Assembly: GCA_026706385.1 (NCBI GenBank)
Contig: JAPOYV010000086.1
Coordinates: 17,985-57,984, forward strand
Length of the DNA: 40,000 bases
From: Gammaproteobacteria bacterium
GTDB taxonomy: Bacteria; Pseudomonadota; Gammaproteobacteria; Pseudomonadales; Azotimanducaceae
Reading direction: 5' to 3'
Of the stretch, positions 1 through 40,000 are shown in pieces. The position numbers and the translations under genes are program-made. How positions within the stretch are numbered: position 1 is the first letter of the stretch; each line of letters starts with the position of its first letter. Below the pieces are notes generated by a model. The model worked only from the letters and a program-made list of their open reading frames with translations, did no database searches and was not told where the DNA came from.

Positions 1-830
1 CCGGGGTTGCCCCGGTTGCCAAACACCAACAAGGCGCAGCGCAGGCGGCGCAAGCCCACGCGCAACTGATGCACCCCTTCCGGGTCCTGGCCCGCGACCG
101 CAGCGACATTGCCCATCAGGTGCGCGGCGACCGAGCCGACCACCTTGCCAAACGCGCCGCCGACGGTGTCCGACGAAAGGACCGCGGGGTTCACTGCCTT
201 TGGCGTTGGCGACGAGGCACCGAGCAAGGCCATGCCGCGCGCCGCCTTCGAGCGCGACCCTACCGCGAGGCGATGCGGGCCGACGAGCCGCCGCGCAGCC
301 GCCAGCATCGCCGCGGTGCTGCCGCGCACGAGTTCGAATTCAAGCTCGGCGATATCGACGCGCCGCCCGGCCGCGGTGATCTGACCGGAGTCGAGTGACA
401 GTTCGACCCGGGTGGCGCCGAACGAGACGTCCTTGCTTCGCCGGACGACGTCGGTCTCGAACCTCGGCACAAGGTCCCGCTCAGAAACGCCCGCCGTCCG
501 CGTTCCCGTCACCGCCTGCGGGAAACGGTACGCGATCAATCCGTCCCCGCGTGCGGGCACGGTCCATTCCCTGCGCTGGACATTCGCGCCGCGTTCCTCT
601 TTGAGCGTCACCTCCGCGCTTTCGGCGCCCGCGTCGCGTATTCGCAGCGTCAGGCCGCGCCGCCAGAGGTCGTCATCGAGTGTGTCGTGGTAGGTGCTGT
701 GGAGCCGGCGCACGGTCTCGGATCCGCCGTTCAACGCGTCGAAGGCGTTTCGCAGATCCGCATGGCTGCCGATGAGCTTGAACTCGGTCTCCAAGGCAGC
801 CCTGCCGTCGCGCGCGGTGTATACGGCCAT
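1..830 (-). CDS. CYTH-CHAD domain protein (triphosphate tunnel metalloenzyme-like); C-terminal part lies outside the window
   Basis: Absent from the ORF track because no stop lies inside the window. My translation of the minus strand from ATG 830..828 reads MAVYTARDGRAALETEFKLIGSHADL...RVELSLDSGQITAAGRRVDIAELEFELVRGS (CYTH-type EFKL and ELEFEL strands). It continues with ...DPEGVHQLRVGLRRLRCALLVFG (CHAD-type HxxRVxxRRLR helix). The frame stays open to position 1. Confidence 0.7.
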   Translation of the reverse strand, partial: MAVYTARDGRAALETEFKLIGSHADLRNAFDALNGGSETVRRLHSTYHDTLDDDLWRRGLTLRIRDAGAESAEVTLKEERGANVQRREWTVPARGDGLIAYRFPQAVTGTRTAGVSERDLVPRFETDVVRRSKDVSFGATRVELSLDSGQITAAGRRVDIAELEFELVRGSTAAMLAAARRLVGPHRLAVGSRSKAARGMALLGASSPTPKAVNPAVLSSDTVGGAFGKVVGSVAAHLMGNVAAVAGQDPEGVHQLRVGLRRLRCALLVFGNRGNP

Positions 831-967
831 GCACCACCGGTCCGGATCGGGACGACAAATAGGCCACAACGCTCACCGAGGGTCAACGCGAGCCGCTGAC
901 GACGCTGGACGGCACCATCGGGCCGGTACTAAGCTCGAATGGCTCAAGCGTTCGTGGAGAACACGTC

Positions 968-2332
968 GTGACTTCCTCCCGCCAAGACGCACCGGTCCCG
1001 CCACCGCGAGATCCCGAGTCCGCATTTGGCACCAAGCAGCCCGCCGTGCACATGCCCCTCCCGATCACCCCTGACCTAGACCCGCCCGGCGCCGATCGAC
1101 TGGGGCTCACGCCGGAGGAACAGGCGCAGTTCCGCGAGCAAGGCTATGTCATCAAGCGAGGTCTGATCCCCAAGGAGACGTTTCAGCCGTTCCACGACCT
1201 CTGGTGGCAACAGCCGCCGGCGCGGGCCGCGAAGCTCGATCCGGACGACCCCAAGTCCTGGGTGGCACCCGGCCGGCACTGGCCGGAGGAGAACCGCTGG
1301 TCGTTGCCCGACAACTGGATGGGCAAAGGTGCCTGGCCGTCTCCGGAAGAGGAACGCCTCGGCGCGAACACGGGCGAACGGGTCGGCCGGCTGCCCCACA
1401 AGCTGACGCGCGACGTCGGCAACTACGTGTGGCGCTGGCACGGCATCGGCCACGACCCGGCGTTCGTCCGGGCGACGTCGGCGCACCCCAACGTGCTGTA
1501 CATGGTCGAGGCGCTGCTCGGCGGACCGATCAAGCTGCCGCGTCGAAACCGCGGCATCTACTCGGTGTTTCCGCGGGCGCCGGACGATCCGGAGACGAAG
1601 CTGGGACCGCACATGGACCAGAGCATGACGGAGATGCAGGCGGTGACCTACATCGACGACGTCGAACCCCGCAGCGGCGGGTTCACGATCTTCCCCACTT
1701 CGCCGCAAACGCTCTACCGAACCTCGCAGCAAGCCTACAACTGGGTGGCCACCGACGCATCGCAGGCCGCCATGGACCACATCAAGGCCAACGTGCGGCC
1801 GATCGAGTTCTGTGGCAAGGCCGGCGACGTCATCTTCTGCCATGGCTGGGTGGTGCACTCCGCCGGCATCCACGAGGGCGACCGGATCCGCAAGGCCGTC
1901 ATACAGGACTTCAACCGCGTCCGCGAACGCAGTCACATGCGCTGGACGGCAGCCGGCAAGAACGGCGGCGAGCGCATCAACTGCCGGATGGACGGCGTGT
2001 TCGCGATCACCGACGACGACGGCGACGATCCCGCCGACGGGGTGCGCGAGGTGACCAACCAGTGGATCATGGACTCGAACGAGTTCGTGCTGTCGCGCCG
2101 AGAAGTGTTCGCCGACATGTTCGAAGAGTGGAATCTCGGTCAGCGGCCGGTCGAGGGCAACGTCGTCGCCGAACCGCCGTGGTGGGAGAAGTACGGGCTA
2201 CCACTACTGCCGTCCGGATCGGTACCCCGTGGCGGCGGCGGCATGCCTGCAGTGCCACTGTCGAGCGTCGCCAGCTACGAGGGCGACGGGATCTGGCGTG
2301 TCAAGTCTCGCGCCAACAACTGGATGCATTAG
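968..2332 (+). CDS. Phytanoyl-CoA dioxygenase (PhyH)-like Fe(II)/2-oxoglutarate oxygenase with a long C-terminal extension
   Basis: 454-aa ORF with a GTG start and GGAGA about 8 nt upstream. It has an N-terminal FREQGYVIKRGLIP motif, HMDQS (HxD) and a distal HGWVVHSAG His. Family assignment is by motif memory only. Confidence 0.6.
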   Translation: MTSSRQDAPVPPPRDPESAFGTKQPAVHMPLPITPDLDPPGADRLGLTPEEQAQFREQGYVIKRGLIPKETFQPFHDLWWQQPPARAAKLDPDDPKSWVAPGRHWPEENRWSLPDNWMGKGAWPSPEEERLGANTGERVGRLPHKLTRDVGNYVWRWHGIGHDPAFVRATSAHPNVLYMVEALLGGPIKLPRRNRGIYSVFPRAPDDPETKLGPHMDQSMTEMQAVTYIDDVEPRSGGFTIFPTSPQTLYRTSQQAYNWVATDASQAAMDHIKANVRPIEFCGKAGDVIFCHGWVVHSAGIHEGDRIRKAVIQDFNRVRERSHMRWTAAGKNGGERINCRMDGVFAITDDDGDDPADGVREVTNQWIMDSNEFVLSRREVFADMFEEWNLGQRPVEGNVVAEPPWWEKYGLPLLPSGSVPRGGGGMPAVPLSSVASYEGDGIWRVKSRANNWMH

Positions 2333-2368
2333 TCCCTACGTTCCCGAGCCGCCGCTTGCAGACACATG

Positions 2369-2427
2369 ATGTCAAGAATCCTTGACATACCGAATGGTGT
2401 CTAGTAAGTTTTACACCGTGTCAAACA
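2369..2427 (+). promoter_or_regulatory. Sigma70-type promoter overlapped by TGTCAA-type operator repeats for the membrane-protein/HTH operon
   Basis: Perfect inverted repeat ATGTCAAG-aatc-CTTGACAT (2369-2388) contains TTGACA (2382-2387). A 17-nt spacer leads to TAAGTT (2405-2410). A second IR GGTGT(2396-2400)/ACACC(2413-2417) straddles the -10, and a third TGTCAA half-site lies at 2419-2424. Confidence 0.6.
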
Positions 2428-2462
2428 TACCAGTCACTCTATCTGGAATTGGGAGAACCTTC

Positions 2463-2882
2463 ATGGATACGTCCTTCGAGGAGAAGAGCGTCTGGATTCA
2501 ACTGCTAAGTCTCGTCGTCGGCCTGGGCGGCTACCTGGTCGTCGCCGGCCTCATGCTGTCAAACGGTGTCAATGCCTTGCCGGCCTTCGTGCCGGTGTTC
2601 GCCGTAGCCATCGTCCTCATCGTCGCCATCAATGTCGCCGGACACGTCGTCGCAGCGATCTCCAGCCGGGGGGACGGGCCCGACGAGCGCGATCGTCTCA
2701 TCGGCTATCGTGCAGAGAGCCGGTCGTCCTGGATCCTCGGCGTCGGAGCCATAGGCGCGATCATCGCCCTGATCCTGTCGGTCAGCGGCGTCTGGGTGGC
2801 ACACCTACTCCTCATCTCGCTGTTCGGTTCCGAGGCAGCGAAGGAAGTCGCGCAGATCGTCTACTACCGCCGGGGGATCTGA
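2463..2882 (+). CDS. Four-TM membrane protein (DUF2178-like), first gene of the pair with the XRE regulator
   Basis: ATG at 2463 is preceded by GGGAGA. The earlier ORF-track start at 2382 lies inside the promoter. The protein has hydrophobic helices (WIQLLSLVVGLGGYLVVAGLML, AFVPVFAVAIVLIVAINVAG, SWILGVGAIGAIIALILSV, VWVAHLLLISLF). Its stop is 2 nt before the next ATG. Confidence 0.6.
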   Translation: MDTSFEEKSVWIQLLSLVVGLGGYLVVAGLMLSNGVNALPAFVPVFAVAIVLIVAINVAGHVVAAISSRGDGPDERDRLIGYRAESRSSWILGVGAIGAIIALILSVSGVWVAHLLLISLFGSEAAKEVAQIVYYRRGI

Positions 2883-2884
2883 GC

Positions 2885-3112
2885 ATGGCTCAGTCGGGGA
2901 CGAGAATCCGCAACGAGATTCGGACCCTGCGATTCCACCATGGTGAGATGACGCAGCAGCAACTCGCCGACCGGGTCGGTGTCACCCGGCAGACGGTCAA
3001 CGCGATCGAGGGCGGAAAATACTCGCCGTCACTCGAGGTCGCGTTCCGGATTGCGCACGTGTTCGGCAAGCCGCTAGAGGCCGTGTTCCAGTTTGTCGCC
3101 GAGTCCAAGTGA
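2885..3112 (+). CDS. XRE-family helix-turn-helix transcriptional regulator (y4mF/YozG-like, 75 aa)
   Basis: MTQQQLADRVGVTRQTVNAIEGGKYSPSLEVAFRIAHVFGKPLEAVF is a canonical HTH_3 module. The gene is tightly linked to the upstream membrane protein. Confidence 0.85.
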   Translation: MAQSGTRIRNEIRTLRFHHGEMTQQQLADRVGVTRQTVNAIEGGKYSPSLEVAFRIAHVFGKPLEAVFQFVAESK

Positions 3113-3130
3113 CGGGCCGGGTGTCGCCAA

Positions 3131-3979
3131 CTAAGGCCCCGGGCGCCAGTCGTAGATGCGCGCCACGTTGCCGCCCATCAACGCCGTCAGATCCGATCCG
3201 GATAGCACATCCGTGACCCGGAACGCGTCCACGCCCTCAGCGTAGGTGACGAGGTTGACGGCCCGCGTCCAGTCCGTACCCCAGAGACACCGCTCTATGC
3301 CGAACGCGTCGAATATTCGCTTGAGCGGCTCCCAGATGTCGGCGAACGGGAACGGCTCGTGGGACAGCGTGCAGGCGCCGGTGATCTTGATGGCGACGTT
3401 GTCGTACTCGGCGAGGGCAACGACCTTCGGAAGGTCGCCGAAGGGGTCGTCCGGCGGCGGTGGCTCGAACGGCTGCCGCAAGCCGAGGTGGTCGAGCACG
3501 ATCCGCGTGTCGGGGTTGCGCATCGCCAGTCCGCCGAGGAGCGGTGCGTTTCCCCAGCACAGGACGTTGACCGGGATACCCGTCTTCGCGCCGGCCGCGA
3601 GGATGCGGTTGAGGCCGCGATCGTCCGCCTCGACCGAGAACGGGTCGCGGAGCATGATCCGCGCACCCACGGTACCTTCGTGACGCGCCCACTCTTCGAC
3701 CTGCTCCGCGACGTCTTCCGCCCCAGGATCGAACGGCTTGATGAGACCGAATCGCCGCGGGTGGCGTGCCTGGACTTCGAGCGCGTAGCTCGCGTCATAG
3801 CGATACATGCTGTACGGCGACACCAGTAGCGCCCCGTCCACACCGACCTCGTCCATGGCCGCCACCATGTCATCGCCGGTGACTTCGTCGGGACCGTGCA
3901 GAAAGCCGAGCCAAGGGCGACCGGGGTGGTCGCGTTCGTAGGCGTGAACCTGCGCATCGATTACCGGGGTGTCCGCCAT
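3131..3979 (-). CDS. Amidohydrolase-2 family metal-dependent hydrolase
   Basis: Start taken at MADTPVIDAQVHAY (ATG 3979..3977), the typical IDxHxH metal-binding N-terminus. The ORF-track start at 4153 would translate the upstream tandem DNA repeat (ARAPSI x3) and is rejected. Confidence 0.7.
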   Translation of the reverse strand: MADTPVIDAQVHAYERDHPGRPWLGFLHGPDEVTGDDMVAAMDEVGVDGALLVSPYSMYRYDASYALEVQARHPRRFGLIKPFDPGAEDVAEQVEEWARHEGTVGARIMLRDPFSVEADDRGLNRILAAGAKTGIPVNVLCWGNAPLLGGLAMRNPDTRIVLDHLGLRQPFEPPPPDDPFGDLPKVVALAEYDNVAIKITGACTLSHEPFPFADIWEPLKRIFDAFGIERCLWGTDWTRAVNLVTYAEGVDAFRVTDVLSGSDLTALMGGNVARIYDWRPGP

Positions 3980-4028
3980 GGCTGCTCCGCATCGTTGGTG
4001 TCGGCACCTTAATGTACTCGTAATGGTT

Positions 4029-4086
4029 GCGCGTTCGATCGACGGAGCACGCGCGATCGACGGAGCACGCGCGATCGACGGATCGC
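4029..4086. repeat. Tandem 18-nt repeat (about 3 copies) in the divergent intergenic region
   Basis: Copies are gcgcg[ttcg]atcgacggagcac (4029-4050), gcgcgatcgacggagcac (4051-4068) and gcgcgatcgacggatcgc (4069-4086). A partial gcgcgat follows, and TACAAT (4101-4106) lies 25 nt before the ABC ATPase ATG. Confidence 0.85.
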
Positions 4087-4131
4087 GGGCGCGATTTGCG
4101 TACAATCGGTGTTGAACCGAGGCAATGCGCC

Positions 4132-4911
4132 ATGGCCGAGACCGTCGCGACATCCGAAGCCCACGCCGTGCAGCCTGTCATTCACGTGAAGGACCTGCAC
4201 AAGAACTACCGCATGGGTACGGAGACGATCCGCGCGCTGAACGGCGTCGACTGCACGATCCACGAGAACGAGTACGTGGCGGTCATGGGCCCGTCGGGCT
4301 CGGGCAAGTCCACGCTCATGAACATCATCGGCTGTCTCGACCGCCCTTCCGACGGCGAGTACTGGTTGTCGGGCGAGAACGTGTCCAAGTTCGGCGACCG
4401 GGCGCTCGCGCGGGTGCGCAATCGACGCATCGGGTTCGTCTTCCAGACCTTCAACCTCTTGCCTCGGGCCAACGCGCTGCACAACGTCGAGGTGCCGCTG
4501 CTGTACGCCGGCGTCAGCCGGCGCGAGCGACGGGCGCGTGCACGAGAGGCCCTCGACCGGGTGGGCTTAAGCGACCGCATGAACCACAAGCCCAACGAAC
4601 TCTCGGGCGGACAACGGCAACGGGTCGCAGTGGCCCGAGCACTCGTGAACGAGCCGAGCATCCTGCTCGCCGACGAGCCGACCGGAAACCTCGACAGCCG
4701 CACCGGGCAAGACATCATGAACCTGTTCGGCGCACTGCACGAAGCCGGGCAGACGATCATCCTGGTCACCCACGAACCGGATATCGCGAAACGTGCCGGG
4801 CGGCACGTCCACCTGATGGATGGCGTGGTGACCGAGGACTACCTTACCGGCGAAGCCGCCGGTGGAGCGCAAGGGGAGGATCCCTCGCACCGAAAGGAGC
4901 CGAATCCATGA
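4132..4911 (+). CDS. ABC transporter ATP-binding protein, MacB/LolD/YknY-type
   Basis: Walker [10 protein letters not shown], signature [15 protein letters not shown] and Walker [13 protein letters not shown] are present. The start is MAETVATS at 4132, and the stop overlaps the next start (ATGA). Confidence 0.9.
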
Positions 4912-6422
4912 GAAGCAGATACGCCGCGGCGCTCGTCGCGGCCCTAACCACCCTAGCCGGCTGCGACCAGATCGACGAGTTCCTCGCCGACGAACCGGTC
5001 GAGGCGGAGCAGGTCGCCCTGTACCAGTCGGTGCCAGTCCAACGCCGGAACATCACCGTCGCCGTGGAAGCGGCGGGCATCATCGAGCCGGTTACGACCG
5101 TCGAAGTGAAGTCCAAGGCGTCGGGCGAGATTCTCGAGTTGCCGGTGGACACCGGGGACTACGTCGACGCCGGCACGCTGCTCGCACGCATCGACCGCCG
5201 CGTCCTCAACAACTCGCTGCAGCAGGCCAAGGCCAGCCTGGAAGTGGCCAAGGCCCGCCAAGCCAATACCCGGTCGCAGCTCGACCGAATCGCCAGGCTC
5301 TACCAGCAGGAGTCCCTGTCGAAGGTCGACTACGAGCAGTCCCTTCTCGAGCACGCAACCGCGCGATCCGAGGTGGTGCGTGGGGAAATCCAGGTGGAGA
5401 ACGCGACAATTCAACTCGAGGACGCGGACGTCAACTCGCCGATCACCGGTACGGTGATCGAACGGCTGGTCGAACAGGGACAGGTGATCTCGTCGCCGAT
5501 GGGCGACGTCGGCGGTGGCACCTTGCTCATGCAGATGGCCGACCTCTCGCACGTGCAGGTGCGCATGCTGGTCGACGAGATCGACATCGGCAAGGTCCAG
5601 CCGGGCACCATCGCCCAGGTCAACGTCGCGGCGTACGCCAACCGGCCGTTCGAAGGCGAGGTCGTCAAGGTCGAGCCGCAAGCCGTGGCGGAGCAGAACG
5701 TGACCATGTTCCCGGTGCTGATCGACCTGGAGAACCGCGAAGGCCTCTTGAAGCCCGGCATGAACGCCGAAGTCGAGGTGGTCATGGCCAGGCGCGAGAA
5801 CGTGATGACAGTCCCCAACGCCGCACTGCGCACGCCGCAGGACATCTATGCGGCGGGCAGCGTCCTCGGACTCGACCGCGAAACCGTCGACCGCATGCTC
5901 GCCGCCGCACCCGACGTCTCGCCGCCTGACGAGCGTGGCGAACGACCACGTCGGCCAGGCGCACCCGAAGGCGCCCCGGCCTTCGATCGCGAACACATGC
6001 GCGCGATCTTCATGAAGCGGCGCAACGGCGAGGAGCTTACCGACGAGGAACAAAAACTCATGGCCCAGGTGCAACAGCAGATGGCCGGCCGCGGTGGTCC
6101 CCCGGGGGCCGGACGTCCCGGCGGCGAAGGACCGCGCCGGCGCAGTTCGGCCGTCGAGGCCCAATTCGGGGGCGATTACATGGTCTTCGCAATGCGTGGC
6201 AGCCAACCCACCGCGTTGCGCATCCGCACGGGCATCACGGACCTCGACCATGCCGAGGTGGTCGCGGGCCTCAACGACGACGACGACGTCCTGATCCTGC
6301 CGAGCGCGTCCCTGGTACGTGCCCAGGAGAGCTTCCAGCAGCGCATGAGTGGCCGGATGGGCATCCCGGGCTTAAGCCAGCAGGGCAACCGGAGCGGCGG
6401 CGGTCGCGGCGGATCGCGCTAG
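4908..6422 (+). CDS. Efflux periplasmic adaptor (HlyD/MacA family) lipoprotein with a long low-complexity insertion
   Basis: [19 protein letters not shown] is a lipoprotein signal. Coiled-coil, lipoyl and beta-barrel motifs follow ([34 protein letters not shown]). A Pro/Gly/Arg/Glu-rich block of about 115 aa (about 5832-6176) interrupts the membrane-proximal domain. Confidence 0.8.
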
Positions 6423-6439
6423 CGGACTACCTACAACTG

Positions 6440-7651
6440 ATGTCGATCATCGAGACAATCCGGGTAGCGCTGGCGTCGATCATCGCCAACCTGCTGCGCT
6501 CGAGCCTGACGATGCTCGGCATCATCATCGGGGTGGCCGCGGTGATCACAATGGTGGCGCTCGGCACGGGCGCGCAGCGCGCGGTGGACGAGCAGATCGA
6601 GCAGCTCGGCGCCCGGGTGCTCTCCGTGATGGCAGGGCAGTCGTTCTGGCGGGGCGTCGCATCGGCCAACCGGGTCTCGCTCACCGTCGACGACTACGAA
6701 GCCCTGGCTCGCGACGCGCCGCTGCTTGCCGAGGTCGTGCCCGAACTCGGCGGCGGCCGCCAGATCAAGTACGGCAACAAGAACCTGTACCACAACGTGA
6801 TCGGCACCACCGCGAACTACCCGGACGTGCACGGCATCGACATTCTCGCCGGGACCATGTTCACGGCGGGCGACCTCGCCACGCGTCGACGGGTCGTCGT
6901 GCTCGGCAACGAGATACCCCAGAACCTCGAAATGGAGCCGGAGAACCTGATCGGGCGTACGCTCAACATCAACCGCATCCCATTCGAGATCATCGGCGTC
7001 TTCGAAGAGGTCGGCGTGCGCTGGGGACCGAATCCGGACGACGACGTGTTCATTCCATTGACCACCGCCGAGCTGCGCGTCTTCGGCCAGGACCGCCTGC
7101 GCAGCCTGTCGGCACAGGTGGCGGACGACGCGTCCCTGGAGATGGGCATGGTGGACATCGAGCGCGTGCTGCGTCGCGAGCACAAGATCCGCCCGGGCCA
7201 GGACAACGACTTCATGATCATGAACCGGCGCCAGTTCATGGAAATGGCGCAGGCGTCCACCGAGATCTTCGCGTTCCTGCTCGCCTCGATCGCCGGTGTC
7301 AGCCTGCTGGTCGGCGGCATCGGGATCATGAACATCATGCTCGTATCCGTTACCGAGCGCACACGCGAGATCGGCGTGCGCAAGGCGCTCGGGGCGACGC
7401 GGTTCAACATCCTCATGCAGTTCGTGATCGAGGCGCTGACCATCGGCGCGCTCGGCGGCGTGCTCGGCATCGCGCTCGGCGCCGGGGGCGCCTGGGCGTT
7501 GATCGAGTTCGTCAACTGGAACGTGTACATCTCCATCGAAGCGGTACTGCTCGCGGTGGTGTTCAGCGTCGGCGTCGGACTCTTCTTCGGCATCTGGCCC
7601 GCGCGACGGGCAGCGCAGCTCGATCCGATCGAGGCGCTACGGCACGACTGA
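6440..7651 (+). CDS. ABC transporter permease, MacB/FtsX family
   Basis: N-terminal IIETIRVALASIIANLLRSSLTMLGIIIGVAAVI, a periplasmic domain and a C-terminal FtsX core (ERTREIGVRKALGATR) are present. Confidence 0.9.
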   Translation: MSIIETIRVALASIIANLLRSSLTMLGIIIGVAAVITMVALGTGAQRAVDEQIEQLGARVLSVMAGQSFWRGVASANRVSLTVDDYEALARDAPLLAEVVPELGGGRQIKYGNKNLYHNVIGTTANYPDVHGIDILAGTMFTAGDLATRRRVVVLGNEIPQNLEMEPENLIGRTLNINRIPFEIIGVFEEVGVRWGPNPDDDVFIPLTTAELRVFGQDRLRSLSAQVADDASLEMGMVDIERVLRREHKIRPGQDNDFMIMNRRQFMEMAQASTEIFAFLLASIAGVSLLVGGIGIMNIMLVSVTERTREIGVRKALGATRFNILMQFVIEALTIGALGGVLGIALGAGGAWALIEFVNWNVYISIEAVLLAVVFSVGVGLFFGIWPARRAAQLDPIEALRHD

Positions 7652-7658
7652 AGGCGAC

Positions 7659-9131
7659 TTACTCGGTCACGTAGCGCGTACGCACCGTGTAGACGCTATC
7701 GCCGGTCAGCACGCCGGAGCGTCCGAACAACCGCCCGTTCTCCCAGTTCGACAACCCCAGTTCGGGCTTGTTGAGGGCGAACTGGCCGTCCACCCAGCGC
7801 GTGTGGCCGTCGCCTGAGAACGGTGCATCCACGGCTGAGAAGAACCGCTCCTGTTCCGCGGGCGCGCTGGAGATGAGCGAGGCCACGAGGCGCGGGCTGT
7901 AACGGTTGAACAGGCCGACCGCCTCGTCGATCGAGTCGACGCTGAGCAAGGTGATTTCCGGCGCCTCCTCCCACTCCCACTCCGTTCCGAGGCTGTCAAT
8001 GGCGATCGGCTCGGCCTGGGGTTCCGCAACCGGGCCCTCGGCGCGCACGATGTTGACGGTCTGCTCGAAGAGCTCCGCCGGCACCAACCCTTCGCTGCCT
8101 TCGACGACGTGCAGCTTGTAAGGATGGCCGCGCGCCTGGGCGGCCTCCTGGAGCGCGCCAAGTACGATCGAGCCACGATGTGCGCCCTCGGCACCGCCGA
8201 CCACGCAGCAGGTATTGAGCGTATTGCAGACCTTGCGGTCCAGCGAGCGCACGACCGCGTCGTGGACGTCCCGGTCCGGCGCGTATTGCGAGACCATGAT
8301 CCACGCCCCGCCCGTGCCGTGCAGGCTGACCGGCGTGCCGACGCTTTGCGCCAACGAGCCGAGCGTCTTGACCGCGTGCCCGGAACCGCGGGCCACGGCG
8401 AGCGCGAGACGACTGTCCATGAAGAGTGCCCAGCCCGCCGCGTGCGCCTTGCTGTCGAGAAGCGATACGGCTCCTGCGGGCAACCCGGCCGCAACCAACG
8501 CCGGCTCGATGGCGCATGACATGATCGCCCGCGCGGTGCCGAGCGCGTCGGCGCCGATGCGAAACACGACGGTGTTGCCGCCGCGGAGCACACCGCAGGC
8601 GTCGGCGAGCACGTTCGGCCGGCCTTCGAAGACGAAGGCGACGATGCCGAGGGCCGCACCGATCATCTCGATGCGGAAGCCATCGTGCTGGACGGCTTCG
8701 AGCACGGCACCCCGGCGCGAGGGCATCGCCGCCCAGCCGCTTAAGCCCTCGATCATCTTCGCGCGCATCGCGTCCGAGACACCCAGGCGGGTCGTCGAGC
8801 GGCCCCGACGACGGGCACTCGCCACGTCCTCGGCGTTGACAGTGGCTATCCGTTTCCACACACCGTCGTCCTCCAGCGCCCGCGCGGCCTCGCCGTAGAA
8901 GGCGACGACGGCATCGTCCGCGACCGCATGCATCGCCTCGAATGCGCCTGCGGCACGATCCACCGCGTCCCGGGCGCGCGTGAGTTCCTGTTCGGGCACA
9001 TGCAGCAATCCCGCGACGTCGTTGGCCAGCACCCGGTCGCCCGGCCGAAAGGCGGACGCCAAGGCGTCGTCAACGACGAATGCGCGGCCATGCGGCGACA
9101 ACACCGCGCTACCGGGCTTAAGGTCCAACAC
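7659..9131 (-). CDS. Gamma-glutamyl phosphate reductase (ProA)-like aldehyde dehydrogenase paralog with an N-terminal extension
   Basis: NAEDVASARRRG, LGIVAFVFEGRPNVLADACGVLRGGNTVVFRIG, GLPAGAVSLL and KVCNTLNTCCVV align by eye with E. coli ProA blocks (NAQDVADARANG, VIGVIYEARPNVTVD..., GLPAGAVQ, STCNTVETLLV). There is an extra leader of about 50 aa and no adjacent proB. Confidence 0.65.
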   Translation of the reverse strand: MLDLKPGSAVLSPHGRAFVVDDALASAFRPGDRVLANDVAGLLHVPEQELTRARDAVDRAAGAFEAMHAVADDAVVAFYGEAARALEDDGVWKRIATVNAEDVASARRRGRSTTRLGVSDAMRAKMIEGLSGWAAMPSRRGAVLEAVQHDGFRIEMIGAALGIVAFVFEGRPNVLADACGVLRGGNTVVFRIGADALGTARAIMSCAIEPALVAAGLPAGAVSLLDSKAHAAGWALFMDSRLALAVARGSGHAVKTLGSLAQSVGTPVSLHGTGGAWIMVSQYAPDRDVHDAVVRSLDRKVCNTLNTCCVVGGAEGAHRGSIVLGALQEAAQARGHPYKLHVVEGSEGLVPAELFEQTVNIVRAEGPVAEPQAEPIAIDSLGTEWEWEEAPEITLLSVDSIDEAVGLFNRYSPRLVASLISSAPAEQERFFSAVDAPFSGDGHTRWVDGQFALNKPELGLSNWENGRLFGRSGVLTGDSVYTVRTRYVTE

Positions 9132-9174
9132 GCGAAGACTCCGTTCCCATCCGACCCATCAGCGCAGTGTAAGC

Positions 9175-10716
9175 CTAGGGGACGACGTGCTCGATATGCA
9201 GCGCGACCGCTTCGGCGCCAAGTCGCGTCCGCGCGACAGCGCTCTCGATGTCGCCGCTCGTCGAGGTCGGCGACCCACCGAGACTCGCTCTCGCCATCAC
9301 GTCAAGCGCCCCGAGGTCGGACAGCCTGATGCCGGGCAACATCGCGTCGTCATCGGTGAGCGTGATTCGCGCCGGCAAGTCGCCAACCACCAACCGTCGC
9401 ACTGCCACGGGTGGCCCCGGCACGTCGGGCCGCCGGACGATCACGAATACCGGCGTGGCGGGGCCCAACACGGCGTCGGTCGCCACATGGACGGCGACGC
9501 CGGCCGACACGCCAGGGGACGCGACACCCAAGGCGAGAAGGACACGGGGCTGGGCGGTGGGATCCACGGGTGCAGACACGGCCTGCGCGACGCTGTCGCC
9601 AGCGGCGCCGGTGTCAGATAGCTGGGCCACCACCTCCAGCGGGCCGGATTCTGACAACGGTGACTCGGCGGTCATGCTGACGGCGTCGTCAAGGGTCAAG
9701 GTCTGCGTCGCTCTGGACGGTCGCCGAACAACAGCCCGGGGCATGCCCCCGCCAACCGGGCGCGCGAACACGGTGAGCCACGGTGGTGGCGCGCCTGCGA
9801 CCTCCACCGTCACCTCGATGAGCGGCCGGGCGGCGTCGAGGCGAGCACGCACGAGGGCCAGGGTTTCGTCCAGCAGGGCCCGCCGGCTGTCCATAAGCGG
9901 CTGGCGCAAGGCGCGGTCGAGAAAGCCCACGGCGTCCGCGAACGAAGACCGGCGGATCGCGTCCATGGCCAGCAATTCCAGCATGTTGGGATGTTCCGGC
10001 CGGCGTCCGAGCACGCGCTCGACGATCGCAAGCGTCGCCTCGTCGAGCACGCCGCCCGCCGCCAGGAAACCGGCCTGCGCCCACGTCAGGTCGATCTGCT
10101 CGCTGCCACCGGTCAGCTCGTGAAGGGCCGCGAAGGCCTCCGCCGCACCGGCGTAGTCCGCGGACCTCATCCGCAGGTGACCGAGATAGAACCAGCCGTC
10201 GCCATCCTTCGGCCGCCGCGCTACACGAGCGGCCAAGACACGCGCCAGATCGGCCAACGCCTCCGGGGTGGCATCGTCGTCCGCCATCAGCGCGGTCGCC
10301 TTGGCCAGCGTCGGCCCATCGGGTTCGCCCCAAAGCGCGTACAGCCCGATGGCCAACACGACGGCCGCCACGCAACCGCCCACCAGTGGCAGCAAAGGCG
10401 GCCGGGCGGCAGTCGCGGGGGGCTCTTGCTTGCGAGGGGCACGCCCCTCGCGCTCCCCCGCTGAGGGCTCCGCACGGTCTTCATCGGTGGCAGTCCCGCC
10501 GATGAACTCGAGCGCCAATTCCTGCTCGAGCGCTGCGACCTCGTCGCCCCGCATGTCCTGAACGCGCGCTTCGGCGGCGATCTCTGCGCGGCGGTCGGCA
10601 AGCAACGCACCCGCCTCGTCGCCGGGCTCCCGTCTGGGTTGGCGCAGCGCGCCCGCCACGACCACCGCCAAGGCCACGAGCGCCAGCGCCCCCGCACCTA
10701 GCCAGACTTCAACCAT
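9175..10716 (-). CDS. ccmI: Cytochrome c-type biogenesis protein CcmI (CycH), TPR protein
   Basis: It is the last gene of ccmFGHI. It has an N-terminal TM, a charged loop, a second TM, TPR-like repeats and the long C-terminal domain. Its ATG overlaps the ccmH stop (ATGA at 10714-10718). Confidence 0.75.
   Translation of the reverse strand: MVEVWLGAGALALVALAVVVAGALRQPRREPGDEAGALLADRRAEIAAEARVQDMRGDEVAALEQELALEFIGGTATDEDRAEPSAGEREGRAPRKQEPPATAARPPLLPLVGGCVAAVVLAIGLYALWGEPDGPTLAKATALMADDDATPEALADLARVLAARVARRPKDGDGWFYLGHLRMRSADYAGAAEAFAALHELTGGSEQIDLTWAQAGFLAAGGVLDEATLAIVERVLGRRPEHPNMLELLAMDAIRRSSFADAVGFLDRALRQPLMDSRRALLDETLALVRARLDAARPLIEVTVEVAGAPPPWLTVFARPVGGGMPRAVVRRPSRATQTLTLDDAVSMTAESPLSESGPLEVVAQLSDTGAAGDSVAQAVSAPVDPTAQPRVLLALGVASPGVSAGVAVHVATDAVLGPATPVFVIVRRPDVPGPPVAVRRLVVGDLPARITLTDDDAMLPGIRLSDLGALDVMARASLGGSPTSTSGDIESAVARTRLGAEAVALHIEHVVP
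10429..10458. repeat. REP-like palindromic 30-mer, copy A (inside ccmI coding sequence)
   Basis: cttgcgaggggcacgcccctcgcgctcccc matches 31809-31838 at 29/30 positions. It contains the hairpin gcgagggg-N4-cccctcgc and is read in frame as GEREGRAPRK in CcmI. Confidence 0.8.
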
Positions 10717-11180
10717 CAGCCATCTTCCAGGAGACGCCGCACCCGCTCGCTGTCCACCTCGCTCAACGCGGCGGGCGCGCCCCGCCGGGCCGCGCGCACC
10801 AGCAACCCCACGACGACGGCGAGCAGCAAGACGGGTGAGAACCAGAGCAGCCAGGTCGAAGCCTTGAGCGGCGGGTCGTAGAGCACGAAATCGCCGTAGC
10901 GCTTCTGCAGGTAGGCGCGGATGGCCGCGTCCGATTCACCTTCCTCCATCAGGCGGCGGACGGCACGGCGGAGGTCCACGGCAATGGGCGCGCCGGAACT
11001 GGCCAGCGACTCGTTGAGGCACTTCGGACAGCGGAACTCGGAGATCAGGCGTTGGTAGCGCGTGGCGGCCTCGGGATCCGGAAAGTCGAAGCTGTCGATC
11101 GCCGACGCCCCTAGGCAGGTCGCGAACGCCAACAGCAGCACCACGCGAATCGCACGCTCCATGGACACGCGCGCCTTCAC
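10716..11180 (-). CDS. ccmH: Cytochrome c-type biogenesis protein CcmH
   Basis: It has a signal peptide, an FRCPKC (RCxxC) motif, and a C-terminal TM (WLLWFSPVLLLAVVVGLLV). The GTG start overlaps the ccmG stop (GTGA); an alternative ATG lies at 11162. Confidence 0.85.
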   Translation of the reverse strand: MKARVSMERAIRVVLLLAFATCLGASAIDSFDFPDPEAATRYQRLISEFRCPKCLNESLASSGAPIAVDLRRAVRRLMEEGESDAAIRAYLQKRYGDFVLYDPPLKASTWLLWFSPVLLLAVVVGLLVRAARRGAPAALSEVDSERVRRLLEDG

Positions 11181-11701
11181 CGGATCGCCTCGATAGCCGG
11201 CGCGATTTCTTCACGCCAAATCGTCTCGTCGACCGCGCCGACATGCTTGTAGCGGATGACGGCGTCGGCATCCAACAGGAACGTCTCCGGCGCGCCGTAG
11301 ACCCCGAGGTCCACACCGAGATCGCCGTCGGTGTCCACCACGCTGAACGCGTACGGGTCGCCGTGACGAGCGAGCCACGCCACGGCGTCGGCCGAGTCGT
11401 CCTTGTAGTTGATACCCACGACGGACAGGCCGGTCTCGCGGATCCGCTTGAGTTCGTCGTGTTCGGCGAGACAGGTCGGGCACCAGGTCGCCCAGACGTT
11501 GACCAGGCGGACTTCGCCCTTGAGGTCGGCCTGCGTCGCGCGGCCGCTGCTGCCAAGTACCGGCAGGTCGAAGGGCGGAAACGGCTGATCGAGCAGTGCC
11601 GAAGGCAGCAAGTGCGGATCGCGCAAGCTGAAGCCGAGGTAGAGAACGACGGCGAGCGTCGCGAACCCCAGGAGCGGCCCAAACAGCCGAGCGCGGTTCA
11701 C
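11177..11701 (-). CDS. ccmG: Thiol:disulfide interchange protein CcmG/DsbE
   Basis: This is the C-terminal 175 codons of the artefactual 746-aa ORF. It has an N-terminal [10 protein letters not shown] (thioredoxin CxxC) and [10 protein letters not shown]. The GTG at 11701..11699 overlaps the ccmF TGA (GTGA). Confidence 0.85.
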
Positions 11702-13650
11702 GAAGTCGCTTGTGCCCCGGCAGCCGGAGCAGCCGGTGCCGCGGATGGCGGTGACGGGCGCGCGCGTCCCTCCAGGCGTCGATAGCGCCGATCGAGTACC
11801 GCGAGCACGCCCCCGGCCGCCATCAACAAGGCGCCGAGCCAAACCCAGCGAACCAGCGGCTTGTCGTTGATGCGCACGCCCCAGGCGCCGTCCGGGAGCG
11901 GCTCCCCCAGCGCGACATACAGGTCGCGGGTGAAGCCGGCCGCGATTCCCGCTTCCGTCATGACCTGCCCGCCTGCCGCGTAGCGCCGTTTCTCGGCGCG
12001 GAGCGTGACGCCGGTGTCGGTCACGAAAACGCCTTGGTCGGCGACATAGTTCGGTCCCTGCACCACGCGCAAGTCGCGGAACAGGTAGGTGACACCATTT
12101 AAGTCGGCGGATTCGCCCACGGCCAGCTTGACGTCCAACTCCTGGGAGAACTGGCTGGTGACACCGATCCCGACCATGCTGACGGCGAAGCCGAAATGGG
12201 CGAGGGCCATGCCCAGGTAGGCGCGCGTCCAAGCGCCGCGACGATGGCGCAGGTCGACGACCAGCACCGAGGCGATCCAGATGCCGGCCGCGACCGCAAC
12301 AAGCGCTCCGAGCTTGATCGTGCCGGTCAACGCCAGCGGCAGGAGCACTCCGAGCCCTAATGCGATCGCGAAGGCCACACCCGCCTGTGCGAAGAGCTTG
12401 AGCGGCGTTCGCTTCCACCGCGCGATCGGCGCCACCGCCAGCGCGGCGGCCAACACGAGCGCCAGCGGTACGAACGACGTGTTGAAGTACGGCGCCCCCA
12501 CCGACATCTTTTCGCCGCCGGTGATCGCCTCGTAGGCGAGCGGGTACAACGTCCCGATCAAGACCACGGCAAGCGCGAGGACCAGCAGCAGGTTGTTGGC
12601 GAGCAACATGAACTCGCGCGACAGACCCCCGTAGCGCGCCCAACTGCCGATGGTCGGCGCGCGCAGACCGTAGAGCGTCAGCGCCCCGCCGACCGCCAAT
12701 ACGAGGAGCCAGAGGATGAACAGGCCGCGCTCCGGATCGGCCGCGAAACTGTGCACCGAAGTGATGACTCCCGAGCGCACGATGAAGGCACCGAGTAGCG
12801 ACAGCGAAAACGCGGCGATGGCGAGGAACACGGTCCAGCTCTTGAACGCGCCCCGCTTCTCGGTGACGGCCAGCGAGTGCAGCAGCGCGGTGCCCGCCAA
12901 CCAGGGCATGAACGAGGCGTTTTCCACCGGATCCCAAAACCACCATCCGCCCCAGCCGAGCTCGTAGTACGCCCACCAGCTCCCGAGCGCGATACCCACG
13001 GTGAGGAATGCCCAGGCGACGTTGGTCCACGGGCGCGTCCACCGCGCCCAGGCCGCATCGAGGCGTCCGGAGGCCAGACCCGCCACGGCGAACGAAAACG
13101 CGACCGCGAAGCCGACATAGCCAACGTAGAGCAGTGGCGGGTGGACGATCAGGCCGAAGTCCTGCAGCAACGGGTTCAGGTCGGACCCTTCCACGGGCCC
13201 ACCCACCAGGCGCTCGAACGGTGAACTGGTCGCCAGCAGGAAGAGCAGGAAGCCCGCGTTCAGCAACCCCAGCGTGCCCAGGACGCGGCCGAGGATGTCG
13301 TCGGGCAGCCGGGTGCCACGGAGACCCACCGCCGCCGTCCATCCGGCCGTGACCAGCGTCCACAACAGGAACGAGCCTTCGTGGCCGCCCCAGGTCGCAC
13401 TGATGCGGTAGTACCAAGGCAACGCGGTGTTCGAGTTCTCCGCGACGTAGAGAACGGAGAAGTCACTGGTCACGAACGCATACACGAGTGCCGCGAAACC
13501 CAAGGCGATGGCGCCGAATTGCGCGCACGCGAGCGTCTCCGCGGTCCGCCGCCAGGCCCCGTCCCACGCCGTCCAATACCCGATGCCGGCAAGCGCCAAC
13601 GCCATCACGAACGCGACGACGGTGGCGAAGTGCCCAAGTTCGACGATCAC
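11698..13650 (-). CDS. ccmF: Cytochrome c heme lyase subunit CcmF
   Basis: [19 protein letters not shown] (WWD domain), multiple TMs and conserved His are present. Start chosen at GTG 13650 ([14 protein letters not shown], about 650 aa). The ORF-track start at 13728 lies inside the upstream terminator hairpin. Confidence 0.9.
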
Positions 13651-13705
13651 GGCGCGACTATAGCAAGGCGGTGCGCCGACGGCTGACCCGCGGGCGTCCC
13701 AGGCG

Positions 13706-13729
13706 GGTGCGGACGCGGACGTCCGCACC
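13706..13729 (-). terminator. GC-rich hairpin downstream of the S8 protease gene
   Basis: ggtgcggacg-cgga-cgtccgcacc forms a perfect 10-bp stem with a 4-nt loop, 26 nt after the stop at 13755. There is no U-tract, so function as an intrinsic terminator is uncertain. Confidence 0.45.
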
Positions 13730-13754
13730 GCAATTCACTACGCCAGACCGTGTC

Positions 13755-16700
13755 CTAGCGGCTCCCCGCGCGTTCGAAGATCATGATCCCGCGCGGCGCG
13801 GACGCATAGATGTGACGCCCGTCCGGCGTCGCCGCCAAGCCACGGTCGAAGCTGAAATACGGCAGATTGTTGTCGAACGCGTCGACGCCACCGGGATTCA
13901 GCAGTTCCTCTTGACGCAAGCTCGGGTCGCCGGGCATGAGTCGCCGAGCGAGCGCGAGGTCACGGCACAGGACGTCGACCGTCATCGTCCGCTGGCGGGT
14001 ATCGGCGAACGCGCACACCGGTTCGCCGAAGCCAATGAAGGAAGACCGGTCGTCTACGACGATGAAGGGATCGAACTCGGGCTCGACGCCCGCGCTCTGA
14101 GCGATCAGGGCTGGCGCCGTGGGATCGGCGAGGTCGAATGCGGCGACCCCGCGTTCCTCGGTCACCCCGAAGAGGTAGCGCCCAGACCGTTCAGCGAGCA
14201 GCAGCGTCAACGGCACGTCCATCGACGCGTGCGCGCTGATCGGCGCCAGTGCCCCGGTGGCCACATCCCGCAGAAAGACCTGCAGCGCCTGCTCGGTCGC
14301 CACGTAGAGGAACTCGTCCGTACCACCGAGCGCCGCCGCAGTAACGCCGAAGATCGGGACGCCGCCCACCAGTTCGACCGCGGTGCGCTCCTCGTTGAAG
14401 CGCAACGTCACGATGCCGAATGCGCCGACGAAGTGCACGAAGGTGCCGCTTGCGTCGCGCAAAACCGTCCCCGGCGGTAGCTCGCCGGCGATGCAGGGGA
14501 CGACGCCCGCGATTTCCATTCCCTCGTCAAGCCCGGCACCGGCTTCGTCCGTTGCGAACTTGCGAACGCCCGAGCAGGCGACGGCGATGACTGCCGAACC
14601 GTGCGTATCCCAGAACAGCACTGCGCTGTCGTCAACCCCGTCCAGGGTCTGCATGTGGCTCAGTGCGCCAGTGCCCGCGCGTCGCGAATAGACCTGCAGC
14701 CCGGATTCCGTTGCGACGTACAACTCGCTGCCGTCGTCGTTGAGCGCGATGCTGTCCGGCGATGCGAGATCGAGGATGCTGCCGCCCGGATCGAAATCGC
14801 CGTCCGCCACCGCCCCCGCATACTTGAGCCAGGTCGGCGACCCGTTCGGTGCCCAACTCAGCGCGAACTCACCGCCTCTCGCAGTCCCGTCCGTGCCCAC
14901 GCGAAGAGCGTAGCGCTCGCCGGCTTCTGCACGGAATATCAGGATGGGATCCGGCAAACGGCGGCTGACGGCAACGGGTTCGGGCGCCAAGGTGCCGTCC
15001 GAATGGATCTCGAACGCAGACACGACGCTGGCGCCAAACCGGTCCGCGAGCGCAACCCGGTACCACCGGGATTCCGGGACGTCCCAAGTCCACCACACCG
15101 ACGAGTCGCCGAGCAGCCCCACGGGCTCGCCAGCCGAGACCGTGGCGAAGAGATTCGAGCCGACGACCGTTCCGGAGACACCAGCCATGGCACCGGCCGA
15201 CGCCAGTTCGTCGTTGGACGGCGTCGGCCCCCACTCGAAGCTGATCGGCCCGGGGATCGTCGGGACGAAACCCTGGTCGATCGGCAACCCCGCCGAGATC
15301 AGGTACTGCCGACCGGCAACGGCGTCGAAGGAAACCAACTGCTCGGTCTGGCGGTCACCGGAACTCTCGCCCAAGGCGACAAGGCGGTCGCCGACCTCGA
15401 CGATCGACAGCGCCAACGTCTCGTCGAACAGCGCCGCGGCACGCCACGTGTAGCGGCTGGTGAGCGGTGCTCGCCATGTCCACCACGCCGTCCTGACGCC
15501 GCTTTCGATCGGCTCGCCCGGTTCGACCGTGGCCGATGACAGGTCCGCGAGTCCGAAATGGAAGAAGGCGGGCGCCCCGAACATGGGTTCCGCGTTGGCG
15601 ATGTCGTCGTTGGAGCCGAAATCGCGCTGCTCTGGACCCCACGTCAGGATGTAGTCGCTGCCGGAGGTGTACGCGCTGTGCGCCGCGACCGCGATGGTGT
15701 AGGCCTCCCCAGCACGCGCCGGGAAAACGGCCGCGTCGCCCGGCTCTCCCGAGACCAGCCGCAGTTGGTCCACCGCGTCGCCCGTGAACGCCGTCACGTT
15801 CAGGTGGCGGCGGTCGACGCGGAAGCCGTAGTCGCCGTCGGCGGGCGCCGTCCACCGGTGCCAAGTGCTCGCCGCCATGGGCTGCAGCCGTTCGCCGACT
15901 TGCTCGGTTGCGCTCAAGTTGCTGCCAGCATACTCGCCGCTCTCGCCGCCAAGCTCCGTGGCGAGTTCGAAGTTGTCGTTGGCCGGTAGCGACGCGCGCT
16001 GCCAATGCAGCGACAACGGCACCACCGGGCGGCGGCGGATCGGACCCTCGCCGGCCGCGCCGTATTCGAACAACTGCGCTCGCGTCACAGCGAGCCGGAC
16101 GGCGTAGGTCTGACCGCGGCGCGCGGCGAACGTCAGTCCGCCACCGAACTTCGCCGCGATGTGCTCGAGGTCCGACATGCCGAGCCCGTGCGCTTCGAAG
16201 ACGTCCAACTGGATGTCGTCGCCGATGCCCTCGCCCGAGCCGGGAATGGCAAAGCGGACCAAGTCGGTCGTGGGCGCCTTCCAGCGATACCACAGCGAAC
16301 GTGGGCGGCGCTGACTCTGGTACCGGCCATAGTCGTCCAGCAAGCCTTGCGTGAACGCCGGTTCGCCGGGCTCGGGCGTGGCCAGGATCAGATCGAAGTC
16401 GAGGCTTCCTGCATCGCCGGCCAACTCCGTGGCCGCGGCGAAGTGGTCGTTAGCCGGCGGTGTGGTGGCAGGAGTGGCCGGGACGTCGGATGAGCCGATC
16501 GCGACGTCGACCGATGCCGAGGCCGAGGTCGCATTCCAGGCCGAGGCGGTGAGGAAGAGGCGGAACCGCGCGGCCGACGGCAACTGCTTGAATACCAGCT
16601 TGACGGTCTGTTGCTCGCCCACCGCGACCTCGCCGAGCGCAATGGCGTCGCCGGATTCGCCCGCCAAGGTCCGGTTCACGGCATCTTCGCGCAAAGCACC

Positions 16701-19172
16701 GCTCGCCTTGGGCGCTAGCAACTCGACCCGCTCGCAGATCTCGGCATCGCCGCGGCAGTCCACGCGCAGCATGGTCCCAGCCGCAACGTAGCCGTCGGTG
16801 GTCACCGTGGCTTCGACCTCGAAGGGCTTACCCGGCTCCGCCGCGACGGCGGCGTTCGTGCCGACGGCGAGTAGTGGCGTAGAAGGCCCGCGGATCACCG
16901 TCCAAGCCAACGCGGCACGCGGCGTGTCGGTGCGCGCGTACTTCGGTACCACCTTGAGCCGGTACGTGCCCGGCAGGGGATCGCGGAGAATCAGCCACTC
17001 GACGTTGTCCTTGGTCGACCGGGACGCGGCGTTGCCGCACGCGGCCGGCTGCGACGGCGCGCAATCCGCGTCGCGATCGACCCAAAGGTCGAGGTCGTTG
17101 ACCACCGTCGAGGCCAACGTGTCGGCCGGCTGCTCGTCCCACGTCATCACGATGTCCAGTCGGCTGGCTCCTGCCGGAACCTCGATGTCGCGGTAGCCGT
17201 ACTCGTCGTCCCCGACCTCGATGACCGCGGCGCCGCCGAACCAGCCGTCGGCCTCGTCGCGATTCAACACGCTGGTGCGTGCCGAGACCTTGCCGAGACC
17301 ATAGCGGTGCTGCAGCGGTCCGGGGCCATCGCTATTGTGCAGCGGGAACTGGGTCACATCGTCCAGGAACGCATCCGGGCGGATCGCGCTGGCCATCAGC
17401 CTGGCACGCACCGCGGCCGGCTGTTCGCGGTATTCCGGCGCCGCATCCATCAACAGCGCGGCCACGCCGGCAACCGCGGGCGACGACATGCTGGTGCCGT
17501 TGAACCGCACGTAGCCCGACCGCCTGCCTTCGCCGCGGGGCGAGTCGATGCTCACACCCGTCCCCACCACCTGCGGCTTCAGGCGGCCATCCGCAGTTGG
17601 GCCATGGCTGCTGAAACTGGCGAGATCGCCGCCGTCCTCGACGGCACCGACGGCGAGCGAGTTCTTGGCGCTCGCGTAGTCGCTGTACGAGATGAAGCCG
17701 CCATTGGACTGCGATACGACGTAGAGCTGGCGGTTGTTCCAGACAGTCGCGTCGAGCTTGCGCTCGGTCGCGCTCTTGCCGTCCCACTCGGGGAAGTTCC
17801 GGCTCAAGCTCATGTTGACCACGAGCGGGCGAACGGCAGGCGTCGTGGCCGGGCCGCAGGTGCTCTGCTCCGCCATGAAGTCCATGCCCCGCATGATGCC
17901 GACCAGCGAACCGGTACCAAACGTGGTCAACACCTTGGCGAAGCGGATGTCCTGGACCAGCGGGGCCACACCGGCGTGTTGCGGTCCCCCGGTCCCGTTG
18001 CCGGCCAGCGTGCCCGTCACGTGGGTACCGTGCAGACCGGCATCGACCCACAGATCCTGATCCTCCTCACGGTCAAAGAAGGAGAAAAAGGTGGCGAAAT
18101 TCGCCCCGCAGATGCTTCGTCGGCCCGTGCCGATGTCCTCGTGGCGGATGTTCAGACCCGAATCCATCACCCCGATCGGCACCGATCCGCCGCCGATCCC
18201 GGAGAAGAGGCCCGTGCCGCTTTCGTACGTCCGCAAGGCATCCGCGCCCATGGCCGGCACCGCCGAGGCGTGACTCGCCTTGACCAGACCGACCGGCTCG
18301 ACGGCGAGCACGAAGTCGGCGGCCGCAACAGTGTCGAGAACGGCCACCGGAAAGTTGGCGGGATAGACGCGGATACTCGGGTCGAAGCGGCCCACCACGC
18401 CCCCCAAGTCGGTCAACGCCTGTCGGAAACGTCCGTCGGGATCGTCGTCCATCAAGGTGACGAACGTCGGCACCAGGCCATCCACGGCCCGGAAGCCCGC
18501 ATTCTGGTCGCTTGGCTCGAAGAGCTTGGCCGGGAGCGGCGTCGGGCCTAAGCCAGCGACGCCCGGAATCGCAGCGATCTCTTCGAGGCGCGCGATGTCG
18601 CCCGGCAAACGCGTCCGCAGCAGGGTCCCCGATGCACCGAGGACCTCTGCGCCCGCCGCGCTCAAGCGCCCGATCAACGCGGCCCGGTCGGTATCGGCGT
18701 TGATGGCAACCCAGCCGAAGGTCCAATCGCGGCCTGCCGCCATGGCTTGGCCGGCTAGACCGCGCGCGCCGGTCCCGGTGTCCAGCCAGGGTTGATCGGC
18801 AATGGGATCCGGGGGCGGGGCGACATCGAGTGGCGTCATTCGCGCGGTGGACATCTCGCCGTGGAACGCGGTGAACTCGAAGCCGTCGGGTGGGTTCGAT
18901 TCCACGCTCGAATGAGCACCCGGAACAAAACCAGGCGGCGCTTCAACCGGTTCGATTGCGTCGCGAGAGGCAACGTCGCCCGTGCTCTCTGCCGCGATTT
19001 GCGCGACGGCGGCCGCAGTAGCCTCAAGCGCGACGTCAGCGGTCTCCGCCGGTTCACGGTCATCGGTATCGGGACTCGAGCCCGGCGCCGTCGTGGTCAC
19101 CCACCACGCCGCGACAAGCGCCACGACGCCGATCGAACCAATGCCGCACGCGACCTTTGACGCCTTGTTCAT
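13755..19172 (-). CDS. Giant secreted subtilisin-like serine protease (peptidase S8) with 4 tandem NDxF/WxWxAP modules and a C-terminal beta-propeller
   Basis: Start MNKASKVACGIGSIGVVALVAAWWV (ATG 19172) has AAGGAG 7 nt upstream. Catalytic triad motifs are GVMDSGLN (Asp), HGTHVTGTLAG (His) and NGTSMSSPAVAGVAALL (Ser). Four modules of 123-157 aa follow, then lactonase-like propeller blades (DGSELYVATESGLQVYS, DEFLYVATEQALQVFL, DGRHIYASAPRGIMIFE). Confidence 0.9.
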   Translation of the reverse strand: MNKASKVACGIGSIGVVALVAAWWVTTTAPGSSPDTDDREPAETADVALEATAAAVAQIAAESTGDVASRDAIEPVEAPPGFVPGAHSSVESNPPDGFEFTAFHGEMSTARMTPLDVAPPPDPIADQPWLDTGTGARGLAGQAMAAGRDWTFGWVAINADTDRAALIGRLSAAGAEVLGASGTLLRTRLPGDIARLEEIAAIPGVAGLGPTPLPAKLFEPSDQNAGFRAVDGLVPTFVTLMDDDPDGRFRQALTDLGGVVGRFDPSIRVYPANFPVAVLDTVAAADFVLAVEPVGLVKASHASAVPAMGADALRTYESGTGLFSGIGGGSVPIGVMDSGLNIRHEDIGTGRRSICGANFATFFSFFDREEDQDLWVDAGLHGTHVTGTLAGNGTGGPQHAGVAPLVQDIRFAKVLTTFGTGSLVGIMRGMDFMAEQSTCGPATTPAVRPLVVNMSLSRNFPEWDGKSATERKLDATVWNNRQLYVVSQSNGGFISYSDYASAKNSLAVGAVEDGGDLASFSSHGPTADGRLKPQVVGTGVSIDSPRGEGRRSGYVRFNGTSMSSPAVAGVAALLMDAAPEYREQPAAVRARLMASAIRPDAFLDDVTQFPLHNSDGPGPLQHRYGLGKVSARTSVLNRDEADGWFGGAAVIEVGDDEYGYRDIEVPAGASRLDIVMTWDEQPADTLASTVVNDLDLWVDRDADCAPSQPAACGNAASRSTKDNVEWLILRDPLPGTYRLKVVPKYARTDTPRAALAWTVIRGPSTPLLAVGTNAAVAAEPGKPFEVEATVTTDGYVAAGTMLRVDCRGDAEICERVELLAPKASGALREDAVNRTLAGESGDAIALGEVAVGEQQTVKLVFKQLPSAARFRLFLTASAWNATSASASVDVAIGSSDVPATPATTPPANDHFAAATELAGDAGSLDFDLILATPEPGEPAFTQGLLDDYGRYQSQRRPRSLWYRWKAPTTDLVRFAIPGSGEGIGDDIQLDVFEAHGLGMSDLEHIAAKFGGGLTFAARRGQTYAVRLAVTRAQLFEYGAAGEGPIRRRPVVPLSLHWQRASLPANDNFELATELGGESGEYAGSNLSATEQVGERLQPMAASTWHRWTAPADGDYGFRVDRRHLNVTAFTGDAVDQLRLVSGEPGDAAVFPARAGEAYTIAVAAHSAYTSGSDYILTWGPEQRDFGSNDDIANAEPMFGAPAFFHFGLADLSSATVEPGEPIESGVRTAWWTWRAPLTSRYTWRAAALFDETLALSIVEVGDRLVALGESSGDRQTEQLVSFDAVAGRQYLISAGLPIDQGFVPTIPGPISFEWGPTPSNDELASAGAMAGVSGTVVGSNLFATVSAGEPVGLLGDSSVWWTWDVPESRWYRVALADRFGASVVSAFEIHSDGTLAPEPVAVSRRLPDPILIFRAEAGERYALRVGTDGTARGGEFALSWAPNGSPTWLKYAGAVADGDFDPGGSILDLASPDSIALNDDGSELYVATESGLQVYSRRAGTGALSHMQTLDGVDDSAVLFWDTHGSAVIAVACSGVRKFATDEAGAGLDEGMEIAGVVPCIAGELPPGTVLRDASGTFVHFVGAFGIVTLRFNEERTAVELVGGVPIFGVTAAALGGTDEFLYVATEQALQVFLRDVATGALAPISAHASMDVPLTLLLAERSGRYLFGVTEERGVAAFDLADPTAPALIAQSAGVEPEFDPFIVVDDRSSFIGFGEPVCAFADTRQRTMTVDVLCRDLALARRLMPGDPSLRQEELLNPGGVDAFDNNLPYFSFDRGLAATPDGRHIYASAPRGIMIFERAGSR

Positions 19173-19283
19173 CGAGCAACTCCTTGCGGACTGTGTGGAC
19201 GGACCTATCGAACGCGGATGTGGAGAGGAGTACTTGCTTGTCCTAGCCATTCGATAAGACAAAAAAGTTAATTTAAACAAGCA

Positions 19284-19289
19284 ATTATA
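19284..19289 (-). promoter_or_regulatory. Perfect TATAAT (-10) on the minus strand inside an AT-rich tract upstream of the S8 protease gene
   Basis: Plus-strand attata (19284-19289) is TATAAT on the minus strand. It lies about 110 nt upstream of ATG 19172 within aaaaaagttaatttaaacaagcaattatag. The best -35 candidate, TGAACA (19314..19309), has a 19-nt spacer and lies inside the inverted-repeat region. Confidence 0.35.
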
Positions 19290-19296
19290 GTTCGTT

Positions 19297-19309
19297 CCGC
19301 TAATCCGCT
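19297..19309. repeat. Inverted repeat, left core
   Basis: ccgctaatccgct is a CCGCT pentamer doublet and the exact reverse complement of 20627-20639. Confidence 0.9.
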
Positions 19310-19332
19310 GTTCAGGAAACTATCACGGCCTT

Positions 19333-20436
19333 TCAGGCCCGCGCAAGCGCTTTTTGCGCTTTTTTGTCGGCTCTTCTGTCAGCCTTTCTCGCGCGTTTCG
19401 CGTCCTTGCGCCGGCGCTTCCATTCCCGTCTCGTGACGCCCGACTCGCACAGTAGCGCCGACATCGTCGCGCGGCGGCGCAGCGACAGCGAAACCGCGCC
19501 GTATCGCAGGCAAGCGACCGCCCCGCTCGCGGCGTCCTGCTCGCGCGTGTAGCGCGCCACCGTGTCAGCCCGCGTCCAGCGTCCCGCCGCCATCAGGTCC
19601 ACGATCGTCGCGCCGGCAGCACGCAACGACTGCGCGGCCCCCACCCGCAGCGAGTGTCCGGACACGCGCCCGCCGATCCCTGCGTTCTCGGCGCACCGTT
19701 TGACGATGCTCCGCACGCTACGCACTGTCAGCCGCGTGTCGGCAGCGCGCCCGGCCTTGTTCACCGGGCGGAACAGGGGCCCGTCCGTGATGTCCGCCAC
19801 CTTCAGCCATCGACGTGCCAGCCGCGCCGTCTCCTCGCCGGCGTAGAACACGACGCCCCGTCCCTCCTGGTCCGTCTTGCTGCGCCGCACGTACACGCGC
19901 AGCCAGCCGTCGGCGAAGGCGATGTCCGACACGTCGAGGGCCACGGCCTCGGCCCCGCGCAGCAGACAGTCCGACATGATCCGGACCAGCAGCGCGTCGC
20001 GCAGACCGCCCGTGCCGCGTTGTTCCGCCAGTTCCGCCATGCGGTCCGCCTGCTCCCAGGAAATGCCCTCGACCTGCCCGAGCCCGCGGCCCGCCCCGGC
20101 GCGCCGGTAGCCGCACAGCGTCTGCCGCGTCCGCTCGCCCGCCGGACATGCGACGCCCGTCCGTCTGGCCCGGTCCTTCAGGGCCGCGACGACGGCCTCT
20201 GCGGAGGCGGCTGCGAGACCCCTGTCGAACAACACGCCGAGGTAGTTTGCCAGCGCCGTGTCGGTCTCGCGCTCGCTCCCGCGCCAGTCGTCGAATGCCC
20301 GCGCGGCGCGGTCGTAGGCATCGCGCGTGCTCTGCTCAAGTGCCTTTTCGGCGAGGTACGTCGCCGTGTCGTGGGCGTTGCTGTCGATGGTGTAGCTGCT
20401 GTCTGCGGGCCACTCGGCCCCGACGAAATCCGCCAT
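19333..20436 (-). CDS. Tyrosine site-specific recombinase (Cre/XerD-like) with a Lys/Arg-rich C-terminal tail
   Basis: Start MADFVGAEW (ATG 20436) has AAGGA 5-6 nt upstream. Catalytic boxes are LLRGAEAVAL (Arg), GHSLRVGAAQ (HxxR) and GRWTRADTVARYTRE (Tyr), which resemble Cre GHSARVGAA...W...NY. The tail reads TRREWKRRRKDAKRARKADRRADKKAQKALARA. Confidence 0.85.
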   Translation of the reverse strand: MADFVGAEWPADSSYTIDSNAHDTATYLAEKALEQSTRDAYDRAARAFDDWRGSERETDTALANYLGVLFDRGLAAASAEAVVAALKDRARRTGVACPAGERTRQTLCGYRRAGAGRGLGQVEGISWEQADRMAELAEQRGTGGLRDALLVRIMSDCLLRGAEAVALDVSDIAFADGWLRVYVRRSKTDQEGRGVVFYAGEETARLARRWLKVADITDGPLFRPVNKAGRAADTRLTVRSVRSIVKRCAENAGIGGRVSGHSLRVGAAQSLRAAGATIVDLMAAGRWTRADTVARYTREQDAASGAVACLRYGAVSLSLRRRATMSALLCESGVTRREWKRRRKDAKRARKADRRADKKAQKALARA

Positions 20437-20626
20437 GTCGTTCCTTCTCGTTCGTTTGTACCACCGATGCACGGGTCGCCTTGGCCGAACGGCAGGCCGG
20501 ATTCCGGCCATCGGCATTGTGCGTACGTATTCGCACGTATCCGAACGGAATGCAACGGGCGGCTGCGCTGCCGGGGGCTCGTCGCCGGGCCGGCCGCCCG
20601 TCTCCTAGTCGGATTGGTTCCCCTGA

Positions 20627-20639
20627 AGCGGATTAGCGG
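20627..20639. repeat. Inverted repeat, right core
   Basis: agcggattagcgg is the exact reverse complement of 19297-19309. Confidence 0.9.
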
Positions 20640-20787
20640 GAGCTACAGCTCCGACACCGTCGAGGTTGGAGTCAATGCCGCTTTCTTGGGCACTGGCGTA
20701 GCTGCGCGCGACGCAAACCGGTCGGTTCGAACCGGCCCTAACGGTACGGAAGCGGCCACCCAAACAGGTCGCAAAAGGAGAAATGAC

Positions 20788-21279
20788 ATGCGAGAGCGCA
20801 ACCGAGGACGAATACGCTTGGCAGCGGGGTTCGTTTACATGGCGGTATTCGGGCTTTTCGGATCACCATCTGCCCCGTTAGTGGGCGGCATTGCGACGGT
20901 TGGACAGGACGCCGCCGCAGACGAACGTCCGACCATGTATGGCGACCCGTATTGCGAGCTTTTGCCCGATGGCTGCTATGACTACTACCAGGACAGTGAT
21001 GGTGATGGCTTCCGGGACGAGCAGGATGGCTGCCCCTTCGAGTACGGGACGAACGGGGGTTGCCCGAATCCACCCTCCAACCCGCAAGACGACTGTACCT
21101 CCGCTGCGAACATGTGGATGGCCGGCGGAACTGCGGTAGCGGGCGCGGGTGCGATGTCCTTGATGGCTCCTACGACGACCGCAGGCGACGGGCTGGCCGG
21201 TCTCGCTGCAGTAGGTGTAGGAACGGCGGCGGCCACGGCTGGGGCGCTGACTTACTTCGCGTGCATTATCATATTCTAG
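20788..21279 (+). CDS. Small secreted/membrane-anchored Cys-rich protein with a thrombospondin type-3-like Ca-binding repeat and a Gly/Ala-zipper C-terminus
   Basis: AAGGAG lies 7 nt upstream of ATG 20788. The protein has an N-terminal signal/anchor (RIRLAAGFVYMAVFGLFG) and DSDGDGFRDEQDGCP, which fits DxDxDGxxDxxDxCP. It has six Cys and ends in the hydrophobic tail AGGTAVAGAGAMSLMAP...AGLAAVGVGTAAATAGALTYFACIIIF. Confidence 0.6.
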   Translation: MRERNRGRIRLAAGFVYMAVFGLFGSPSAPLVGGIATVGQDAAADERPTMYGDPYCELLPDGCYDYYQDSDGDGFRDEQDGCPFEYGTNGGCPNPPSNPQDDCTSAANMWMAGGTAVAGAGAMSLMAPTTTAGDGLAGLAAVGVGTAAATAGALTYFACIIIF

Positions 21280-21280
21280 T

Positions 21281-21484
21281 GTGGAAAACGGGAGTTGGCT
21301 GGTGACAGGCGCACTGTTGGCTACGTCCATCTTGTTCGCCGCGGGCGTTAGCGTTTATGCCGCCCAGCGGTGGCTGTCAGCACATCGGCCCGAGCGGAAA
21401 CGCACGTTCTGGTGGGCATTCTCGGTCGGGGCCGCGGGTTCCGCCATCGGACTGAGTGCGCTCATAGCCTACATGGTCACGTAG
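21281..21484 (+). CDS. Two-TM miniprotein (67 aa)
   Basis: A GTG start lies 1 nt after the preceding TAG. The two hydrophobic helices are LVTGALLATSILFAAGVSVYA and FWWAFSVGAAGSAIGLSALIAYMV. The exact start is uncertain. Confidence 0.4.
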   Translation: MENGSWLVTGALLATSILFAAGVSVYAAQRWLSAHRPERKRTFWWAFSVGAAGSAIGLSALIAYMVT

Positions 21485-21714
21485 GCATCTCGGCGGTTGT
21501 TCCTCGCCGGTCTGGGTAGAGCCGCGCACGCCGGGCACAGAGAATCGCTGTCGGACGAGATGGCGGGGTGCCTCTCTGGAAACTCGTGCGCGGCTCAACA
21601 ACGGTCGTGCCGAGGACACTAGGCAGTGTCAATCCGTTTCTGACAGTCGAGGTTGGCGACCGTGGCGAGCCGCCGGCGTCCACCCAAACGCGTCGCCGAC
21701 GGAGTCTGGTCCGG

Positions 21715-24700
21715 ATGCATGGTGCGCTTCGAGGCTGGTTAGCTATTGGAAAGGCCGAACTCCGGTCGTCGGGCCGGTTGACCCGGACTTGGCTGTTTGT
21801 GCTGGCTGGTGTCGCCGCCGGGTTTCTGGGCCATGTTGGTCTAACGGTCTTTCACGCATTCTCGTCCGGTCAGTCTCCATCTCTTGGCCTGCTCCGGCCG
21901 CGATTCGTGAGCGGTGAAGGCGGGACGTTCCTACTAAGACTGTTCGTTGTTGCCCTGGTCTTTCTCGCATTCGACGTCCGCGTGCGGGATCAAAGGGCTC
22001 GGATAGTCGACGCCATAGACTCTCGACCCTTCGGCAATCTGGCTCTCTTAACCGGGCGATGTGCCGCCCTCGTACTTTTGGCGTGGCTGCCGATGGCGCT
22101 TCTGGTTTGCCTGTGCGAGATGTTCGGTGTCGCGGCTGAGCACCTTGGTCTGCCGTTCGGTGAACGCCTAGACTTTGACTCAACAGCGGCGTTGCTCCTG
22201 GTCGACGCGCCGGCCATGCTCATGATTTGGTGCGCGCTGGTTTTCTTGCTCTCGGTTGCGCTCCAAAACAGAGCGGTAGCTGCGACCGCTGCCTTGGCCT
22301 TACTTGCTGCCCATTGGTGGGCGCTGTCGGTGCTACCTAGCCATCTTTTGGTCGCGTTCTCTGGGACAGTGGGGTCAACGGCGATGCCGTCTGACATGGT
22401 ACCGGCCTCTGCTACCGCGCGTGATCTGACGCAGCGCTTGGGCCAACTAGTGCTCGCTGTTGGATTCCTGATCGTCGCAGCCGTTTGCCATCCGCGTCCC
22501 GACGACGTGTCCCCGGGTCGTCGGTTGGTCGTGGGTTCCACCCTAGTGGCGACCGGCGCTACGATCATCGGCCTTTTGGCCTGGCTAGCCACCGAGGATC
22601 TGGCAAGACGCGAAAGTTGGCGTAGCGTCCACGAAAGACGGACTGGCGAGCCGCTGCCGGATGTCGAGCGAGTAGAAGGCCGAGTGTTGGTGGATCCAGG
22701 TGTACGTCTCGGACTCGATCTGCGCTACCAACTGCGGGCGAAAGACCAGCCCTTGACCGAGTTGGTAATGACTTTCAATCCCTCGATGCGAGTGGTCGGC
22801 CTTACAGTTGATGGTCAAGTTGCGCAGTACTCACACAGGTCGGGTGCCTTGGACGTGGAACTACAGGAGACTCTCAGGCCAGGAGATGGTCTAACATTGG
22901 GGTTACGCGCGGAGGGAGTCCCGGCCCCGGACTTTGGCTATCTGGATAGCCCAATCGACGTGGCGCGTCTCCCGGGAACGTCAAGTCGCCTGAGACTGTT
23001 GGGCAGCCGGGTTGGAGTGTTCACTGACGAATACGTCGCGCTCATGCCCGGAATGCATTGGCTGCCGACGGTCGGCGCCGCGGTACCCGTGGATGGTCGA
23101 AACACCCGCGGCCCAGACTTTTTCGTCCTAGACCTCGAGGTGCGGACGCCCAAGGAGTGGCGCGTTGCCGGTCCTGGTCGCCGCGAGGGCACAGCAGGCC
23201 GTTTTCGATTCCGGCCCCAGGCGCCGTTGTCGGCGGTGGCGTTGCTGGCGGCACAGTTTGAGCGTCGGACAACAGACATCCAAGGAGTAGAGCTGGAACT
23301 CTTGAGCCTGGCGAACCAGAGACGCAACATCCTGTTGTTCGCCGACGCTTTCGCCAGCTTGCGCGACTACGCAGAGCGTGTCCTGCGGGAGGCGAACTCG
23401 CACGGTCTCCCCTTTCCGTACGGCGGCTTGAGCATCGTGACCGTGCCCGCGGAACTGCGAGCTTTCGGTGGGGGGTGGCGAATGGCCTCTGTGCAGTCGC
23501 TGCCAGGAATCCTTCTGCTACGCGAATACGGCTTTCCATCGTCCCGGTTCGAGATGCTGTTTGCCAACCATGATCGTCCATCTGGCGACACTCGGTCACA
23601 AGCAGTCAAAACAGCAGCTTTGAAACGATATTTCAGCAATGACATCTCCGGCGGAAACCTCCATGCGGGGGCAATGCGCAACCTGTTCTCGTTCCAAACG
23701 CGTGCCGTTGGGGAAGGTGCCTTGGCGTTGAGTTTCGTGCTGGATGAGCTTGTACAAAGAATGCTCACAGCGTCGGGCGATAGTTATTACTCGCCGTTCG
23801 CGCTGGCCGAGAGCGGGAGTTCTATCTTGGCCCGCGCATTCGCCGACGCGTCCGGTGCTGGCGGTGCGGTCGCCTCGAATGCTAAGGCGACCGCGATTGG
23901 CCGCACTGCCGTGTGGGAACGAGCACGTGAGACGCCATTGGCCTCACTCGACCCGACCGTTGATCCGCAAACCGTTCTGGACGTCCTCTGGCTCAAGGGC
24001 CCGACCTTGGCTCAGTCCATTCTGGACGCATGTGGCGACGAAGTCGTTGGTCGCACACTGGCTCAGTTACTCAACCGTTACCGGGGACGGACGTTCACGG
24101 TAGAGGACTTCTTATCCGTCGCATCTGAACAAGGCATGGACTTGGAGTCAGCCGTTGGCGACTGGTTGCACCAGACGGGCTTGCCCGGATTCAGCGCGTC
24201 AGTGCCGTCGGTTGCGCGTATCCGCGACCGTGTAGACGGATCGCCCCAGTTTCAGTCACGCATTCACGTTCGGAACGCCGAACGAACGCCTGGGGTCATA
24301 CGGCTGCGGGCCCTCGTGCACGGGTCTGAGGGGAGCCGGACGGTCTCCCGGTGGACGGATCCCAAGCTGGTCGGTGGGGGAGATTCAGTAGAGATTGGAC
24401 TGGTGACCGCGCGGCCGCCCGAGGAACTGTGGCTGCACCCAGTCCTCTCGCTCAATCGCAGGCCATTCAGGGTGCATACGCCCCGCGCTCGCGTATACGT
24501 ACACTCTTCCGACAGGCCATTTCGGGGCTCGCGACCAAGCGATTGGGTGCCGCCGGCAATGCCGGGAGTGGTAGTCGACGATTTGGACAGTGGATTCGCG
24601 ATAGTAGATGTGAGCCTGCGCCGACGGCGGCTCGGCGAAACGCTCAGGCCCAACTCCCTGGAGGGCGAACCAGTGACTCGTTTTCCTGCCTACTGGGAAC

Positions 24701-25101
24701 TCGTGGACAACCAGTCGGCCTGGTTGCGCCGCGAGTCACCGGATGCCTACGGTGTGTACCGTCGCACAACGGTCGTCTCGCAGATGGCAAACGGCAAGGC
24801 GATGGCCGTATTCTCAGCCTCACTCCCGCACGAAGGTCGATGGCGGCTAGCCTACTACTTGCCCCTGTCGGGTATGACGAGCAATCGTCGTGACCGTCTT
24901 GGCTTGTACGACATGCGCGTTACTGCAGATGGATTGGATGTGCCCGTTGAGTTCGACGCCGGAGCGGGGTCGGCGGGCTGGAACGACCTTGGTACCTTCG
25001 ACCTTGAGGCTGGCAACGTGCAACTGTTGGTCTCTGATCAGTCAACGGGTAGCGTCGTCTTGGCCGACGCGATTCGGTGGACCCCTGAGAGGGCGGAGTA
25101 G
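21715..25101 (+). CDS. Polytopic membrane (ABC-2 permease-like) / M1 aminopeptidase-like (HExxH-less) / golvesin-C-like fusion protein, 1128 aa
   Basis: Start chosen at MHGALRGWLAIGKAELRSS (ATG 21715; an upstream GTG at 21568 is possible). Seven to eight TM helices come first. An M1 N-domain-like segment follows (VERVEGRVLVDPGVRLGLDLRYQL...ELVMTFNPSMRVVGLTVDG). A catalytic-domain-like core ends in FTVEDFLSVASEQGMDLESAVGDWLHQTGLPGF. The C-terminus reads GWNDLGTFDLEAGNVQLLVSDQSTGSVVLADAIRW. There is no HExxH anywhere in the protein. Confidence 0.6.
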   Translation: MHGALRGWLAIGKAELRSSGRLTRTWLFVLAGVAAGFLGHVGLTVFHAFSSGQSPSLGLLRPRFVSGEGGTFLLRLFVVALVFLAFDVRVRDQRARIVDAIDSRPFGNLALLTGRCAALVLLAWLPMALLVCLCEMFGVAAEHLGLPFGERLDFDSTAALLLVDAPAMLMIWCALVFLLSVALQNRAVAATAALALLAAHWWALSVLPSHLLVAFSGTVGSTAMPSDMVPASATARDLTQRLGQLVLAVGFLIVAAVCHPRPDDVSPGRRLVVGSTLVATGATIIGLLAWLATEDLARRESWRSVHERRTGEPLPDVERVEGRVLVDPGVRLGLDLRYQLRAKDQPLTELVMTFNPSMRVVGLTVDGQVAQYSHRSGALDVELQETLRPGDGLTLGLRAEGVPAPDFGYLDSPIDVARLPGTSSRLRLLGSRVGVFTDEYVALMPGMHWLPTVGAAVPVDGRNTRGPDFFVLDLEVRTPKEWRVAGPGRREGTAGRFRFRPQAPLSAVALLAAQFERRTTDIQGVELELLSLANQRRNILLFADAFASLRDYAERVLREANSHGLPFPYGGLSIVTVPAELRAFGGGWRMASVQSLPGILLLREYGFPSSRFEMLFANHDRPSGDTRSQAVKTAALKRYFSNDISGGNLHAGAMRNLFSFQTRAVGEGALALSFVLDELVQRMLTASGDSYYSPFALAESGSSILARAFADASGAGGAVASNAKATAIGRTAVWERARETPLASLDPTVDPQTVLDVLWLKGPTLAQSILDACGDEVVGRTLAQLLNRYRGRTFTVEDFLSVASEQGMDLESAVGDWLHQTGLPGFSASVPSVARIRDRVDGSPQFQSRIHVRNAERTPGVIRLRALVHGSEGSRTVSRWTDPKLVGGGDSVEIGLVTARPPEELWLHPVLSLNRRPFRVHTPRARVYVHSSDRPFRGSRPSDWVPPAMPGVVVDDLDSGFAIVDVSLRRRRLGETLRPNSLEGEPVTRFPAYWELVDNQSAWLRRESPDAYGVYRRTTVVSQMANGKAMAVFSASLPHEGRWRLAYYLPLSGMTSNRRDRLGLYDMRVTADGLDVPVEFDAGAGSAGWNDLGTFDLEAGNVQLLVSDQSTGSVVLADAIRWTPERAE

Positions 25102-25284
25102 CAGCCAAGTCAACGGGGACCGCCCCGCGCTTCCTCGGGACACGCGTCCTTGGCGCCTAGGACACCTCGCACGCCACATTCCGGATGACCGCGGCAACGC
25201 GGGGCCGATGTCGCACGGCAATCCGAGACATCGGCCAAGTGACACCGCCCGGTCGGACCACGACGATGCCCATGACCACCCCGA

Positions 25285-25560
25285 GACGACTGCCTCGTCG
25301 ACCCCGTCAACGCCTGCGACTACCACCTGGTGTCACGATGCGTGCAGGGCGCCTTTCTGTGCGCGCGACCCGCGCACCGGACGCGACCGCTCGCACCGCA
25401 GACAGTGGCTGGTGGACCACATCGAGCTGCTGAGATGCTGCTTCGCCGTCGAGGTCTACACCTACTGCATCATGAGCAACCACTTCCACCTAGTCGGCCG
25501 CCATGCCGGTGCCACGGTGGCCCGCCGACGTTGTCAATAGGCAGTCTCTGCGCCCCGACT
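25285..25560 (+). pseudogene. IS200-like / Y1 (COG1943-type) transposase, frameshifted 5' fragment
   Basis: Frame 1 reads DDCLVDPVNACDYHLVSRCVQGAFLCAR. Frame 2 continues DPRTGRDRSHRRQWLVDHIELLRCCFAVEVYTYCIMSNHFHLV (the YxxMxNHxHLV hallmark). The frameshift is in the gcgcgcg run 25361-25367. The gene is truncated after about 90 codons by a stop at 25538 and a further shift. Confidence 0.7.
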
Positions 25561-25883
25561 AGCATGCCGCCCCGGCTCAACCCCTGCCTTCCAGACACGC
25601 AGAATCGTGGTTGTGGACTCCTTGGGAGGTTTCCCGTCAAAGGCGAACGCGTTTACAACCAACGCTTCACGCTGAATGAGTTCGCGAGAGGCAAGGCTGG
25701 CTGGTACGTCTACGCCGCCATGGCGATGGCTGCGTGCGGTCTGCTATTCGCGTGTCTGGCGATGGTCGGCTGATAATCCCGAGCGCGCGCGACCCGGGAG
25801 TTCGGTCCGTTCCGATTGAGGTTCCCGGACACGCGACTCCGGCACGAACCGACCCAAAGGTCACGCACTTGCGCGGGGGACGG

Positions 25884-26123
25884 ATGATGCGCCGACAGAA
25901 TGCGGGCAGCACGGAGGCAGGCCGCGTTTACGTGTACTCGCTCCTAGTGCCGTTCCCGCTAGGTTTCATCGGGACACTCCTGATCGCGCAGCCGCTTGGC
26001 GACTACGCCGCGTTACTTGCATTGGGCGTTGGAGTCGTCGCGCAAGTCGCTGCGATCGGCATAACGCTGCATCGCTCGTCCAAGCCGAGGGTGACGCCAA
26101 AGTCTGGGAGCCTCGGTCCGTAG
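25884..26123 (+). CDS. Hypothetical two-TM miniprotein (79 aa)
   Basis: ATG 25884 follows GGGGGA. The sequence is MMRRQNAGSTEAGRVYVYSLLVPFPLGFIGTLLIAQPLGDYAALLALGVGVVAQVAAIGITL. The only support is hydrophobicity and an RBS-like motif. Confidence 0.3.
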   Translation: MMRRQNAGSTEAGRVYVYSLLVPFPLGFIGTLLIAQPLGDYAALLALGVGVVAQVAAIGITLHRSSKPRVTPKSGSLGP

Positions 26124-26385
26124 TGCGTCGACTTGGTGGCTGAGCGGCTCCCGGCCGAGCTTTCGTGGCCGCGAGGACGTTGCGCCCACGCTGCACACGT
26201 ACGTCGTGCAAGGCAACTGGAGCCGACCGAAAAAGGACTCGATCGGTGGCCTGCGACGCCGGCGCGACGAGGGGGTACGCGGCTCTGGGTGGACGCGTTC
26301 CTGCGGAGCAGGGCAAGGTCGTCGAGGAACGTAAGGCGAAGGCGCGCGCTCACGCCACACGTGAACGCACCGCCGCACCGCAGAC

Positions 26386-26429
26386 CCGGACATTTTCAGT
26401 TGTCAGAATCCGGCCATTTTCGGCTGACA
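26386..26429. repeat. Imperfect 20-nt direct repeat (24-nt period) ending in TGTCA/TGACA motifs
   Basis: ccggacattttcagttgtca (26386-26405) and ccggccattttcggctgaca (26410-26429) match at 16/20 positions, and ttgacag follows. Confidence 0.7.
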
Positions 26430-26645
26430 TTGACAGCGCGTCCCAAGCAGCTTTAGGTGCTCTTGCGGCAAGGGTCACTCAGCAGGCATCTGGCCTGCGC
26501 TCAGGCTGCTCTGGGTTCGCTCGCTGGTCTGAACGGCGTGGGCCGGGTATGGTTCGAGACGCGCCCGCCACGCGAGCACGCAGCGCTTTCGCGCGCAGGC
26601 TTTTCGTCTACTGAGGAGGACCGCTTGTGCGTCCGGTGAATCGGT

Positions 26646-27128
26646 TTGGTTGATGAACCCTCCCCACAAGCTTCCCCAACCGGGAAACTGCAATCCATCC
26701 GTACGTACCGGTCAGCACTGGGGCGGCGTGCCCTGTGGCGTTGCCTGCCATTCCTTTTGGTTGGCTTCGCGATGTCGGTGTTGCTGCTTCGCAACGCTGG
26801 CTTCGCCCTCATGGCAATCCAGATCGGCCTAGTCGCGCTGGCAGTCGCCATGCCATTGTGGTTGGTCTTCGGTACCTCCTACCGCGTCAGTGGCAGCACA
26901 TTGACGGTGACGATGGCCTTCAGGCGGGAGCGCATCCCGCTGGCCGAAATCACCGACATCAGACCGTCGTCGCAGAGGTCGATCTGGGCATGGCAACCCG
27001 GGGTCGACGATTTCGCATTGGGCACGCAGGTAGTCGAGATAGACTGGCGAGGCCGCTTGGTATTGGTTTCACCCGTTCGCCAGGGCGATTTCCTGGTGGC
27101 AATAGACACTCGGAACTCGGTCGGATAG
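26646..27128 (+). CDS. Bacterial PH-domain (bPH/YdbS-like) membrane protein
   Basis: The start is TTG. Two TM helices (LWRCLPFLLVGFAMSVLLL, ALMAIQIGLVALAVAMPLWLVF) are followed by YRVSGSTLTVTMAFRRERIPLAEITDIRP...VVEIDWRGRLVLVSPVRQGDFLVAI, the typical bPH topology. The start codon is uncertain. Confidence 0.55.
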   Translation: MVDEPSPQASPTGKLQSIRTYRSALGRRALWRCLPFLLVGFAMSVLLLRNAGFALMAIQIGLVALAVAMPLWLVFGTSYRVSGSTLTVTMAFRRERIPLAEITDIRPSSQRSIWAWQPGVDDFALGTQVVEIDWRGRLVLVSPVRQGDFLVAIDTRNSVG

Positions 27129-27438
27129 CTCGTCAACCCCGAGAACGCCTGCGACTACCACTTGGTGTCGCCATGCGTGCAGGGCTTGCCTTCTTCTGCG
27201 GCCGCGACCGCCGCCCTAGGCGCGGCCCACGCCGAGCTCGCTGAGCGCGCTCATGAAGCACCTCAAGCAGCCGATCGCGCGGCGCGGCGCCCAGTTCGCT
27301 GCTCAGTACGACCCTGGGAGTTCGCGGTTGCGTTGGCGTTTTGGGTACGCTGATGGCCAGCAACATGCCCCGCCGAGTAGAGGGAGGATCGAGGCTACGC
27401 AAAGGGTGCACACGCGTTCCACGTCCTACAGCGCCTAG
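27129..27438 (+). pseudogene. Second, internally deleted IS200-like/Y1 transposase remnant
   Basis: LVNPENACDYHLVSPCVQG (27129-) shares about 85% nucleotide identity over about 80 nt with 25292-25370. It then jumps to MKHLKQPIARRG and a WE..RF-like block and ends at the same ...gcc tag context as 25153-25160. A partial tandem duplicate of the cctgggagtt...ggcgttttgggta block lies at 27476-27525. Confidence 0.6.
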
Positions 27439-27559
27439 GACACCTCGCACGACGCGTCGCGTCGACGTTGTCGCTCCCTGGGAGTTGGCTCTCAAGTTGG
27501 CGTTTTAGGTATGCTGGTCTGCAACGCTCCGTATCGCGCCGAACAGGGAAGTACTAGGC

Positions 27560-27805
27560 TTGCCGTTGAAACCGACCCTCGTAGCCAGCGGAGTCGCGCT
27601 ATGCCTAGTGGCTACCGTCTACGCGGTAGCGCGGCCCGACTTTGGCGGCGAGCGGTTCCTCATCATGACGTTCGCGGCGGCTTGGTTGGCTGGCGCCGCC
27701 TTCATCGACACGTATCGCTGGTTGAAGCGACGTCAGAGCACCGAGACGCGACAAAGGGGCGCAGACGAGCCCCACCAACCGGTCAAGGAGCTTGGATGCC
27801 CTTGA
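27560..27805 (+). CDS. Hypothetical two-TM miniprotein (81 aa)
   Basis: The start is TTG. Hydrophobic helices are LVASGVALCLVATVYAV and FLIMTFAAAWLAGAAFI. Tiny hydrophobic ORFs follow at 27796-27906 (36 aa) and 27961-28062 (33 aa). Support is weak. Confidence 0.3.
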   Translation: MPLKPTLVASGVALCLVATVYAVARPDFGGERFLIMTFAAAWLAGAAFIDTYRWLKRRQSTETRQRGADEPHQPVKELGCP

Positions 27806-28182
27806 TTCTTGCTATGTTGAACGAGCTGAGTTCAGGCTGGCGCAGCCGCATTGTCTGGTTCGGTGTGAGCATGGCAATCGTAGGCTTCGTCGTCCTCTAT
27901 GCCTGATCGGGGCACTGGAAAGGTGCGACTGGGGACACGGCGTATCCGGAGCCGACGGAAATGACGATGACGTTCGGCCAGAGGCACGGTGTGCTCGGAA
28001 TCGTCCTTGGCGTGCTTGGAATGACGATGGCAGCGATCGCGTTGGCCCGGAGCGGGCTCTAAGCCGCCTTCCCAGTCCGTGTGACCCGAACACCGAATGG
28101 TCAACCGCACCGATCGCTTGACAGGGCGACGGACTGCGAAAGAGCATCTTCGACTCCTCGAGCCAACCTTCGGAGAAGGACG

Positions 28183-30073
28183 ATGTTGCAGTTCCACCGC
28201 CGATGGCGCGGCGTTGCACTCGCGGGACTGGTTTCTGCGTGGGCAGCGGCGTCCGAACCGCCGGCCATCGAGGACTTCGTCGCCGGCAACGTCAACGACA
28301 TGGTGCGCATCTCGCCGACCGGGCGCTATCTCGCCGCCATCGTGCGCATCGACGACGAGGCCTGGTTCCGCATCATCACCTATCCGGAGAAGGAGACCTC
28401 GGTCAGCTTTGCGCTCAGCGAGCGGCGCGGCGTGGCCGACGTGTCTTGGGTTGCCGACGACCTCGTGCTCGTTCAGTTGTTGCGGCGTCTTTCGGGGAGC
28501 GATGCCATGGGCAACTACGGCGCGCTCTTCACGGTGCAGGCCGAGACCGGGAAGGTCACGCGACTCGAGCCGGGCGGGCTTGCCTACCTTCTGCCGCAGG
28601 ATCCCGACCACGTCATCACCTACCGGACCAGGGACCGGTTCACGGAGGCGTACCGGCTCAACGTCCGAACCGGTCGGGACAAGCGAATCGCCCGCGGTGC
28701 GGCACCGCGAGGCGCATTCGTCCCCGACCGCGACGGCGGCATGGCGTTCAGTACGGGTGTGAGCGAAACCAACCGAGAGGAGATCCACCGCCGGGTCGGA
28801 CAGCGCTCGGAGCTGGTCGAGAGCTACGGACTGGACGAAGCGGGCTGGCGGCCCATCTGGTTCGGCACGCGCCCCGGCACCTGGCTGACCTACGACACCC
28901 GTGGCGCCTTGGACACGGTGGGCTTGAGCCTGTACGACGAAGCGACCGGCGAGCACGAGTCGATCATTCGCCATCCCAAGGCCGACGTCTCCCGCGTCTT
29001 CTACGACTTCACGGGAACCCGCGCCTGGGCTGTCTAGTTCGACCACCACTATCGGCGATCCAGTATCTGGACACCACCCACGCGCTCAGCCGGCAGCATG
29101 CGCAACTGGCGCGCATGTTCCCGGCGGACCTCGTCACCTTCAACAGCATGACGCGCGACCACAAGATCGTGATCGCCGAGGTGGAAAGCGACCGCAAGCC
29201 CGGCGACTTCCTGCTGATCGACACCGAGGCCGGCAAGATCGCACCGCTCATGCAAAACCGGCCCGCCTTGCCGTCGGAGAAACTGGCCGCGATGCAGCCC
29301 GTCGAAATCTCCACGCGCGACGATGCCACGATCTACGGCTACCTGACAGTTCCCGATGAATGGCAAAAGCCGGGACCCCTCGTGGTTTGGATCCACGGGG
29401 ACCCCACGGCGTCCGCGACACTTGGGGCTACGACACCCAGGTGCAACTGCTCGCCAGCCGCGGCTACGCGGTCTTGCAGGTGAACTACCGCGGCTCACCC
29501 GGCTACGGCCGCGCCTACGAGGGTGCCGGCTACGGCGAGTGGGGCGGCTTGATGCAGGACGACGTCACGGACGCAACCCTGTGGGCGATTGCGAGTGGCT
29601 TTGCGGACCCCAAGCGGATCTGCACGGGCGGCGGCAGCTTCGGTGCCTATTCCGCCATGATGGGCGCGGCCCGGGAAGGCGACCTGTACGCCTGCGTGGT
29701 CGGCATGTTCGGCATCTACGACCTGACGCTGATGGAGCGATCGGGCGACGTACGCCAGCGCAACTCCGGCACGTACTACATTCGTCGCGTGATCGGTGAC
29801 GACCCCGAAGCGCTGGGACAGAGATCCCCCGTGACGTTCGCCGATCGCATCAAGGCCAGCGTGATGCTGGTGCACGGCGGCCGGGACCGTCGCGCGCCGC
29901 CGGCCCACACGCACCGGATGCGCGAGGCCCTCGAACGGGCCGGCCACGAGGTGGAGTGGCTGGCCGACGGCGACCAAGGCCACGGGTTCTTCGGCAAGCG
30001 AGCCCTGGTGAACCTCTGGACGCGTGTCTTCGAGTTCCTGGACCGAGAGATCGGCGCGAGCCCGCCCACCTAG
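28183..30073 (+). pseudogene. S9 family prolyl oligopeptidase / dipeptidyl aminopeptidase, disrupted by two 1-nt frameshifts
   Basis: A signal peptide (MLQFHRRWRGVALAGLVSAWAAAS) and propeller are in frame A up to TAG 29035-29037. Frame B covers about 29036-29400 (SAIQYLD...GYLTVPDEWQKPGPLVVWIHG). Frame C runs from about 29400 (GPHGVRDTWGYDTQVQLLASRGYAVLQVNYRGS, nucleophile GGGSFGAYSA, HGGRDRRAP, GDQGHGF). Confidence 0.8.
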
Positions 30074-30085
30074 CGCCCCACGCGG

Positions 30086-31321
30086 TCACCGCTCGACGTC
30101 CCGGGCGACGAGCCCGGGCCACTTCCAGGCGGCAACCGCCAGCGCGACCAAGCCTTCGAAGGCGATGATCGTGCACGCCGCACTGGCACCGACCCAGCCG
30201 GCCAGCAGGCCGAGGTGAGCGAATCCCAAGGGCCCGCTGCCGATGCACACCGACAGGAGTCCCATCATCCGCTGCCGGCTCGCCTGCGGCGCGTTCAAGA
30301 GAACAAGCGTGCTCTGCATCGCCGCGAACGCGGCCAGCGACAGGCCGAGCGCGACCAGCAACCCCCCGGACAGCACGGCGCTCTCCGAGTTCGCAAAGCC
30401 CATGGCCGCGACGAGGTAGACCGCCACGCCGAAGAAGTACAGGTGGCGGAACTGGCCCCGCCGCGCAAAGGCGGCCAACAGGAACGCGCCGAGCAGCGAA
30501 CCAAGCCCTTCCATGCTGGCCAATACGCCGATCTGGAAGGGCGCAAGCCGAAGTTGGTCTGCACCGATCACCGGCACCATCGAGATCACCGGGAAGCCCC
30601 AGACGTTGAACACCACGGTCGTGGCCAGCACGCCCTGGAGGACCGGCTGGCCGCGCAGCTCTCGCAATGCGCCGCGGATTCGGCCGATGGCCTGGCCGGA
30701 GACTTCGGCGACGGAAGCCGCGACGCCCTTGAGCCCGAGCAGTAGGCCGAACGCTAGCACGTACGCCGTCGCCGTCAGCACGAAAGCGCCGTCCATGCCG
30801 GCCACGGCGTACAGCGTGCCGCCGAGAACCGGGCCAAGCACCCGCGTTCCGGAACTGGCCACCGTGTCCAAGCTCATGGCCGCCCCGAGCCTGGCCTGCC
30901 CGGCGATGTCCGCCAGCAAGGTTCGGCGCACGGGGAAGTCGAGCACCCAGGCCAGCCCGGCGATGAAAGCGCCAAGGGCAACGTGCCAGACGGCGAGTCG
31001 ACCGAAGGCCGCGAGCCCCGCCAATGCGCCGGCCAACGCAGCCAAGGCTGCGAATGTGGTCAGGAGGACGCGTCTGCGGTCGAAGCGGCCGGCAATCTCG
31101 CCGCCGTAGAGCCCGAACAGGGCGAGCGGCAGCATGCGCAGCATGAGCATCGCCGCCACGAGCGTCGGCGAGCCGGTCTCTTCGAACACGAAGATGCCGA
31201 CGGCCAGCATCTCGAGCCAACGGGCCGTCGCCGTGCACGCCCCCACCAGCCACAGACGTAGGAATTGCGCGTCGGCCAGCAGCGGACGCGCCGGACGCGC
31301 CGTTGAACCGCCATTGGTCAA
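30086..31321 (-). CDS. MFS transporter (12 TM)
   Basis: 411-aa ORF of hydrophobic repeats with an N-terminal FLRLWLVGACTATARWLEMLAVGIFVFEETGS typical of MFS_3/EntS-like exporters. The start appears to be TTG. Confidence 0.8.
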   Translation of the reverse strand: MTNGGSTARPARPLLADAQFLRLWLVGACTATARWLEMLAVGIFVFEETGSPTLVAAMLMLRMLPLALFGLYGGEIAGRFDRRRVLLTTFAALAALAGALAGLAAFGRLAVWHVALGAFIAGLAWVLDFPVRRTLLADIAGQARLGAAMSLDTVASSGTRVLGPVLGGTLYAVAGMDGAFVLTATAYVLAFGLLLGLKGVAASVAEVSGQAIGRIRGALRELRGQPVLQGVLATTVVFNVWGFPVISMVPVIGADQLRLAPFQIGVLASMEGLGSLLGAFLLAAFARRGQFRHLYFFGVAVYLVAAMGFANSESAVLSGGLLVALGLSLAAFAAMQSTLVLLNAPQASRQRMMGLLSVCIGSGPLGFAHLGLLAGWVGASAACTIIAFEGLVALAVAAWKWPGLVARDVER

Positions 31322-31338
31322 AGGAATGCGTTAAGCCG

Positions 31339-31776
31339 CTACGCCACGGTCCAGCCGTCGTCCAACAGCTTGACGCTCGCGAGCACCGGTCGGCCATCCG
31401 GTCGGGATGCCGTGTACCGCGCTTCGAGCCGACCGCCTCCGCTCGTTGCTTGCCGCGCCAGCGGCCAGGTGATCGAGTTGAGCGGCACCTTTACACGGTC
31501 GGTCCAGTGCGGCTCCGCAATCATCGAGCAGCGACCCACGCAGAGGTAGAAGAAGCGCCCGCCCGGCGGGCCTTGGACGAACGGACCGCCGAAGTCCGGC
31601 ATGTCGGGCTGCTTGCCTTGGCGCAGGGTGACGGTGAGATCGAACGGGATGTCGTCATCGTCTGCCTCGACGTAGTCCAGACGCTCGGCCTTGGCGCCCT
31701 TGCCATGTTGCAAGCAGAACGCGTAGCCGGCTGGCGGGCCGACCAGGACAATCTTCAGCACAAGGTCGCTCGGCAT
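31339..31776 (-). CDS. Conserved hypothetical protein (DUF5990-like)
   Basis: 145-aa ORF containing FGGPFVQGPPGGRFFYLCVG...HWTDRVKVPL. Family assignment is by memory only. Confidence 0.5.
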   Translation of the reverse strand: MPSDLVLKIVLVGPPAGYAFCLQHGKGAKAERLDYVEADDDDIPFDLTVTLRQGKQPDMPDFGGPFVQGPPGGRFFYLCVGRCSMIAEPHWTDRVKVPLNSITWPLARQATSGGGRLEARYTASRPDGRPVLASVKLLDDGWTVA

Positions 31777-31808
31777 GTCCTTCTCCTACTCGCGAGCGCC
31801 CCCACTTT

Positions 31809-31838
31809 CTTGCGAGGGGCAAGCCCCTCGCGCTCCCC
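31809..31838. repeat. REP-like palindromic 30-mer, copy B (intergenic, just downstream of the hydrolase stop)
   Basis: cttgcgaggggcaagcccctcgcgctcccc matches 10429-10458 at 29/30 positions. The hairpin gcgagggg-caag-cccctcgc may act as a terminator for the gene ending at 31848. Confidence 0.8.
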
Positions 31839-31847
31839 GGCCGGGTT

Positions 31848-32741
31848 TCAAGCCCGCAGCTTGGCCGCCATCGCGCGCAGTGCCGCCACGAACTCAAGCG
31901 GCTGGTCCAGGAACACGTGATGCTGGGCATCCTCGATTGCCTGCACTTGCACGTCGCCCGGGATCAGTTCGAGCGTGTAGTCGAGCGTGCTCTGGGTGAA
32001 CGACGTGCTCAAGGCGCCGTAGATGATGCCAACGGGCAGTGTCAGCCCCATGTAGTCCTCAGGCTGCCGTTCGCCGCCCTTCAAGGTCAGCGGCAGTTCC
32101 TCGTCGAACTTCCACGCCCACGTGCCGCCATCTAGCCGCATCAGCGACTGCTTGGCGATGTAATTGAGGATGTACTCGTTGGCGCACGGTTGCGGCGGAA
32201 ACAGGCGGAACCGCGCCTCGGCGGTTTCGCGGTCGGGATACGCCTTGGCCCGGCCGCCGCCCATCATCGGGCCGTCGGGAACCGGTTCGTCCGGGTTGCG
32301 AATACCGGAGTCGACAAGGATGAGCGCTCCAAAGCGTCCCGGGTGAAGGCTCGCAGCCTTGGCGGCCATCATGCCGCCGAAGCTGTGCCCAACGACGAGC
32401 ACGTCGTTGCCGAAACCGGCGGCATCGCACACCGCCATGATCTCCATCCCGTAGGTCTCGGCGTCGTAGGCGTAGCGGTAGTCGGAGTCGCCCATCCCCG
32501 TCAGATCCATCGCGGCCAACCGGTACTCGTCGGTGAGCTGCGGGGCGATGAAGTCCCACCATCGGCGGTGGGCGTTCATGCCGTGAATCAGCAGCATGGG
32601 GGGCTTGCCGGCCTCCCCCCAGGTCTGGAACACGACGTCGCACTCCTCGACTTCGACGGTGTGTTCCTCGGCGGGCGTTTCCACGGCCTGCCAGAACCAA
32701 TCCGGCACCTGTGGTCCACCACCCCGATCCCATCGTGCCAC
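31848..32741 (-). CDS. Alpha/beta-fold hydrolase
   Basis: PMLLIHGMNAHRRWW (oxyanion HG), VVGHSFGGMMA (GxSxG nucleophile elbow) and a C-terminal DAQHHVFLDQP (His) are present. The start is GTG. Confidence 0.85.
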   Translation of the reverse strand: MARWDRGGGPQVPDWFWQAVETPAEEHTVEVEECDVVFQTWGEAGKPPMLLIHGMNAHRRWWDFIAPQLTDEYRLAAMDLTGMGDSDYRYAYDAETYGMEIMAVCDAAGFGNDVLVVGHSFGGMMAAKAASLHPGRFGALILVDSGIRNPDEPVPDGPMMGGGRAKAYPDRETAEARFRLFPPQPCANEYILNYIAKQSLMRLDGGTWAWKFDEELPLTLKGGERQPEDYMGLTLPVGIIYGALSTSFTQSTLDYTLELIPGDVQVQAIEDAQHHVFLDQPLEFVAALRAMAAKLRA

Positions 32742-32929
32742 GGTCCGATGCCCCCAAGGCCCTGTCCGGCGCGCTACATTAACAGTTCAGTGGACCGAAT
32801 TCCGGCACAAGAAAACGATCCACCAAACGTTTGCGTCGGAACGTCCCCGGACGCACAATGGACCCCTTTCAGCGGTCGGGTACCGAGCCGCCGCGCGCGC
32901 CAAAGCGCACGGGTGAAGAGCGTGGGAGC

Positions 32930-35293
32930 ATGTTTCGCAAGCTGTTCAAACGTAAGCCACGCCTCGAAGCGGCCGAAGCCGAAGACCGTATTGCGGCCCT
33001 CGCCGACCTAACCGCAGACGATCAACCGGCCATTGTCCGGCTGTTCCAGGACGACCCGGATCCCGACGTGCGCCTAGCGGCTTTGGCGCGTCTGACGGAC
33101 CCGGACGCCTTGTCGGCAGGCCTCCAAGACCCCGTGCTCAAGGGACAGGTCGCCCAACAGGTCTTGGCCGTGGTGGGTGATGATGAAAAGGTCGCCTTGC
33201 GCCGTCACCCGTTGGTTCAGCACACCGCGCTGGCGCGGGCGGAAACAGCGGAAGCCGCGGTCAGGGCCGCGCGGCAAATCGACGATGCGTCGGCTCGGGC
33301 CACGGCGTTGGCGGCCAACCCGAACGCCCAGCTACGTCAAGCCGTGGTGGAGGCGACCTGGGAGCCTGCGGCCCTCATCGAGATCGAGAAGCTGGCGCGC
33401 GGGAGCGACAAGTCCGTCCTGCGCCTCGCCCGCGACCGCTTGGCGGAGTTCAAGTCCGCATCCCTGGATCGCGATCGGCAGGACGCCGAGATCGACAAGA
33501 TGCTGAGCGCCGCGGCGGCCCTGCGCGACGACGATCCACACTACGACGCGCGCCGCGATGCGATCGAGCGGGACTGGTCGAGTCTCCTCGACACCGTTCG
33601 TGCCACCGACGAACTGTTGGCGCGATTCGGCGTGGTCACGCGCGACGTCGACGCCAGCCGACGTCGATTCCCGGCCCGGCGCATCGTCACGCGGACCGTC
33701 GAAGTCGACACGGGGGCCGCGTTCGATCCGCTCCTCGCCGAGGCGACGGCGCTGCGCGACGCAGTCGCGGAGGCATTGGCAGGCGGCGTGACCCCGGAGT
33801 CGGTCGCAGCACTCAAGGAATCCGCGGGTGCGTTGGCCTCAAGGTGGAACGCTACCGCGGACGCACAGCCGCCAAGCGAGGAGATGAGCGCCCAGTTCCG
33901 CACCGCCATGGCGGCGCACTCGAGTCGAATGGACGTGGCCGTGCGCAGCATCGAGCTCGCCGCCGGTGCCGCATCGCTCCTCGACCACGACATTCCCGAC
34001 ACCGAGACATCGGACGCCAAGCCCGTCTACGCCCTGCGCAACAGCATCGACCGGCAACACGAGGACATCGACGCCCTCATCGCTCGTTACGATTGGCCCG
34101 AGGACGTGCCGGTTCCGCCCGTGCTTGTCGCGCTACGCGAGCGTCAGCAGGATCTTGAACGAGCCGCCGAGCGGTGCGACACCCTCGTGGTCGGTATCAC
34201 CGACGAGGTGACCGAAGCCCTCGCCGCGTTGCGCGACTGCGTCGAACGCGGCGCGGTACATGAGGCCGTGGAACGGGATCGCGCGCTTCGGGATCTGGTC
34301 AAGCGACTGCCGAGAAGCCAAGCGCAATCGTTCAGTGCCGACCTGCAGGACATCGGTGGACGGGTCCGCGAGCTGCGGGACTGGCGTGCCTACGCGGTTC
34401 GCCCGAAACGCGAAGCGCTCTGTCGGCAGATCGAGGAACTGGCCGAGACCCCTTTGGACGCCCACGCGCAGGCGGAGGCCGTCAGGACGCTGAGGGCACA
34501 GTGGAACGAGTTGGGCACGGGCGATACCCGTCGCGACCGCGAGCTCAAGAAGCAGTTCGATCGCAGCGCCGAACGCGCGTTCGAGCCCTGCCGGATCTAC
34601 TTCAAGGAGCAGGCGGCGAGGCGGTCCTTCAACCTCGAGCAGCGCAAGGCGATCGTGTCCGCCCTCGACGACTACATCGCCAACAACGACTGGGACCATG
34701 CGGACTGGCGCGGCGTCGAGAAGGTGCTGCGGCAGGCGCGCGCCGAGTGGCGCCACTACCATCCGGTGGACCGCAAGGTCGCGCGCGAACTCGCTGCCCG
34801 CTTCGAGACCTTAGCCGGCGACATCCACGGTCGCCTGAAGGAGCAGTGGGACCACAACATCGAGGCCAAGGAGGAAATCGTCGCGGCGGCAACCGAGGTC
34901 CAGGAATCCGGCGATCCCGCGACCGTCAAGGCCGACGCCATCAAGGCGCTACAGCGCCGTTGGAAAGACGTCGGTCCGCTCCCCCGACGCGCCGACCAGC
35001 GGCTCTGGAAGCTGTTCAGGGCGCAGTGCGACGCTGTATTCGACGCCCGCAACGAGGTGCGCGACCGCCACAGCCAACGCCAGCGCGCCGTGGCCGACGC
35101 CAACGCGCTCATCAACGAACTCGAGCGCCGGGTGGACATCGACCCCAGTCTCGACCGCAACACCATCGCCGAGTACGAGCGTCGTCTGCATGAACTCGGA
35201 TCGCTGCCCAATGACGTTCAGCGACGTGCGGATGCCATGCTCCAACACGCCGACCGGGTCGCGGTGGAGCGGCAGAACCGACGCGCGGAGTAA
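32930..35293 (+). CDS. DUF349 domain-containing protein (repetitive alpha-helical) with N-terminal HEAT-like repeats
   Basis: Start MFRKLFKRKP (ATG 32930) follows GGGAG. It has DPDPDVRLAALARLTD and repeated WR..G.....D..LW..FR modules (LRAQWNELG, LQRRWKDVGPLPRRADQRLWKLFRAQCDAVF). Confidence 0.75.
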   Translation: MFRKLFKRKPRLEAAEAEDRIAALADLTADDQPAIVRLFQDDPDPDVRLAALARLTDPDALSAGLQDPVLKGQVAQQVLAVVGDDEKVALRRHPLVQHTALARAETAEAAVRAARQIDDASARATALAANPNAQLRQAVVEATWEPAALIEIEKLARGSDKSVLRLARDRLAEFKSASLDRDRQDAEIDKMLSAAAALRDDDPHYDARRDAIERDWSSLLDTVRATDELLARFGVVTRDVDASRRRFPARRIVTRTVEVDTGAAFDPLLAEATALRDAVAEALAGGVTPESVAALKESAGALASRWNATADAQPPSEEMSAQFRTAMAAHSSRMDVAVRSIELAAGAASLLDHDIPDTETSDAKPVYALRNSIDRQHEDIDALIARYDWPEDVPVPPVLVALRERQQDLERAAERCDTLVVGITDEVTEALAALRDCVERGAVHEAVERDRALRDLVKRLPRSQAQSFSADLQDIGGRVRELRDWRAYAVRPKREALCRQIEELAETPLDAHAQAEAVRTLRAQWNELGTGDTRRDRELKKQFDRSAERAFEPCRIYFKEQAARRSFNLEQRKAIVSALDDYIANNDWDHADWRGVEKVLRQARAEWRHYHPVDRKVARELAARFETLAGDIHGRLKEQWDHNIEAKEEIVAAATEVQESGDPATVKADAIKALQRRWKDVGPLPRRADQRLWKLFRAQCDAVFDARNEVRDRHSQRQRAVADANALINELERRVDIDPSLDRNTIAEYERRLHELGSLPNDVQRRADAMLQHADRVAVERQNRRAE

Positions 35294-35295
35294 AC

Positions 35296-35336
35296 GCGAC
35301 CGCTTCGCGGCGTCGCTGTCGACCGCAAGCGGTCGC
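35296..35336. terminator. Hairpin between convergent genes (DUF349 gene / histidine kinase)
   Basis: gcgaccgctt (35296-35305) pairs with aagcggtcgc (35327-35336), a 10-bp stem with a 21-nt loop, starting 3 nt after the stop at 35293. There is no U-tract. Confidence 0.4.
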
Positions 35337-35429
35337 CCCGAGAATTCGCTGCGCGAGTTCTCCCGGAGGCGAGGCGGCGCAGACCGCCAGGCAACAAGAC
35401 TCGGGTTTGCTGCATGGACGCGCCTCGCG

Positions 35430-36836
35430 CTAGCCCGGGAGCCGTAGGCGCAACCGGGCACCGCCTAGGTCGCTCGCCTCTATTGCCAGGGCGCCTTCGT
35501 AGGCCGCGGCGATTTCCACGACCACCGCCAAACCGATCCCTTGGCCCGGGCTTTTCGTATCGACGCGCGTGCCGCGCTCAAGCACCGCCGTGCGCTGGGC
35601 GGGCGCGATGCCGTCGCCGTCGTCCTCCACCCACACCTCCACCCCGTTGGCAACGTCGCGCACCGACAGTCGGACCCGGGAACGCGTGTACTTGAATGCG
35701 TTTTCGATCAGGTTGCCGAGCATCTCCATGAGATCCCGCTCGTCCACGCGCACGCTCAACCCGGAGGTCACCAGTTCCGTGGTCACCGGCTTGTCAGCAT
35801 AGGCGCGCTCCACGGCGCGGACGATGCGCTCGGCGGTTCCCATTACCGAAACCCGGACCAGGGGCAAGGCTGCGGGCACCGCGGCGGCCCGCGACAGTTG
35901 GTGGCCGACCGTGGACTCCATGCGCTCGATCTGCTCGCTCAAGACGCACGCGCCTGTGTCGGCGTGTTCGCCGTCGTGCCGGACCGCGTTCTTGAGCACG
36001 GCGAGCGGCGTCTTCAGACTGTGCGCCAAGTCGTCCATCGCTCGCCGATAGCGGTCCCGGTTGGCGCGCTCGTGGGCGATGAAACGGTTGAGGTTACCGG
36101 CGAGTCCGGACAGTTCGCGGGGATAGTCGTCGCCGATGTTGCGCCGTTTGCCGGATTCAAGCCCGCGGATGCGATCCGCCATGCGCCGCACCGGCGCCAA
36201 ACCCCAGCGCAGGGCCGCGAACTGAATGGCGACGAAAACGGCGGCCGCAACCCCGAGCCAGACGACGATGTCCTGCCGGAACGCCGACAACTGGCGCAGG
36301 TAGGGGTGCTGATCGGCGAGGACCCAGAACGTGAGTTCCATATCGTTGAGCGCCTCCCAGACCACCGTGTACGCGTAAACAAAGCGCCTTGGGTCGCCGG
36401 CCTTCTGCACCGGGCCGAAGTACGACTCTCCCGGCGCCGGCCGCGCGATTGGGGGTTCGTCCGCGATGCCCGTCGCCGCAACCAAGACGGTTGGTGATCG
36501 CCAGATCACGCCCGCGCCCGCCGCGTCCACGTACGCATAGAGGCCGGAGTCCGGCTGGCTGAGGCGCTGTTCCCCGAGTTCCGCGAACACCAGGTGGTCG
36601 CCACGCTCCACGGCCGCGCCGAGCAATCCGTTGGCCACGGCCCGAAGTTGGTCCTCGGCGCCGCGTAGCACGGCCTGGCGGTAGGACTCGTCGAGCAGCA
36701 AGGCGACGACGCCGAGGCAGCATGCCAGCACGACGGTCGTCATGGCGAGGAGACGGGCTTGCAGACCAAAGCGCCGCGCCCACGGCCGAGCGCTCGCCGA
36801 AGGTGGAGGCGCGACCCCGGTCGCCTCAGTCGCCAT
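35430..36836 (-). CDS. Two-component sensor histidine kinase (PhoQ/RstB-like)
   Basis: Two TMs, HAMP, H-box MDDLAHSLKTPLAVL, N-box LGNLIENAFKY, G1 DDGDGI and G2 GQGIGLAVV are present. The gene overlaps the regulator gene by 11 nt. Confidence 0.9.
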   Translation of the reverse strand: MATEATGVAPPPSASARPWARRFGLQARLLAMTTVVLACCLGVVALLLDESYRQAVLRGAEDQLRAVANGLLGAAVERGDHLVFAELGEQRLSQPDSGLYAYVDAAGAGVIWRSPTVLVAATGIADEPPIARPAPGESYFGPVQKAGDPRRFVYAYTVVWEALNDMELTFWVLADQHPYLRQLSAFRQDIVVWLGVAAAVFVAIQFAALRWGLAPVRRMADRIRGLESGKRRNIGDDYPRELSGLAGNLNRFIAHERANRDRYRRAMDDLAHSLKTPLAVLKNAVRHDGEHADTGACVLSEQIERMESTVGHQLSRAAAVPAALPLVRVSVMGTAERIVRAVERAYADKPVTTELVTSGLSVRVDERDLMEMLGNLIENAFKYTRSRVRLSVRDVANGVEVWVEDDGDGIAPAQRTAVLERGTRVDTKSPGQGIGLAVVVEIAAAYEGALAIEASDLGGARLRLRLPG

Positions 36837-37509
36837 CCGTCCCCAAGGCCAGTCGATAGCCTTGGCCGCGCACGGTGCGGATCGGGCGGATCTTGTCGTC
36901 GGGATCGAGCTTGCGCCGCAAGCGTCGCACGAAAACCTCGATGACGTTGCTGTCGCGTTCGAAGTCCTGCTCGTAGAGGTGGTCGGTCAGCTCCGACTTG
37001 GACACCACGCGGGCCGCATTCACCGTCAGGTATTCCAGAACCCTATACTCGAAGGCGGTCAGCTCCACGCGGCTGTCGTCGAGGCGGACTTCCTTGCGCG
37101 CCGTATCGAGCCTCAGCGGCCCGCGCTCGATGATCGCCGAGGCATGTCCCGCCGCGCGGCGGATCAGCACCCGGATCCGCGCCAGCAGTTCCTCCATGTG
37201 GAACGGCTTGGTGAGATAGTCGTCGGCCCCGGCCTCGAGCCCGGTCACCTTGTCGCGCCAGTCGCCCCGCGCGGTGAGAATCAGGATCGGCATACGGTTG
37301 TGCTCGCCGCGCAGCTTGCGGATCAGGCCGAGCCCGTCCAGCTTCGGCAAACCGAGGTCGATCACGGCCGCGTCGTAGTCGTACTCGCGCCCGTAGTAGA
37401 GGCCCTCCTCGCCGTCGGACGCGACATCCACGACGAAGCCCTCGTCGCGCAGGAACTTGTCCACTTGCGCGGCGAGCAGCATCTCGTCCTCGACGATCAG
37501 GACACGCAC
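36826..37509 (-). CDS. OmpR/PhoB-family response regulator
   Basis: MRVLIVEDE, the acceptor DAAVIDLGLPKLDG, ILILTARGD, KPF and a winged helix IRTVRGQGYRL are present. Confidence 0.92.
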   Translation of the reverse strand: MRVLIVEDEMLLAAQVDKFLRDEGFVVDVASDGEEGLYYGREYDYDAAVIDLGLPKLDGLGLIRKLRGEHNRMPILILTARGDWRDKVTGLEAGADDYLTKPFHMEELLARIRVLIRRAAGHASAIIERGPLRLDTARKEVRLDDSRVELTAFEYRVLEYLTVNAARVVSKSELTDHLYEQDFERDSNVIEVFVRRLRRKLDPDDKIRPIRTVRGQGYRLALGTDGD

Positions 37510-37513
37510 GGGT

Positions 37514-37855
37514 TCAACCCTCGTGGATGCGTCCGCGAGCGTCGACGAAGACGGTCTTCACCGTGCCTTCGACGTCCACGCGAAACCGGTACCCGCGTTC
37601 CGACTTGCCATCGGAACGGCGTCTTTGCGCCTCCGTCGCCGAAAGCACGCGCCCGCCAAACGCTTGCCGGACAATGGCCGTGGCGTCCTTGAGCGAGACG
37701 CGGGCGGACGCTTCGCGCTTGGCTGGTTCGACGGATTCGCCGCGTTGTGGCGCTTCTGCTGCGGCACCGCCAGGTTCGGCATCCCCGCCACGCGCCGCAG
37801 CGGGTGCGAGCGCCACGGCGACGCTGAAAAGAAAAGCGAGTGGCGTGTTCGGCAT
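37514..37855 (-). CDS. PepSY domain-containing periplasmic protein
   Basis: Start MPNTPLAFLFSVAVALAPAAA (ATG 37855) follows GGGAGG. The PepSY-like C-terminus reads LKDATAIVRQAFGGRVLSA...YRFRVDVEGTVKTVFVDARGRI. The gene is in the same operon as the two-component system. Confidence 0.7.
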   Translation of the reverse strand: MPNTPLAFLFSVAVALAPAAARGGDAEPGGAAAEAPQRGESVEPAKREASARVSLKDATAIVRQAFGGRVLSATEAQRRRSDGKSERGYRFRVDVEGTVKTVFVDARGRIHEG

Positions 37856-37914
37856 TTCGCCTCCCGGGCCTTTGCGGCACGGCCATTCTACGCCCCACCC
37901 GTTCCGGAACACTC

Positions 37915-38442
37915 TCAGGCCGGCGTGACGCGCACGCGCACGCGGATGGTCTCGCCGGGACGGTGGTCGGTGCGCGCGCGGTACGTTTCCCCCGCGTACC
38001 GGTAGGTGACCAAGTAGCCGGTAACCCGTTGCTCAGTACGCCGCCGATCATGGGTTTTGCAGACTTCCTGGGTGACGACGCGAACCTTGCGCACGCCGCC
38101 GCTGCGCGCCCGCTCGCGACGAGCGATGTCGTGGCCGATGCTGCCGCCGAGCACGGCACCGACCACCGCGCCGATCTGCTTATTGCGCTTGTTGTGGCCG
38201 ACGGCATTGCCGACGGCTCCGCCGACGAGCGCCCCGACAAGGGGAGCGGTAGCGCTTGACGCTGTGTCCCGGGGCCGCTGACGGACATCCTCGTACCAGC
38301 AACGCTCTTCGGGCTCGACCACTTCGACGGTGGCCATGATCGGCTCCACGTCCAAGACTGGCACTTCGTGGTACTGGACGCCGGCGAGGGCAACGCCCGG
38401 CGCGCTGGCAAGGCCGCAAACCAATGCAAGCATCTTGTTCAT
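37915..38442 (-). CDS. Glycine-zipper 2TM (Rick_17kDa_Anti-like) outer-membrane/periplasmic protein
   Basis: It has a signal peptide MNKMLALVCGLASAPGVALA and the glycine zipper GALVGGAVGNAVGHNKRNKQIGAVVGAVLGGSIGHDI. Confidence 0.75.
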   Translation of the reverse strand: MNKMLALVCGLASAPGVALAGVQYHEVPVLDVEPIMATVEVVEPEERCWYEDVRQRPRDTASSATAPLVGALVGGAVGNAVGHNKRNKQIGAVVGAVLGGSIGHDIARRERARSGGVRKVRVVTQEVCKTHDRRRTEQRVTGYLVTYRYAGETYRARTDHRPGETIRVRVRVTPA

Positions 38443-38524
38443 GTCGGTTCTCCCAACGGTGCTTCGGTGACGAGTCGGCAGTATGGGAGGGCCGATCTGA
38501 ATCGAACCTGAACGGGCGCGGCGG

Positions 38525-39403
38525 TCAGTTCCGGGCCATGTGCACTGCCGCGATGCGGTGGTCCTCGGCCAACTCCACCGTGACGTCCGCCGTGTTCGGA
38601 AGCTCCGCGAGCATGCGCCGGGTGATGCGCTCGTAGTGCGCGACGAAGTGGGCGATCTCGGCCGCCGTCATGCGCTGCGCGCGAGGCCGTTCGCCTTCCT
38701 GCTGCAAACGCCAGCGGCGGACCGCGTCGAGGCCCGGGACCCGGAGGAACAGGATCGCGTCGAGCGCGGCGTTGAGTTCCGCGTACGCCCCGCACAAGGC
38801 ATCGTCGATGGCGTTGCGCCAAACGCCGTCGACGTCGGATTGACGTTCGAGCGTATTGATGGGGGCCGAGGACTCGCCCGCCGGCCGCGGCGGGGCGCCG
38901 ACGCACCAGCCTTCCACCACGACGATGTCCGCCGGACCTGCGACGGTCGCTTCCCCCGCGCGGTCGTCGATGCCCTTGTCGAAGCGCGGCACGGCCGCAT
39001 CATCCCCGCGCGTCAGCGCCTCAAGGGTCCGGAGTAGCAGCGGGACCGCGTGCGTTCCCGGCGGGCCGCGGGTTCTGAACAACGGATGTACCTCGGCGGC
39101 GAGACGTTCCCGCTCCGCCTTGGTCAGGTAGAAGTCGTCGATGCTGAGCACCACGACCCGCTGGCCGTGGAACGCGCCGGCTGCCGCCAACAGCAGGCCA
39201 AGCGTCGACTTGCCCGCGCCCTGACCGCCAGCCACCCCCACGGTCCTGATACCGCGGGCGCGCCAGTCGTCAACAAGCAGCGCCGCAAGCTGCCGGTAGT
39301 CGTCGGGGGCGTTTGCGTCCAGCGACGCATAGCATTCGCGAGCCCCTGGGGACGAGCGGACACCTGCCATTGCGGCAATCGGCATTGCCGTGGCGATGCG
39401 CAC
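38525..39403 (-). CDS. P-loop kinase (glycerate-3-kinase/uridine-kinase-like, COG4240-type)
   Basis: It has Walker A GVAGGQGAGKSTL, then VLSIDDFYLTKAER and FRTRGPPGTH. It starts 4 nt after the dinG stop. Confidence 0.65.
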   Translation of the reverse strand: MRIATAMPIAAMAGVRSSPGARECYASLDANAPDDYRQLAALLVDDWRARGIRTVGVAGGQGAGKSTLGLLLAAAGAFHGQRVVVLSIDDFYLTKAERERLAAEVHPLFRTRGPPGTHAVPLLLRTLEALTRGDDAAVPRFDKGIDDRAGEATVAGPADIVVVEGWCVGAPPRPAGESSAPINTLERQSDVDGVWRNAIDDALCGAYAELNAALDAILFLRVPGLDAVRRWRLQQEGERPRAQRMTAAEIAHFVAHYERITRRMLAELPNTADVTVELAEDHRIAAVHMARN

Positions 39404-39407
39404 GCTT

Positions 39408-40000
39408 CTAGGCGACTTCCAGCCGGTACGGCGGCAACGAGTCCAGCAGCGCTTGCCCGTAGCGTCGGGTCACGATGCGGCGGTCGAGCAAGGTGATGCG
39501 CCCGCCGTCGGTCTCGTGACGGATCAGGCGGCCGCACGCTTGCACGAGGCGCAGCGACGCGTCCGGGACGCTGATCTCGAAGAACGGATTCCTGCCCTGG
39601 GCTTCGAGCCACTCGGCGATGGCTTCATCCACTGGGTCGTCCGGTACGGCGAAGGGGATCTTGGCGATGATCACGTGGCGGCAGTAGTCGCCTGGCAGGT
39701 CGACGCCCTCGGCGAAACTGGCCAACCCGAATAGGTAGCTCGGCTCGCCCGCGTCGATGGCCTCGCGATGCTCTTCGAGCAAGCGCTGCTTCGACGCGCT
39801 GTCCTGCAGCCGGCAACGTTCGAGGACAGCTTCCGGCAGCGACGCGGCGACAGCGTTGAACTGCCGCCACGACGTGAACAGGGCAAGCGCGCTGCACTCG
39901 AGTTCGAGCAGGTCGGGCAGGAGCGCCGCCAACTCCTCGGTGTGCGCGGCACTGTCGCCGGGATTGGACTGCATCCGCGGCACGGAGAACGTCGCGATCC
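39408..40000 (-). CDS. dinG: ATP-dependent DNA helicase DinG-family, C-terminal part (5' end outside window)
   Basis: The frame stays open beyond the ORF-track GTG at 39983 to the window edge. Helicase motifs V/VI are present: LFGLASFAEGVDLPGDYCRHVIIAKIPFAVPDDP and LVQACGRLIRHETDGGRITLLDRRI. Confidence 0.8.
   Translation of the reverse strand, partial: IATFSVPRMQSNPGDSAAHTEELAALLPDLLELECSALALFTSWRQFNAVAASLPEAVLERCRLQDSASKQRLLEEHREAIDAGEPSYLFGLASFAEGVDLPGDYCRHVIIAKIPFAVPDDPVDEAIAEWLEAQGRNPFFEISVPDASLRLVQACGRLIRHETDGGRITLLDRRIVTRRYGQALLDSLPPYRLEVA

Follow-up and report, generated by a model that had tools for sequence, protein, structure and literature searches.

What does a tyrosine recombinase gene do when it stands alone between two inverted repeats, with a giant protease gene on one side and divergent cargo genes on the other? 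We addressed this question for a locus in a window of 40,000 nucleotides (the whole stretch of DNA analysed), where the initial annotation had suggested either an invertible switch or a mobile unit bounded by the repeats. The features of the locus are the following.

13755..19175, minus strand: secreted S8 protease gene, 1805 aa (PF00082), downstream of the 3′ site and in the same orientation as the recombinase gene
19248..19292, minus strand: AT-rich flank (78% A+T) bordering the 3′ site on its outer side, recognized by composition and an IHF-like motif
19293..19320, minus strand: predicted 3′ lox-like site of the unit, from repeat comparison and a position-weight-matrix scan of the whole window (score 57.7)
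19333..20436, minus strand (stop codon 19333-19335): Cre-like tyrosine recombinase gene, 367 aa, PF00589 at 1.1e-18
20437..20615, minus strand: leader, from the 5′ site to the start codon, with the block GATACGTGTGAATACGTACGCAC conserved among orthologous loci
20616..20643, plus strand: predicted 5′ lox-like site, matrix score 34.4 in the whole-window scan
20788..25101, plus strand: divergent cargo genes beyond the 5′ site, lower in GC and GC3 than the surrounding genome
20788-21279, plus strand: first cargo gene, signal-peptide protein, 163 aa
21715-25101, plus strand: cargo gene, protein with a Golvesin_C domain, 1128 aa

We observed that the perfect 13-nt inverted repeat which had drawn attention to the locus, CCGCTAATCCGCT at 19297-19309 (plus strand) and its reverse complement at 20627-20639, occurs at these two places only in the 40-kb window, also when two mismatches are permitted. 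Its imperfect extension was likewise confirmed, as an inverted repeat of 28 nt around the 13-nt core with 75% complementarity. Both repeats belong to complete sites, parsed as 11-6-11 (arm-centre-arm): two 11-bp arms around the 6-bp asymmetric centre AGCGGA. What had been taken for a CCGCT doublet is thus better read as this centre plus most of the outer arm. On the plus strand, the 3′ site is made of the outer arm CGTTCCGCTAA (19293-19303), the centre TCCGCT (19304-19309) and the inner arm GTTCAGGAAAC (19310-19320), which in gene orientation gives GTTTCCTGAAC, AGCGGA, TTAGCGGAACG. The 5′ site is inverted with respect to it: inner arm GGTTCCCCTGA (20616-20626), centre AGCGGA (20627-20632) and outer arm TTAGCGGGAGC (20633-20643), the latter being degenerate in the window and in the related locus L021. 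In 3 of 2000 shuffling trials, the two intergenic segments beside the gene shared a perfect inverted repeat of 13 nt; since the same repeat is kept around 25 further homologous genes, a chance origin is irrelevant. No third site was detected by the matrix scan in the whole 40-kb window, cargo included. A possible decayed site at 25082-25102, at the distal end of the window-specific cargo, scored 19, which is noise level, and was discarded. The repeats look functional and are probably recombination sites belonging to the recombinase, with a lox-like role predicted.

The interval between the sites holds one gene only, as initially annotated: the recombinase gene, on the minus strand. Of the two names in its initial label, Cre/XerD-like, Cre is the closest solved relative (E 1e-28, family profile against PDB), and XerD reached 4e-4 in the same comparison; the NCBIfam Xer models gave 41-54 bits against cut-offs of 220-335. 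Judged by sequence, the recombinase is closer to Cre than to other tyrosine recombinases. The catalytic residues R146, K187, H261, R264, W287 and Y296, which correspond in the alignment to Cre R173, K201, H289, R292, W315 and Y324, do not vary among 25 homologs. The protein ends in a basic tail. A TGA cuts off its final 7 ancestral codons, KAVIVS* being still in frame (19312-19332); in relatives, the gene stop codon falls within the inner arm of the 3′ site.

We then considered the surroundings of the gene. The leader is presumed to be its promoter region. A scan of 19100-20900 found no sigma-70-type consensus promoter for the leader or for either flank, in agreement with the earlier remark that no convincing one could be found for the rightward operon starting at 20788. 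The S8 protease gene starts at 19175, 157 nt downstream of the recombinase gene on the same strand (initially given as about 160 nt), and no terminator lies on this strand between the recombinase stop and the protease gene. Read-through into the protease gene, as initially proposed, is therefore possible. Genes on both sides of the unit read outward and encode signal-peptide proteins. The cargo has a GC content of 0.59-0.65 against 0.67-0.73 and low GC3, and the segment 20642-25143 occurs in the window only, being missing from related genomes. Repeats at 25.1-27.5 kb, examined as a possible integron-like cassette array, proved to be fragments of an IS200/Y1-type transposase pseudogene without a third site; these fragments, right of the cargo, carry the HUH motif YCIMSNHFHLV. 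No known RNA or tRNA was found.

The AT-rich flank distinguishes the two ends of the unit: of the 23 units scored, 19 have it at the 3′ end of the gene and none (0/23) at the 5′ end. The IHF-like motif AAACAAGCAATTA at 19275-19287, one mismatch away from WATCAANNNNTTR, stands beside the 3′ site only, and its fixed offset of 5-6 nt from this site is found in 15 of the 23 units. It is absent from L087, an orthologous locus without unit. The 3′ flank also has a conserved TTGATAT motif, for which there are three readings: an IHF site, an outward extended -10 and an inward -10. The reading as a putative IHF site is favoured because CAA stands at the right distance.

The initial annotation had asked whether homologous recombinases are also flanked by inverted repeats. 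For two subfamilies they clearly are, in an analysis that took in 80 of at least 555 homologous loci in species-representative genomes: the same architecture recurs in 26 distinct units of the window's subfamily and in 10 units of a second one, hence in at least 36 places, all in gammaproteobacterial genomes assembled from metagenomes and often several per genome. The contigs bearing them are chromosomal, up to 7.4 Mb. Inverted 11-6-11 sites were present in 26/26 distinct units of the first subfamily, with the consensus GGTTCCGCAAA, AGCGGA, TTTGCGGAACC at both gene ends. The centre is identical at the two ends of every unit and co-varies in two exceptional ones, with TGCGGA at both ends in L099 and CGCGGA at both ends in L102, in which the arms are altered as well. 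The second subfamily has a repeat of its own, GGTTAACTCGCGTTAACC, likewise at both ends (n=10), and its start codon lies about 25 nt inside the 5′ site. The flanking inverted repeat reached z = 6-9 for the two subfamilies, whereas homologs at 37-51% identity in other phyla showed no significant one (z < 2.5). Shorter homologs in unclassified 'bacterium' genomes had mosaic flanks and no repeat, and a collection of viral contigs contained no relative. A site-pattern search of JGI metagenomes matched 7 loci; one of these (L090) consists of a 5′ site and a truncated recombinase gene, and three others (L091, L094 and L096) were rejected as tandem look-alikes in unrelated AT-rich DNA. In the literature we found no description of a Cre-like gene between two inverted lox-like sites.

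The unit is also maintained in place. In 7 genomes its place is upstream of the S8 protease gene, with protease identity down to 56%. At these loci both sites are conserved, and the dN/dS of 0.32-0.38 against orthologous copies indicates that the unit is under purifying selection. Intact copies are found at the same locus across species with dS up to about 1. In 2 genomes, another unit is likewise kept in place, upstream of the gene for a 1883-aa reprolysin-like protein.

In Cre/loxP chemistry, inverted asymmetric centres lead to inversion, not excision. For the window, the predicted flipped junctions would read ...TAGTTCGTTCCGCTAATCCGCTTCAGGGGAACCAATCCGAC... and ...GTGATAGTTTCCTGAACAGCGGATTAGCGGGAGCTACAGC..., or by side ...AATTATAGTTCGTTCCGCTAATCCGCTTCAGGGGAACCAATCCGACTAGG... 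on the left and ...GGCCGTGATAGTTTCCTGAACAGCGGATTAGCGGGAGCTACAGCTCC... on the right. The opposite orientation, for which the initial annotation had proposed to look, was seen in 0/7 orthologous S8 loci, 0/2 metalloprotease loci and 0/23 flank-typed units. A free Cre-like equilibrium, that is, an unregulated flip-flop of the unit, is thus excluded, and a bias must be assumed.

To which known systems does the unit compare? A recombinase inside its own invertible region is familiar from three cases: the Hin segment; the pneumococcal type I restriction locus with CreX/IvrR, whose repeats, located within hsdS coding sequences, shuffle protein domains; and the yeast 2-micron plasmid, in which FLP stands between inverted FRT repeats and the inversion serves plasmid copy amplification. 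The arrangement is alike in that the gene sits between inverted sites presumed to be its targets. However, Hin is a serine recombinase, whereas the unit encodes a PF00589 protein with a tyrosine nucleophile, and none of the three cases is a 1.3-kb multicopy chromosomal cassette. The resemblance to Cre/loxP of phage P1, and to other Cre-type systems such as Dre/rox, Vika/vox and the recombinases described in PMC10250229, extends over both protein domains with the same six catalytic residues. As in these systems, a short palindromic target with an asymmetric spacer, here within the 6-8 bp of Cre-type spacers, adjoins the gene, and the unit contains no second protein-coding gene. Known Cre-type systems have one site, close to the gene and carried by a phage or plasmid, and serve circularisation or dimer resolution (PMC10250229, PMC8138268). 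The units differ from them in that they are chromosomal and multicopy with two inverted sites bracketing the gene, and further by the IHF-like accessory motif at one site and the extra basic C-terminal tail of the protein.

In Fim-type switches a short promoter segment inverts, the recombinase gene lies outside, and both orientations are readily seen (PMC6083910, PMC5386303, PMC5903667). The unit shares with FimB/FimE, ipuS and C. difficile RecV the combination of tyrosine recombinase, inverted repeats and IHF-type site, the surface- or secreted-protein genes as neighbours and a strongly biased ground state, the bias being assumed here; in contrast, its segment is the recombinase gene itself and the second orientation was not seen. 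The pdif modules of Acinetobacter plasmids carry cargo genes between opposed Xer-type 11-6-11 sites in varied contexts (PMC9771954, PMC9455709). They resemble the unit as short modules between oppositely oriented sites of this layout, but rely on the host XerC/XerD, whereas the unit carries its own Cre-like recombinase only. RIT elements are likewise multicopy, bounded by inverted repeats and based on tyrosine recombinases, but they have three consecutive recombinase genes and long repeats in place of one gene and 28-bp sites. The comparisons with Hin, Fim and RIT drawn at the outset are hence analogies and not memberships, the enzyme being Cre-type. Unlike an integron, with its attI and its array of cassettes each ending in a recombination site, the unit has no further site in the cargo or the window; unlike an island integrase with att sites, it has two sites only, inverted, and no tRNA. 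Compared with an insertion sequence or transposon, it is multicopy with a sharp 3′ edge between paralogs, while its 5′ edge is variable there but sharp between orthologs.

Our preferred explanation, which we find quite possible while putting it short of probable, is a self-inverting Cre/lox cassette with a strong bias, through which transcription may be redirected into the flanking secreted-protein genes. It starts from what we observe directly: the sites, their conservation and pairing, and the intact catalytic set. Following Cre/loxP chemistry, four recombinase monomers would synapse both sites, and strand exchange within the centre would invert the 1.3-kb segment without excising it. The reaction would be strongly biased to the present orientation, perhaps via the IHF-like accessory site beside the 3′ site. 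A flip in a minority of cells may turn the transcription that leaves the terminator-less recombinase gene away from the giant S8 protease gene and towards the divergent secreted-protein genes. Where one genome has several copies, these could also swap flanks or cassette interiors through the same sites. The Cre-type enzyme, the paired sites, their long maintenance, the 3′-only IHF-like motif and the outward genes without terminator make this biased cassette a reasonable, if tentative, proposal. Against it, none of the units compared is flipped, inversion does not explain the multiplication of copies, and the promoter search gave no match. In subfamily 2, moreover, the position of the start codon leaves no space for an internal promoter. 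What lies downstream of the 3′ site in several units is an unrelated housekeeping or transposase gene, so that a general toggle between protease and cargo is not supported.

In a rival reading, which we consider rather doubtful, the recombinase gene and its two terminal sites are a minimal selfish element, a lox-bounded mobile cassette ending at the outer edges of the sites. It would spread within and between genomes via recombinase-mediated exchange or pseudo-site integration. Several diverged copies (75-98% identity) indeed occupy unrelated loci of one genome, 7 in OY762824.1 and 4 in OZ220737.1, and many homologs stand on contigs of 1-3 kb, as repeats do. Edges are sharp too: the paralogs L007 and L011 align at about 93% identity right up to the outer edge of the 3′ site and not at all past it, and at orthologous loci homology ends at the outer edge of the 5′ site, the window losing similarity to L021, L085, L086 and L103 at 20641-20645. 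A related genome (L087) has the orthologous MFS-S8-CcmF locus without any unit. However, the left boundary between paralogs ranges from 39 to 520 nt past the 5′ site, and with inverted centres conservative excision to a circle is impossible by Cre chemistry. We found no target-site duplication and no flanking direct repeats in the units checked, and no precise empty site among the loci compared, the sole unit-free one, L087, being too diverged to define ends. The unit bounded by inverted repeats, as initially proposed, has support from the multiple copies and from the halt of homology at the outer site edges. The absence from viral contigs also speaks against a selfish element, for which intact same-locus copies kept by purifying selection up to a dS of about 1 would be unusual.

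The cassette could instead be static, a fixed platform whose sites, above all the 5′ one, dock DNA that is joined, excised or exchanged, so that the neighbouring region with its small secreted-protein genes becomes hypervariable. This would fit the lower GC and GC3 of the cargo and the differences in six related genomes of everything beyond the outer arm of the 5′ site, each having its own small signal-peptide or membrane ORFs reading away from this site, just as 20642-25143 occurs in the window alone. L103 carries a pair of 5′ sites, 2.8 kb apart and in direct orientation, which could release a circle, and the 5′-type flank that adjoins the 3′ site of L004 is expected from recombination between units. 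We nevertheless judge such a platform unlikely. The far end of the cargo has no second site, the sequence there scoring as noise; the 5′ flank is stable at the metalloprotease locus; and the inverted 3′ site would be left without a role. The unusual outer arm shared by the window and L103, which diverge right after it, fits erosion up to a constrained site as well as site-specific exchange. Recombinases often bind sites near their own promoters, so that an ordinary genomic-island integrase, flanked by merely regulatory binding sites or by chance repeats, has also to be considered. Here the gene stands at one end of about 10.9 kb missing between the MFS and S8 genes in L087, but there is no tRNA, direct repeats do not bound the segment, and its far part consists of an ordinary S9 peptidase gene with high GC3. 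This explanation is very improbable, given that 36 units have a full core-type site at each end of the gene, with co-varying centres.

The biased self-inverting cassette remains our working proposal. If it flips or exchanges, the unit would be a compact autonomous Cre-family rearrangement module in chromosomes, amplified in uncultured symbionts, where its neighbours are giant proteases and small proteins, secreted and plausibly facing the host. More speculatively, the units may form a hitherto undescribed class of minimal elements, mobile or self-rearranging, each a single Cre-like gene with its two inverted lox-like sites as ends, that spread via recombinase-mediated cassette exchange or inversion-coupled recombination; we hold this to be an outside prospect, as is the idea that such a class would reshuffle secreted-protein genes in sponge-associated Gammaproteobacteria. 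If true, it would provide a ready natural set of orthogonal Cre-type enzyme/site pairs, a field in which finding the native target sites is named as the main bottleneck (PMC10250229). Each unit displays its target site twice, which allows a confident prediction of mutually distinct lox-like sites for new Cre-type recombinases, with the centres AGCGGA, TGCGGA, CGCGGA and CTCGCG. For the organisms themselves, a cassette that flips or exchanges would offer a concrete, testable handle on the variation of secreted proteins in these genomes.

The 13-nt inverted repeat of the initial annotation was located at 19297-19309 (CCGCTAATCCGCT) and, as its reverse complement, at 20627-20639; no further copy was detected in the 40-kb window with two mismatches permitted. 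The imperfect similarity described beyond this core was also recovered: the pair extends to 28 nt with 75% complementarity, and a perfect inverted repeat this long between the gene's two flanking intergenic segments arose in 3 of 2000 shuffles. Alignment of the ends of many homologous units revealed more than a bare repeat at each end, namely a complete core-type recombination site. It comprises an inner arm, GGTTCC(G/T)(C/G)AA(A/C), an asymmetric 6-bp centre, AGCGGA, and an outer arm, TT(T/C/A)GCGGAACC, the two arms of a site being inverted copies of one another. We name the sites after the stop-codon (3′) and start-codon (5′) ends of the recombinase gene:

19293-19320, 3′ site, matrix score 57.7
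19333-20436, minus strand, recombinase gene, 367 aa, PF00589
20616-20643, 5′ site, matrix score 34.4, outer arm degenerate

The position-weight matrix, built from 34 sites, found no third site in the 40-kb window, all else scoring 12 or less. The 11-bp arms and 6-bp centre can equally be read as arms of about 13 bp and an 8-bp spacer (A-AGCGGA-T). Since loxP consists of 13-bp arms and an 8-bp spacer (PMC10250229), this second reading matches the expectation for a Cre-type enzyme.

As initially annotated, the recombinase gene is alone between the arms and points toward the gene for the 1805-aa S8 protease; the latter starts at 19175, 157 nt downstream. Every factual observation in the initial annotation was borne out. 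In most relatives the inner arm of the 3′ site (GGTTCCTGAAC) contains the gene's stop codon. The window protein is shortened by a TGA seven codons early, with the old C-terminus KAVIVS* still in frame; in the window and three homologous loci (L021, L081, L103) this TGA stands in place of the codon that preceded the final seven ancestral residues (EKAVIVS), and the ancestral C-terminus (19312-19335) continues in frame into the inner arm. The gene thus occupies all the space between the sites except a 179-nt leader next to the 5′ site.

A profile of 25 homologs matched Cre with an E value of 1e-28, against 4e-4 for XerD. Cre of P1-like E. coli plasmids was matched at about 30% identity, and scores with NCBIfam Xer models were far under their cut-offs. 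Residues R146, K187, H261, R264, W287 and Y296 align with Cre R173, K201, H289, R292, W315 and Y324, and all six are invariant among homologs. On the sequence features tested, enzyme and sites would qualify as a Cre-type system; however, in the known Cre-type systems the site is single and is carried by a phage or plasmid, whereas here two sites bracket the gene. Membership in Hin, Fim, RIT, integron or Xer/dif systems was rejected on membership tests. Literature searches gave no account of a Cre-type gene that lies between inverted sites of its own, which is weak evidence given incomplete coverage.

A scan of one genome per species placed relatives at 555 loci or more; 80 of these could be retrieved, and extra loci were added through exact-protein look-ups. 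The expectation that homologs elsewhere would likewise be flanked by inverted repeats held for two subfamilies. The first counts 26 distinct units (recombinases 52-100% identical to that of the window), each with both sites, 1.23-1.42 kb apart and always inverted. The second comprises ten units (protein about 48% identical) with a different repeat, GGTTAACTCGCGTTAACC, at both ends, 1.16-1.20 kb apart. These repeats reached z = 6-9 versus shuffles, while homologs of other phyla (37-51% identical) had no flanking inverted repeat (z < 2.5); by this comparison, the bracketed architecture is a trait of the two subfamilies and not of the whole family. The bracketed units lie in metagenome-assembled genomes of Gammaproteobacteria and Pseudomonadales, many of which come from sponge samples according to record names. 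Several of these genomes are multicopy, with seven units in OY762824.1 and four in OZ220737.1 (75-98% nucleotide identity).

Five of the seven OY762824.1 units lie within 5.13-5.46 Mb, and a repeat of about 257 nt, whose copies reach 99% identity, clusters around units of this genome. Separately, unclassified 'bacterium' genomes each carry 6-8 copies of shorter homologs that are about 48% identical and lack the C-terminal tail; the ORF alone is common to all copies, and the sequence around it is mosaic, has alternative 5′ ends and shows no detectable inverted repeat.

L003:1038-1293, 1637-1897, 1902-2076 and 5318-5574, copies of the 257-nt repeat
L079:2450-2710, copy of the 257-nt repeat
L001:2416-2645, copy of the 257-nt repeat
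L019, L020, L024, L026-L028, L030, L034, L038, L042 and L059, shorter homologs, gene at about 3978-4853

The centre is the same at both ends in every subfamily 1 unit: AGCGGA in 24 units, TGCGGA in L099 and CGCGGA in L102, whose arms show symmetrical changes as well. This co-variation shows that the two ends of a unit must remain compatible, and mutual recombination of the ends is its simplest explanation. In Cre-type systems, site orientation is fixed by the asymmetric centre. Two inverted sites on one molecule lead to inversion, not excision (PMC10250229). From this chemistry and the co-varying centres, we tentatively favour a self-inverting cassette over the other readings: the recombinase would act on its two inverted sites and flip the cassette between them. 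The opposite orientation expected from the initial annotation did not appear, in 0 of 23 units and 0 of nine orthologous loci, where a simple equilibrium would predict about half of the units assembled flipped. Inversion, if it occurs, is therefore rare or strongly biased.

A candidate source of such bias lies in the flanks. Outside the 3′ site, the adjoining 45-nt stretch is AT-rich (56-78% A+T) in 19/23 units; in 15/23 it carries, at 5-6 nt from the arm, YAANNNNTTGATW, which is complementary to the established IHF consensus WATCAANNNNTTR. The 5′ flank is GC-rich, with the AT-rich type in none of the 23. The one-sided IHF-like site might thus favour one orientation. Paralogous units 93% identical inside (L007 and L011, for example) have unalignable 3′ flanks yet share the motif, so that it is selected, or reflects a target preference, rather than being inherited with the unit.

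The order unit-S8 protease-CcmF is common to seven genomes (the window, L021, L081, L085, L086, L103 and L017), in one orientation down to 56% protease identity, and the recombinase gene there is under purifying selection (dN/dS 0.32-0.38, dS up to 0.96). The recombinase reading frame of L021 shifts near 4594 (4590-4600), by frameshift or assembly error, in an otherwise collinear locus. A second unit conserved with both flanks lies upstream of an 1883-aa reprolysin/FG-GAP protein in L007 and L101. L087, with a 67% identical protease, has the order DUF5990-MFS-163 nt-S8-CcmF, and neither unit nor AT-rich stretch in its MFS-S8 interval (3837-4001); in the window 10.9 kb (19176-30085) separate the protease from the MFS gene (30086-31321).

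Homology to the window stops at 20641-20645, the outer edge of the 5′ site, in L021, L085, L086 and L103; the L081 alignment stops earlier (20559), though its 5′ site is present. Past this site each genome carries different small ORFs, all reading away from it, many with signal peptides and some with common N-terminal motifs. The window-specific segment is 20642-25143. Its rightward genes from 20788 (plus strand) have GC and GC3 below the surrounding genome, and no sigma-70 consensus promoter was found in 19100-20900, in keeping with the initial description. Small divergent neighbour proteins (window 20788-21279; flanks of L009, L007, L015 and L021) share P-x-VGG-D-A after the signal peptide and a thrombospondin-type-3-like motif, DxDxDG..D..CP. 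Fragments of an IS200/Y1-type (HUH) transposase pseudogene (translation including YCIMSNHFHLV) lie at 25143-25501 and 27128-27263, with a 21-nt exact repeat (25153-25173 and 27431-27451); homologous fragments with a terminal hairpin (GTCCTACGCGCTGTAGGAC) adjoin the variable region in L021, L081, L085, L086 and L103. An S9 prolyl-oligopeptidase gene (28063-30073), in a region that matches L021:1-1416 with 93.6% identity, appears to be spread over three frames (28063-29037, 28203-29483, 29360-30073), which may reflect frameshifts or assembly errors.

Unusual arrangements were also observed. In L103, the complete unit (3569-4870) is preceded, 2.8 kb upstream, by a truncated second copy (790-1789) that consists of a 5′ site and about 920 nt of the gene and is 91% identical to the window. 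Both copies have the same orientation, which makes their 5′ sites direct repeats, with two small genes and IS200-like fragments in between. L004 (5084-5160) has the GC-rich 5′-type flank on both sides, forming an inverted repeat of about 65 nt, with a small secreted-protein gene adjoining its 3′ site, as expected from recombination of a 3′ site with a 5′ site of a different unit. In L015 (100-190) a 5′-site outer arm abuts an inverted partial site (GGATTTGCGGAACC|TTCCGCAAATCC), a palindromic junction 150 nt from the contig end. The sponge-metagenome contig L090 (5.2 kb) begins and ends with the same 123 nt (1-124, 5041-5163), which contain a 5′ site, and encodes a recombinase truncated after about 85 codons, an rve-type transposase and two small secreted proteins; either the contig is circular or a repeat has been collapsed. 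Unrelated, AT-rich metagenome contigs that encode no recombinase homolog close by carry a site look-alike (TCCTGAAA AGCGGA TTAGCGGAAAA) twice in tandem, at a spacing of 63 nt:

L091:4808-4898, tandem look-alikes
L094:6930-7020, tandem look-alikes
L096:7892-7982, tandem look-alikes

A lox-bounded mobile cassette would account for the copy number, the short contigs and the sharp homology edges at the sites, but the centres are inverted, intact copies have long resided at one locus, and the search proposed initially for empty sites or target-site duplications around units returned none; we hold this reading to be rather doubtful. The hypervariable 5′ flank, the paired direct 5′ sites of L103 and the 5′-type flank next to the L004 3′ site would all be explained by a fixed recombination platform, but there is no distal site at the far end of the cargo (20788-25101); we rate this view as unlikely. 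That the gene is an ordinary island integrase, its repeats incidental, appears highly improbable.

For the self-inverting cassette, the initially proposed redirection of expression from protease to cargo does not hold for units in general, because the downstream neighbours in other units encode, among other products, a transposase, an oxidoreductase and an aminotransferase. In the window, no terminator-like hairpin was found on the minus strand between recombinase stop and protease start. A possible consequence for expression is that, after a flip, read-through of the terminator-less recombinase gene could leave the protease gene and enter the divergent genes for secreted proteins instead.

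Follow-up and report, generated by a model that had tools for sequence, protein, structure and literature searches.

Do three genes that lie side by side and in the same direction (g1, g2 and g3) make up one system, or do they merely share a place in the genome? The question arises from a stretch of 40,000 nucleotides of gammaproteobacterial DNA (the window), in which the original prediction saw a three-gene cargo cassette, described it as unannotatable, and offered with low certainty a toxin, its immunity protein and their processing and export machine. In our opinion the genes look like two modules, namely small membrane proteins of a recombinase locus and a stray transporter subunit, and not like a conserved toxin-immunity-exporter system.

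Content and limits of the cargo block

The three reading frames are as originally described, and their coordinates, lengths, the ribosome binding site of g1, its six Cys residues and the gaps of 1 and 230 nt were all confirmed (Table 1). The trio consists of real genes and forms one strain-specific cargo block adjoining a site-specific recombinase. Its limits, 20640-25142, come from comparison with the sister genome L096: DNA homology (blastn) ends at 20639 and restarts at 25143, and the block thus defined encloses exactly g1, g2 and g3. The block indeed behaves as a discrete cassette. In L096 the flanking S8, integrase, bPH and S9 genes are retained with 87-94% amino acid identity (S8 90%, integrase 87%, bPH 94%), and at the cargo position it has only a g1 homolog, 41% identical, without g2 and without g3. 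Across the whole platform, the S8 protease is followed in turn by the integrase, the site, the cargo, REP/RayT debris, bPH and the S9 peptidase. GC3 is 0.66 in g1 and g3 and 0.83-0.85 in the integrase and S8 genes.

Table 1. Features of the locus (positions in the window)
Feature	Positions	Strand	Description
Giant S8 subtilase gene	13755..19280	-	1805-1841 aa; Pfam Peptidase_S8 4.3e-37; conserved left neighbour of integrase
Left 28-nt site	19293..19320	-	core TTCC.TGAA.AGCGGATT.GCGGAAC; between integrase stop and S8 start; inverted repeat I2
Tyrosine recombinase (integrase)	19333..20517	-	divergent from g1; Pfam Phage_integrase 1.3e-18
Right 28-nt site	20616..20643	+	inverted relative to left copy; L096 DNA homology ends within it, at 20639
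Leader/RBS-proximal motif	20752..20780	+	GCGGCCACCCAAACAGGTCGCAAAAGGAG; upstream of g1; direct repeats D4 and D5
g1	20788-21279	+	163 aa; small membrane-anchored Cys-rich protein, one TSP3-like Ca-binding loop, Gly/Ala-rich hydrophobic tail
g2	21281-21484	+	67 aa; tiny ORF, two hydrophobic segments
Leader motif, second copy	21676..21704	+	79% identical; directly upstream of g3 start
g3	21715-25101	+	1128 aa; 230-nt gap after g2
g3 membrane domain, aa 1-305	21715..22630	+	amphipathic helix at the N-terminus plus about 7 TM helices, ABC-2/NosY-like; from hydropathy, charge distribution and AF2 helices
g3 M1-aminopeptidase-like module, aa ~310-830	22642..24204	+	without zinc and exopeptidase motifs
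g3 C-terminal Golvesin_C beta-sandwich, aa 999-1122	24709..25080	+	PF25275, 36.1 bits (cut-off 31.6)
Right edge of cargo block	25143..25504	+	L096 homology restarts; REP-like repeat and RayT-like fragment
REP-like repeat	25153-25173		within right-edge stretch
RayT-like Y1 transposase gene, 5' fragment	25294-25504		within right-edge stretch

The neighbourhood is rich in rearranged RayT-like transposase gene fragments and REP-like repeats; second partial copies of the right-edge elements lie at 27129-27185 and 27431-27451.

The integrase has Xer-like matches in NCBIfam; the identity of an integron integrase was rejected, since the TIGR02249 score is 11.8 bits and its cut-off 265. The right 28-nt site is the sole forward copy in the window, where none is expected by chance, and the inverted site pair brackets the integrase in five lineages (the window, L096, L092, L097 and L067). 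As the orientation of the integrase is the same in all five loci, inversion is not evidenced. Integrons (IntI, attI and attC) and the Hin/Fim invertible segments resemble this arrangement, with a tyrosine recombinase divergent from variable, mostly small cargo genes and a repeated palindromic site at the junction, in L097 also before successive cargo units. It differs in that the recombinase is not IntI, that the repeated site precedes genes and is accompanied there by about 170 nt of sequence from next to the integrase, and that the units are set apart by REP-like repeats and RayT-like genes.

The small genes g1 and g2

A Shine-Dalgarno sequence (AAAGGAG) lies 7 nt upstream of the g1 ATG. The protein has Cys residues at positions 56, 63, 82, 92, 103 and 159, a TSP3-like loop (DSDGDGFRDEQDGCP, aa 69-83, 20992-21036) that scores 15.7 bits with Pfam TSP_3 against a cut-off of 25, and a hydrophobic Gly/Ala tail at aa 105-163; its AF2 model, of low confidence (pLDDT 52.6), places helices at 4-25, 99-126 and 134-162. 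The family is small, with 5-6 full-length relatives at 32-41% identity: P0140, P0142, P0147, P0190 and P0204 match at E 1e-6 to 6e-5, and P0249 is a further member of the 90% cluster of P0140. Common to them are the leader, a single TSP3-like loop and the hydrophobic tail, with the motifs LFGxPSAP and DxDGDGxxDxxDxCP and the conserved Cys92 and Cys103. The phmmer matches to residues 62-100 of g1 reach E 5e-17, and the three best ones tested (P0099-P0101) are true TSP_3 proteins. The calcium-binding loop DxDxDGxxDxxDxCP is indeed shared with bacterial OmpA/PorP-linked TSP_3 arrays, but the g1 family has a single sub-threshold copy (15.7-19.7 bits versus 25), placed between two hydrophobic anchors and not in tandem. 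The g1 protein would be anchored by its hydrophobic N- and C-termini and display, probably in the periplasm, a loop that is rich in Cys and bears one TSP3-like calcium-binding motif.

The gene g2 starts with GTG 1 nt past the g1 stop. Its start codon is uncertain, because a second GTG in the same frame, at 21302, has GGGAG in front of it at a distance of 7 nt and yields the 60-aa form predicted for another assembly. A homolog search returned only g2 itself; positional analogues, tiny TM ORFs directly after g1-family genes, occur in L092, L095 and L097. The case for g2 as a gene rests on two properties, its position and its hydrophobicity, and its product would be a tiny TM protein tightly or translationally coupled to g1. 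Both g1 and g3 stand above chance, each having a conserved family.

The g3 protein and its family

The label "unannotatable" does not hold, given the confident fold and Pfam domain of g3 and the family of g1, while the idea that g3 joins a permease to a pseudo-peptidase is upheld. The AF2 model of g3 is confident (pLDDT 86.7). For the membrane domain the topology is predicted. In g3 itself Pfam ABC2_membrane_3 matches weakly, and the ABC-2 score is only 11.1 bits where the cut-off is 31.6; among the homologs, several have ABC2_membrane matches in Pfam and a JGI NosY-type label. Foldseek against the PDB finds IRAP, ERAP1, PepN, tricorn F3 and a Deinococcus M1 enzyme (E 8e-18 to 1e-15, about 640 columns), and a sequence profile finds 6a8z at 5e-4. 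With M1 (gluzincin) aminopeptidases such as E. coli PepN, human IRAP/ERAP1 and the two-domain D. radiodurans enzyme (PDB 6a8z), g3 shares the fold of an N-terminal beta, a thermolysin-like and a helical domain. Unlike them, it has this module attached to a polytopic membrane domain on the N-terminal side, and additional beta-sandwich domains come after it; the C-terminus also has a weak profile match to that of the Paenibacillus xanthan lyase 6f2p. No HExxH occurs in any of the 96 family members, and GAMEN is replaced by GGGWRM, its Glu becoming Arg. Because HExxH-18-E and GAMEN are absent in all 96, the periplasmic M1-like domain is, judged from these motifs, a catalytically dead pseudo-enzyme and not a peptidase.

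The family is large (96 full-length homologs, 32-51% identity), with members from metagenome-assembled genomes only, none of which, to our knowledge, has been characterised experimentally. In an alignment with 28 homologs Met1 of g3 is nearly invariant, which supports this start; none of the 50 invariant columns of the resulting 29-sequence alignment is lost in g3, and most of the nearly invariant ones are retained too.

No ABC ATPase gene adjoins g3 in the window, as had been noted. The nearest one does belong to a MacB-type unit (ATPase, HlyD and MacB_PCD/FtsX), and lies in the ORF at 4027-4911, the position originally given being 4132. This true MacB unit, at 4.0-7.65 kb, is unrelated to g3. 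Among 101 g3-family copies, 31 have an ATPase directly upstream, its stop often overlapping the start of the g3-family gene, 30 have a paralog there and 40 have neither. The absence of an ATPase is therefore common and no special feature of this locus, and copies without it are often intact. Compared with ABC-2 permeases that have a separate ATPase (ABC2_membrane_2/3/4/5, with NosY of NosDFY as the labelled relative), g3 differs by one additional TM helix, the seventh, and by an ectodomain of 820 aa.

Related loci

The layout in L092 and L097 is S8, integrase, site and small protein genes. S8 is syntenic in L092 at 56% amino acid identity and present in L097; the integrase of L092 is truncated. 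In L097 the cargo is a 14.6-kb array that holds g1-family genes without g3 and also a VapBC pair. Thus g1-family genes beside the same integrase occur without g3 both there and in L096.

A conserved combination of the three genes is not what the comparison returns: the full trio was found at the window locus only, and near g3 homologs g1 and g2 have no match in 90 other loci, apart from a partial g1-like ORF in L009. Likewise, when the regions before 71 operon heads of the g3 family were scanned strictly for g1-like architectures, the window was the only match. The L009 ORF has the same leader as g1 and a similar Cys spacing, and 245 nt separate it from a g3 homolog downstream that is 46% identical; an integrase is absent from the 840 nt upstream. 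L067 has an integrase 54% identical to that of the window and the same 28-nt sites, and its cargo consists of small signal-peptide or Gly/Ala-tail ORFs and TM ORFs, then an ABC ATPase and a g3 homolog. No homology to the g1 family is seen in the small ORFs of L067 or of L097 c3. Because of L009 and L067, we suggest that g3-type genes meet the platform or g1-like genes above the chance rate.

Alternative explanations

We lean, by a modest preference, towards a horizontally acquired two-module cargo at a variable locus beside a conserved tyrosine recombinase bracketed by 28-nt sites, and we infer that the g1-g2 module is independent of the g3 module. Against this stand the L009 pairing, the L067 locus and the 29-nt leader motif common to g1 and g3 (direct repeats and alignment). 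The same three points would favour a functional unit, in which g3 recognises, extracts, exports or presents g1-type proteins, g2 is an accessory or assembly factor, and joint function is the reason for travel as one cassette; that the block encloses exactly these genes is in line with it. Moreover, a dead M1 copy could serve as a peptide receptor, because the M1 fold is suited to holding peptide termini. However, the Glu of GAMEN binds the substrate N-terminus, and g3 has Arg in its place. About 95 other g3 loci are without anything g1-like, g1-family genes do without g3 in L096 and the L097 array, and the small ORFs of L067 and L097 c3 are unrelated to g1. We consider a functional unit unlikely.

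Less probable still is a block that consists largely of evolutionary debris at a hot spot of recombination, with g3 non-functional after loss of its ATPase on transfer and g2 no gene. The surrounding RayT-like fragments and REP-like repeats, the GC3 atypical for the host, the truncated L092 integrase, and a g2 without homolog and with an ambiguous start would fit. Yet the 1128-aa frame of g3 is intact with its invariant columns, g1 has a strong ribosome binding site and conserved family motifs, and in the g3 family copies without an ATPase are common and often intact.

A secreted bacteriocin-like toxin (g1) with its immunity protein (g2) and a processing and export machine (g3) is very improbable: a small Cys- and Gly-rich protein followed by a tiny TM protein does recur at other platform copies and g1 diverges fast relative to its flanks, but the Sec-type hydrophobic N-terminus and hydrophobic tail of g1 point to a membrane-resident protein, nothing peculiar to bacteriocin loci turned up (no double-glycine leader, C39 peptidase or fused nucleotide-binding domain), g3 has no catalytic residues and is absent where g1 homologs occur (L096, L097), and neither PADLOC nor any other family gave a match.

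Proposed roles of the two modules

On the favoured two-module explanation, g1 and g2 would be a gene pair of the sort normally resident at the recombinase site, and g3 an orphan member of a widespread family in which an ABC-2 (NosY-like) permease is fused to a dead M1-like domain and Golvesin_C. In mechanotransmission ABC systems, cytoplasmic ATP hydrolysis drives work of periplasmic domains and not transmembrane transport. As a functional analogy, g3 may be alike in concept to MacB, LolCDE and FtsEX, although the membrane fold differs (FtsX/MacB_PCD versus ABC-2). At canonical g3-family loci the neighbouring ABC ATPase would power the fusion protein, whose dead peptidase and beta-sandwich may act as a ligand-binding head for peptide or glycan and not as an enzyme, moved or gated by ATP-driven changes of the membrane domain. 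The g3 of the window would then either use an ATPase encoded elsewhere, as apparently about 40% of the family do, or be idle.

A variable block between conserved flanks

Three co-oriented ORFs, for proteins of 163, 67 and 1128 aa (g1, g2 and g3; see the table), indeed lie where the original prediction had placed them, and the limits it gave to the cassette coincide with those of a discrete variable block. This block is delimited by comparison with a sister genome (L096, a TARA contig carrying the g1 relative P0204), which is syntenic with the window and has the order CcmF, S8 protease, integrase, g1 homolog, bPH, RayT-like Y1 transposase, S9 peptidase. We refer to this arrangement, with its repeated site and its cargo, as the platform. 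DNA homology between the two genomes is 88.5% over 13753-20639, and then there is none until 25143, 42 nt past the g3 stop. The block takes 4.5 kb in the window vs 0.75 kb in L096, whose syntenic locus lacks g2 and g3. In amino acids the flanking genes are nearly the same (S8 protease 90%, integrase 87%, bPH 94% identical), and the g1 homolog is only 41% identical. The window DNA is high-GC; GC3 is 0.66 in g1 and g3 vs 0.83-0.85 in the integrase and S8 genes, and the cargo block is compositionally foreign. GC3 does not serve to tell whether g1 and g2 are coding, being low over the whole island.

Coordinates of the features of the variable block, its surroundings and the comparison loci
Feature	Position	Strand	Remarks
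28-nt site, left copy	window 19293-19320	-	just past integrase stop, inverted
28-nt site, right copy	window 20616-20643	+	left homology break falls exactly at site end
g1	window 20788-21279	+	RBS AAAGGAG 7 nt ahead of ATG
g2	window 21281-21484	+	two hydrophobic segments; GTG start 1 nt past g1 stop, without RBS
g3	window 21715-25101	+	230-nt gap upstream; start agrees with 28 aligned homologs
bPH_4 (bacterial PH-domain) gene	window 26646-27128		between two Y1 fragments
Small Cys-rich ORF	L075 5544-5933		129 aa, 14 Cys
Small Cys-rich ORF	L022 5314-5949		211 aa, 9 Cys
Small Cys-rich ORF	L041 1927-2301		124 aa, 4 Cys

The recombinase and its sites

The 28-nt site has the sequence TTCCNCTGAAGCGGATTNGCGGAA. 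An inverted pair of it brackets the integrase gene in five lineages (the window, L096, L092, L097 and L067), and the site, palindromic, repeated and distinct from attC, stands upstream of cargo genes. A reading as a hairpin was rejected, as folding is strong only in the L097 copies (z -4.5 and -3.2) and not in those of the window or L096; the site is treated here as a sequence-conserved element. It was not found in viral contigs. There are no tRNA genes in the window, so there is no tRNA attachment site in it.

The best NCBIfam matches of the window integrase are Xer-like, and an integron integrase of the IntI type is ruled out by a score of 11.8 bits for TIGR02249 vs 265. The platform resembles an integron, but its recombinase is not IntI and REP/RayT sequences form the boundaries of its units. 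It is like the Hin/Fim invertible segments in that inverted repeats flank the integrase, and unlike them in that, at the assembly level, all five assemblies carry the integrase the same way round, none flipped. Hence these assemblies document neither inversion nor the capture of cassettes. The integrase gene is co-directional with a giant S8 protease gene, 52 nt away; since inverted sites also bracket it, inversion of the segment could redirect transcription from the S8 side to the cargo. This S8 subtilase (13755-19280; 1805-1841 aa) is kept beside the integrase in four lineages, and its known domain covers only about 300 aa. In L092 (1156-1737) the integrase homolog is cut to its N-terminal 170 aa or so, with both sites and a g1 homolog remaining, which suggests that the platform can decay.

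L097, from a complete 5.4-Mb genome, has 14.6 kb (4270-18888) between integrase and S9 peptidase. Here further forward sites stand each 110-150 nt upstream of genes for small secreted or membrane proteins, including the g1 relative P0249; the repeated unit consists of the site, about 170 nt of integrase-proximal sequence and small secreted/TM genes. Between the units are 9-10 REP-like repeats (GTAGGA...CTCGCACG), and the array also holds RayT-like Y1 transposase genes, whole and fragmentary, an internal N-terminal fragment of the integrase and, near its distal end, a VapBC pair. The window has such a unit once: site, g1-g2-g3, a REP-like repeat (at 25153) and part of a Y1 gene (25294-25504). 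The 5' end of a RayT-like Y1 transposase gene is present twice, incomplete and rearranged, in 25143-25600 and 27129-27451, and the two copies have a REP-like 21-mer in common (25153-25173 = 27431-27451); L096 has one intact copy of 330 aa (Pfam Y1_Tnp 27.8 bits).

The small proteins

The N-terminus of g1 is basic, then hydrophobic (Sec-type); its Cys residues are at positions 56, 63, 82, 92, 103 and 159, and DSDGDGFRDEQDGCP (aa 69-83) is followed by a hydrophobic tail rich in Gly and Ala. The earlier suggestion of a thrombospondin type 3-like repeat holds in one part: the DxDxDGxxDxxD loop is present and kept across the g1 family, but the match to Pfam TSP_3 (PF02412), in a single copy, is below threshold (15.7 bits, gathering score 25). 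Thrombospondin type 3 repeats usually occur as tandem copies.

In a word-indexed protein search g1 and g2 each match only themselves, g2 thus having no homologs there, and the g1 family surfaced only when HMMER was run exhaustively against 1.84 billion representatives. This gave 185 matches, 150 of them listed; most of the latter span residues 62-100 only, and the three of these that were tested (P0099-P0101) proved to be genuine proteins with TSP_3 arrays. The relatives from end to end are five small proteins (136-185 aa, identity 32-40% in the alignment, E 1e-6 to 6e-5), to which P0249, in the cluster of the relative P0140, adds a sixth. Throughout the family the N-terminus is basic, L..G.PSAP (consensus LFGxPSAP) is invariant inside the hydrophobic leader, there is a single DxDGDGxxDxxDxCP loop, Cys92 and Cys103 are shared, and the hydrophobic tail, rich in Gly, Ala and Ser, has a Cys near its end. 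With a pLDDT of 52.6, the AF2 model of g1 is poor and below what a fold search needs; what it points to is a helix at the N-terminus, then a disordered stretch, then a helical hairpin at the C-terminus.

An alternative start of g2 is the in-frame GTG at 21302, with GGGAG at 7-nt spacing, which corresponds to the 60-aa call on another assembly. Tiny hydrophobic ORFs lie at the stop of g1-family genes, overlapping it or directly adjoining it, in L092/L093 (50 aa), L095 (46 aa) and L097; the latter also has a two-TM ORF of 75 aa after a Cys-rich secreted protein of a different kind.

A putative permease with a peptidase fold

The g3 product is identical to OXH15_14140, which NCBI labels as from a Gammaproteobacteria MAG (157-kb contig). 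It has 96 full-length homologs (32-51% identity). Those placed are all from MAGs, of Gammaproteobacteria (Pseudomonadales, Azotimanducaceae, in many bins), Acidobacteriota (Vicinamibacterales, Thermoanaerobaculia, Holophagales) and Desulfobacterota, and many of the bins look like products of sponge-microbiome studies, judged from sample labels alone. The family, known only from uncultured bacteria, numbers 100 copies or more, spread over some 60 species-level MAGs, with tandem arrays of up to five. A plasmid search returned no relatives of g3, and JGI metagenomes, scanned with g3 and also with the alignment of the g1 family, yielded no confirmed relatives. As for the arrays, the gene of about 1130 aa is present in 3 to 5 head-to-tail copies in L034, L048, L057, L058, L060, L074 and L005, and sponge-type Gammaproteobacteria MAGs have several separate loci per genome, sometimes with one ATPase gene inside the array.

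The first 300 residues of g3 form an amphipathic helix and about seven TM helices. Counts of K+R favour an N-in, C-out topology, which would make the 820-aa ectodomain periplasmic, with an Arg-rich stalk after TM7 leaving some doubt. The score for Pfam ABC2_membrane is 11.1 bits vs a gathering score of 31.6, and homologs have precomputed PF12698, PF12679, PF12730 or PF13346; membership in ABC-2 rests on these Pfam and JGI labels of the homologs together with gene context. At the C-terminus (aa 999-1122) is a Golvesin_C domain (PF25275, 36.1 bits vs 31.6), carried by most homologs too. NCBIfam gave nothing meaningful for g1, g2 or g3.

An AlphaFold2 model from a 29-sequence alignment (pLDDT 86.7, pTM 0.85) contains the M1 fold, that is, a beta N-domain, a thermolysin-like catalytic domain and a helical domain. 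Every one of its top 50 Foldseek matches in PDB is an M1 enzyme (E 8e-18 to about 2e-15), with IRAP (5mj6, E 8e-18) followed by ERAP1, PepN, tricorn F3 and Deinococcus 6a8z. The single sequence found no match in PDB; only profile and fold searches succeeded, the profile reaching 6a8z (5e-4) and giving a weak match to the C-terminus of xanthan lyase 6f2p. The zinc motif of M1 aminopeptidases (MEROPS M1) is HExxH-x18-E, and there is no HExxH in g3 or the 96 homologs. The exopeptidase motif GxMEN (GAMEN) is also absent from g3: the aligned stretch, by eye from flanking conserved residues, is GGGWRM, with Arg for Glu. Hence the peptidase fold is predicted to be catalytically dead throughout the family.

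As had been noticed originally, g3 has no ABC ATPase gene (ABC_tran) beside it, the sole one of the window belonging to an ATPase-HlyD-MacB_PCD/FtsX unit at 4.0-7.65 kb. This absence is not unusual for the family. Among 101 copies with enough flank, from about 80 loci, the gene directly upstream is ABC_tran, often overlapping, in 31 (confirmed by Pfam), a paralog in 30 (the tandem arrays of up to five) and neither in 40. Contexts also differ inside the subclade of g3 itself: the homolog P0003 has an ATPase upstream, P0002 a divergent Rce1-like gene and P0004 a small ORF. In L075, L022 and L041 unrelated small signal-peptide Cys-rich ORFs stand directly upstream of ATPase-less g3-family genes, which may be coincidence.

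Do the three genes belong together?

In our opinion the balance tips, if not by much, towards a single cargo block that consists of two modules. The first would be g1 and g2, a pair of small membrane proteins typical of the platform. The second would be g3, an orphan protein of ABC-2 permease, pseudo-M1 and Golvesin_C parts that would depend on an ATPase in trans. The idea of a self-contained novel system did not survive the comparison: homolog and locus searches found the full trio in no other genome, and g1-family genes occur at the platform without g3 in L096 and L097.

A functional link, in which g3 handles proteins of the g1 type, seems to us doubtful, though there are points in its favour. 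L009, with the g3 homolog P0004 (46% identical), has a 164-aa g1-like ORF 245 nt upstream of it; this resembles the g1 leader (49% over aa 8-44, E 5e-7; 37% over 73 aa) and has similar Cys spacing, and it is without the TSP3 loop and the tail. No integrase lies within the 840 nt available upstream. In L067 an integrase of the same family as that of the window (54%), with the same sites, is followed by cargo comprising a 67-aa signal-peptide ORF, a 77-aa signal-peptide ORF with a Gly/Ala tail, TM ORFs, and an ABC ATPase with a g3 homolog. Profile comparison detects no homology of the small ORFs of L067 and L097 to the g1 family. L009 is a partial pairing, and L067 one by analogy only. A further point is a 29-nt RBS-proximal motif common to g1 and g3, GCG.CCACCCAAAC..GTCGC....GGAG (20752-20780 and 21676-21704), which may act in the regulation or translation control of both. 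Near both genes there is a second repeat pair (20656-20680 vs 21643-21667), and a similar GGCC.CCAAGA motif precedes the g1 homologs of L092 and L097. An Rfam scan of 19-29 kb (E<=1) was empty, so no riboswitch or known RNA lies in the gap before g3; scans for sigma-70 promoter and terminator consensus did no better than shuffles.

Because both families are rare, two or three meetings of g1-like or platform genes with g3-type genes look like more than chance. They are also compatible with g3-type genes being frequent cargo in paralog-rich genomes. Against a link, besides the platforms without g3, neighbourhoods show that g1 and g2 do not accompany g3 homologs, bar the partial pair of L009, and a strict scan for signal-peptide ORFs with Gly/Ala tails upstream of 71 g3-family operon heads hit the window alone. 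A bolder version, marginally harder still to credit, would have the Xer-like recombinase and its sites form an undescribed cassette-exchange platform, shuffling ABC pseudo-peptidase machines and small proteins of the surface or membrane between marine Gammaproteobacteria that are probably associated with sponges, with the g3-type permease as dedicated handler of g1-type proteins.

That the genes are evolutionary debris is improbable, since g1 and g3 are intact and conserved. The toxin, immunity and export layout first suggested is very improbable and has no specific support: the N-terminus of g1 is hydrophobic and Sec-type rather than a double-glycine leader, g3 matches neither Peptidase_C39 nor ABC_tran where a C39 exporter with fused nucleotide-binding domain is expected, the trio is confined to this genome, and PADLOC finds no defence system.

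Implications of the finding

With the two-module block as the preferred reading, the locus is a new form of variable locus associated with a recombinase, and one of its genes belongs to a large pseudo-peptidase ABC family that is uncharacterised. For g3 the name aminopeptidase is wrong. Its family, with an ABC membrane domain and a peptidase fold without catalytic site, is unstudied and stands out as a candidate for a new kind of ABC machine that handles ligands in the periplasm. The platform, in turn, offers a natural comparison, with identical flanks and different cargo, and this comparison shows exchange of g3-type genes and of rare small calcium-loop membrane proteins between symbiont genomes.
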